A stretch of 60,000 nucleotides of DNA from positions 2,420,001-2,480,000 of the forward strand of contig NC_087245.1 of the NCBI RefSeq assembly GCF_037042905.1, in the 5' to 3' direction. The notes beneath the pieces are model-generated. The model was not told where the DNA came from and did not search any database. It was given only the letters and a program-made list of their open reading frames with translations. Within the stretch, counting starts at the first letter, position 1, and every line of letters starts with the position of its first letter. The DNA comes from Lytechinus pictus. Taxonomy: Eukaryota. This document shows, piece by piece, positions 1 through 60,000 of the stretch. The translations under genes were made by a program, and so were the position numbers.

Positions 1-721
1 TTGAAAACGTTTATTATTTTGTTGAGAGTCCATTTTTAATGCGCATGCGCGGTAAGTGATGGTGTCAACATTTTAATAACAATTGCTCCCAGACGTTAGC
101 GGAAGACAATAATACACTATCGGAAACCTGTCAAATTTATACATCAATGATGGAAAATTGTTAAATATCTGAATATCCTGCCTTTTGCTAAGTTCAGATT
201 GGTGTTTCATAGTCGTTCGTAAAGTCATTCGTATCTTACGAACAGCTTTATGAAACGCCCACCTGGTTTGATTCAACACTGATTGATTTTGACAAAAATG
301 CAAGACATGACTTACGTCAAAAAAAGAACAATTATAAATCAGCAGTCTGAATCAAGTAACTTCGCTTACATGAATTATTGCAATTTTACACAGGTATGTG
401 TAAAATGTAGTTACACGACCTCTTTTTATATAACCTACTTTGATTTTTCGCTGCTAGAAAATCTCAGGGCCACCCCTTAGTCGATTATCCCCACACACTT
501 CATGATGTTTCAATTCAATTTAATTCATTTTTTGGGTTTGCTGATATACATGTTTCGTCGTAAAAAATAAAATGTATATGTTTTACTATGGTAAGATGTA
601 CATGATATAAAATAAATTCAAATTTAAGAACATTTAATTACATAAATGGTACAGAAAAAAACACAAAATGTTTGATAAAAGTATTAATGATAAATGTCTA
701 TTTAAAAACGCGATAACTTAA

Positions 722-1430
722 AGGGCAGGTCACCCCAAAAAATGAATAGAATAAAAGAGAAAAATCTAACAAGTATGATACTGAATTTCATAAAAATCGG
801 ATGTAAAATAAGAAAGTTATGACATTTTAAAGTTTTGCTTAATTTCATAAAACATTTATATGCACATCCTGGTCGGTATGCAAATGAGGAGACTAATGAC
901 GTCATTTATTCAAAATTTCTCTTGTATTTGTTATATGAAATATTCTAATTTTTCCTCATTGTCAAGTGAAACGATTAATTCCTCCATGAACATGTGGAAT
1001 TAGCATTGTTAAATATATATGTATATATGGTTCAGTTAAGTTGGTCCTTATAATCAAAAATGTAAAAAATTAAATATTTTTAAATTCAGACAATTAAAAA
1101 AAGTGAGTGAAGGATATCATCGACTATCCGTTTTGCATGTCACTGTACTGTGCATATCACTGTTTTGTGAAAAATAAGCGAAACTTTAAAATTTAATAAT
1201 GTAGATTTCAATCAATAAAAACAAAAGAAATAGTGAGTGAGGGACATAATCGACTGCCTCATTTGCATGTAACTGAGGTTTGCATATCTCCGTTTAGTGA
1301 AAATAAGTGAAACTTTAAAATATCAAATCTTTCTTATTTTACATCCGATTTTGATGAAACTTTCAACGTTATGCTAGTTTGATTTTTCTCTATTTATTCA
1401 AATCACAATTTTCTGGGGTTGACTTGACCT
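722..1430. mobile_element. Non-autonomous DNA transposon (MITE) with TTAA flanks, Kolobok-like
   Basis: TTAA at 718-721 and 1431-1434. Imperfect TIRs AGGGCAGGTC-ACCCC / GGGGTTGACTTGACCT, and subterminal AAAATCGGATGTAAAATAAGAAAG inverted at the other end. The same family recurs at 2359 and 13097. Confidence 0.8.
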
Positions 1431-1592
1431 TTAAGATGTTTTTAAAATTAATTACAAAATTGCCGAGATTGTAGATTTAACATTGCAGAATTTTCAAATT
1501 ATCTTAAGATTAATGATATTCCTTAAGCGCCCGTACATTATTTGGAAGGGCACTGTATTGAAATTTGTTTGTCTTATACTTGAATAATTCTA

Positions 1593-1825
1593 CAATGCAA
1601 AAACTTTGGTGTTGATTTAACACCGGCCCGGAATCTATATATGTCCACACCAGACAAGTATTAAACAACACCAGTTTCGTTTTGGTCTAACACCAGATAT
1701 AGGTGTTTATACAACACCAATTAGTATCAAAACAGCATCGGTTTGATTCCAAACTGGTGTTTTTTTCAATACTTCTCTGGTGTGGACATGGCTGGTGATA
1801 AATCAACACCCGAGTTTTTGCAGTA
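1593..1825. mobile_element. Short palindromic MITE with CA(C/A)TGCAAAAACT termini (EnSpm/CACTA-like)
   Basis: TIRs caatgcaaaaact..ggtgttgattta / taaatcaacacc..agtttttgcagta; internal AACACCA repeats. A related truncated copy lies at ~13711-13935. Confidence 0.6.
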
Positions 1826-2762
1826 AATTGGTTTACATTTTGTAGATTGAAATTATTACTTCAGGTTGTTTTAAGTTATGTTACCAAAATGTGCAGGCAC
1901 ATCACGTTTTAACTGCACATATTGGTAACAAAAATGATCTTGCATGCACTATCGGCACATATTGGTTAAAAATTTATTTTACCAAAATGAGCCATAACAA
2001 GGGGCCACTTGATGATTCATCTTACAGTTCCTTCCGTTACGGGTGATACCGTATGCAGCGGGGGGGGGGGGGCAGAGGGGCAGTTATATCCCCCAAACAA
2101 TTTATAACTTTTTTTTACTGAAAACATTTACAAAATTAATCATAAGTGTGCACGATATCCTTCATTTTCACTTAAGAAAATGTAAAAGCGCCCCAATGGC
2201 AAGCTCAGTCGCTTCGCTCCCTCGCTTTTGGGTTTCATAAAAAATGTTAATACGTGTCCCCCCGGAAAAAATTTTGCGTACGACCATGGTCATCTCCCAA
2301 CCATGAACACAAATGGACACCCATGATAAGTTGAAATTTCATTTTGCCATATTTTTAAAGGACAAGTCCACCCCAACAAAAATTTTGTTTGAATAAAAAG
2401 AGAAAAATAAAACGAGCCTAACAATGAAAATTTCATCAAAATCGGTTGAAAAAAAAGTTATGACATTTTAAAGTTTCGCGTAATTAAAAAAAAAAGTTAT
2501 ATTCCCATTCTGGTCAGTATGCAAATGAGGAGACTGATAACATTATCCACTCACTATCTATTTTGTATTTCATTACTTGAAATATGATCATTTTCATTTT
2601 CTCATTGCCATGAGAAACAAACGTTTATTCCTTCCTGACCATGTGGAATTTCCATTGTTTTAATATTCTGTGGTTCAAACAAGAGGGTCCTTATTGTCAA
2701 ATCAGTAAAAATTGAATTATTGTATAATGCAAACAATAAAAAAAAATATCGAGTGAGGTACA

Positions 2763-3751
2763 TGTCAGGATAGAAATTTAATTACAGATGTATTTCAGTT
2801 AGAGCTCAAACATGTGTTTAAAATAGTTATTTGGTCCAGGTTAGGGTAGGCATGTAGACAAGCATGTACATATGTTTCGAATACTTTGAAAGCAAGCATT
2901 GGAAACGCTTGATACCCCCCCCCCCCTTTAGAGTACAAGTGTACCAGGTTTATGTCATATTTTATACAGGTGTTCGAAATATTTCTTATTAGAAGTATTT
3001 TCATACAGGTGTCGTAAATAACCTAAAGTGATCTAGCATTGATGAGTGTAGATGTATAGATACACAGGAAGTGTCTTTTATTAATAAGAATGTGTCGTTT
3101 ATGCACTCATCTGTTATCGAAATTCTTTGGATTACTTTTTAGAAATCTTACAGTTAGTCCTAGTAACGGTAGGGTATATTAGGAGGTTAATTTCGGTAAT
3201 TCAGAGAGAACCACCTAAGCTAGAATAGACTACAGATGTTCGTATAGGCAGTCTAAGTTATAACTGAGGGACTACGCCGGTGACGAGATAACGACCCCAG
3301 CTGCCGCCGGTTCTCCACCGACATGATTGGTCAAAATTCATGTCATCTTTGGGGGCTCGATCTCGTCCAATAATTCGTTGAAGCCACATCTCTGATCTGA
3401 GGGCTACTCATCAGGGGGCAACTGTCTGCGGAGGCCGAGGCCGAGTGGAAGAGACATCGCAAGCTGCGGAGGCCAGGAACTGGACCGACCACCAGGGCCG
3501 AGTGGGGCATGTCAAGCCAGAACAGATGATGTGGGCTCTATTCAACTATTGTTTTAAGTTAAGTTATATTTTGTTATATCCATGTATATTTCCATGTAAA
3601 TCATTGTAAAAGATATCAAAGGAAACCACATAATGATTTAAGAGCTTTGATTAAATCTTTTACTAACTGTATACCTCAGTTTTACATATTCCTTATTTGG
3701 CGTCAAGCAGCAGTAGTAAATAATTAAAAAAAAGTCACTTCCCACGTGACA
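2763..3751 (+). repeat. 5' LTR (989 bp)
   Basis: TGTCAGGA...CACGTGACA; direct repeat of 6869-7854. Confidence 0.95.
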
Positions 3752-3754
3752 ATT

Positions 3755-3772
3755 TGGAGGTCCCACCGAGAT
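3755..3772 (+). promoter_or_regulatory. Primer-binding site complementary to the tRNA-Gln 3' end
   Basis: TGGAGGTCCCACCGAGAT starts 3 nt after the LTR end. It is the reverse complement of ATCTCGGTGGGACCTCCA, the 3' 18 nt of metazoan tRNA-Gln including CCA. Confidence 0.92.
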
Positions 3773-5455
3773 ACTGCTGCTTGAAATTATTCAAAATTAT
3801 TTAGGAAAGAAATTAATCTGTGGTCATCTTTCCGAATGGATACTTTAATGATGGTCTATTGGTAATAGCTCTTAAAGTATTTCTCCCCAAGGTGTGCATT
3901 GAAGCCTTGGTACTATAATCATACTTGCTATGCTTGAATTTACATTTGGATAGTACAGTGAATTATTGTGGGAAATTTTCGCTAGGAAAATATATTTCAT
4001 ACCTTTTTTTTCGGCCGGGTAAACAGCATTTAGGGAAAGCAGACCCTGTTTTGATGCTATGGTATATAGTGGGCTGTTGGTCGTTAGGATAAAGGATATG
4101 TCGGGAAGAACTGTTTGTTCTTATTTCACATTACTGTCTATTCTTATGGGTAACTCGTTGGCATGGTAGCAAGTATTGAATGATACAAGTTTACGTGCTT
4201 GGATAGATTCCAGTGTTGAATTTGACTAGGCTTTGAATCCTCTTGTGTGAAGTGGATTGGTGTGGTTCCGCATGGTTTAATTGTATGCTCATTGGGAGAT
4301 ACATTCTAGTGTGCTTGCTAAAAAGCACTAGGGTTTGGCATGTGTTGCCAGGTGTTAAAGCTTTTGCTTTGTTTATGCGGATGGTTAAAGCCTGTTAGGA
4401 TATTTGAATTTGTTGGAATCTATAGTTAATAGCCGCTAAGGCTAGCATTGAACAAAAAAAATTCCACGTTAGGTAGGGAAATGGGCCTTGTTGGAGGCAT
4501 GTAGAATGGAGATCGATGGACACATATTGATGGTTAATTGTTTCTTCCGCTAAAAAAAACCCCCTTAATAACCCCCTTTCCTTGGTCTAATGTCTTCAGT
4601 AGTCTATTGCTTTTTAGACTTAAATTTGCTTGGATGAAATATAATACAGATTATTGATCTCATATTTGGAACTTTGGATTTCTGATCGAATATTTGTATC
4701 GCATGTGCTTTGATTAGAGAAGTTGTTCACATGGTTTGTGTATGCTCGCTAGGAGATACACGTTAGGGTGCTCAATGGGAGGCTCTAGGTTTGACATTGG
4801 ATGTCAGGTTTTATGTGGAGGCTTATAATTAAGCGGTTTATGGATACTAAATTATATTGCATTGAATTGGTGGTGTTTCGCATGTTTGGATATGGCTCTC
4901 AGCTAAGCGCGAGAAACCGTCCACATGGTCTAGGGTATTTGATCATGGGCGTTGGACGCCATGTGGAAAGGATTTTGCCAATTTTTATTGCACAGAAGTT
5001 CAAAATAACAGATTAAGAGGAAATTGTCTTTTTTTTTATAGGCGATATTGCATTTGATAGGCTTTAGATATTGCGTATGGTGGATAGGTGTTTCGCATGG
5101 TTGAATTTTGTACGCTCATTGGGAGGTACGTTCTAGTGTGCTTACTGGAAGGCACTAGGGGTTCAGGCATTGGTTGCCAGGTTTATGTGAAAACTGAAAG
5201 CCAAGAGAATATTTAAATCTTGTCAGATTTTAATGTTTACTCATTATATAGCTCATTAAAGCAGATTATAGGTTTATCAACTTTTGGTGAGGAAATAGGC
5301 TTTAGTAAATGGAATTTATTTAGTTTTGTCTCACTGGCTCTGTCAGGTGACAAAATGCGAAAGAGTGCGAATTCCAAATAAAAATACATAATGTAAAAAA
5401 GAACTTCTACTGGTGCAAATACAGTAGTTCGAATTTAACCCAATAAATATACTAC

Positions 5456-5535
5456 ATAATGATAATAATAATAATACTTAGGATTTATACAGCGTCTTAT
5501 ACATTTTTGGTCACATGCTCAAGGCGCTTAGAAAA
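5456..5535 (-). mobile_element. L2/SINE-type 3' tail fragment inside the LTR element interior
   Basis: Minus strand reads taagcgccttgagca...aagacgctgtataaat...(TAT)n, the same architecture as the L2 tail at 53566-53633. Confidence 0.55.
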
Positions 5536-6854
5536 CATCATAGGATTTAATGAATTAAATCAACACATAGTTAAGATTAAAAAACATTTCGAATTACATT
5601 CAAATTATATACACATGAATCATTTCACTTATTCTGTTTATATATACATATGACAGCTACTTCATGGAAGGTTTTCTCATTTCTTTCAGGAACCCTGGAA
5701 CCAGCACACAGCGTTCACATTTCAACAGGCTCTTCGCTGTTTTGTAACTTTTAGGTTAAGGAAACTGTGTTTGGTAGGGCTTAGTTATACATAGTATAGG
5801 TTAGTTTAGGGCCGATAGGTTTTAGTTAAGTTGATTAAGATTGTAAACGTAGTTTTAAGAACGTATATCTTGTTATTTCACAGAATTAAAATAACAAGCC
5901 AGAATTACTTAAAAAAAAAAATCTTCAGTCATTTTTATAACACTATATATTGTGTAATGTTTTAGACTGAATAATTTCACCTAAAAAAAAAAATATATAC
6001 ATTTTGAGATGCATCTTCGGTATAGATTTCAAAAGTAACAAAGTTTTCAATGATGTGTTAACAGTAAATCATTATACTGAACCACTTAGGATTTGAATGA
6101 TTATATTATACATATACACCTAGATTACTGTATTGTGAATATTTGAAAGAAAACTGGTTCTTTAATAAGAAATGTCAATTGTCTCTTCAACTATGAGACA
6201 TATTGTTTGTAATTTTTAATCTTTAAAACAAAAGTGAGACACTTATTTTGAAAAGGGATAGATTGATTTTCAATTAGCAAAGCAATGTTCAAAGTTATAA
6301 AAGACTTTATTATTGAAGCAATGTCTAACGGTTATATTATTGTATTTTTTATGTAGAATTTTAATCCATAATATAACATTAGTAAGAATCATTTTACTTC
6401 GTTAAAATACAGCTTTCAGAAAGTTTACTGATTTTTAAGTTAGACATCAATGTAGTTTTAAAGCATTGAATGTTTTTTGAGAAGTTTGCCGAATTTGATA
6501 GCTCTCTTTATTGATCTTTTACAAAACAAGATTTTCATAGATAGTAGAAATTAGTTCAAAATGTTTTGCAAAACCATTGACATTTAGACAGTGAAGGTTA
6601 CATTGTTATCTTTAAAAAAATAGTATCTTGTTTCAACAATATTATTTAAACAAAGATGGCTTATTGGAAATAAGCTCTTGTATATGTCTTTGCATGCTAC
6701 ATCTATACATATACCACTGTATATACTTAATGGATTATTCGTTTTATGATATGGATAATTAACGTTTTCATGAAATTGAGTAATATCTTGTTAAAGGAGA
6801 CTCTGTTATAAATTTCTTTAGTGGATATAATTCAGGTTCCCTTAATTTTATCTT

Positions 6855-6868
6855 AAGGTGGGGGATAT
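6855..6868 (+). promoter_or_regulatory. Polypurine tract (PPT)
   Basis: AAGGTGGGGGATAT immediately before the 3' LTR TG. Confidence 0.8.
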
Positions 6869-7854
6869 TGTCAGGATAGAAATTTAATTACAGATGTATT
6901 TCAGTTAGAGCTCAAACATGTGTTTAAAATAGTTATTTGGTCCAGGTTAGGGTAGGCATGTAGACAAGCATGTACATATGTTTCGAATACTTTGAAAGCA
7001 AGCATTGGAAACGCTTGATACCCCCCCCCTTTAGAGTACAAGTGTACCAGGTTTATGTCATATTTTATACAGGTGTTCGAAATATTTCTTATTAGAAGTA
7101 TTTTCATACAGGTGTCGTAAATAACCTAAAGTGATCTAGCATTGATGAGTGTAGATGTATAGATACACAGGAAGTGTCTTTTATTAATAAGAATGTGTCG
7201 TTTATGCACTCATCTGTTATCGAAATTCTTTGGATTACTTTTTAGAAATCTTACAGTTAGTCCTAGTAACGGTAGGGTATATTAGGAGGTTAATTTCGGT
7301 AATTCAGAGAGAACCACCTAAGCTAGAATAGACTACAGATGTTCGTATAGGCAGTCTAAGTTATAACTGAGGGACTACGCCGGTGACGAGATAACGACCC
7401 CAGCTGCCGCCGGTTCTCCACCGACATGATTGGTCAAAATTCATGTCATCTTTGGGGGCTCGATCTCGTCCAATAATTCGTTGAAGCCACATCTCTGATC
7501 TGAGGGCTACTCATCAGGGGGCAACTGTCTGCGGAGGCCGAGGCCGAGTGGAAGAGACATCGCAAGCTGCGGAGGCCAGGAACTGGACCGACCACCAGGG
7601 CCGAGTGGGGCATGTCAAGCCAGAACAGATGATGTGGGCTCTATTCAACTATTGTTTTAAGTTAAGTTATATTTTGTTATATCCATGTATATTTCCATGT
7701 AAATCATTGTAAAAGATATCAAAGGAAACCACATAATGATTTAAGAGCTTTGATTAAATCTTTTACTAACTGTATACCTCAGTTTTACGTATTCCTTATT
7801 TGGCGTCAAGCAGCAGTAGTAAATAATTAAAAAAAAGTCACTTCCCACGTGACA
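6869..7854 (+). repeat. 3' LTR (986 bp)
   Basis: The differences from the 5' LTR that I spotted by eye are a poly-C length change (12 vs 9 C) and one A/G substitution (tttacatatt vs tttacgtatt). Confidence 0.95.
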
Positions 7855-8739
7855 GTACATCATTCTCCCATTTGCATATTACTGAGTTATTCATATAACT
7901 GTTTGGGGAAAAATAAGCGAAACTTTTAAATGTCATAACTTTCTTCTTTTTCGTCAGATTTTGATGAAATTTTCAGCATTATGATTGTTTGATATTTCTC
8001 TATTGATTCAAATCAGCTTTCTTCAAGGGCAAACTTCACATTTAAGAGAGAATCGAGAATAATGAGAAACTGAAATGTTTCAAGTTTATATAAACATTGA
8101 AAAATTATTAAAGGACTAAGAACAAGTTTAAGATGAATGAAATAACATTGTAGATCACAACGTCAAACAGGAATTTTTCGACACATTCCTAGATTTGTAA
8201 GAACTTGTATATATTCATCTGCATTCTTAACTTGAATGATCCCTTAAAAAAAGGAATTCCAATCGGTAAATGCTAGATTTGACGCTTCGATAATCACTGA
8301 CTATTTTGAATGCTAACTGGCTCGTTTTTTAAATTCAATGAAAAGAACACACAAACCTTCGACAAACATCCTAAATCTCATAAAAATAAAAATATTTGCA
8401 CGGCAAAACCGATCTACGCTAATTCAAATGCCAAAAATATTGCTTCAAATGAAAATCGCGTGAATTTCGCCGGGAAATCCTATACATCAAGCAACGCATC
8501 GGCTTCACACACTTTTTGCAGTAACGTGTCTGATAAAAACAGAATAAAGATTACAACAAAAAATCATCAATATCATACATAATCATAAATGATATCAAAA
8601 TTTGAGTCATTATCAAGGCAATGCATAGTAGCATAAATAAACAATTTTTTTTACACAAGTGAAAACTTGAAAATGACTATCAGAACGGAAAAAATATAGA
8701 TATAAACTACAAATCCTATCATGTATTCACTGGATAAAC

Positions 8740-9143
8740 CACTGAACTGAAATTAATAATTCATTAATAGTGGAACTATACGAAATTGAAATTGGGTGAA
8801 ACATTAAGTATATATTAATATATTTCCAGCGTGAAGGCTTTTACGACTCAGTTATTACACACATACACGCACACACACACCCTTACATGCGTATAAATCA
8901 AGTTCAAAATGGCGCCACATAATATTCACTGAAAAACCCCCACTAAACTGAAAGTAACGATTCACTTAGGGGAACTACTAGTATACGAAATAGACATTGG
9001 ATGAAACAATAACTATAAAGTAATAGGCCTACATCGTCATGTCCAGCGTGGGCTTTCACTTTTCAATTAACTCACACACATACACCGACATCCACCCTCA
9101 CACGCACACATGCATATAGAACAAGTTCAAAATGGCGCTACAT
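8740..9143. repeat. Degenerate ~200-bp tandem duplication ending in CAAGTTCAAAATGGCG
   Basis: The block ccact(g/a)aactgaaa...ggaacta...gaaaca...ccagcgtg...acacacatacac...caagttcaaaatggcg(c) occurs twice (8740-8921, 8940-9143). Confidence 0.7.
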
Positions 9144-9803
9144 TGTTGTGCCATTAAGTAGAATCCAAGTTCGGAGTGAGGGAAAGGGAATGATGAAATC
9201 AAATATGAATATAGGAATAGTCCAGTGCCTTATAGGCGGCCGTAAGGCGAGTCGAAAAACCAGCTAAATTTGTAGGTTCTTTGAATGAAAATAAATAAAC
9301 CGCCGTTTCGACTCGCCGTATGGTCGCCGTAGGGGAAGTGTGACTGCGCCATCAGCGAATCCACCAGATATCACACAACATAACATTAACAAAATCTAAA
9401 AGTATAAAGTTTCAGAATCAATTGAGACATACACATAGTTAAAAGGAAATGTCCTTGATATCGATAAAAATAGACTACACACATCTATGTACATTCTAAA
9501 GGTATTGACATCTTATTAATACACACATATACTATATACCAACATTGTATTTAAAATTGGCGCCTCGAAATGGCGTCATAATAATAGCAACACATCCGAT
9601 TCAAAATGACGCCACAAAGATGTCACCAAAATCCTTGGAGAATTGAAATAAAATGAAAAATAAAGCGGTAAAATCGTATATCATTATATATGACGACTAT
9701 TCAATGTCTTAATCCTGTGCGAACATGAAAAAATGGTACATGATATAGCATATCGTTATATTGTGTATATAGGCCCTACAGAATAAAACGGAAGTTCACT
9801 CAC

Positions 9804-9900
9804 CGAATATGACAAAATTGTGAAGAGAATTGAACTGGGGTTCGTATTTATACGATACCATGACCTGGTCCCCCACCTTTGACCATGACCACTGAACTGC
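9804..9900 (-). promoter_or_regulatory. Candidate TATA promoter with a very short non-coding first exon
   Basis: Minus strand: TATAAATA at 9852-9845; nuclear-receptor half-sites AGGTCA, TGGTCAAAGGTG and AGTTCA at 9861-9898; consensus donor G|GTGAGT at 9804/9803. A strong acceptor tctttattctgtttttatcag lies downstream at 8530. Confidence 0.35.
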
Positions 9901-10935
9901 ATCCATTGACTTAAGGGAAATCTTCTTAAGTAGCTTAAATATCTTTTATAACATTGTCTTTCTATAGCTCACTGGGAGACTTCTTTGTAATGATAGGTTA
10001 ACTAGTCCACTTTAAAAAATATCTTAGTCTTACTCCCCAAATACCCAATTTGACATCATGCATAAGTAATTTTTGTCATTATCATTATGATTTATTACTA
10101 TTGTCATGATTGTCATTATTATTACTAAAAATACAAAGTTTAGATGGAATGAGATGAAGTTGTTGGATAAAAATATGGAATTCAAATATATTTATTATCA
10201 TGCAATTCCCGATTTGTCTCTTATTTTTCTATAAGAGTTTAAACTTTTAGACTACGCAATTTGAAAACGGGGCAGTGCCGGTATCTTAAATGGGGAGGGT
10301 AAGGTGTGAACAACAGGGGTAGTATAAGGGACGTCGCTGAACCATTTCCAGGGGGGGGGGTGGAGGCCCTTGATTACCGACAGGTATCGGTACCAATTAC
10401 CCCCACGTCCGACGACTACGAGGTAGTCATCGTATTCCCATGGAGGTCAGCGACTCATTAAAAGGACATATATCTCACTAATTGTCGATGTGAGCTGGAA
10501 TCACGAGATAATAATTTTGACATTCCGACCTGACATTCTAAACACGCTTTTGATTGATAAAGAATAACAAACAATTATTGCAGTAGCGAAGCGCGATCTG
10601 AATTTTTCCTAGATTTTTACCTAAAACGGGACATTTTATAAATTTTTTAATTATGAAAAGAAAGCGTGTCATGCCCAATAAATGATATTAGTGCAAAACG
10701 AGAGCTGAAGACCTTTGAAATCTTTACTTGACAATTTATTACTGAGGGCAAGTTGTGTATTTCAAGAAACAATACGAGCGCGAGCCAATATTTTGTGTAT
10801 ACTGACCCAAAATCATGAAAATGGTAACTTTTTAAGCACTGTTTAACATGAAGGGACATTTTTATATGAAACTCAATCACTAAATTAAGGATTAGAGCGC
10901 GAAGCCCGAGCAGATTTTTTTGGGCAATTTAGAAC

Positions 10936-12031
10936 AACAAGTGGAATGCCTCTGGCGGTCTCACCTGCATCACGCGATTCAATATAGCAGCAGTGCTGAC
11001 TTTGAAAACTACTATAACTCGCACAAGATGTTCAGTGATACTTGGTTACTCTTGTTTCCACGTTTTATGAACTAGACCAATACACTTACAAAGATATGAT
11101 GGTAATTCAACAAATACCCCCAACGTGGCCAAAGTTCATTGACCTTACATGACCTTTGACCTTGATCATGTGACCTGAAACTCGCACAGGATGTTCAGTA
11201 ATACTTGATAACTCTTTATGTCCAAGTTTCACGAGTCAGATCCATAAACTTTCAAAGTTATGATGGTAATTCAACAGATACCCCCATGGCCAAAGTTCAT
11301 TGACCTTTGACCTTGGTCATGTGACCTAAAATGCACACAGGATGTTCAGTGATACTTGATTACTCTTATGTCCAAGTTTTATGAACTAGACCAACATACT
11401 TTCAAAGTTTTGATGGTAATTCAACAAATACCCCCAATTTGGCCAAAGTTCATTGACCCTAAATTACCTTTGACCTTGATCATGTGACCTGAAACTTGCA
11501 CAGGATGTTCAATAATACTTGATTACTATTATGTCCAAGTTTCATGAATCAGATCCATAACATTTCAAAGTTATGATGGTAATTCAACAGATACCCCCAT
11601 TCGGCCAAAGTTCATTGACCCTAAATGACCTTTGACCTTGGTCATGTGACATGAAACTCATGCAGGATGTTTAGTGACACTTGATTAACCTTATGTCCAA
11701 GTTTCATGAACTAGGTCCATATATTTTCTAAGTTATGATGACATTTCAAAAACTTAACCTTAGGTTAAGATTTTGATGTTGATTCCCCCAACATGGTCTA
11801 AGTTCATTGAGCCTAAATGACCTTTGACCTTGGTCATGTGACATGAAACTCAGGCAGGATGTTCAGTAATACTTGATTAACCTTATGTCCAAGTTTCATG
11901 AACTAGGTCCATATATTTCTAAGTTATGATGGCATTTCAAAAACTTAACCTTAGGTTAAGATTTGGTGTTGACGCCGCCGTCGGAAAAGCGGCGCCTATA
12001 GTCTCACTCTGCTATGCAGGTGAGACAAAAA
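10936..12031 (-). mobile_element. Helentron-associated non-autonomous element (HINE/Tsp/DINE-1-like) with tandem core repeats
   Basis: Subterminal IRs GTCTCACCTGCAT (10958-10970) / ATGCAGGTGAGAC (12014-12026); terminal hairpin GTCTCAC..GTGAGAC; GCC microsatellite; about six 150-190 bp core repeats; AACAAG end; inserted in an A-run with no TSD. Confidence 0.8.
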
Positions 12032-12442
12032 CCTGGACATTCTAATCACTGTCGATACGGAGAGCTCTTATCGTTTAAATTGCGACCATAACTATCACGA
12101 CAGCAATAGAAGAGTGCTATTTGATATTATTTCACTAGCAAAGATTTGAAGGAACTCAGAGATCGAGTAAAAACACGGTAGTCTACATGAAGCAATAGGG
12201 ACAGCCCTGCTTGACCCGACAATTTATTATATTTTACAGTCCTGCGCATATGTAAATTACCTCAAAACTGAATTCACCTATTCACCCTCACCTTTTCTCA
12301 TTCATTTTCCTATTTCTCCTTTTTCCCCTTCTTTTTTTTCTTTCTCCCTCTTGTTCCTTCATCCTCGTCTTTCCCTTTTTTCTTTCCACTTTCCCCCTTC
12401 TTTCCTCTCCTTTTCTTTTGTACATTATTTTTCCGACGGAAG

Positions 12443-12633
12443 CAGGGGCCGCGGAACAAGTTAAAAGAGGGTGGGGGTGAAGGTGCTGAGCCAAAAGTGG
12501 GGGAGGGGCTGACCGTGCCAAAAAAATCACAATTATATGGTAATTTTTAAGTTTTTGTACACGATTGTGGAAAAAAAAAGTGGGTGGCTGAAGCCCCCCA
12601 AGCACCCCCCCCCCCCCGCTTTTGCGGTCCCTG
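12443..12633. mobile_element. hAT-like MITE (CAGGGGCCGCGG termini)
   Basis: TIRs caggggccgcgg / ttgcggtccctg. Related to the copy at 32055-32347 in opposite orientation. Confidence 0.6.
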
Positions 12634-12857
12634 GGGAGTGCAGATTTTTCCACGATATCCAGAGGAAGGGAGGAGGTCGAAGGTGTGAGTGAGTGAAGGG
12701 GCATTAATTGGCTCCCCCCCCCCCACAAAAGAGAGAGATAGAGAGATAGAATGGGGAAATGAACGGAAAGGAGATGACATGAGAGGTAAAAGAAAGTAAA
12801 GGAAGAGGGGGAAAGAAAGAAGGAGAGAGAAAGAGAAGGGAGAGAAGAGAAAGGGAT

Positions 12858-12915
12858 AGATGTTTCGGCTACCTCTGTTGACTCCTTCAAAAACAGGCTT
12901 GACAAACACTTGTCC
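12858..12915 (+). pseudogene. CR1-type LINE ORF2 extreme C-terminal fragment
   Basis: Translates DVSATSVDSFKNRLDKHL, typical of the CR1 ORF2 end (S.NSFK.RLDK), followed by T-rich 3' UTR-like sequence. Confidence 0.55.
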
Positions 12916-13096
12916 TACCAATGCTTCCTTAAAACATTCGTCCACCCTCTACGCAACATGTACTATGTAATTCATTACACAAACTAAGGAGATAGTTGAT
13001 TTCTTATGTACACAGTGGTTTCTATTATGTACTCTTGTTATTATTTGTACTTTGTGTATACTTTTACTGTTGCATCATGTGATCGTTTTTTTTTAA

Positions 13097-13670
13097 GGTC
13101 AAGTTCACCCCAGAAAATTTTGATTTGAATAAATAAAGAAAAAATCAAGGAAGCATTATGCTGAAAATTTCATCGAAATCGGATGTAAATTAAGAAAGAC
13201 AAATTAAATTTTCGCTTATTTTCACAAAACAATGACATGCAAATGAGACAGTCGATGATGTCCCTCACTCACTATTTCTTTTGTTTTTTATTGTTTGAAT
13301 TATACAATATTTCTTTTTTTTTACAGATTTGACAATAAGGACCAACTTGATTGAACCATATAGTATTAAACAATGCTAATTGCACATGTTCAGGGAGGAA
13401 TAAATCGTTCTTTCACACGACAATAGGCAACAAAATTGAATATTTCATATTTCACATCATAAAATACAAAAGAAATAGTGATGTCATCAGTCTCCTCGTT
13501 TGCATACCGACAAGGATGTGAATATAACTGTTTTGTGAAATTAAGTGAAACTTTAAAACATATTTTTTTATTTTACATCCGATTTTGATGTAATTTTCAG
13601 TGTTATGCTTGTTGAATTTTTCTCTTTTTATTCGAATCATTTTTTTTTTTGGGGGGGGTGGACTTGTCTT
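13097..13670. mobile_element. Kolobok-like TTAA MITE (same family as 722-1430)
   Basis: TTAA..GGTCAAGTTCACCCC ... GGGGTGGACTTGTCTT|TTAA, with shared subterminal sequence. Confidence 0.8.
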
Positions 13671-13989
13671 TTAAAGAAGCGAATAAAGAAGAATTCATTA
13701 GTCAAGTATACACAGCAAAAACTGCGGTGTTAACCGGTGTACATAGAGGACCACACCAGTTATTTTACACCGGTGTTAAATTGACAGTGTTAGTTTAGCA
13801 CCTATAGGTGTTATTGCAACACCTTTGGTTGTTACATGTACACTTTTTGGTGTTATATTCAATCTCTAGGGTGTAATTTTAACACCAGAGGGTGTGGTCC
13901 TGTATTAACACCCACTGGTGTCAGTTTTAACACCACTACTCTCGGAACGACCGGAAGTCTACAGGCTTGCCTTATTCTTCCGTACACTG

Positions 13990-14089
13990 TTGATGATGAT
14001 GATGATGGTGATGGTGATTATGGTGATGACGGTGATAATGATGACAAAGATGATGATGATAATGTTGATAATGATGATGTTGATGATGA
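13990..14089. repeat. Degenerate (GAT)n microsatellite
   Basis: tgatgatgat... run. Confidence 0.9.
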
Positions 14090-14099
14090 GGAAATATAA

Positions 14100-14550
14100 A
14101 TTTGAAAGAGTGAAAATAAATTGAAGAGAAATGAAAAGGAGAGGGGAAAGCAAAGAAGGGAAAGGAAGAAAAAGAGAAAGGAGATGGGAGAGAAAAGGAA
14201 GGGGACCAAGAGACAGAGGAGGGTAAGAAGGGTAGGAGAGAGGAGACGGGGGAAAAAAGAAAGAATGAGGAGAGAGAACAGGAAGGGGGCCAAGAAAATG
14301 AAGGAAACAAGAAATTTGAGAGAGAGAAAAAGAGAGGGGAAATTAAATAGCAAATATAGGAAAGGGGAACAAAGAGGGTGTACATTATTGGACAGTAAGT
14401 CAGTGCATAAAGGGGCAATTGGAAAGAAATGAAAGACAATGAAGGTCTTAATGAGGGGACTAATGCTCTGATGAAACCAACAAAAAGAAGGGAGATACCC
14501 GGGAGATACCAATAATAAGAAAAGGGAAATCAAAGGAAATAAAACATTCA
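14100..14550. repeat. GA-rich low-complexity tract
   Basis: Purine-dominated top strand. Similar tracts at ~16480-16880, ~28130-29010 and ~47780-48130. Confidence 0.85.
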
Positions 14551-14616
14551 TGTGTTTGCTTTTTACTCTATTTAGACATGGCCTAACTGCATATTGGTGG
14601 TTTGAATTAAAATTAC

Positions 14617-14968
14617 CTTGGTCACATTTGCTCTACGGTGGCCGTACGGCGAGTCGAAAACAAGTGTTTTAACATTTTTTGTACCAGCTGCATATTGGTG
14701 GTTTTAATTAAACTTAATAAAAACGGCTGTTATCGACTCGCCGTAAGGCTAGTCTGCTATGCAGACTCTGAATGGCTCGTGAAGTGGGATCTGCAGCTGG
14801 TTTGCGAACCAGCCTGAAAGGGCGAGCGAAGCGAGCCATTTCAGATCTGCAGCTCCAGTAGACCTAGTCTGCTATGCAGACTCCTTGAATCAGCTGTGAT
14901 ACACACACTGCAGATGTGGGTCTACAGTTGTAGACTACCGTATGGCCCCCGTAGAGCAAATATGACCG
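14617..14968. mobile_element. Palindromic PIF/Harbinger-like MITE, interrupted at 14750-14937
   Basis: GGTCACATTTGCTCTACGG..CCGTACGGCGAGTCG is inverted against CGACTCGCCGTA..CCGTAGAGCAAATATGACC. Related copies at ~9225-9345 and 15410-15590. Confidence 0.65.
14750..14937. mobile_element. Small element with TAG...CTA termini and a 9-bp TSD (AcademH-like)
   Basis: Termini TAGTCTGC / GTAGACTA; flanks CCGTAAGGC (14741-14749) and CCGTATGGC (14938-14946), 8/9 identical. Confidence 0.65.
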
Positions 14969-15103
14969 TTCCAATATTATACTCTCGAAAGTGCGTAGCC
15001 TGTCAAAATCATCACCGCGCCTGTTGCCGTGATCACCTCGTTCTCATATTGTTCATCGTCGGATTCGATTTCTCGAAATTTTTGTTAATTCAACATCGTC
15101 ATC

Positions 15104-15191
15104 ATGCATCTGGGGTCAACCATCTCTGTTTTGATTTCGCTGGGAATGATAGCCCCCTCTCTACAATGCCTGCATCTATTTTGACCTCAAG
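15104..15191 (+). pseudogene. Decayed signal-peptide exon (putative exon 1 of the EGF pseudogene)
   Basis: atcATG start; hydrophobic MHLGSTISVLISLGMIA; in-frame TGA at 15182; ends CAAG|GTATAG after 29 codons + 1 nt (phase 1), matching the phase of the EGF exon at 19105. Confidence 0.4.
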
Positions 15192-15894
15192 GTATAGGCT
15201 TATTTAGGGAAAATAAGGTTTTCTTCTTCTTTTGGAGAATTGAGGGATTAATTTCTATTAAAGAAGGATGATTTAACGGATTGATAGAAAAGGGGAAAAA
15301 AGTTATAAAAATATATATTGTAGTTCGTTTGAAAGGGGGAGCGAGGGAGGGAAAATTTTGAAAATGCGGTCTCGGTCGTTGTTGACAAGAAATAATATTC
15401 AGTGTTTGCATTTTACTCTATTTAGACAGGGAACTAACTGCATATTGGTGGTTTGAATTAAAATTACCTTGGTCACATTTGCTCTACGGTGGCCGTACGG
15501 CGAGTCGAAAACAAGTGTTTTAACATTTTTTGTACCAGCTGCATATTGGTGGTTTTAATTAAACTCTACGGTGGCCGTACGGCGAGTCTTGACAACCTTG
15601 ACAAGCAAAATGAAAAGGGGTTCCATCACTTTAAAATTACTTAATTTGTCTCCGTCCATCCACTCCCAATTTGCAAGTAAAATAATATGGAAAGGGCTCT
15701 CTTGTAGTCCAGGCCTTGGCGAGACCAACAAAGAGTGGACCACCCCTACCCCCCTCCCTGGATCTACCAGCTTGAAAGGAGAGGGGTGTGTATTCAGACA
15801 GATAAGAGGAAATATGTGTTCATGAGGGGATTGAGAAATGGGAAATAAGAGAATGATGCGGATGTAATGAAAATTACAGTAATAAAAATAGCAG

Positions 15895-18410
15895 CATAGG
15901 CGGATCCAGGGGGGGCGAGGGGCCCGCCCCCCCCCCCCTATTGGCGGAGCAAAAAAATGAAAAAAAAGGGGGAAAGAAAGAAAGGCCATAGGCCATAACA
16001 TAATTACTACAAAGTGTCACCAGTGAAGAATAGGGGGAATGAAAGAATAGGAAGAAAGAGGAGAGAAGAGTGGAAAAGGGTGAGAAAAAGGGAAAGAAAT
16101 AGGGATGAGACAAAAGAGAAGGGAAAGCAAGAGGTGGAAATTGGAAAGAGAATAAGAGGCAAACTTAAGAATAAAATAACTCATTAAACAATACAAGACA
16201 TTTAACAATGGTCACTAACATGTAAATAAAGTAGTAGGGCGCCTTTGTAAAGCAGTTTTAAGAACTGAACAGGCCTACCCTGCAGTATAAAATAAATAAA
16301 ACAAAATAAATAAATAAATAATAATTGAATCGCATCGAGCACAAAAAAGGTAAAAGTAGAGCTGAGTAAATAGACTCCCAGAAGAAGTCCAAGCACTGTG
16401 TTGATATTGCACATGAGGAGATTAATTGTAAACCATCTAAATTCAAAACCTGAAACAGTACAACAACAAATAATTCCTGAAGAAAGATAGGAGAGAAAAG
16501 GCAGAAAAAGAAGAAAAAAGAGGAAGGGGAGTGAGAGAGGGAAAAGGAGAAAGGAAGGAGAAGAGGGGAGAAAGGAGAGAGATGAAAGAGAAGAAGCAAG
16601 GAGGAGGGGCAGAGAATTCCAAGAGAGGAAAGAGAAAAGGGGAGAGAGGGAAAAGAGAAAGAAAAAAAGGAAAGAGAAAGAGAGGGAGGAAAGGGGAGAG
16701 AGAGGAAGGAGAAGAGGGGAGAGAGAGAGGAAGGAGAAGAGGGGAGGGAGAGAGGAAAGAGAAAGGGGGAGAAGCAAGGAGGAAGGACAGAGAATTCCAA
16801 GAGAGGAGAGAGAAAAGAAAGAATAGAAGACAGAAGGGAAAAGAATAGAAAAAAGACAAATGAGGAGAGAGAAAATGGAACAGTACTGTTCATCAACAAA
16901 AGATACAAGTTAGAAAGGAAATCAAATCAAACAAGCTTCAAATCACTGATTATCTTTACTGCTTGAGGTAGGAATGAATTTTGGTACCTATGAATTATGA
17001 CAGTTTATCAAAAATTTCGTCTCGCGATTTGCGCTCCTATTCATGATTACAAAAGTGCTTGAAATATCCAGTTTTCAAGCCTAAATGTCAAAAGATTTCA
17101 CTCACTCATTAGGCTTATTACATTAATAAATATGATAATAAAATTTTCATGAATTCCTAACTAAATTGTCCCTTTTTCAGAAAGGAATATCGACAAGTAT
17201 CATATCGCGCTTAGGAAGAGGAATAGGAAGATAGTCATCATTTTCATATGAATACAAAATGTCCTTAGGCCTTGAATGTCCAGGTCCTAGGTCAAAATAA
17301 TAATACTAATATCAGCTCGCGCTTCGCACTCGCATCCTTTATTAAGTGCTATGCACATCCTATTCACAATTCACCTACACAGTGCTTTAAATTATAATTA
17401 TCTAAAATCAAATTACTCTAAAATTATCAAAGTTTCAGATCAGAATATCAAAAAAATTTCTGCTCGCGCTTTGCGCTCGCAATATTAATGTAGACAAATA
17501 CCAAATTACCCATCCTTTTCATGATTTACAAAACATGAATATAGAGTGTCCCATTTTAAGTTCTGAATTTTTTTTTTTCTGCTCACGCTCCGCGCTCGCA
17601 ACAATAATTGTTTGGTTTTATATCTATACTGTTAATGATTACAAAAAGTGCTTAGAATGTCAATTTTTTTAGGTCGGAATGTAAAAAAAATTCAGCTCGC
17701 GCTTCGCGCTGGCATTATTAGTTGAAATATGTATCGTCTTCATGGCTGACTGCAAAACGTCCTTAACAGGTCCCTTTCCGATCAAGCCAGAACCCATATT
17801 AACATTTTCTGCTCGCGCTTCGCGCTCGCAGTTATTATCTAGTTACATACGCATCTTGTTCAGGTTCACAAACATTGCCAAGAATGTTCAATTTTGAGGA
17901 CAAAATACATGAAATTCCAAAAGTTTTCAGCTCGCGCTTCGCGCTCGCACTATTTAAATAGAGCTAATGAGATTATTACACTTTTTATGTTATTTTATAA
18001 GAATAAAGCTAAGAAATAACTGTTAGGACAACGGCGTTTTGCCCCCCCCCCCAAAAAAAAAAAAAAAAAAAAAATTCACGACCAAGAAAAAAAAAGAGAA
18101 AAGGAAAGGGATAAGGGTGAAATATAGGCCTATTATTTTGCAAATGTTATGTGAAAATCTATACAAATTTTGATTTTTTTAATAAAAATGTCAAAATTTT
18201 TGCTCGCTCGCTTCACTCACTCGCAACTTCTTAATAATTTTACGCGATACGCCGTATCGAGCCCCCTTCAAATTTTTGGCTCATTACGCCACCGGGACAA
18301 CCCATTCAAAGAAACAAACAAAGATCAACTTTTAGCGGCCGGTCGGGGAGAATATAGGTGAACATTTTTCGGCCCCCCCCCCCTATTGGCGGGAGCTGGA
18401 TCCGCCCCTG
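15895..18410 (+). mobile_element. Large non-autonomous hAT-like element with an internal GCTCGCGCTTCGCGCTCGC repeat array
   Basis: TIRs CATAGGCGGATCCAG / CTGGATCCGCCCCTG; CCCCCTATTGGCGG near both ends; GA-rich tract; periodic motif. No clean TSD. Confidence 0.7.
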
Positions 18411-18818
18411 TAACAGTTACAATATAGTTGTATTATTCATCGAATTCTCAAGAGCAGCTACAAAATAAATTCAATTCAATTCAGCAACTTCAATTCAAGT
18501 TTATTTTCTCCATGAGTTGAATGGTATTTATTCATCGAAATCTCAAAAGCAGTTAGAAATATTATTAAATTAGATTCACTTCATCAACTTCAGTTCAAGT
18601 AAACATTTATCTTTCTTCTTGAATGAAATATGATATTTATTCCTAGAATTGTCCAAAAAAAAAATATTATAAATTCTTTATAGATCACAAAAAAATTGAT
18701 AGATCACAATCATTATTACGAAAGCAGGAAGTCTGATTGTCAAAAAAGATATTCTTTAACCTTCAAAATGCATAATACCTGAATTAAAAAAGATACAAAC
18801 ACAAGGAAAATTATATAT

Positions 18819-19024
18819 TCGTGGGTTCGAATCGTAGCCATGGCGTGTTTCCTTCAGCAAGAAATTTATCCACACTGTGCTGCACTCGACCCAGGTGAGG
18901 TGAATGGGTACCTGGCAGGAGTAATTCCTTGTATGCACTGAGCTAAAGCCGGGGTAATAACAGCAGCGCTTTGTATCCTCTGACAAAAAGCGCTTTATAA
19001 ATCCAGCTATTATTATTATTATTA
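18819..19024 (+). mobile_element. 5'-truncated tRNA-derived SINE with L2-like tail
   Basis: B-box GGTTCGAATC; body shared with the SINE at 44781-45090; tail cagcgcttt...aagcgctttataaat(TAT)n. Confidence 0.85.
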
Positions 19025-19104
19025 CATAATCCTCTCTTTAAATAAATATTCAAAGTCTCTCATTCGATTAAAAAAATTTATTAAAGTCTTCGTTCTCTTT
19101 GCAG

Positions 19105-19233
19105 CTACCCCATGTAGCAGCGAACCGTGCCAACAAGGGGCGGAATGTTTCGATGATGACGTGGACCCTTTGCGTGGACCACTACGCACGCGTATGTCCT
19201 CCCGGATATACTGGAACCAACTGTGAAATATAG
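19105..19233 (+). pseudogene. Frameshifted EGF-like domain exon
   Basis: Acceptor ttctctttgcag|; translates TPCSSEPCQQGAECFDDDVDPL, then after a frameshift HYARVCPPGYTGTNCEI; donor GT at 19234. EGF cysteine spacing is present with the fourth Cys changed to Arg. Confidence 0.8.
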
Positions 19234-19966
19234 GTAATCAATCTATAACAATCAATAACTAAACAACAACCAAGCAGCCTATTACCCATTTCGCAATTGA
19301 TGTGCGCTACAGTGGTGTTCAATAGCTAGTGAACCCAACCAGAAATGAACAAGTTCATCTCCTGTCATGTTTTAGATATTATTAAGTCAGGTGATAGAAT
19401 ATTACATTTAATAAAGTTTGTCTCTCTGGTCTCGCCGAACATTGTGGCGTTGTCTACATTCAACACTCAGCATGAAGGAGTGCATTTTGTGGTTGGGCCA
19501 TGTTCAACAGGCATAGTCTGAAATAGCAACACGCGTATCAATATATTTGTGATAAGTTTTAGTCTACGAGTAAACGAATCATCACTTTACTTTAGAGCAT
19601 TCATTCAATACGTGAAATTGTTTTATTTTTTTGTCGATGTATTAGAGAAACTTTTTTTTTAAAGCACGCATATTCACGTTTTGTAAATGAGACAAAGTGA
19701 AGTTACTGATAATAAAGTCACCCCTTTTAAACTAAATTATAATGACAACTCTATGGTTGGCGGTTATAGGTCCACTTTTAATAAATAAATAGGAATGAAA
19801 ACATACAAATCCAACAAGAATAAATGCTGAAAATTAAGTCAATTTCGGATGTCAAATAAAAAAAAATGAACTTGCGACGTATAGAGTTTTGCATAATTAA
19901 AAAAAAAAGGACCAGGATGTACCCCATATATCACACGTCAATCTGATGAATATCATCTACCTACTA

Positions 19967-21686
19967 AAGGGGCGGATCCAGCCTTCGCCAATAGGGGGGT
20001 GGGCGGATTTTTTGTTTCAGCCACATTTTTCCCGACCGGCCGCTCGAAGTTGATTTGTGTTTGTTTCTTTGAAGGGGTAATCCTAACAGTCACTTCTAAG
20101 CTTTATTCTTATAAATCATCATAAATGTAAAATAATCTCATAAGCCTTATTTGAATAGTTCAAGCGCGAAGCGAGAGCTATTTTTTTAATTTCATGTATT
20201 TTGTCCTAAAATTCAAACATTCTGGGCAATGGTTATAATCCTAAACGAGATGAAATTTTTAATATAAGTTTTGATGTGATTAAAAAAAGGATATGTTAAT
20301 GGCTGCTTGCAGTTAGCCATGAAGACGTTACATATTTAAACAATCAAATAATGCGAGCGCGAAGCGCGAGCATAAAATCTTGACATTTCTACCTGAAGAA
20401 TGGAAATTCTAAGCACTTTTTGCAATCGTGAAAAGGATAAGTATATAACTAAACAATTGATGCGAGCAAAGCGCAATAGGAAAAAAACAGAAATTTGAAC
20501 CTCAAAATGGGACACTCTATTCATGTTTTGTAAATCATGAAAAGGGTGAGTAATTAGAAATCTTCCTACATCAATAATGCGAGCGCAAAGCGCGAGCAGA
20601 AATTTTTTGATATGAAGTTGATGATTGAAATAAAGAACAAGCTGCTTGTGTGTTGCTGCCCTCTACGTTCGTTGGTTTCAACCTAGAATATGGGCATTCT
20701 AAATACCTTGTTATGATATTTGAAATGCCGATCTGAAAAAGGGTCAATTTAAGCTCTGTATTTCAAGCACTTTGTAGACAATTGTGAGGTGGATATGGAT
20801 CACAGTTAAAAGAGAGCTGATGTGTTTCATTATTATTACTTTGAGTTTTGACATAGGACCGGGACATTCTAAAAACAATATGTCATTAGATGAAAATGAC
20901 TATCTCTATATTTCTCTTCCTAAGCGCGAGATAAAACTTGCCGATATTCCATTCTGAAAAAAGGACAATTTGATTATTAAATCAATATCTTATTTATTAA
21001 TCTAATAAGCATAATGAGACCGCGAAATCTGTTAATATCATGGCCTAAATACTTGACATTAAAAGCACTTTGGTAATTATGAATAAGATGCATGAGTTAA
21101 TATATTTTCAATTATCAATGCGAGCGCAAATCGCGAGCCGAAATTTTTGAGAAACTGTCATGAAATGGGGATTTTGAGTAGTTTGTTATAGAATTAATAT
21201 TGAAATATAAATAAGTCACCAATCAAAATGCGAGCGTGCAGCGCTAGCTGGTACGTTTTGACAATCTGAACTGGTCTATAGGGATGTTTTGAGAACTTAA
21301 TGGAATACAGGAAAATAAAAGGTAACTGACAAATCAAATTTTGCGAGTGTGCAGCTCGAGCAGAAAATGTTAATATTTAGACAATAAAACATAAATTTTT
21401 ACAGAGCACTTTTTAAAAATAAATTTGTAATCAAACAAAATAATGAAAGTTCGAAATCCGAGCTGAAGTATGTTTTGTATATTAGTGACATGAAAGATTA
21501 AAAAAAAATATTTTCCAAGTCTTTCCTTCATCTTATTTCATTCACTCGTCTTCCTCCTCTTATATTTCCGCTTTTTTATTTCTCATTTTTTTTCCTTAAA
21601 AAAAAAAAAATTCTTTTCCCCCTTTTTCGTTTTTTTTGCTCCGCCAATAGGGGGAGGGGGGGGGGGGAGGCGTGGATCCGCCTATG
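19967..21686 (-). mobile_element. Second, inverted copy of the 15895-18410 family
   Basis: Ends AGGGGCGGATCCAG..GCCAATAGGGGG and CCGCCAATAGGGG..TGGATCCGCCTATG; periodic TGCGAGCGCGAAGCGCGAGC motifs, the reverse complement of those in the first copy. Confidence 0.7.
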
Positions 21687-21699
21687 TTATACCTCGAAC

Positions 21700-21830
21700 A
21701 ATTCTTGCTAAATCGATATTCACTTTCGAAAACCTGAGGGCTTTGGGACACTCTTGCAATACTACCAAAGATTCCCCAAGTCTAAACTCTTTTAAATTTA
21801 AGTTAAAGAAGTTTCTTCAATATAGTCGTC
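21700..21830 (+). pseudogene. 3' end of ORF2 of an older LINE (host of the young LINE insertion)
   Basis: Decayed LAKSIFTF..W..L..KDSPSLNSFKFKLKKFL. The 3' UTR appears to resume after the young LINE (25902-26262) and ends in GAAAT/TGAAT repeats. Confidence 0.55.
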
Positions 21831-21881
21831 AGTCGATTTAACTCTGTATTACTCAAACATTTTTTTCTTCAATTTATTTCG

Positions 21882-22148
21882 AGACCAAGAGCGATAATAG
21901 TGAAGCTCACCACTTATCGCAAGAGACCTGAAATCCTAAAGATGCGCAGGAAGCTGAAGGGAAGTGGTATCGGGATCGATGAAGCATTGACGAAGACCAA
22001 CCAGGATCTACTCTATGCAGCTAAACAGCATCAGAAGGTGAAAGAAGCATGGACTTCAGATGGACGCGTAATCGTCTTACTACCGGCAACCAGAGAAAAT
22101 ACCATCAAACGTGTGATTCATAGCAAAGAAGAATTGAAGAAATTATGA
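21882..22148 (+). pseudogene. LINE ORF1 C-terminal fragment
   Basis: RPRAIIVKLTTY..KLKGSGIGIDEALT..KVKEAWTSDGRVIV, typical of the CR1-group ORF1 RRM/CTD region; 5'-truncated. Confidence 0.8.
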
Positions 22149-22469
22149 TGAAAGAATGATTATGACAAGAACATAACACCGACATAACATCACTGGACAG
22201 AGACAATGAAATGAATGAGAACAATGAAAAAAAAGTCATGAACACATATCTGTATATTCATTTTTTTTCCACTGATGCATTTCATGCATTCTTTGTTATA
22301 TTTTTGGTTTCGTTCTCCCCCCCCCCCCAATGTTCAAACTACATTTTATTCAGTTTTAGTATTGGTCTATTTGCAAAGACCATTTTAATGTGTTTTTGAT
22401 TTACTGTTTGTTAGTTGTTTTTTTTTTTCGTTTATTCTAATACTTATTTTGTTGTTGTTGAAAAATTAC

Positions 22470-25400
22470 ATGCCTGTTAATTTGTGTTCTGTTTTCCCAT
22501 TCTACTCTATCAATAATGATGATTTTCTTAACTGTGTAAATCAAACTAACAATCAACTTATAACATATGATGATTTAAATAATATGAGTGAAGATATAAG
22601 ACTAAATGATTCTGCTCCTATTCTCGATTTTGAATTTGATCAACAATATGTAAATGATTGCAAATACTATTCCGACGATGACTTCAAAGAATCTATTGAC
22701 CCTAATTTGGTACAGTTCAGTGCTATCCACTTTAATTCGAGGAGCATGGTAAAAAATTTCGATCAAATTTCTGCGTACCTGAACAGCCTTTCTTTCAATT
22801 TTACTGTTATAGGTATAACTGAGACTTGGTTAAACTCAGAAAACGAAAATCGGTTCATATTGGATGGTTATAACTTTATCAATAATAATAGAAAAGACGG
22901 TAGAGGAGGAGGCGTTGGAGTATATTTAGATGAACGACTACTTTATCAATTACGCAATGATCTAAATCCGACATGTTCTTCGTGTGAATCTATTTTCATT
23001 GAAATCAATATACCTAATGTTAAAAGTATTATAGTTGGAATAATCTATAGGCCCCCGAAATCTAATCTTCATCAATACGCTGAATATTTTTCCAATTTAT
23101 TGCAAAAACTTTCAAAAGAAAACAAACAAATATATCTACTTGGAGATTATAATATCAATTTATTGAATATGACTTCAAATAGTACTATCAACTTAATGAA
23201 TACAATTGCACAATATGGCTTTTATATCAAAATTAACTTGCCAACTCGTGTAACTAATACATCTCAATCTATTATAGACAATATATTAACAAATGAAAGT
23301 GATATTATCTCGGGTGTGCTTTATTCTCCAATAACTGATCTCATGCCAATTTTTTGTTACAAGAAAGGAATTCTTAAGAATGATTCAGCCCAATATTACA
23401 CTTCAAGGAAAATCAATGAATCAACGATCAATAGTTTTTTTGTTGAACTGTATAATGTTGACTGGAGTGAAGTACTAGCATGTATCGATGCTGACAAATC
23501 CTATAATTTATTCATGAAAATGTTCATCAAACTTTATGATAAACATTTTCCTCGTCAACAACAAAAAAGGAGAAGAAGAAATAGAAAACCGTGGGTTACC
23601 AACAAAATTTTAAGATTAATTAAAAACAAGAATAAATGTTTCAAAATATTTTGCCAAACTAGACTTGCCAGTAACGAGAGAAAATTTAAAAAAATTAGAA
23701 ATAAACTTATTAATATCATTCGTATATCTCGTCAAGAATATTACAAAAAAATATTATATATGAATCAGAGTAGTATAAAAAAAGACATGGAAAACTATTA
23801 ATGAGTTATTAGGTAAGAAGAAAAATCTAATCCCCAAAGTGTTTAAATGTAATCAAAAAATATATTCTCAACCATCTGAAATATCTGATGCATTCAATGA
23901 GTATTTTGTAAATATTGGAAAAAATATTAGTGATATGGTCCCACAATCTATTCATTCTTCTCACTTTTATTGTCGAAAAAATGTGGTTGGTTCCTTCTTT
24001 TTATCACCTGTACATATAAATGAATTGATTAATATTTGTAAATGCCTTAAAAGTAGTGCAAGTTGTGGAATTGATAACGTAAATTGTAAAGTTGTTAAGC
24101 GTGTCATTTATGCCATTGCTTTGCCTTTAGCTCACGTATTTAATCTGTCTTTTGCAACTGGGAAAGTACCTTCAAAACTCAAAGAATCTAAAGTAATTCC
24201 TGTTTTTAAGAAAGATGACCCCGATAAATTTGTAAATTATAGACCAATATCCCTCTTACCATGTTTCTCCAAATTGCTTGAACGACTAGTATATAATCGA
24301 TTACATAAGTTTTTAAACAGTAATGATATCTTAAGTGATTCTCAATACGGATTTCGACCCACTTATTCCTGCATGTGAGCATGTTCTTTTAAAAGTTAAA
24401 CAAAAAATAATGGATTCATTTATTGCTGACGAACATATAATTGGGGTCTTCTTAGATCTATCTAAAGCTTTCGATTCTATGGACCATTCATTACTTTTAT
24501 TTAAGCTTAATCAATATGGAGTTCGAGGGATCGCGTTAGACTGGTTTAGGGATTATCTTTTAAATAGGGTTCAACATACATTTGTCCACGGTGTCTTATC
24601 TTCTTCATTAAATGTTTCCGTTGGGGTACCGCAAGGATCAATTTTAGGCCCCTTGTTATTTCTTTTATATATAAACGACCTTTGTAAATCATCTAATTTG
24701 TTAACCTTTTATCAATTTGCTGATGACACAAGTATGTTTTATTCTTCTAAAGATTTAAATAATACCATCCACATCCTGAACAATGAACTCCAAAATGTTT
24801 CCGACTGGTTGAAAGCAAATAAGTTGTCCCTGAATATCAATAAAACTAGATGCATCTATTTTAATAAAAATAAATCTTTAACACGAACCCATACTGACAA
24901 ATCTAATTATTACAATCCAATTGACAACGCTCATATTCACATTTATATCGACAATAAACGTATCGAATTAAGTAATTCCATTAACTTTTTAGGTGTCACA
25001 TTGGATAATCTTTTGAGTTTTAAGTACCATATGATAAATGTATTACATAAGATAAGTAGGAATACTGGTTTAATTTACAAACTTAAGCATAGTTTACTTC
25101 ATAAAAATCTGATAACTCTATACCATTCCATAATTTTCCCTTATTTAAAATATTGCAATATTGTCTGGGCTACCAATGTAACCTCATATGAATTGGACTC
25201 AATATTCAAAATTCAAAAGAAATGTTTAAGAATAATTACCAATTCCCATTACCTAGTACCATCCGCACCTTTATTTAAGAAATTGTCTTTACTTAATATA
25301 TATGATATTGATAAGCAAGAACTCGCAATATTTATGTATAAGTACAAGAAGAGGTTGTTACCCACTCCTTTTTCAGATCTTTTTCAATACAATAATCAAG

Positions 25401-25588
25401 TTCATAATCATAATACCCGTTCTTCCAATAAATTTCATATATGGTCTATCAAGTCTAGTCACGAAGCTAAATCATTGAGTTATGTAGGTCCCAAACAATG
25501 GAACGAGATTCCCCAAATAATAACTAATTCACAATTTATATCATCCTTTAGAAAACAGTACAAAAATTTTCTAGTAAATGATTATTAA
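22470..25588 (+). pseudogene. LINE ORF2 (APE endonuclease + reverse transcriptase) with two frameshifts
   Basis: EN motifs HFNSRS, ITETW, GRGGGV, IYRPP, LGDYN, PTRVT, IIDNI. RT motifs NYRPISLL, QYGFR, FLDLSKAFD, GVPQGSILGPLLFLLYINDL, FADD. Extra A in the run at 23777-23783 and a 4-bp insertion near 24370. Confidence 0.92.
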
Positions 25589-26637
25589 TTTTCGCAGTTG
25601 ATATCAATGCATTACTTGTACCATATCTACCCCCCCCTCCTTAGATTCGTGTCTTTTTGTATTCTTTGTTTTTTTTTTCCTCCTTTTTCCTACATTGTAT
25701 TTACTATAATGATATGACATTCTGTTTTTTTTTTAATTCAATATTGTTGTCGTTTTACTATGTTTTGGCGATCCAGCCTTACAGGTTTCTTATAACCTTC
25801 ATGGAAAGCCACGCAATTTATTTTATTATCTAATCACATTATTTGATGTTTCTTGTATTTTTATCTTATTTTGCGAAATAAAGATTGAATTGAATTGAAT
25901 TTTATATACCAACACTTGCGAACGCTTTTCGTTTTCCTGTTGATATGTGAGATTCGCTGTGAGTGCCGGGGTAGGAATCTGGAGACTTTTGATATCTCGT
26001 TAGTTTTTTTCATTTTCTCTTTCTCTTTTTTTTAAAACTATACATTTTAATGGATTTCTGCTCAAATTTTCACCATGCTTTGTGTTTACTATACAGACAA
26101 ATATTTTAATAGGAAGCTCCGTTTTTTGTAGCATCCTCCCCATCGTCCATTCCCAATTTGTTTGTATATCTTGATTATATAACTTTTCTTGTTTTATTGA
26201 TTGTGTCAAAATGTATGGAATTTTTTTTTTAATTTTGGAAATGGAATTGAATGAAATGAAATATACAAACAACTGCTGTGAAAGCTGTGGAAAATTCATA
26301 TGGATACTTATATACGTAGACATGCTGCAATGATTTTGAATGAAATTAACATTTATCGCAAAGTTCGTGCAAGGTTGCCCTCGTTGAAGTGAAATTCAGT
26401 TTAGGACAGTGTATGAAAATATCAGTATTGAGTTCTCTTTATCTGAAATACCGAATAACCCAGTACTAACTTATTAGCTCATTGATATCGTGGATATATA
26501 TGTAAATGAACCGTAGGCCTACATTAATCATATTATATTATATACATATATACATTATAAAACAAAATACAAGGTGAATAAAACAACCATAGAGAGAAAA
26601 GTTAGATTAAATTTTCGCCCATAGGGCTTCATCAGGA

Positions 26638-26641
<4 letters not shown>

Positions 26642-26726
<85 letters not shown>
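26642..26726. repeat. (TA)n microsatellite
   Basis: Long interrupted TA run. Confidence 0.95.
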
Positions 26727-26727
<1 letters not shown>

Positions 26728-27426
26728 GGGTCTATTACAAATCAATTAAAAAAAATCATCCAAGGCTTCGTCTGACGTCGATGTTAGTAGTCGATGCCTA
26801 AAAACAGCGCCAGCTCTGGCCAGCCGAGTATTATTATGCTGCTCTATTAATGTGGACCAATAGGCAATAGTCGAAGAGGTGAGTAGTTTTAATTTAACTT
26901 TTTTCACGATTGTTACGATGATAACCTTAATTTTAGGAGCTATAAATGTGTTTAAAAACGTCATGTTATTCGACGTTAATTACAGTTTTCCCAAGTCTAG
27001 ATCTAGCACTGCAATGATGGAAGGACCATAAATAACTTTGATCGCTTTACCCTTTTCTTCTCTCCGCGTGCACATCCACATTTTTCGGCACGCAATTCTT
27101 ATGCACACATTTCGAATGAGGATTTACCACGATTTCGTGATACAGTAGCTGGAATTGCACAGGGGATATGTAGCATCATCGGTATATGAGGGGGGGGGGG
27201 GGACCTAAAGCTACGCACTTTGTTTATGGCAAGTTCCCCCACAGACACAGTCCCCCTTGTCTGCGCACACGCGTATCTGCGCGATTCTGGTAAAAGAAGA
27301 TACGCGACGAACACGGACTTTACACATGCAATAGTACATAGATATTCATAAAAAATTCAAAATGGTGGAAAAATAATGAATATATATTTTTTTTGCATTT
27401 TATGTGACGGCTTCAAAATGCAGCCT

Positions 27427-27636
27427 TTCTTCTTCTTCTTCTTCAAGTTCAAGCTACACTGCCTCCTTCAATCCTGAAGATTCTTGCAGTATTGTAGTAC
27501 CGGGGACCGGCAGGTGCAATACACCGGGTGAACACCCTACTCTTTGACGAATAGTGTATTGGTTTTAACGTGCATAGGTTGTGACTCTCCTATACACGGG
27601 ACCAACATTTGCGTCCTTTCCGATGGACGGAGTGTT
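27427..27636 (-). mobile_element. SINE fragment (Meta-domain-like body) with a LINE-derived tail ending in (GAA)n
   Basis: Minus strand ggaaaggacg..ggtcccgtg..gcacgttaaaa.c..acactattcg..aagagtaggg resembles the MetaSINE central domain as I recall it. The tail matches the LINE 3' end at 39569-39593. Confidence 0.65.
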
Positions 27637-27738
27637 TTCCAACTGCATTCACACCCGCACTGAACACAGCGGTGAGGCACTCATTCTCATCAGAATCCCC
27701 GAATCGTGTGCAAAGCGAATGGGTGCGCAGACATGGGG

Positions 27739-29685
27739 CAGGGTGCTACATAACTTTTTTGAAGCACTTGCCCAGTCGGGCAAGTAAATTTTCAAATAGT
27801 TGGAAAATACTTGCCCGAATATAGATTTCACTTGCCCGAAAAAATCCTTCAAAACAAAGTTTTATTGCTTCAAAACAAGTTATAGCCTTAGTTATAGTTT
27901 TACATACCATACCATTGACAGCTTTAAAAATACATTTTTCAACACGACTACTGATGTACCTTGTAGTTGTATTTCTTTTTTTTTAATGATTGTTATCTTG
28001 AACATCATGACAAAATATATGGTAAATATGCTCTTTAATTAATTTCCTAATCTCATATATTTTCCATATATTTTGGAGGGGACTAGGACACACAATAAAA
28101 AAAGTTGAAATTACTGAAAATAACCAGAGAAAAAAAAAATAAGAGAGGGGGAGAGAATGAAAGAAAAAAAAGTAAGAAGAAAGACAGAAAGGACGAAGAA
28201 ATAAAGGAAGGAAGAAAGAAGAAAAAAGAAATAAAGAAAGAGAGAGAGAGAATGGCTGCGGGGAAGAGAAAGATGGAAAGAAAGGAAGAAAGAAAGGAAA
28301 GGAGGATGGAAAGAAAAAAGAAAAACAAAAAGAAAAAAAATGAGAGGAAGAGAAAGGAAGGAAAGAAAGGAATGAATAAAAGGAAAAAAAGAAAGAAAAA
28401 AGGTGAACAGAAAGGAAGGAAAAGGGAAAGAAAGAAAACAAGAGAAAGGAAAGAAGGAAGAAAGGAAGAAAGAAAAGGTATAAGGAAAGATGGAAGGAAG
28501 GAAAAAAAACAAAAGATAGATTAACAAAAGACAGAAAGAAATGAAGGAAAGAGATGAAGGAAGGCAGAAAGAAAAAATAAGGAAGAAAAGAAAGGATGGA
28601 TGGAAAAAGAAAGATCAAAAGAACGAAAGACAGAAATAAAGAAAAACAGAAAGAAAGAAAGAAGGAAAGAAAGGAAGGAGAAAGAAAGAATGAAAGACAA
28701 AAAGAAAGGAAGAAAAGAAAGAATGAAAGGGATGAAGAAAGTAAGGAAGAAAAAAAGACAGGAAGAAAAGATAAAGAATGGAAGGACGGAAGGAAGACAG
28801 TAAGAAAGAATGAAAGGAAGGGGAAAATGAAGGAAGGATTAAAGAAATAGGCAAACAAAGGTTGGATGGAAGGGAGAAAGAAAAAAAGAAAGACAGCTAT
28901 AGTAACCAAAAAAATGAACAAAAGAAGGAAGGAAATTTAAAGAAATAAAGAGAAATTCAAAAGAAGGAAAGATAGGCAGAAAGAAAGAAAATAGAGAGGA
29001 AGAAAGCTCAAACTATCCAGTCATTAATAAAGAAGAAAATTTATCCAAAAAAAAGTTACGAAAGAAACCACGTTTATCAACATACACACAAATGCATATG
29101 TGGGACTGTCAAACAATGTATTTCAGTGTGTGCGATACAGACGATCATTCGAAACATGATCTTTTTTAAGCATAACAGAAGTGAAAATTTCTCCTTTTAC
29201 TGCTTACAAATGACAGAGCTACCCCCAATTTTTAGGAAATATGGACACTACAAGAATTTTCATTGGTAAGAAATGTGAATTTTGACAGTTCTGTGGGAGA
29301 TTTCTTCCAGAGCAAACTTTGTTCGTGCAGCACCGTACTCCGTAGAAACTTAACTACATGCATCGGCTGCGTGGACTAGGCGCTAGCTAGCTAGGTATGC
29401 TAGACTGCCATTGATTGTGTGTGTACGTCTCTGAGTGTGTTTATTGCAGAAAATGGCGCAAATTTTGCAATTCGAAAGAAGAAATTAATGATATTGCTTT
29501 TTTTTGTCTCTTTTTCTTTTCTATATTTTGATGGTGAAATATGGGGAATCTTTCTAAGATATGATTTCCACAGAAAAATTTTGCCCGATTCGGGCAAGCA
29601 GTTTTTGTCTTTGCTTCAAAACACTTGCCCGACTCTAACTTTTACTTGCCCCGGGCAATCAGGCAAGCGCTTATGTCGCACCCTG
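27739..29685. mobile_element. Non-autonomous hAT-like element with a GA-rich interior
   Basis: 15-bp TIRs CAGGGTGCTACATAA / TTATGTCGCACCCTG (14/15); repeated subterminal CTTGCCC(G) / GGGCAAG motifs at both ends. TSD not preserved. Confidence 0.8.
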
Positions 29686-30874
29686 CATGATGCACCCTTT
29701 TTTTTTTTTATTAATCTGAAAATTACTGCCTAAGGTTTTTTCTAAAAAAATCTTATAGGCCCTATATAATTTTCAAATTTTTATGAGATATCTGGTACAC
29801 TCAACGTTCTCGCTACCACGCGTCACGGTTGGCGGGCGCCGACAACCCTGAAAATTTTCAGGGCAAATCCGCCAACCGTGAACTTCCCCGACAACCGTGG
29901 CCGACAACTGTAAAACAGGCCTAGATCCACACAAAAAACTGAATAATATATTTAAAATAAAAACAATCTGCTTTTCAGATCCTAAAATAAACTTGTCGAT
30001 TATTTCTTCCACGATTTCTTCCCGGGATTTCTTTGCTTCGCTACTATGCTGTATACGATACGACCTCGACTCGAGGCCCAATTTAACTCTCTCTCTCTTA
30101 TGTGGGAAGTGCGAAGATGTTTACCTCGCATTTGCGTATCGCATTGCTCTCATTATTTACGTCTTTAAAATGGTAGTAAAATACGCTAAAAAATAAAGTG
30201 AGAAGAGAGGGGTACCGTGGGTTACTGGGTTGGGCAATGTAATTTAGATGTTACGAATTTCAGTTGATATTGTCATTTATTTTGTCAAAAGTAAAGTGTG
30301 TCAAAAAATAATATAAAAATTCGATCGAAATTTAGTTTCATCTCGTCCCAGGCCCCAGCCTTATTATAGCTACATCTACATGAATTCATTGAATGCATTT
30401 CTGATGACACTGCCGTAGAACGAATTGAGAAAATTATTAAAAGATCACGTTAATAATGACAAAGCCACAGCCACATGAATGGATTGATATAATGTCCAAC
30501 TCATTTACTCACAGCAAAATGATTATTCACATTTATATTCCAATTTTACTCCATAATTTCCAAAGTCTTGATCTCTACATCGATCTTTTGAAAGTGTTGA
30601 TTTATTTCGCGACGGTGTGTCTACCAAGTTCTGTGTCACTGCACTGCACTAGTGCTCGCCATGGCCACATACATAATACAAATCGCACATGGCATCAAAA
30701 TCTATCCGAGTCTTCCAAAATTAGATGGGATCCAAAACCGATTTGAATGTTTTTTTTTTTCTTCAGATATTCATTGAATCTGTTATAATTTTCATAAGTA
30801 ATAATCTTTATTAATTTTATTCACGCTTTTTATCATATTACGACTCATTTTTTAATGTGAGTTATACGTACAGT

Positions 30875-31023
30875 CACTAGCGTACCTACGGGGGGGGGGG
30901 GGGGGCAGAGGGGGCACTCTGCCCCCCCTGACGAGCCACAACCCATACAAAAGACATATACCTGCCCCCCCCCCCCCTGACGAACTTGAAGACCTTTAAT
31001 GCCCCCCCTGAAGAGCCTGAAGA

Positions 31024-31077
<54 letters not shown>

Positions 31078-31214
31078 TTTCAAATAATTTTCTGGTACGA
31101 AAACCTAAATTTTTTTATTGAAGACCTTTTTTTTTTTTTTTTTTTTTTTTGGCTTGTCAAATTTTTTGGCGGCCGATTTTGCCCCCCCTGTGGAAAATCC
31201 TAGGTACGCCACTG
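30875..31214. mobile_element. hAT-like MITE nested in the 4.5-kb element
   Basis: TIRs CACTAGCGTACCTA / TAGGTACGCCACTG; perfect 8-bp TSD CGTACAGT (30867-30874, 31215-31222). Confidence 0.88.
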
Positions 31215-31268
31215 CGTACAGTGTATTTTCATTTGTATTGTTCTTTATTACTCTTTGCCTGCCAATTA

Positions 31269-31659
31269 TACCCCTTTCATAAACCCAATAAAACACAATT
31301 ATGCGGCTAATAGCAGCATAATTTGGTCGTAAAATCAGAGGAGGACAAGAGTTATCCGCATTATTCTGATGCTGCTATTATCCGCATAATAGCGGCATCG
31401 GGACAAGATTTTGAGTTTATGAATGTATTTCCAAATAATGCGGATAATTGCCATGGTGCGGTCACAAGGTCACCCTTTTCCAACACAACCGCATTGGAGG
31501 GGGCGTGTCCAGTTGTCATGACGATTATCCGCCTTTTTCAGGACGGGCGCTCGTAAAAATAATTTATGGAGTTTGTGAACGCAATTTTTATTGAATTATC
31601 CGCATTACTCTTAGGCGGCTAATTGGAGGATATGTTTTATTGGGTTTATGAAAGGGGTA
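31269..31659. mobile_element. PIF/Harbinger-like MITE nested in the 4.5-kb element
   Basis: 27-bp TIR TACCCCTTTCATAAACCCAATAAAACA; TTA on both sides; internal ATTATCCGC/GCGGATAAT repeats. Confidence 0.88.
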
Positions 31660-32054
31660 TTAGTCATTACAGTGAATGCTTCATGAATTTGTTGTACAAT
31701 TGCTTAACAACTCCCGGTAACAACTACGATTTAAAATAAAATATTATTTGAAATTAATTTGTGTAAAGGAGAAAGAGAATAATGGGAGGTGGTCGTGGGC
31801 AATGTAAATGAAAATGATGGGATGTTTGTGACTTTGTGGGGGAGGGGATTGGCGAAAAGAAGTCAATGTTCGGAGCGAATTAAATTAATATTCTTTTATG
31901 GATGTGTCTACTGTGATTGTGGCTGCATAATCTTTATGGCGAGTGGAAAATCAACCCTTGGACTTGGTCGGGAGGGGTACGTGATTCAATAGATTTCAAT
32001 AAAAGTACACATTCAACAAAGTGGAATTGACAATTCATTCACAGATATTCATTT

Positions 32055-32347
32055 CAGGGCCGCGGAAACAGGGGGGGGGGGCTGGGTGGGCTTCAGCTCC
32101 CCCACTTTTTTTTCCAAAACCATGTACAAAAACAGGACCACCGGGGGCCCGTTTCATCATCATTTTTGTCCGACAAGTTGTCAGACCTGACAACTTTTCT
32201 TGATGTTGATTGGCTAAGAAGCATTGTTACTATGGTAACTGTCGGATAAAACGTCCGACAGGTCCTTACATGAAACGCTCCCCTGATTGCGTTTTTTGCA
32301 TGGTGGTCAGCCCCCCCCCCACTTTCAAGACCTTTCCGCGGCCCCTG
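32055..32347. mobile_element. hAT-like MITE carrying a nested Harbinger-like MITE (~32144-32284)
   Basis: Outer ends CAGGGCCGCGGAAA / TTTCCGCGGCCCCTG; inner ends GGGGCCCGTTTCAT / ATGAAACGCTCCCC. Confidence 0.7.
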
Positions 32348-33228
32348 CATTTCAAGTACGAATTATTGAAGTTGATATGTGTGAACGTTTTAGAGGATAT
32401 GTATTTCGTTTGCCCACGCCCACATGAGTCGCTAGTATAATTTGAATATCGCTGGATGAATTTTTCAATTTCACTTATGTCGTTATATATGTTTTATATC
32501 GGAATTGTGTTTTATATATAGAGTTATCTTTACAACGTCGTTAGCCTAATTACTGCGAGTGGATTATATTTATGAAATGAGTTGGAATGTGAACGAGACG
32601 CCCCAAAGCCGATGGCACGTGATCTAATTAGTATTCACTTTCTGGGTTGAGCCAATCATTGTGCTTGAAAACGGGTTTCCCCGAATTCCCGCCCTTGGAA
32701 TGACTGTGTACCATGTGCGTGACCTGTTAACCTGTTGTATGAATGCGAATCAGCTGGTTTCGTGACCTCAAATATTCTTCATGTTGTTTACGCTGGATGG
32801 GGGCTATAAAAAGATCTTTCTGACTCTTTTTTTTTTTCAATTTTAATAATCTGTTCGTGAATTTCTGTAACTTGAAAACTGATGCAATTTATTGAATCAC
32901 GTACCTCGATCTTCCCACTCATGGTGCAAGAAAATATTTAAAAAATTTAAAATCGCCAAAATATACATGTAAAGAAAGATTATTCAGCCGTCATCATCAG
33001 TAGTAGTATAGACATGTCTATAAATATGCATTCGCTTCGAATATTGACTTCTTCACCAATCCCACACACACGTACGATCTCAACATCCCCTTGTCATTGT
33101 CCACGCCACGACCCCTCCCCTTTCACGCTCCCCCTTCGACCATCCTAGCTACAACCCTCCCCCCCCCTCTTCCTCTCTTTCACACACGCTGTATTTGTAG
33201 GCCTACATAGTGCATTATTTAAAAATAC

Positions 33229-33622
33229 AAATCTGCTTTCCTGTCAATTAAGCTTTACTTTCAAAACATTTTAAATCGCAATTAATTATAATGAGAACAA
33301 AATCGTAATATTAAAGTATGATGAATGACTAAAAATATTTCTCCCGCTCGTGATGGACACATTCATTATTTTATAGGCGAGTATAGAACAATACAAATGA
33401 ACATATAGGAATAATTGACAGTGAGTATAAATCTACTTTCCTGTCAATTAAGCTTTACTTTTAAAACATTTTAAATCGCAATTAATTATAATAAGAACAA
33501 AATCGTAATATTAAAGTATGATGAATGACTAAAAATATTTCTCCCGCTCGTGATGGACACATTCATTATTTTATAGGCGAGTATAGAACAATACAAATGA
33601 ACATAGCAATAATTGACAGTGA
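33229..33622. repeat. Near-perfect 200-bp tandem duplication
   Basis: The unit aaatct.ctttcctgtcaattaagc...aataattgacagtga occurs twice. Confidence 0.9.
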
Positions 33623-34452
33623 TAAACGAATCTTGATTGGATATTATTAGTATAAACATCATCAGCAGAAGTCTTAATTATGAGAGTCATAGTTTCAGTG
33701 AGTATCTGAAAACAAAACAAACATGCAAATTATATCGTCTCATGAATACCGATGCCCATTATTTGGAAGCCTCGGAAGTTTTCTTTGGATTGAGTAAGGG
33801 CGTGGGGCGGCGCGCATGCGGTCCGTAGATGTAGTCGGTCATTGACACGCATTCACAAAATGAATCGCACTTTCTAAGGACGTAGCGATCTAGACATTGG
33901 AAAGTATGGAGTACATTATCGATGTCATTGATGTGAATAAATCTATAAACTGTAAGTATAAAATGAGATTGAATTTAAATCTTTTCTTTTGACCTTTTTC
34001 ATCAGTACTTGCCTTTCTGCTTCAATCGATCGCAATTCGCGCAACCGTTACGGCTGTGTGGCCGGAGAAGCATTAAATAGACAAAAAAATGTGGTGCATT
34101 TAGCAGCAATCTAAGCTCGTCGATATTGATATTTTCGATAGCTACCGCGCTCCGCGAGGGAGGGGGGACACCCCCCTCCCGCGACCCTCCCCCCGTGCGT
34201 GCTTCGCACGCACCAAGGCCGCTGCGCGGCTTGCGTATCATCGCTTCGCGCCGCCAAGCGTCAGAATGAACCTGGCGAGAACGTTGGGTACACTTACTTA
34301 TATAAGGAACATTATTATCTGAAAGATTTTGTGAAATGAAAAGAAATTCATGTTAAATCTGAACTCAAAGCCAAATTGTGGCATGCCCAAATTGTTAGAT
34401 GTACATACAACCGAGAAAAAGGGGTCGGGACAACTCGGACCGCGGGCCGAGA

Positions 34453-37400
34453 TGTCCCACCCATTGCGAGATTTTTTCTCACAAATTTGCGTCTATTTTT
34501 CCATCTTTACGAAATTTCTTGTAACGATTTTCTAGAGATATGGTCTGATGGTAATGTTCTTCACTTTCTGTTACTTTTTTTTTCGCTGAAATAAAAAAAA
34601 AGGTGTAATTTAAGGCGTTTTTTGACAGCTCGCGATTCCCATAGGCGTGGGTGTATTAGCTGTGTTGGTGCTCGGCTCGGCCCCGCTCAACAACTGTCTT
34701 GATTTTGTGATCAATTATCTTCAAGTTACCACTTATCGCAGAAGATGGACTTTCTTGTATTCCATTAACTCCATTCTTTCATCACAAGGATAAAATTTGG
34801 TGTATATGCACGATTTTGTTACAGTTTTTCACCCTTTCTCTCTGGTCGTAAGTAGCGAACAACCGATGAACGGTCCGCTGCTCTTCATCGCAATTCTATG
34901 TAGCTCGGCCGCCGAAACTGGCGGGGTGGGATTCAGCCCGAATCCCGACGGAAGTGGGCGTGCACAGTCAAAGAGCTGAGCTTGGCTGAGTGAGAGTGAG
35001 CTAGAAGCTTGGCAGTGTACGTACATATAGGCTCTGCCCTTTTTTTTTGGTAAATATATATATATATATATATATATCTTTTATTTTTTTATATTGATTT
35101 TCCCTGGTGTAGAGCTTAGTTTTAAGTTTGTAATAATTTAATATGCTTCAATTTCTTTGACTCTGAGTATGACTGTGGTGTGGATGTTTGAGTCGCACAA
35201 AGAATACTTTTACTTGGATGGGGGCTCGGGGCGATTTCACCCCTGCCCCCGAAATGTGAAAAAATATTTGCGGTGTAGATGTTTGGGCATGCCGGGCTGA
35301 GGGTAGCCATCAATAAAAAAATGTTTCATTTGGGGGGTTAATTTTTAATTAAATTATTTTTATTTTTTACAGGATTTAAAATAAAATGATGTAATTCATT
35401 GTGCCCCTTTCCATTCCTTGTTTCCCCATGATTTACTTTCTTTTATTTCATTTCTTGGTCTCAAGGGTGGACGTCAGGCACTTCCTCTCATCATGTCAAT
35501 CCCCTCCTCATTACCTCCATCCCTCCCATCATCTCCATTCCTCCCACCAGCTCCTCATCCCTCTCATCTCCACCCCTCCTCCCACCATCTTCTCATCTCC
35601 ATCCCTCTCATCTCCACCCCTCTCATCGTTTCCATTCCTCCCACCATCTCATTATCTCCATCCCTCTCATCATCTCCATTCATCCCACCATCTCCTTCTC
35701 ATCATCTTCATTCCTCTCATCTCCATTCCCTCAGAATCAGGAAAATGAATTTGTACACAAGAGTGAAATAATTTAACAGTATAAATACTTCTTTTGAAAT
35801 AACATATTTCAGTAATGTGGCTTTTATCATTTGTCATATTTACAAAATACAAATGAACTATTACAAGATTCAAGTGTTTACCTGCCTAGTTACCTGATGT
35901 CTCTTAAAATAAGAAAGATATGCCAACTAGATGGGAAAGAAATGCGTCATTGCTGAGAAATTAGCAATTTGAGCTAAGATTTCATGATTTTACAAAGTTT
36001 CTCATGGTTGTTTGCTGCAACTCCTGTCCTTTACCTTATATTATACAAAAAGGCTAAGCTGGAAAATGCGTCATTGCTGAGAAATTAGCAATTTGAGGTA
36101 AGATTTCATAATTTTACAAAATTTTATATTGAATAAACAATAGTTGGTAAAAATACAAAACACAAAACTGGTTACTCTATTCTTTCCTCCTGTAAAAAAA
36201 ATTAAATACTGAATAAAATGAACATTAGTTCCAGCGGCGAATCGGGGGGGGGGGGGGGTACATTCGGCTCCCCTCGGCCCCTTGAGAGGTACTCAAAAGG
36301 CAACTAAGAACCTTTTTTCTTTTGTCAAAAAATTCCTATACAAAATGCCCCCCCCCCCCGGCCCTGTAGGGAAATTTTGCATCCGCCCCTGATTATATTT
36401 CAAATGGGAATAAGACTGAGTGGCCCTTGTTGAACCGGGACCAAATTTGACAAACTGAGTATTATAAAACTTGATTGAAAAAAATATTCACAACTGCAGG
36501 GCAAGGCTTCAGTCTCTAAGCTCACGACAAGTATGTCCACTTCCATTGGCAATTCCGGCTGAATTCCATCCGGCAGCCTGACATCCACCCTTAGGACCAA
36601 GAAAATAAAATAAAAGAAAGTAAATCAGGGAAAAACAAGGAATGGAAAGGGGCACAATGAATTACATCATTTTACTTTAAATCCTGTAAAAAATAAAAAT
36701 AATTTAATTAAAAATTAAGCCCCCAAATGAAACAATTTTTATTGATGGCTACCCTCAGCCCGGCATGCCGAAACATCTACATCGCAAATATTTGTTGACA
36801 TTTCGGGGGCAGGAGTGAAATCGCCTCAAGCCCCCATCCAAGTAAAAGTATTCTTTGTGCGACTCAAACATCCACACCAGTCATACTCAGAGTCAAAGAA
36901 ATTGAAGCATAATATTACAAACTTAAGACTAAGCTCTACACCAGGGAAAATCAATATAAAAAAAAAAATATATAAAAAATATTTAAAAAAATATATATAT
37001 ATATTTAAAAAAAAAAGGGCAGAGCCTATACGTACGTACACTGCCAAGCTTCTAGCTCACTCTCACTCAGCCAAGCTCAGTTCTTTGACTGTGCACGCCC
37101 ACTTCCGTTGGGGATACGGGCTGAATCCCACCCCGCCAGTTTCGGCGGCTGAGCTACGTAGAATTGCGATGAAGAGCAGCGGACCATTTATCGGTTGTTC
37201 GCTACTTACGACCAGAGAGAAAAGGTGAAAAACTTTAACAAAATCGTGCATATACACCAAATTTTATCCTTGTCATGAAAGAATGGAGTTAATGGAATAC
37301 AAGGAAGTCCATCTTCTGCGATAATAGTGGAAACTTGAAGAGAAATGATCACAAAATCAAGTCAGCTATTGAGCGGGGCCGAGCCGAGCACCAACACAGC

Positions 37401-37568
37401 TAATACACGTGCGCCTATGGGAATCGCGAGCTGTCGAAAAATGCCTAAAATTACCGGTACACTTTTTTATTTCAGCGAAAAAAAAGTAATAGAAAGTGAA
37501 GAACATTACCATCAGACCATATCTCTAGAAAATCGTTACACGAAAAAAATCATGAAACGGGTGGGACA
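34453..37568. repeat. Long inverted-repeat pair (~1-kb arms, ~1.1-kb spacer), foldback-like
   Basis: 34453-35479 is the reverse complement of 36576-37568 with scattered substitutions and small indels. The mirrored ORFs 34797+ / 37063- in the track agree. Confidence 0.9.
35482..35731. repeat. C/T-rich minisatellite (CATCTCCATCCCTCT-like)
   Basis: Degenerate 15-18 bp units inside the IR spacer. Confidence 0.8.
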
Positions 37569-39399
37569 ACTAGAGTAAACTGTAAAGTGCCCAAATACAC
37601 TTAAGCATAATTGGACCAAAACAAAAATACAATTGAATCAATAAAAATCATGTGTATTTCCGTAGTACATGTACATGTAGTACTGTACAAATGTTGAATA
37701 TTGATGTCATAAATTGATAAAATAAAAAAATAGAATTTAAGTGTGGTAAGCCCTAATATTAAGGCCTAAATGCTAATGCTTATACTTTAGCTTTGTTATG
37801 CCTACCAGAAGCTTGTTTTTTGCCAAATATCGAACGCAGTTTCCAAATATTGGGCAAGTCGTTAAGTTGTGCGCCACTATCAATTCTGGCGATTTAAATT
37901 GCGAGCTCTAAACCCCAAAATATATCAGCTGCGCAAATGCCAATTTCAACTATTACCAAAATAGTTATCAATTTTAATATAGAAATAGGTAAATAATACT
38001 TATTGACTTACCAAACGGACCTCTTTCGGTTCTAAACGTCGGACGTTTTTGCTCAGCTGCAAGCAACTTATTCTGAAAATGAGCACGTGCGCGTCAATAG
38101 CATGCATTTCCAATTCAATCGGCCGATCTGTCCGATGTTTGGGAGAGTGCAATATTTAGAAGGGTTCGAAATTTTTTGCTGTGGGGAACCTCCGTGGCGG
38201 CCATTGCAGATTTTCTTGCGATAGATCTAACCTGTACGATCTCGACGGCGATATTTCCGGCGGAAATCACTTCTCCCCTATGAGATTTTTTGGTCATCGA
38301 TCTTTTGCAGCCCATAATTAGGCCAAGTAAAAAAAGAAAGTAGTTGATCGTACTTGCGCTCTATTTTGGCTGCCACATTAAATTTTTTTACTATTTACTA
38401 TTTAAAAAAATTTGCTAAAAAATATAAAAAAGTAATGTTTCTCGTCTGCGCCTACTTCCCTTTTTGATTGCTGCATCAATGTTCTTGATATATTTACTAT
38501 TTTTATGGCTGCTGAAAAGCGAAAAACATACGGTACACAAGATTGGTGAGCGATTTGCTCTCTGTGCTCTGGGAGCTCTCACGCAACTTCCTCAAACAAT
38601 TGCAAAGTCCGATATCGCCGTAACTGCGATAAAGAAAAAATTCTGATATGGTCTTTTATTGGTAATTTTGAAGATAGGATCATAATTTAGCAAGAAAATG
38701 AAATTTACAAACTCAGAAAAAATCACAGATTTCTTCATTTTTAGTGGATTTTTGGGGACCCCGCCTCCTGAATCTGAACAAATCCGTCGCGTGCATCGGA
38801 AATATGGCACAGATAAATCAATTTTAATGACGCAATTTGCATTTCAGCAGGGGGTTTTTGTGAGTGATAGCGCCTGTACTTCGGTGTGTGTTGCGGTGAT
38901 TGACTGTGTTGGGTGTGCATGTGTGCTACGGTGATGTGTTTTACTGTGCTGGTGTGACATGTGAATTTGTGAAATGAATACCAATAATTTTCTGGCGAGC
39001 TTTATAACGTTAAGCTATCTACATGTAGCAGCCATGCATTGAATATTAAAAAAAATATTTTCAAGTGAGTAATTTATTATGAAGAAATTGAAAATTATGG
39101 AAAGGATTCTGATAAGTACCAATTCTGTTCAAATTTGATTCATCCTTGAGCTATTCAATTTGATGGACAATTGTAAGTTAGTAAATAGATCTAACAGTTA
39201 CAAATATTGAAATAATAAATATTACGTGAACAGTTAACAATTCAATAATCATTTAACAATTGATATCAATAAAAAAAATGAATAACAATTGAATAAACAA
39301 TATTAAACATTATTTAAACGAATATAAGCAGGAAAAACTGCGATGCCTTGTTTTTAAGAAAAATAGTAAGATAACATATAGCAAGGACCTCCCTCATCA

Positions 39400-39436
39400 C
39401 TACTCTTCTTCTTCGTATTCTTCTCCTTCTCCTTCC

Positions 39437-39467
<31 letters not shown>

Positions 39468-40110
39468 CTCCCCCTCCTTCTTCTCCTCCTCCTCCTTCTC
39501 CTACTTCTCCCACTCCTCTTCCTCCTCCCCCTCCCCCTCCCCTCCTCCTCCTTCTCCTTCTCCTCCTTCCTTCAATCCTGAAAATTCTTGCAGAACTTGG
39601 TGAAGTGTGTGTCACAAGGGTAAAGTGCATGTGCCAAATATATACAGGGTGCAAGTAAAACCAGGTATGGATCTAGTTGTTGTTGCCTTTCGTCAGTTGC
39701 AGACGAAAGGCTTCGGTTGATGGTGCTGTCACAATATTTACTGGGAGAGTGTTCCACATCTTGATGGTTCTGGGGAAGGAGCATTGATGTTGTTGGGTCC
39801 ATGATCATGGCATGAGATATCCTTGAGTGTGAACAGCTCTTGTTGATCTAGTACATTTGGAGATGTATGCATCAGAGTTGAATGGGACTAGCTCGTTGTG
39901 GATCTTGTAGAACATCACAAGGCGAGAGATTTCTTGTCGTAGTTGAAGGGATGTCCATCCTAGCTCCTGCAGCATCGATGACACACTTGATGTATTGTGA
40001 TATCAATTCAGTGTGAATCTAGCTGCTCTGCGTTGGATCATTTCAAGCTTGTAGATGTTCTTGGAGGTTGATGGATCCCAGGCAGTAGATGCATATGCCA
40101 CCAAAGACTT
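39400..40110 (-). mobile_element. 3' fragment of a LINE (RTE-X/CR1-like ORF2 C-terminus) with an expanded (GAG/GAA) tail
   Basis: Minus strand translates YASTAWDP..KLEMIQRRAARF..SVSSMLQELGWTSL..RLVMFYKIHNELV..SFPRTIKMWNTLP with internal stops. 3' UTR then a GGA/GAA microsatellite at 39400-39570. Confidence 0.85.
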
Positions 40111-40719
40111 AGCTTTAAATCCAACATAATCTGCTCAAAATTAGCTCAAATCTTTTGATAATTCAAAGATTTTGATAGCTCATTTCAAGTTTTGCCATAT
40201 TCTGTTATCATTTTTATGGGAATTAGAGTCGAAACTTTTATTTAAAGGGGAAGTTCACCCTGACAAAAAGTTTATTGTAAAAATAGCAGAAAACATAGAA
40301 TAGTGGTGAAGGTTTGAGGAAGATCCATCACAGATTTTAAAAGTTATTATAATTTTAATTTTTGACTGAATTGATAAATTTATTACAGTATTTAAAAAAA
40401 TTGTACCTTTCCTGATGAATGCAAAAATGCAAAGGCACTCCCATTGTTTATTAAAGTTCAAAAGGAGATCAATGTTAAAATTTAATGGCCATTAACTGTC
40501 CACTATTGATACTACCTGCTGTTGAAATATTATTGAATGAATAGTTCACAAACAACTTTGTGACGTTTAATTGCTAATAATAACAGAAGTGCAGTTCAGG
40601 TACTTCAGATTATGTCACTGGACGACTTCAGCAGTTGGTGCACTAAAGAAAAATCTATTAGCAGCTACTCCTGACCAATAGTTTTTAGCAATCCTCTATT
40701 CAAAATGTTTTTCAATCAC

Positions 40720-41011
40720 TTTTTGTCTCACATGAACGAAGTTCGGCAGAGACCTTGTGATCACATTTCCTGTAGTCTGTTGGTCTTATGAAAAACAGTT
40801 TTTGTTCAACTTGCTCTCATTTCTATATTTCTGCATCAATTTAGATCGTACTTGGTACATATGATCCTTGGGTAATACCAAATGTGTGTCCATGAGGATG
40901 ATGAGGTCAAAGGTTATCTAGGGGTCAAAAAATCATATTACATATTTAATTGATCATGAAATCAGGTGAGACATGTGGTTTGCGAACCATAGTTTGCGAA
41001 CCACCTTAGTT
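40720..41011 (+). mobile_element. Short decayed HINE-like element
   Basis: TTTTTGTCTCAC start; internal gaggtcaaaggt; subTIR GGTGAGACA followed by a 3' hairpin and TTAGTT. Confidence 0.65.
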
Positions 41012-44000
41012 AGGCCCGAGTCATTATGTTTATTTTAAGAAATGTTTAAATGCTATTAATAAACGACAGTTAGGGTGAATCGGCGGAGGTAAAAAAAAAA
41101 ACCTTCCCCAAAGTTCCCCCAAATCAGAATCTCTTGACTCTGGAAAACAACATATTTGCAATCGTTTGTCTGGTGCAAATCTTCGGATGAACTGCTGTCC
41201 CAGTCCACCAATGTTCAACAAAAGCTTCTCGGCTCTCCATTGTGATTTGACTTGCATTTTCAAAGGAATCGATGCGTTGAGAGAGTTTCCCCGTAGTAAA
41301 TGCCTACCAAGACCCCCACCCTCCTGCACCTTTGTGTGCTTTGCTCACTCTGTATTGGTCTGTAAGTGTGGTCACATGCTCATAACCCCTCCCCCCATCC
41401 AAAATTAAAGCCAGTCTGTGAAGTTAACCATTTCTGATCCACAGAGTCAGGACAGATGATTGTAAAAATTATATCTTTTTCTGCTCAGAGAAACAACTGA
41501 ACAGGATAGTAGTCCATATCTTGATTTAGAGGGAAATCCCCCTTCTTTGCTATCTCCTTTGAAATCAGTCCTTTGTACTTCTTGGTGGATGGTACAAGTT
41601 GAAAAGTTTATGGACACACACTGAGTGAATAAACGGAAGGAGACATGATGAGAATGGTTATTGTTTTTATGTGACTTTGTTGAGTTTATAAAAGGGGAAT
41701 TCTTAGTAACACACCAGGATAGCATACATAATTGAATTGATTAAAATTGAATAATTGTAATCTTTATCTGTGTAGTTTTGTTTCTGAGAAAATGAAATTC
41801 TTAAAATACTTATACATGTATGTGTCTTTTAGCTGGTTATATTTAAAGGTTTAATATTTTAGAGTGGTAGCCAAAGGACGGTTCACAGGTAAACTGATTA
41901 AAAGTGGTGTTACATTGTCTGCAATGATAATTTCAATGGTGATTATTCAACTACAGTATATTTTTGTTTGAAGTCACTTTACCATGCATGTCTGATAATG
42001 GATTTTGAACCATATTGTCTACTTTCCATAGACAGAGTCTCAGTGCCTACATGTACATGTATGCTCAGTTATGGGTCCCTCTGGCCCCATACTGCTTCTT
42101 TTGGGGAGAAATTATTTTTTTTTAAATTGGTTTCTTTCTTAAAATTATTTTTTGGTTGAAGAAGTTTGACATTTCTATATACATGTAGGAATTAGCCTAT
42201 GGTCAAGCAGTCTGGTGTTAGAAGTACAATGTTATTGACCAAATTAACAACTATGTCTGCATACCTGTGCAGTATTAAAGGGGAAACATTTCCAAATTAA
42301 AAGCTGTTATGAGAGGAAAAAGGAAAATCTGACAAGTAGATACGTGAAAGTTTGAGCTAACAGTTATTAATTTTTTTAAGTTGTAAAAGTTTGTAATCGC
42401 AATACCTAATGGAAATTCCGAATTGGTTGGATTGGTGATGTCATAGTGATAGAAGACAAGGACTACTCTTCCATGAGTAACCACTACACTCAAAAACATA
42501 AAAAGGCTAATATTTCATTTTTTTTCTCAAAAGTTTTATTTCAATGTAATTTCTTACATTAGGACATACAACAATGCGTGCATGCTTCCTGTGTCATATC
42601 ATGATTACTGCCCCAGAGGAATGGGCACTCGAGGAGAAGGTTGCAAATCCCTGATAATTATTCATTTCATGCAAAATTTGTCCCTTCCGCTTGTCATAAT
42701 TTACTACACAGTTGCCACTTTGAAATTCACATCGTCTATAATAATAGTGATCTCAATTTTAAAGCAGCCCTCACTTTGTTATTGCTTGTCTTGATTTTTC
42801 CAAACTTTCACCATTCTGTTAAGTTATTTCCTCTCACACAACATTTTTAATACCAAGGCTAGATTCCCTCATTTACATTCATGTACACAGCCTTTACATC
42901 AACAACAAAAAATACAAGAGTGAGCTTGCATGCAGTACTAGTACCCGTCTTTTTCTGTTATGAAATCTTACAGAGTTATGGCAGTATCATACTAAAAGAC
43001 TGTTTTATAACGACTCCTGGTGGAGAAGCACATGCAGTAATCTTCAAGCACTCTTGTATCAAGAACTTCACATTTGTAGTACATAAAGGTACATGTAAGT
43101 GGCATTCTTTTTAAAGTATGATTTTCATGTTTGCATGCTTGAGCACCCACAATATGACACCAACCACAGACCCACTGCATGAAACAAAACACTGCATTTT
43201 AACCTAAAATGTTCAGCTTATTCAATGTTGAGAAACATGCATTTTGGGTGTTTAACAAAGCTAAATGTAAATGTGGGTTCTCTTGTTGATGTGCTTGAAT
43301 TGATTCTTATTGAATTATGTTTATGACAGTGTAAAATAGATCAGAAGCCCCCCTTTGTGCATGTGCAATTCCATGAAATAATCAACCTTTTTAAAATATA
43401 TGTCCTGCTCCTTTATTATTCCCATTTGTAACACATAATTAAAAAACCTCAAAATAGCATCAAATTATTCATAAGTATATTTAGGTACATATTTTGTTGT
43501 TGATGAATTGTGTTTTAAGATTGTGATTATACATTCCAGCTCACCTGCAGATAAAAAGAGAAGAGTACTTTTAGAATTTGTTACATGTCTATTATCATTT
43601 GCCTTCATAATGTTTTACATGTACATGTAGTTTTGCAAGACATTTATTTTCCTCTTCCAAGTTTAGACTTTGAAAAGCATGTGTATGTATAGCTGCTTGT
43701 AGATGTAGAGTTTTTTTTCCTCGGCTCTGTATTTTTCCTGTGTTTAATTTTAATATCACAATTTGAAGCATGAGCTCATAAATTTTCTTTTGTTTTTTTA
43801 CAATAATCAAGTTTACCTGCAGGCTTTGCTCCGTGCAATTTTGTAAATGATATTTTCCTAAAGTTTGGAATGTTTGGAAAGTTATTGGGGCCTGTTTATC
43901 TCATTTTGGGTGAAATCTGCAATATTAGTGCTGTTTTGAAAACTTGCTTGAGGCATGTTTACTATCTGAAATTGATTTATGCTTAGTAACTTTCAGCTAG

Positions 44001-44216
44001 GGATTGTACATTACAAATCTTTGTTTGTCTGAACAACATTTTCAATTCTCTCTCAATACAGGGACAAAGGGAAGCCGGTTTTCAAACATTTCAACTGACA
44101 AGAATAATACAGCTTTGTATTTGCTTCATCGTTTGGCACAAGGTAAAAAATCTACATTCTATTTCTTCTCCCTTCCTTTATGGACCTGGAGAAAGTTACA
44201 TTACACTTAATTATTA

Positions 44217-44607
44217 CAGACCTGCCAACCAGTATGTTTGGCGTATTTAGTATGTTTTTTATTTTATTTTATTTTTTTTTTACAAAATTGTAATTTATTG
44301 AGAAAAATCATCTCTATATGTCTCTATTTCATAAATCTTACACAAATATGGTTATTGGATCAATGCAATTTCAGGTAACTTGTTTTTTTTTTCAATCATT
44401 TTGTTAAAACCAGGGTGAGATATACACATGTTTAAATTTTTTTTTTTCATCTGCAAGAGCAGTGCGCATTTTAGCTTGCATGCAGCTTGAGCGCCGCGAT
44501 GAGCGAGTGTGCCATGCATTTTATTATGAAATACACTTTTTGGGGGAAAAATACACTTTTTTTATCACAGAATACAAATTTTTCATTCCCAGAGGTTGGC
44601 AGGTCTG
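44217..44607. mobile_element. hAT-like MITE (CAGACCTGCCAACC TIRs); partial copies at ~49160-49502 and ~55590-55954
   Basis: Perfect 14-bp TIR. The body (gcagcttgagcgc.g.gatgagcgagtg...cccagaggttggcaggtctg) is shared by all three copies. Confidence 0.8.
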
Positions 44608-44780
44608 TTATCCTGGACATAATTAACGTTTATCTGATTAATAAATGATTTACTACTGTTTGAATATTCAAGGCATTTAAGTAGGGTCTGCTTGTAAAAT
44701 TAACCCTGAAATTAGTGGATTTTTTCAATAGTAAAATTTTGTGATTTGAATGAAGTTTCAGTAGAAATGATATTTCTCCT

Positions 44781-45090
44781 TAATAATAGTAATGATATAC
44801 AGTTCTTATATAGCGCATATCACAATATGAATAATTTCGTTATGCGCTTCCAAAGGACTTGGATATTATTACCCCAGCTGTAGCTTGGCAGCCGTAATTA
44901 CTAAGATTACAGCGCACACGCATTTCAAGGAATAAATTCCTGCCAGGTACCCATTCACCTCACCTGGGTTGAGTGCAGCACAATGTGGATAAATTTCTTG
45001 CCGAAGGAAATTACGCCATGGCTGGGATTCGAGCCCACGACCCTCTGTTTTAAAGTCCGGAGACTAATCCACTGGGCCACAATGCTCCAC
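44781..45090 (-). mobile_element. Full-length tRNA-derived SINE with L2-like tail
   Basis: Minus strand: A-box TGGCCCAGTGG, B-box GGCTCGAATCC, CORE-like body ccttcggcaag..gaatgggtacc, tail aagcgcata...atgcgctatataaga and (TAT)n. Confidence 0.9.
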
Positions 45091-45120
45091 ACTGCTCCTT
45101 GATGCTACAGGTATTTCAGA

Positions 45121-45575
45121 TTTTTGTCTCACCTGCATAGCAGAGTGAGACTACCTGCACCGCTTTTCCGACGGCGGCGGCGTCAACATCAAATCTTAAC
45201 CAAAGGTTAAGTATTTGAAATGACAGCATAACTTAAAAAGTATATGGACCTAGTTCATGAAACTAATCAAGTATTACTGAACATTCTGCCTGAGTTTCAG
45301 GTCACATGACCAAGGTCTGGTCATAGGTCATTTAGGGTCAATAAACTTTTTTAATAGACCATGTTGGGAGAATCAACATCAAAATCTTAACCTAAGGTCA
45401 AGTTTTTGAAATGCCATCGTAACTTCGAAAGTATATGGACCTCGTTCATGAAACTTGGACAGAAGGGTAATCAAATATTACTGAACATCCTGACTGAGTT
45501 TCAGGTCACATGACCAAGGTCAAAGGTCATTTATGGTCAATGAACTTTGGCCAAGTTGGAGGTATTAACTTGTTT
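45121..45575 (+). mobile_element. Partial HINE of the 10936-12031 family (opposite orientation)
   Basis: TTTTTGTCTCACCTGCATAGCAGAGTGAGACTA..CGACGGCGGCGGCGTC start plus about two core repeats. Confidence 0.85.
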
Positions 45576-46450
45576 TGGTGTGTTATGAAAAATACCTCTA
45601 AATGAAGTCATTTGGGGGGGGGGGAGTGAAATCAATGTATTTACATTCAAAATATCTATCCAGAGTAGAGGGAAGAAACCACATTGTGTCTTATTGGGTA
45701 TGGTGTTAGAAATGAATATCTCACCATACAGAGTATGTGTCCATGGCAAGTTGTGGTTTATGGAAATTTGTTCAGATTCAAAATCCCACAAAATATTCAA
45801 GGAGAAGAAAACACATCTCACCAGCATTCATTGCCTGGTCTTATAATATAGTTGTGGCTTTAAGAAATCTAGGTTTAGTCAAAACAGGGATTACTCTTAA
45901 TATCCTGAACTTTATAGGTAAGAAATATACTGACTTGAAAATGAGAAATATCTGCGATTTATTATTTAACTTTATTTTCTTTTGGCGTCCTATAATTGGA
46001 GTAGCCAAGTTGCTAATGATCTGAATTTACCATGCACCTGTAATATCTGGATATTTCATTTTTATTTTTATTTTATTATTTTGTTTTTATTTTCATTTAT
46101 TCATTTCTTTTTTTATTTATTTATTTATTTATCTATTTATTTATATCTATTTTTGGGGGGAGGAGAAGGGGTTATTGATAAACTGTTTTTTTGTGTGTGT
46201 TGAAGTGTAATAATGTTTATTGTGTGCATGTACATGTATTTCAGTATTCTTTTTTCTGAGCTACAATACACCATATACATACATGTAGGCATTAATATCA
46301 CAATCAAGTTTGAATACTGCTGAGGCAATTATCAAATGATGCATTTGTATATAGATTGAATAATGACAAAGTTCATTCGGCAATCCAATTAAGAAGAGTG
46401 TTTCTAACAACACGTGAAGTGATGGGTATCCATAGAATGATAGATGGGAT

Positions 46451-47410
46451 GGGTGATGATCAAATTTGGTCACTTTCATAATTTCCAATTCAAATGAGTA
46501 CACCAGAGATGCAGCCGTTCTCTTGGGTGTAACCGTTATCCATTTCTTCTTGTTCAGTGCTGTAGTAAAATAAAGGGGAGGGATGAGACTCTTCATTTTT
46601 TTTTGGTGTGTGTTTTTATGGGTGAATATATGAGGATGCAGAAGCTGAACAACAGAGATAAAAATGCATTAAGCGTTATCTACTTACAAATATACAAGGC
46701 CGCAATTATGCCTCGGCCCAACGTAGGTAGTTGCTGGAGGCATTTAGTTTTTGGTCTGTCCATTTAGTAAAAATTAGAAAATTAGTTTATCTGAAAGAGC
46801 AGTTCTTCTACATACTTCTACCATCTTGGCTGTAATTATGTACATGTAGTTCTTTTTTTTTCCAAGTTGAGATAATGAGCCCCAAAACATGTTGCCTCAT
46901 GTTTAGATAGAGTGATTACCAGCAATTCTGAATTTAATATGTAAGGTGCATTCAAACCAATTCGATCACCAAAATACCTCTACATCTAGAAAATTTTGTA
47001 GTCTTTGAAATATACATGTACGTTATCTTTAAAATTCATGGGTGATGATCAAATTTGGTCACTTTCATAATTTGTACATAATTTTAATATGTACACCTGA
47101 GATGCAGCCATTCTGTTGGGTGTAACCGTTATCCATTTCTTCTTGTTCATAATTGCCATATTAAACGCAAGGGCAAGGATGAGACTCTTTAGTTGTTTTT
47201 TTGTATTTATTTGTAAATATATGAGGATGTAAAAGCTAAACAACAGAGGTAAAAATGCATTAAGCGTTGTCTACTATAAATATACAAGGCCACATTTATT
47301 ATGCCTCAGCCCAACGTAGGTGGTTGCTGGAGGCATAAAGTTTTTGGTAGTCCATTTTTTAGAGTAAAGAGAAAATTAGTTTATCTGAAAGAGCAGTCCT
47401 TCTACATACT
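46451..47410. repeat. Diverged ~370-bp direct duplication (46451-46816 / 47040-47410)
   Basis: gggtgatgatcaaatttggtcactttcataattt...gaaagagcag..cttctacatact occurs twice. Each copy includes an ATGCCTC..GAGGCAT hairpin resembling a HINE 5' end. Confidence 0.8.
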
Positions 47411-50400
47411 GTCAAAATTTGTTATTGTAAATCTAAATAAAAGACAAAATACAATAGTATTCGACACCAGTTTTTCCAGACTCCTTGGATGTTTCACCAA
47501 AATTGCATACTGTGTTCATGTCATGCTTCAGTGAACCTCAATCTTAAAACCTTTTTCTTTTGTTTTGAAACCCTCACTGAATATCTTTTAAAGAAATATA
47601 TTTTATTGATTTTAGACTTTCTCATTTTCTCGACTGGAAAAAAAATCAAATAAGATACATGAGATGGGATTGTAGGGCAAGACAACAAACTCTTGCTTTA
47701 CCCATAATCAGTGGCGTAACAGGCGGGGGCAGGCTGCCGCTGCCCCTCCCCCCCCCCCCCCCCCCCCCGTCGGATTTCACTGGGAAAAGGAGAAAAGGGA
47801 GGGAGAAAGAAGGAGAAAAAGAGGAAAGGGAAAAAGTGAAAAGAACACTTAGAAAAAACTTAAAAAATGGAAAATGGAAGGAAGGAACGAAAGAAGAACA
47901 TGTGAGAAAGAAAAAAACCATTCCAAAATAGCCCTACTAGTACATTAGCATGATTAAGAAAGGGAAATTGATTAAAAGCTTGACAAAATTGCAAAAAAAA
48001 GTGGGAAATGAAGGTAGAATGGAATGAGCCAAAAGCTAAATTGGAAAACAAAGAAAAGGGACAAGAAAAAAGAAAAAAATAAGAACTTAACTGCTGAGGA
48101 TAACAAATAAAGAACGGGAAGAAAGATGGACTGCATACACAACTGTCACTTAATATAAGCTTGCTAAATTTTATGCAATAACTGTCGCAATCATTACTTT
48201 TGGCTAAACCTCCAAAGCTACTGGGTGCTTTGCCCCAGACCCCACTCAGTAGGGGCTTCATCTGTAACTTTCAAAGGACTCTATAATGCCCCCCCTGTAT
48301 GGACCCTTTTTATATCAAGCTTTATGTTCAATCACTGGTGTACGGGGGGGGGGGGGGGGGTCTTGGTTCCACACCCAAGGGGAAAATAAAAGAAAATATA
48401 GGAGGCAATGTAATGAAATGAATGGAAACATATTTGCTGAATATAATGGAAAAATCTGTCACATAATTTGAATTTCATTTCAAAAGGCCAAATTTTTTCA
48501 GGCTCGCTTGCTCGCTTTGTTGTGGCCCCTCCAAATGTTTGGTTAATTACGCAACTGCGATGAATTAATGTTGTGTAAAAGCTATATACTCTATGTACCC
48601 GCAATTTGATTAAAAATAGTAATCTGTAAGGTTTAAAATGGCTTTGATATCAAGAGGTCTCCGCCCCAGACCAATCCCGCATAGCACTGGCGTACAGATG
48701 GAATGGTTGGGCCATGGCCCCTAGAAGTTCTACAACCATGAACAAAAAAGAACAAAAAATTAAAGTTTAAAATATGATGTTGTTTACTGTGTCAAGAAAA
48801 GTGTCAAGAAATATCTCAAAGTTAGATTATCATGAAAAGGTGATTTTTTTTCTCGCTCGCTCGGGAGATATGTTAAGCAGGTTTTTCGCACACAATCCTG
48901 TTCACAGTGGTGTACAGTACCCAAAAAAAAGGAAAGGAAAGAGAGAAGGGTGAAATATGATATTTATTGAATATTATGTCAAAATCTATCACAAAATTGG
49001 ATTTTTGTAATAAAATTGTCAAAATTTTTGCTCGCTCGCAACTTTTTTGTAAAAGATAAAATCTGTCTGATGCGCCATATGTGGCCCCCTCAAAAATTTT
49101 GACTCACACACTGCCTGTTCATACCATGATATGAACAGGAAATTTTTTGCTCTTGCGTTTTTGAATTTTTTTTTTACAAAATCGTAATTTATTGAGAAAA
49201 ATCATCTCTATATGTCTCTATTTCATAAAATGTACACAAATATGGTTATTAGATCAATGTAATTTCAGATAACTTGTTTTTTTTTTATCATTTTTTTTAA
49301 AAACCAGGGTGAGATATACACATGTTTCAATGTGTTATTTTTTCATCTGCAAGAACAGTGGCATTTTAGCTTTCATGCAGCTTGAGCGCTGTGATGAGCG
49401 AGTGCGCCACGCATTTTATTATGAAATACACTTTTTTGGGGAAAAATGCAGTTTTTTTAATCACAGAATACAATTTTTCATTCCCAGAGGTTGGCAGGTC
49501 TGGCCCTACAGCGCCCGCACCCAGTGATCTCACCAAATGGGAAAGTTTGTGTTATTTGCATGTTCCACACTTGCGAGATTACCCAAAACTTAAAAAAAAA
49601 ACGCAGTGGAAATCCTCATAATTTTGACAAGTACCTACATGTACTACTATTTTCTTTCAGGTACCTTTTCCAGGGTAGATTAACATAAATTTCTTGATCA
49701 GAGATTACTTGGCATGCTCAGTTTTCAGGTCAGTCTGAACGCACCTCATATGATAAAAAAAAACAAATTTGCATCATCAAAGAAAAATAGCCTTTAGATC
49801 ATCATAGTACACAAGGACAGTATCCAGGTATATAATGTAGTATTTAATTAGCTCATCGGCAATCAACTTCAATATTACAAACGATGTGCACTGCTCTTTT
49901 TTTCCTGGATGATTGGGTTGCATTATGGTAATTTTGATAATGGAATTAGGAATTTGTTGGAAAATGATAATAAAGAATATTGTACGGTAGCATTAAGGTT
50001 GTATGCACAGTTCATTGCATGGTCTGTGAAATTCCTTTTTCATGCTGTACTGGAAATAACATGCCAATTATTATTAAGAGGAAATGACTCGGGTTTACTT
50101 TGTGAGGTACCCTTTTTCTATTGTAATTTTATTCTATATATCATTTAGTAGGTCCATCTCCATCAACCATATTTTAAAAATTACCCCGCTATTTCTCTTC
50201 TGGTAAAACACCTTTATCAGAAAAATCTCCAGCATTATTTGTGATGAAATGCATGTTGTCTGTAAATTTATGTTATAAAAAGGGAAAATTTCTTTATTTC
50301 TTAATCATATATTCATACTATTCATACAAAGTATGAACTAAAGTAATACAGAACTTTGTTTCATTAACATCAGATTTTTCTCTATTTGTATTCATATCAA

Positions 50401-52362
50401 CTGTTGTTAGGGTGGACTTATCCTGTTAATGCAAGTTCTTGTTTTTACAGGGACTTATTTTCATGTGTGCTTCCATGAATTTGTACAAACAATTGACTGA
50501 TCACTTGTGTGGAATGAATAGCAGAGGAAGGGGAAGGTTGGTTTGGTAATAGTATGATGATTATACACATTAAATGATGCTCCAGGCTGAAGATATTTAT
50601 ATTTCAATATAAAGTACAGTGAAATTCAAAGAGCAAAATGCTGAAAATTTGATCAAAATCGGATAACAAACAACAAAGTTATTGAATTTTAAAGATTTGT
50701 ATTATTGCAGTGAAACAGTTCCAGGCAGGTCTTCTTGAATATTCATTGTAGGTGGGCTGATCATGTCATATCCCCACTTGTTCTTTTGTGTTTTATTTAT
50801 ATATGAAATAAAGTTTATTCAAAATTTTTCTACCAAGAACTAAAAAAAAATGGATTGACAACTGAAAGTGCATTAGTTATGTATTTAATGAGTCGAGAAT
50901 CAGAATTAGATTTTGAAATCGAAGACGTTAAAGAAGATAAAGAGGAAGAAAGTCTAAGCTCAATTACTAGTAGCAGTGGAACAGACACTGACATCGATGA
51001 TGGCGAACTGGGAGAGTACAATTCAGAAGATGAGGTGAAGTGCGAAGCCCCTCGACTAGCTCAGCAGCAGCAAGTGATATATAAAAAAAATTGAAAATAA
51101 AGCTGTTGACATTTTTACCTGTACATCTGAATTTTGGATGGCTCATAATCCTTGACACGAAAATGTCCACTGCACAAAACGATGCTCTTTTAAAGCTTTG
51201 CATCCTTCAAAACTTTCTTATATTTATAAACTCTATTCATGCCTTCTGTAAGGTGGAAAACCTCTCTCCTTCACCTTCCATTTTGCCAGGCAGCTGATGG
51301 CTGAAAAACCTGTCATATGGCTTGCTTGCTGTTTGCTGCACCCCCCCAGCAACACATCGCCGACCGCCAGTTTTCTTTACTTTCACTGGCTTTGGTAAGA
51401 GGTTTGAGTCCGATGATGTCTGGTCATAGATCCATCACAATATTTTCCACAATCAAAAGCCCAAACAGGAGTTGACAGATTACGAGTTAAATAATATAAC
51501 TGGCATAAATTTTCAACTCCAAAGACACAAGATGAGAACGAGCAACAATGACGTGATGTTATTTCCAAAGCTAAGCTAGAGTACGGAGCTTGCAGCGTAC
51601 CTCTGCCCAAAGTCCAGGCAAAAATAAGATTTGATGTCCATATGAATAATAAACCTTTTCACTGCACTCGCCGCCTGAGCAAAATTTTTTTGTTTGTTTT
51701 TGTTTTAGTAACATTTCATTCTTTGTAAATGTTACATATTATTCATGAGATATTCAAATATTATGTAGATCACAGGGTATCATTTGTCAAAACATATTTA
51801 TCAACATAAATAAATTTAACATACCGTTCAGTTTCAGGTGATTATTGCGTCTGCTAGTGTTTTGCAGCACAGCTAGCTTTGTGCAGAACAGAAATTAACT
51901 CGGAAGAAGAGAGATCAAGAGAAAAAAAACGAAAGAGATATAAATGGCATGGAAAATTTATATGAATAGGTTTAGATTATAAATTCATATCTAGACATCT
52001 TTGATTTTTTTTTATATCTTAAACAATGCATTGATTGCTGGGGCTTATTACTCTTTAGGATCAGATACAAGTGCAGAACCATTTGAGCTTGGTTCTGCTC
52101 AGAATAATTGAGCATCATTTTGTTGATTGAAAAAGAAATATCATCAAGTCATTTTTTTTACTAGGTAGAAAAGACTTACTACCGGTACTTTTAATGATCA
52201 ATTCTTTTCAAAGGGAATTTACACAGCATTGATTGCTGTAAGGATTGCTCCTTTCTGTGTTTATTTGTTAATATGAATACAAAACAAAGCTAATGCAATT
52301 GGGTATCATTGCTTAGGTCGTGTACACTGCGTCGCGCCACGGCATGGGTACGGCCAGGTCGC

Positions 52363-53633
52363 CTTTCTATTATGTTTACATACTATACCTATCCACTTGG
52401 TAAAATAATCGAGAGTCTCAACCTAAAATACCATATCTATGCAGATGACACTCAAATTTATATTGAATTCGATCCAAAAATACCTGGTGACACTGTCATT
52501 GCATTGCATAAGCTTCAAGTATGTATTAGAAAATTACAATCATGGATGACTGTCAATAAACTGAAGTTAAATGAGGAAAAAACAGAGTTCTTTATAGCAG
52601 CTTCTACCCATAATATGAATTATCTTAATAATGTTTCCTTGGATGTTTGTGGTACACAAATAAAGCCATCCAATTCTGTTCGTAATCTTGGTGTCTATTT
52701 TGATAATAACATGATTATGTCAAATCATGTTTGCTCTCTTGCACGCTCCTTGAATTTTAATTTGTACAATATTGGACGCATACGTCGCTATATCGATAAA
52801 AATATGTGTAATCATGTAGTTAGATCACTTGTTCTCTCACGTCTTGACTACTGTAATTCACTCCTATACGGCATTACTGTTAAAGACATGAAAAAATTGC
52901 AGACCATTCAAAATAGATCAGCTAGACTTATTTTTAAGGTAAATCGTAGGGAACATACTTCACCATTATTACTGCAGTTGCATTGGCTTCCAGTTTCTGG
53001 ACGCATTGTTTTCAAGATTCTTACTCTTGTTTTTAAAGCACGTATGGGGGAAGCTCCTGGTTATCTATCAGACATAATCAGTAATTATATTCATTGGGCA
53101 ATACTAGATTCCTTAGATCACATGCTGACCAATACCTCCTTAAACACAGAAGAAGTTTTAGTTCATATGGTGATAAAGCATTTGCTAATTTCGTGCCTAA
53201 ATTATGGAATAAACTGCCTGTAACACTAAGATCTGCTGACAAGTTTAAAACTTTTAAATCTCTGCTTAAAACACATTTATTTGCTCATTGATTTTGTCTC
53301 TCCTTATATGATCTTTTTGGTGTAACTATTGGTTTAAAGATTTATGTTTAGTTCTCTCGTAAGTTAGTTTTTGTTAGGGTTTAGCTTAGGCCTGGTGTTT
53401 TTAGAGCCCTTGTGAGTTATGAACCTGCCGGGTTGCCTTCTGGGCAAGTTCCTTAAACTGCGGGTGAACAGGGCATAAAGATCAGGCATCAGTCCCCGTA
53501 GATAGATATTTTAAAGTGCTTTTTGATGTAATTTCCATTATTTGTATTATTAGTTATTCATTAATTGTAAAGCGCTTTGATCATATTTTTGGTAAAGCGC
53601 TATATAAGTACCTGTTATGTATGTATGTATGTA
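52363..53633 (+). mobile_element. 5'-truncated L2-clade LINE (RT C-terminal half, 3' UTR, tail)
   Basis: YHIYADDTQIY, NKLKLNEEKTE, VRNLGVYFD, LVLSRLDYCNSLL, LHWLPV; frameshift near 53090; ORF ends FKSLLKTHLF; tail AAAGCGCTTTG..AAAGCGCTATATAA then (TATG)n. Confidence 0.92.
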
Positions 53634-56555
53634 TTATACAAGAGCGTCAAATCAAGCAGTATTAATACACTGTCCCACGTTTTGTCTTAGTTATCGTCAG
53701 AATTGTTGGTTTTCAGCTTTCGATTTCATGATTCACAAAGATGAGTTGATTCTAATGTACCATATCTACATGTCAATCTATGATAATATGGTGGTAAATA
53801 ACCTTGGTTTAACGGTAAAAGACAGTAGTTGCTGCAATCAATTATTTCATGAGAAAGTCTTTTAAATCAAGGTTTATTGTCAAAATATTATCATACATCT
53901 AGATCAGGTACATTAAAGTATACTCATCTTTGTAAGATAATGGAATCTTAGCTCAAAATCGATAATTCTGATGATCACTAACACAGGAAAGCATATGTGG
54001 GACAGTGTGTAAATATTGCTTCGAAAAATACCCGGCATTTGATGGAATTCCATTCTTATTTTGCTCATTTCTCAGCAATTACACATTTTCCTCAAGAGCT
54101 ATTTGGCTTTTTTTTTTAATTTAAACATACAAACACTTTGGTGGTAATTTCATTGGATTCTGTTCAAACTCATTTTGAGATCGTTACCATGACTGGTATA
54201 CCTATAAAGGCTTTCTCATGAAATAATTATTTACTGCAATTACTTTCTTACACCCTTAAACTGCATATATTGCAGTTGGAATCCTGACCAATTTAAAACA
54301 ACTCCTTATTTTCCTTTTCAGTAAATAAAAGTTATCAATAATGAATGGGCTAAACTATAGGCAGTAATCTTTGATCATAGTTTTCTGATATGCAAACAAT
54401 AATTTATTAGAAGTTTGCAAATGGCCACTTTTTAAAGAAAAAAAATAACTACCCAGATTGGATAGTATGCATCCCCAAGTTTAGAACCGTCATTGTAACA
54501 AAGCATTAAGGGATGACATCATTAAAAATGGTTCACCTACACTGTATCAAAAAATAAAAACATTACTGAGAGAAGTATCCACAAATTCTAAATAAGAATT
54601 TTCACACTGAATGAAAGGATGAAAAATGGTTCACAGCAAGGCCTAAAAAGAATGTTGTTGCCTTTGTCTGACCAACAAGGTCATTATTTATTTATTTTAG
54701 AAGACCCAAAATAAACTTAAATGCAATATTTTTGTGAAAAAATTTGGGTGAAGAATTTAAACAGGGGTGAAGAATTTAGACAGGCATTAAGAAGTCATGA
54801 ATATGAATATCTGCAGACAAAAAATACGGCCCGAAAATTGGAAACATTTCATTTTGGTGGCAGGGGCGGCTAGTGCGGTTTATTATTGTTATTATTCCTA
54901 TTTAATCTTTACATGTAAATTGACAAATATTTAAAAGTATCAACTTATCTTTGCAATCAATGTTTTAATCAATAATCATTACCATGGTAACATACCTAAT
55001 ATGTATACCATAGGGCATTTATACAGTATATATGCATTTTCATCAACATTGAAAATAGACATGTGCTTTATAAAAATGATGAATACCTATCAAAATAACA
55101 GAAATTTTATCTACTTTCTATTAATACCAATTTCTAAGAGCTTGGTGTTTTTCAATCCTTTTATAATGTGTCACATGATGACTTGCTTCCATTTCCTGGA
55201 AGCATGCCTTGCAGGAGTTTCTTTTTGTAGGGCAGCAACAAAAGTTTTTAAAAAATTATTTAAAAAAAATCAAAATCGACTGACCAACCCAACTATACAT
55301 TATTTGAAACTCCAATATACATGATTCTCATTATTTAAACTTTATCAAAGGTTTAAGCCCTCTTTACACCAGATGAAGTTCCTGCTACGTTGTTTAAATT
55401 AAGGAGAAAACTAGGACGTGACACCAACTTTATTTGATTTATTGACAAATTGAAATTGTCATTTGCATGCTACATGTCAGTGCCATGATCTTGCAATGTT
55501 TATGTTGCGTGTGCGGTGTTTCTACTAAGCTTATTTTGTGCGCAGAAGTGGTCCATGCTGTGTCGACATGGAATTTGGACATGTTTTGCAACCAAAATAC
55601 AGCAGTACGTTTTTTTTTTTTTTTTTTTTTTAAACTAAATCGTAATTTATTGAGAAAAATAATCTCTATATGTCTCTATTTCATAAAACGTGCACAAATA
55701 TGGTTATTAGATCAATGTAATTTCAGGTAACTTTTTTTTTCTTCAATTTGTTCAAACCAGGGTGAAGATATACACATGTTTTAATTTTTTTTTTTCATCT
55801 GCAAGAGCAGTGCGCATTTTAGCTTGCATGCAGCTTGAGCGCCGCGATGAGCGAGTGCGCCAAGCATTTTATTATGAAATACACTTTTTTTGGGAAATAT
55901 ACAGTTTTTTTTATCACAGAATACAGTTTTTCATTCCCAGAGGTTGGCAGGTCTGATAATGATGTGTATGATCCTTGAGACATCATGATAACATACAATT
56001 TGAAAAATGTCTTGACGAGATGATATTTAAAGCTGTTTTTGTAATGTAGGCTTGAATCCATCATACAGGGACACCAGAACCTGACCTATTCAATCAGATT
56101 CCATGGATGTTTCATCTTATTCGGACTTCCGGTGTTCGATAAAGTAAGCAGTAAGCAGAACAATTTGTATTTTATTTCAGCTTCACAGTACAAAGATTTA
56201 ATTATTGAAATTGAGCATTTTATATAGATTCTTCATTTTCTTGTCCATACTCAATGTTTATTTGTAGGGCTGATATAATTTCCTGTTCTGAAAAGTGAGT
56301 TCACTGTTTCATATATGTGTTTTGGTGTAGAAGGAGTGAATGTCATCAATCAATTGTTGTGTCCAAACATATGCAAGTAATTCAAGCTTTGAATAATTTG
56401 GTCTGAAAAATTATTTTGATTTTGATATGGAAATCTGGTTTATGCAGACTTGAATGTTTTAGCATCAATGGTGTGATGACTTGTTGGTTTTTATGCCAGA
56501 ACGTTGTTAGTTCCAGCTCTCCTCCACTGATCCACAACAATTAAATCAACTATTA

Positions 56556-57020
56556 TGCTTTTCACACTGCATTTCCTTAACCCCATACTATCTTTTTTTC
56601 GATTCACACTGTCTTTCTTAACCCCGTACTATTTGCTTAGCCGGGGTTAACGCCTTAACCCCGGGCAATCACACAGCTCATAAATATTGATGATTTTACC
56701 ATATAGAGTGCGATTAACGTGCAATTTCGACCTCTGTTATTGGCTAATGCTTAGCCCCACTTTTGCTTAGTCCTGTTTCGTTTCACACTGCATCTCTTAG
56801 CACCGCAAATGTGGTGCTAGCACCACAATAAGCCGGCTAACCCTGCTTTTTTGCAGGGCCAGATAGTACCGTACTATTTACCGTGCTAGCCCACTTTGCT
56901 AAAACGTAGTGTGAAAACGAAGTGGGCCAAGCTTAACCCCGGGATATTGGTGGGGCTAAGACCCCCCTTAGCCCCTGCAATTTCCCGGGGTTAAGGACAA
57001 AAAGTGCAGTGTGAAAAGCA
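56556..57020. mobile_element. PIF/Harbinger-like MITE
   Basis: 16-bp TIR TGCTTTTCACACTGCA; TTA/TAA flanks; internal TTAACCCC/TTAGCCCC repeats. Confidence 0.8.
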
Positions 57021-57085
57021 TAAAAGAGTACTGAAAATAAACCTGTTCCCACTGCAAGTAGCCATTTATGTGTGCTTTCCATTAA

Positions 57086-57682
57086 AGGAGAATGAAACCC
57101 TTGAAACCAGCTGAATCCATATCAAAGAGAAAAATCAAAGAAAAATATTGTTGAAAGTTTGAGGAAGATTGAATGAATAATAAGAAAGTTATGAGCATTT
57201 GAATATCGAGATCACTAATGCCATGTAGATCCTCCCATTGGCAATGCAACCAAGATCTGTGATGTCACACACGTACAACTCCCTCATTACTTTAGTACTT
57301 ATTTCACTTATATTCTCACTTTTATAGAGTCTATCACAGGGGTCTATCACAATGTGAGGTGTTCTCTTTATGAGAGGACAAGTACAGAGGTTTCACAACA
57401 TTATATCATTGATGAATCGTTTGTCATATGATTAGAAGGAGCAAAAAGAGATGTTTTTGGGTATATTTTCAGTGTCCAAAAGGGGAGAGTTGTTCATCTG
57501 TGACATCATAGATCTTGGTCGCATTGCCAACGGGAGGATCTCCATAGCATTAGTGATCTCGACATTCAAATGCTCATAACTCTTCTATTGCTAGTCCTAT
57601 TTTACTCAAACTTTTGTTGATCTTATTCTTTGATTTTTCTGCTTTAACAAAAGCTAACTTGCTCCAAGAGTTTCATTCTCCT
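57086..57682. mobile_element. Kolobok-like TTAA MITE (second family)
   Basis: TTAA|AGGAGAATGAAAC ... GTTTCATTCTCCT|TTAA; long imperfect palindromic body. Confidence 0.85.
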
Positions 57683-58316
57683 TTAAGGAGTTTTAGAATG
57701 TAGTGAGCGAATACCAGTCGACTTGAATCGTGTATCAATGCCGTCTGCCCTTGTTTCCTACAAATATGAATAATTTAGATTTTACTTGACATGTACGCAA
57801 GTCCACATGAAACAGAGTGACAGTGAGCTGGTTATGACACGCTGTGCAACCCAGAAAATATGGCGTACCATCACGTCACAACCTGATCGGGTGTTGTGAA
57901 GACTGTGCAACTTGTGCACAGTTGCTCTTTTACATGTTCTTCCCTTTATCTTACTTGTGCTAGGAAATATAGTTATATACAATTTAGAGTTCTGAAAACA
58001 ATTTCAAATATGATAGAAAGTCACTGAAAACTGTGTTTTAAAAGGAAAAATTCCATTATTTCACTAAATATGATCTTCATGCTGAGCTTGAGTGGTTAAT
58101 ATGACGGTAAATTGCCAATTCGTCTACTGCCAACTCGTCCACTCACCACATGGTCTACTCTCATTTAGTCTAATGCCATTCCGTCCATCAACATTTCGTC
58201 TAACAACTATTTGGTCCATTAAACCATTTAGTCCAATCATCACTTTGTCTAATCACCATTTCGTCTATGACCATTTCGTCTCATAACCAGTTGGTCTATT
58301 AAAAACAGATATCCAC

Positions 58317-59805
58317 TTTATTGTATCCCCCGAACAGAGTTCAGAGGGATACTATGGATTTGGCCTCGTCGCGCCGAGTCCGCCGCCGCAGAGATTTTCT
58401 TGTGAGCGCTTATCAGCTGCATTTCTTCTCCGATCATCTTCAAATTTGGCATGAAGGTAGAGTATGGTATAGCGAAGCCGCCTATCGATTTTGGTGCGGG
58501 CGGAGACATCGTTGCCATGGTAACAAGAGTTTTGTGGAAATAGTGCGCTCACAAGGACATCTCTGCTATCAGCTGCATTTCTTCTCCAATCATCTTTGAA
58601 TGTGGCATGAAGGTCCATTATGGTAAAGCGAAGCCGCCTATTGATTTTGGTGTGGGCGGTGATGTCATTACCATGGTAACAAGAGTTTTTGTCTCGCCCA
58701 CCAGAGGTGAAGGCGAGACTTAGGGATCCAAATGCCGTCCGTCCGTCCGTCACAAACCTTATGACACATAACTCCACAACTGTAAGTCGCTTTTCAACCA
58801 AGACTCTTAGGACAAGTGTTATTCTGTCCCAGTCATTTCACAATGAAGTTTCTATACAATTCTGTTGCGTACCCTCGCAAATCACGATATTTCTGGTTAT
58901 TTTCATAAGTGGGCGAGACACAAATTGCTTTGTTGTGGAATAGCAGAGATGTCTTGTGAGCGCTCTACTAGGTGCATTTCTTCTCCGATCATCTTCAAAT
59001 GTGGCATGAAGGTCCATTATGGTAAAGCAAAGCCGTCTATTGATTTTAGTGTGGGCGGAGACATCGTTGCGATGGTAACAAGTTTTTGTGGAAATAGCAG
59101 AGATGTCTTGTGAGCGCTCTACCAGCTGCATTACTTCTCCGATCATCTCCAGATGTGGCATGAAGGTCCATTATGATAAATAAAAAGCTGCCTATTGATT
59201 TTGTTGTGGGCGGAGACATCGTTGCCATGGTAACAATAGTTTTTGTGGAAATAGCAGAGATTTCCTTGTGAGTGCTCTACTAGCTGCATTTCTTTTCCAA
59301 TTATCTTCAAATTTGTCATGAAGGTCCATTATGGTAGAGTAAAGCAAAGTCGCCTGATGATTTTGGAGTGGGTGGAGACATGGTTGCCATGGTAACCATA
59401 TTTTTGTGGAAAATTTGGTAAAACCTGTAACATCTGTTTTTTTTCCAGTTTGTCATAACAGTCAGCACACAGAAGCAATATTAGAAGGTGAAGCGAAGAT
59501 GCTTATCATTTTTGGTGGGGGGTCTTAGGGTTAGGTTTACATAATATATCCAGCTTACTCTATATTTGTATTCCCCAACAGGTGATACTGGACAATAATT
59601 TAGGTTCTGCAGAGTCACGCTGCTACCTCATATTGTCATCAAATTTGGTACCCACAGGTAAAGTGTGGGCAGGGTCATTGTCGCAATGATAATTGTATTT
59701 ATTTGTCATATTTCTGTGTGAGCTCTTATACCGCAATGACGGATGACACAGTGGGTTCAAGGGATACATGTGCTCGGCCGAGCGACCCGCCGAGCATCTC
59801 TAGTT
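58317..59805 (+). mobile_element. HINE-like element (third family) with ~156-bp core repeats, nested in the foldback element
   Basis: 5' hairpin GTATCCC..GGGATAC; CCG microsatellite; tandem cores; 3' subTIR AAGGGATACA; hairpin TGCTCGGC..GCCGAGCA; CTAGTT end. Confidence 0.8.
58686..58934 (+). mobile_element. Small HINE nested in a T-run of the 58317 element
   Basis: SubTIRs TGTCTCGCCCAC / GTGGGCGAGACA; 5' hairpin GTCTCGCC..GGCGAGAC; (GTCC)n microsatellite; interrupts the host repeat aagagtttt|gtggaa. Confidence 0.8.
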
Positions 59806-60000
59806 TTCACTCATTTTGCACAATGAACACTTAGTCCAGTTATACCAAGTGGTATATGGACTAAATGGCTATTGGACCAACTGGTTATTACATGTAGATG
59901 ATATGGTGAGTGGACGAATTGGCAATTAGACCATGTGGATAGTAGGCGAACTGATGGTAGACCAAATGAACGTGACGATTTGGTAATTGGACGAATTGGC

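Follow-up and report, generated by a model that had tools for sequence, protein, structure and literature searches.

A young non-coding LTR element of Lytechinus pictus, probably mobilised in trans, with a triplicated three-hairpin RNA module in its leader

The window, i.e. the whole 60,000-nt stretch of Lytechinus pictus DNA analysed here, contains an LTR element of 5,092 bp (2763-7854). The features of the element and of its borders are the following.

2758-2762, plus strand: left target-site duplication (TSD), GTACA, within a host repeat
2763-3751, plus strand: 5' LTR, 989 bp, TGTCA...TGACA
3213-3512 (CpG-rich), 3259 (TATA-like), 3650 and 3723 (ATTAAA), plus strand: sites of the 5' LTR with putative roles
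3703-3715, plus strand: U5 arm of the U5-leader stem, pairing with 3772-3784
3734-3750, plus strand: small hairpin at the LTR end
3755-3772, plus strand: primer-binding site (PBS), complementary at 18 of 18 positions to the 3' end of tRNA-Gln(UUG)
3772-3784, plus strand: leader arm of the U5-leader stem
3773-5303, plus strand: G/T-rich non-coding leader, with diverged units at about 4115-4489, 4582-4898 and 4980-5303
4282-4352, plus strand: three-hairpin RNA module, copy 1
4739-4808, plus strand: three-hairpin RNA module, copy 2
4865-4967, plus strand: possible degenerate fourth module copy (weak, E 0.048; a background match is better, E 0.013)
5109-5181, plus strand: three-hairpin RNA module, copy 3
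5455-5531, minus strand: antisense L2-type LINE 3'-tail-like fragment ending in (TTA)n, with an AT-rich extension possibly up to about 5670
5690-6854, plus strand: AT-rich non-coding 3' interior
6855-6868, plus strand: polypurine tract (PPT), adjoining the 3' LTR
6869-7854, plus strand: 3' LTR, 986 bp, TGTCA...TGACA
7855-7859, plus strand: right TSD, GTACA

The initial annotation of this locus had overlooked the U5-leader stem, the hairpin module with its triplication and the L2-type tail.

The alignment of the two LTRs shows only one substitution (3686 versus 7789) and a 3-nt gap in the poly-C run that follows GATA (12 C in the 5' LTR, 9 in the 3' LTR), which confirms the near-identity claimed in the initial annotation; the perfect TSD and PBS and the PPT reported there hold as well. 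With this single substitution in 986 bp, K is 0.001 (95% CI 0.00003-0.006); if 1e-8 to 2e-9 substitutions per site per year are assumed, the insertion would be about 50-250 thousand years old. When the flanks are rejoined without the element, they restore a single copy of the host repeat, and two paralogous copies of this repeat in the window carry GGACA once at the equivalent place (a third has a deletion there). GTACA is therefore a true TSD. The PBS, separated from the 5' LTR by 3 nt, is identical letter for letter to the 18-nt tRNA-Gln(UUG) PBS construct given in PMC1592299. The same PBS is named tRNA-Thr in PMC3564811; the assignment to tRNA-Gln follows the explicit construct of PMC1592299. 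The PPT lies directly before the 3' LTR. The likeness of a 10-nt stretch inside the LTR to a Pro PBS is presumably due to chance.

The interior (3752-6868, 3,117 nt) gave no gag or pol trace in any of the coding tests, in line with the earlier claim. Its longest stop-free frame reaches 82 aa; the median for shuffled sequence is 86. Profile searches of the interior and LTR found no Pfam family in any of 12 frames at E<=1, and none of 15 sub-fragment frames matched a retroelement family at E<=10; the same profile search matched the RT or endonuclease of three LINE ORF2 controls taken from the window. In tblastn with 24 proteins of Gln-primed elements, the interior scored at most 23.9 bits (20 shuffles: 19.6-25.0). 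An integrase C-terminal remnant, suggested near 5690-5740 by a short motif, was not supported, nothing being found at E<=10 among five candidates, and a frame neighbouring this lead had 0 matches in 1.84 billion proteins. ARAGORN detected no tRNA gene in the element and Rfam gave no match to it. The leader units align with one another with local scores of 87, 162 and 88 (shuffle maxima 40-43); TRF did not report these diverged repeats. The antisense tail fragment, tentatively assigned to L2, carries a motif also found beside the window's own LINE tail (53566-53620) and shows a weak blastn match to 18991-19024 (E 0.010).

The PBS is framed, in a retrovirus-like manner, by the U5-leader stem (13 bp, z -4.09, none of 200 shuffles as good), which may be used in priming. 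The underlying complementarity, a 12-bp perfect match, was reached in 1 of 5000 shuffles and at 19 of 2985 control positions in the window. The hairpin at 3734-3750 is one that we take to be U5-IR-like. Stems of the U5-leader type of at least 11 bp occur in 3 of 98 other Gln-primed loci and in 0 of 1960 shuffles: this type of stem is real but not general and gives no pointer to a superfamily. Self-priming through this pairing was considered and rejected, given a perfect tRNA PBS next to the LTR and a pairing located farther downstream.

The leader also carries a module of about 70 nt in three copies, i.e. nine hairpins, in which a recurring hairpin consists of a stem, a bulged G, a 3-bp stem and a five-base loop often ending in UGG. 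Copies 1 and 3 are 77% alike. In the predicted consensus fold, 71 of 72 cells are paired, with four two-sided changes among the three copies, the structure being derived from the same three paralogous sequences on which the tests rest. These criteria were reached in 5 of 500 shuffles, and slid controls were 28-51% paired. From each of three folded starts, 1000 simulations of neutral divergence never reached both criteria together (energy alone 0-2 per 1000, covariation alone 15-23 per 1000). Folded singly, the copies reach z values of only -1.7, -2.5 and -1.3. The predicted fold has outlived the sequence divergence of the copies. In five pairs a one-sided G-U change preserves the pairing, and the consensus energy is -23.7 kcal/mol on the plus strand versus -15.6 on the minus strand; these changes and this gap of about 8 kcal/mol favour plus-strand RNA as the acting form of the predicted structure. 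The module model found no convincing match in the rest of the window, no homologue among the 100 loci covered of the 105 metagenome loci (all but L101-L105; best E 0.12), and the module is without match in Rfam.

Relatives of the non-coding interior are found in contigs of two organisms, at about 99% identity in organism A and about 90-92% in organism B. Organism A contigs cover 4394-5373 with seven other letters and four gaps, and some (run X1) have a PPT-LTR junction at which the LTR begins differently, which indicates more than one subfamily. In run X1, the interior is found at depth 2, may represent this same locus, and lacks 6156-6698. Organism B contigs match 4741-5069 (26 other letters, 4 gaps), 5122-5560 (41 and 18), 5290-5530 (23 and 13) and 5502-5861 (28 and 26); they run across the second and third modules, extend to either side of the L2-type tail, and include overlapping but different interiors (records 14 and 15). 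As these interiors are about 90-92% identical and the LTRs are 0.1% apart, the layout is far older than the LTR pair. The summed contig depth in organism B, which is not a copy number, is 316-476 over 3803-4526 but only 40-137 over 4527-5431; the deepest leader contig listed there (depth 311) stops matching at about 4460-4489, i.e. at the end of the first unit; a commoner family member seems to share one leader unit only. The bin over the antisense tail (5432-5612) is a local depth peak in all four runs used, out of 24 listed, bins 5613-5974 are common to the deeper organism B contigs, and 5975-6698 is barely shared. At the site that differs between the LTRs, the letter of the 3' LTR accounts for nearly all depth in the four runs. 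The contigs of the runs examined did not reveal another full-length insertion flanked by a TSD of its own, the LTR start had 0 matches in prokaryote genomes, and the PBS had 0 matches in viral contigs.

The element had been described as recently or currently active. Recent insertion stands, the LTRs being one substitution apart; current activity finds no support in RNA, zero depth being seen over 3803-5250, as well as over 6156-6868, in two raw runs of which about 6% and 25% were read. The LTR reads of these runs carry alleles unlike those of the element and probably come from other LTR copies; a run search for the element returned no RNA run among the holders listed.

Globally, these data make it likely that the element is a young copy of an older non-coding lineage of the LARD type, copied in trans by a Gln-primed Ty3/Gypsy or BEL/Pao helper. 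Its non-coding interior has probably been re-transposed in trans, as in LARDs. The element would be transcribed from the 5' LTR to the 3' LTR, and the helper Gag would recognise the structured leader, most likely through the three-hairpin module, whose fold is conserved. Host tRNA-Gln would then anneal to the PBS within the complementary U5-leader arms, the helper RT would prime the plus strand at the PPT and rebuild two identical LTRs, the near-identical pair found here being the product, and the helper integrase would insert the cDNA with the observed 5-bp duplication. Retroviral packaging signals are located downstream of the PBS. The triplicated module may be a handle for the copying of the element and is a candidate packaging signal. 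A stronger proposal, which we hold to be rather unlikely, is that the parasite has multiplied the packaging signal of its helper: the commoner member would have one module and this element three, each held in its fold by selection, and the recurring hairpin could bind the nucleocapsid of Gag and so outcompete helper RNA for particles.

The module could instead act in RNA export, dimerisation or translation control of a parental gag, or at the DNA level (cruciforms, insulator), a reading that falls a little short of an even chance. Packaging is a prediction from the fold and position of the module, over copy 1 the minus strand too has a stable fold (z -5.1), and tandem repeats of the gypsy 5' UTR are described as an insulator (PMC3286476). 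Against this, the one-sided G-U changes in five pairs and the more stable plus-strand consensus point to RNA, the module lies where retroviral packaging signals sit, and a non-coding element lacks a gag that could be regulated.

A second alternative, with a substantial but minor share of the probability, is that the element is a deletion or replacement derivative, the three modules being the long leader of an autonomous parent and the lineage having merely lost gag-pol. This alternative concerns the origin of the modules; under it the triplication would be no adaptation of a parasite, and it is compatible with trans-mobilisation. The leader of the parent is unseen, and the modules could belong to it. 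Moreover, the likeness of module copies 1 and 3 is below the 85% read-placement threshold, so that 146 unaligned letters beyond 4489 (record 12 of run X11) could be a diverged second unit. The depth drop after 4526 in organism B and the deepest listed leader contig, ending at the first unit, speak rather for a commoner member with one unit only.

It is improbable that a single old insertion, with LTRs made near-identical by gene conversion or assembly collapse, explains the data, the organism B contigs then being the same locus. LTR gene conversion is an established phenomenon, and the failure to see a second full-length insertion would fit. However, the PBS, U5-leader stem, PPT and TSD are all intact, the one differing LTR site looks like a fresh mutation (nearly all depth matching the 3' LTR), and the different overlapping contigs of organism B argue against a single locus. 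Least probable is a single decayed autonomous element with a gag-pol beyond recognition: despite the integrase-like motif suspected near 5690-5740, all coding tests are negative, this lead included, LTRs 0.1% apart leave no time for decay, and gag-pol would not fit into an interior of 3.1 kb, half of which consists of leader repeats. The initial assignment to non-autonomous, LARD-type elements is upheld by the lack of coding traces, the related non-coding interiors in two organisms and the intact cis signals.

The Gln PBS is not special, being common in invertebrate BEL/Pao and Ty3/Gypsy elements; this, together with the published non-coding Gln-primed LTR elements of Culex (PMC3286476), leaves the earlier pointer to murine MLVs without weight. 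Among 105 metagenome loci with an ACA end followed by a Gln PBS, 12 are Gypsy-like, 11 BEL/Pao-like, 4 other and 78 unassigned, the labels being seeded by Pfam labels with self-hits included. The element shares only three short DNA matches with these 105 loci beyond the PBS junction, and none by tblastx. A Gln entry was not found in PMC13524379, main text and seven supplements (15 rows of file 4).

As a non-coding parasite keeps only the essentials of replication, the parts of it that are conserved show where the cis signals of an invertebrate LTR retrotransposon lie; here they are a retrovirus-like stem between U5 and leader around the PBS and a three-hairpin module of 70 nt. Should the module be the signal for packaging and be triplicated in the parasite alone, the element would provide a clean, testable case of non-autonomous elements competing for helper particles. 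Furthermore, an insertion as young as this one could be useful as a marker in populations. The literature covered, with most subscription journals and Repbase Reports outside its scope, described neither this family nor any non-coding LTR element with a packaging hairpin in several copies.

The type of element is ordinary, non-coding helper-dependent LTR elements being already known in plants, insects, mice and sea urchins. The non-autonomous Troyka elements, 62 of 70 such families of which are from sea urchins in the part of PMC12440569 consulted, are likewise young and helper-dependent, but their 3' termini mostly end in CG, whereas the present element begins with TG and ends with CA, is flanked by a 5-bp TSD, lacks an ORF and is therefore not a Troyka. 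TRIMs, including Helenus and Ajax of animals (PMC10886601), are also non-coding with a PBS and PPT; as described there, they are below 1 kb, with tRNA or 5S sequence in the LTR of Helenus and Ajax, whereas this element is 5.1 kb long with none detected, and thus is not a TRIM. Mouse VL30 elements are non-autonomous too; according to the passages seen of PMC4859993, 10 of 86 full-length copies are Gln-primed and a helper, MLV, packages their RNA through a psi signal. VL30 are retrovirus-derived and keep a stop-riddled gag/pol, whereas the gag/pol/env remnants and vertebrate host that mark endogenous retroviruses and VL30 have no counterpart in this invertebrate element, which has no Pfam match. 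The cqUNK elements of Culex quinquefasciatus, in the part of PMC3286476 consulted, are non-coding animal elements of about 3-7.6 kb among the rows listed, with internal repeats and without known master copy, and a Gln PBS is found in cqUNK_35 and cqUNK_45. LTR lengths are about 190-700 bp among the rows listed, and the repeats of these elements form regular tandem arrays, in contrast to the 989-bp LTR and diverged units found here, and no RNA fold is reported in that part. The likeness to LARDs such as Sukkula is one of description: as far as PMC7215508, PMC13570524 and PMC6696364 were seen, LARDs combine LTRs, a PBS and a PPT with a non-coding core, conserved RNA structure and presumed trans-mobilisation, with a size above 4 kb (threshold from the latter two). 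The present element likewise exceeds 4 kb and has two LTRs, a PBS, a PPT and a TSD but no gag, pol or env sequence or remnant, and the RNA structure of its interior is conserved among three paralogous copies only. Related interiors occur in contigs of organisms A and B, but without a second full-length insertion. It differs from plant LARDs by its animal host and by a leader with a short hairpin module in three copies.

The 5,092-bp LTR retrotransposon is most likely, taking the route as a whole, the product of mobilization in trans. Transcription would be driven from its LTR, the Gag of a putative helper would capture its RNA through the leader, tRNA-Gln would prime reverse transcription, followed by priming at the polypurine tract (PPT), and integration would generate a 5-bp duplication. 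The features concerned are as follows.

Features of the LTR element (window coordinates)
2763-7854, whole LTR element
2763-3751, 5' LTR, 989 bp, TGTCA...TGACA
3703-3715 with 3772-3784, U5-leader stem, the leader arm lying directly after the primer-binding site (PBS)
3755-3772, PBS, 18 nt, after a 3-nt spacer, with the same sequence as the tRNA-Gln(UUG) PBS built in PMC1592299
4282-4352, module copy 1, three hairpins
4739-4808, module copy 2, three hairpins
5109-5181, module copy 3, three hairpins
adjoining the 3' LTR, PPT
6869-7854, 3' LTR, 986 bp, TGTCA...TGACA

The part of the element worth following is its conserved triplicated hairpin module, a feature additional to those of the initial annotation. 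The leader is made of diverged units, each including three adjacent hairpins. Over the 24 pairs of the module, 71 of 72 cells are paired, with two-sided changes in four pairs and one-sided changes in five; this pairing is reached by 5 of 500 shuffles, and only 28-51% of cells pair in slid-partner controls. As the structure was derived from the same three sequences, neutral divergence was also simulated from each folded copy at the observed depth (74 columns, the three branches having 8, 15 and 5 changes), with 1000 runs per start. The observed energy and the four two-sided changes never occurred jointly (0 of 1000 runs for each of the three starts); taken singly, energy was reached in 1, 2 and 0 runs and covariation in 23, 15 and 21. 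The RNA fold of the module is conserved, as judged from this modelling. The plus strand folds at -23.7 vs -15.6 kcal/mol for the minus strand, and of the six hairpins in first or second position, five display a stem, a bulged G, a 3-bp stem and a five-base loop. The following counts against the module: copies folded singly are moderate (z -1.7, -2.5 and -1.3), and the minus strand over copy 1 also scores well.

It likewise counts against the module that Rfam holds no match to it and that a search for a homologue in the rest of the window and in 100 of the 105 metagenome loci gave none that convinces. The chances that it is a packaging or dimerization signal are about even; that it serves another role is a little less probable. 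It is also conceivable, with slightly lower probability again, that the parent already had three modules, which is compatible with trans-mobilization, and a triplication gained specifically by the parasite is rather doubtful.

The U5-leader stem, likewise absent from the initial annotation, encloses the PBS together with a small hairpin at the LTR end. Its fold has a z of -4.09 (0 of 200 shuffles). A perfect match of 12 bp was given by one of 5000 shuffles and, within the window, by 19 of 2985 control positions. Among 98 other Gln-primed loci, three have stems of at least 11 bp, vs 0 of 1960 shuffles. In three metagenome loci (L074, L102 and L059), the LTR end is perfectly complementary over 11-13 bp to the leader immediately downstream of the Gln PBS, an arrangement resembling the stem of the window. 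In HIV-1, efficient initiation of reverse transcription is associated with a U5-leader stem (PMC1865047), and by analogy the stem of the element may play a role in this step.

Parts of the element are present in public runs of two organisms, 4 of 24 runs having been mapped on 1450-6868 at 85% likeness. Contigs from run X1 (organism A) match the LTR almost exactly (one other letter and two gaps over 2921-3187), include 4394-5373 with seven other letters and four gaps at depth 2, and carry a junction of PPT and LTR at which the LTR start is a variant. These matches and this junction suggest that the window is closest to organism A, X1 possibly including the element's own locus, and that more than one subfamily exists. 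Four stretches, 4741-5069, 5122-5560, 5290-5530 and 5502-5861, are represented in contigs from run X11 (organism B, probably DNA), which differ from the element at about 8-10% of letters and also by gaps. An antisense tail at about 5455-5531 that we take to be L2-type belongs to the non-coding layout, which copies about 8-10% away have in common with the element; the element's own LTRs are only 0.1% apart. Recent retrotransposition of the non-coding form as such is the simplest reading.

In the LTR bins that do not touch the flank, summed depth in X11, which gives no copy number, is 4,386-16,217. Across the interior it is 316-476 at 3803-4526, 40-137 at 4527-5431, 189-354 at 5613-5974 and 2-29 at 5975-6698, and the PPT end has 232. 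In the deepest of the leader contigs listed (depth 311), the match ends at about 4460-4489, with 146 other letters beyond. Because of this profile and this break, a commoner family member seems to agree with the element in its LTR, first leader unit and PPT end but not in its middle, and is a natural candidate for the helper. The short inverted-repeat (MITE-like) element at 1591-1822 is deeply covered in all four mapped runs; another lies at 9235-9328.

Two raw RNA runs were read in part, X21 from organism A to about 6% and X24 from organism B to about 25%, and in these fractions depth is zero over 3803-5250 and 6156-6868. LTR reads occur in both, with alleles differing from the element's copy. 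Those of X21 over 3260-3800 are strongly strand-biased, with the first mate on the plus strand. This orientation corresponds to antisense RNA in most stranded libraries, and if the library is orientated likewise, these reads may be antisense RNA from other LTR copies.

The scan for an ACA end and a Gln PBS yielded 105 metagenome loci, which were classed by Pfam (23 ORFs) and tblastn as 12 Gypsy-like, 11 BEL/Pao-like, 4 other and 78 without class, self-hits included. One of them (L035) is a complete BEL/Pao element with a Gln PBS, a 5-bp TSD and a PPT similar to that of the element. As both Gypsy-like and BEL/Pao-like loci use this primer, the Gln PBS links the element neither to MLV nor to one helper superfamily. 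The pointer of the initial annotation from this PBS to murine MLVs has no weight; the annotation's reading of a recent insertion of a non-coding type stands, from the LTR pair and the coding tests. A complete Gln-primed element is also present at two other loci (L004, at about 4794-7883, and L017). Its LTRs, about 385 bp each, are identical, its interior measures 2.3 kb, and it holds one ORF of 422 aa, for which neither Pfam nor Atlas gave a match, and one of 243 aa; this is possibly another non-autonomous type. In eight loci (L002, L005, L007, L048, L052, L061, L070 and L077), the Gln PBS lies within short repeated units without gag or pol match; these may be arrays formed by a miniature element or a SINE-like repeat.

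The recency of the insertion is read from the LTRs, whose alignment reveals one substitution and three C in a homopolymer as sole differences, as had been noticed by eye (K = 0.001, 95% CI 0.00003-0.006). With rates of 1e-8 to 2e-9, which are our assumption, the insertion is about 50-250 thousand years old. The perfect GTACA duplication previously described is present at both flanks; as these are two halves of one host-repeat copy, whose joint is occupied by a single GGACA in two paralogues within the window, the duplication arose on insertion. The PBS and PPT claimed earlier are also confirmed, the former by its identity to the PMC1592299 construct, the latter by its position against the 3' LTR. 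An old insertion with LTRs made alike by conversion would also display such a pair, and is improbable. Several copies of this high-copy host repeat, into which the element inserted, occur in both orientations (718-1436, 2355-2762 with 7855-8045, and 13089-13675). At 11012-11941, units of about 162 bp form a diverged tandem array, probably a satellite-bearing host repeat.

The interior (3,117 nt), earlier described as free of gag/pol traces, proves so in every comparison: its longest stop-free frame is 82 aa vs a shuffled median of 86, none of the 12 frames of interior and LTR matches a Pfam family, a retroelement family is absent from all 15 sub-fragment frames, and against 24 proteins of Gln-primed elements its scores are not above those of 20 shuffles. 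The same Pfam search matched RT or endonuclease in three LINE ORF2 pieces of the window. A stretch near 5690-5740, presumably resembling an integrase C-terminus, was searched for such a remnant, and support was not found. A decayed gag-pol is very improbable. One of the LINEs is nearly whole (21807-25590, plus strand): it has an ORF1-like end, and two frameshifts divide its endonuclease-RT ORF2 among three overlapping frames, with Pfam matches to Exo_endo_phos and RVT_1. Another (52294-53620, plus strand) is 5'-truncated and keeps a fragment of RVT_1 and a 3' tail of L2 type.

Literature searches found no paper on the element's family, Repbase and Dfam being outside the comparison, and TRIM, Helenus, Ajax and Troyka identities were each ruled out. 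Helper-dependent Troyka elements are abundant in sea urchins (PMC12440569), and from Culex, non-coding LTR elements that lack a known master have been described, of which two are Gln-primed (PMC3286476). The element displays the tested features of LARDs, namely more than 4 kb, non-coding, LTR-PBS-PPT and a conserved RNA fold (PMC13570524, PMC7215508, PMC6696364), and one functional analogue is mouse VL30 (PMC4859993).
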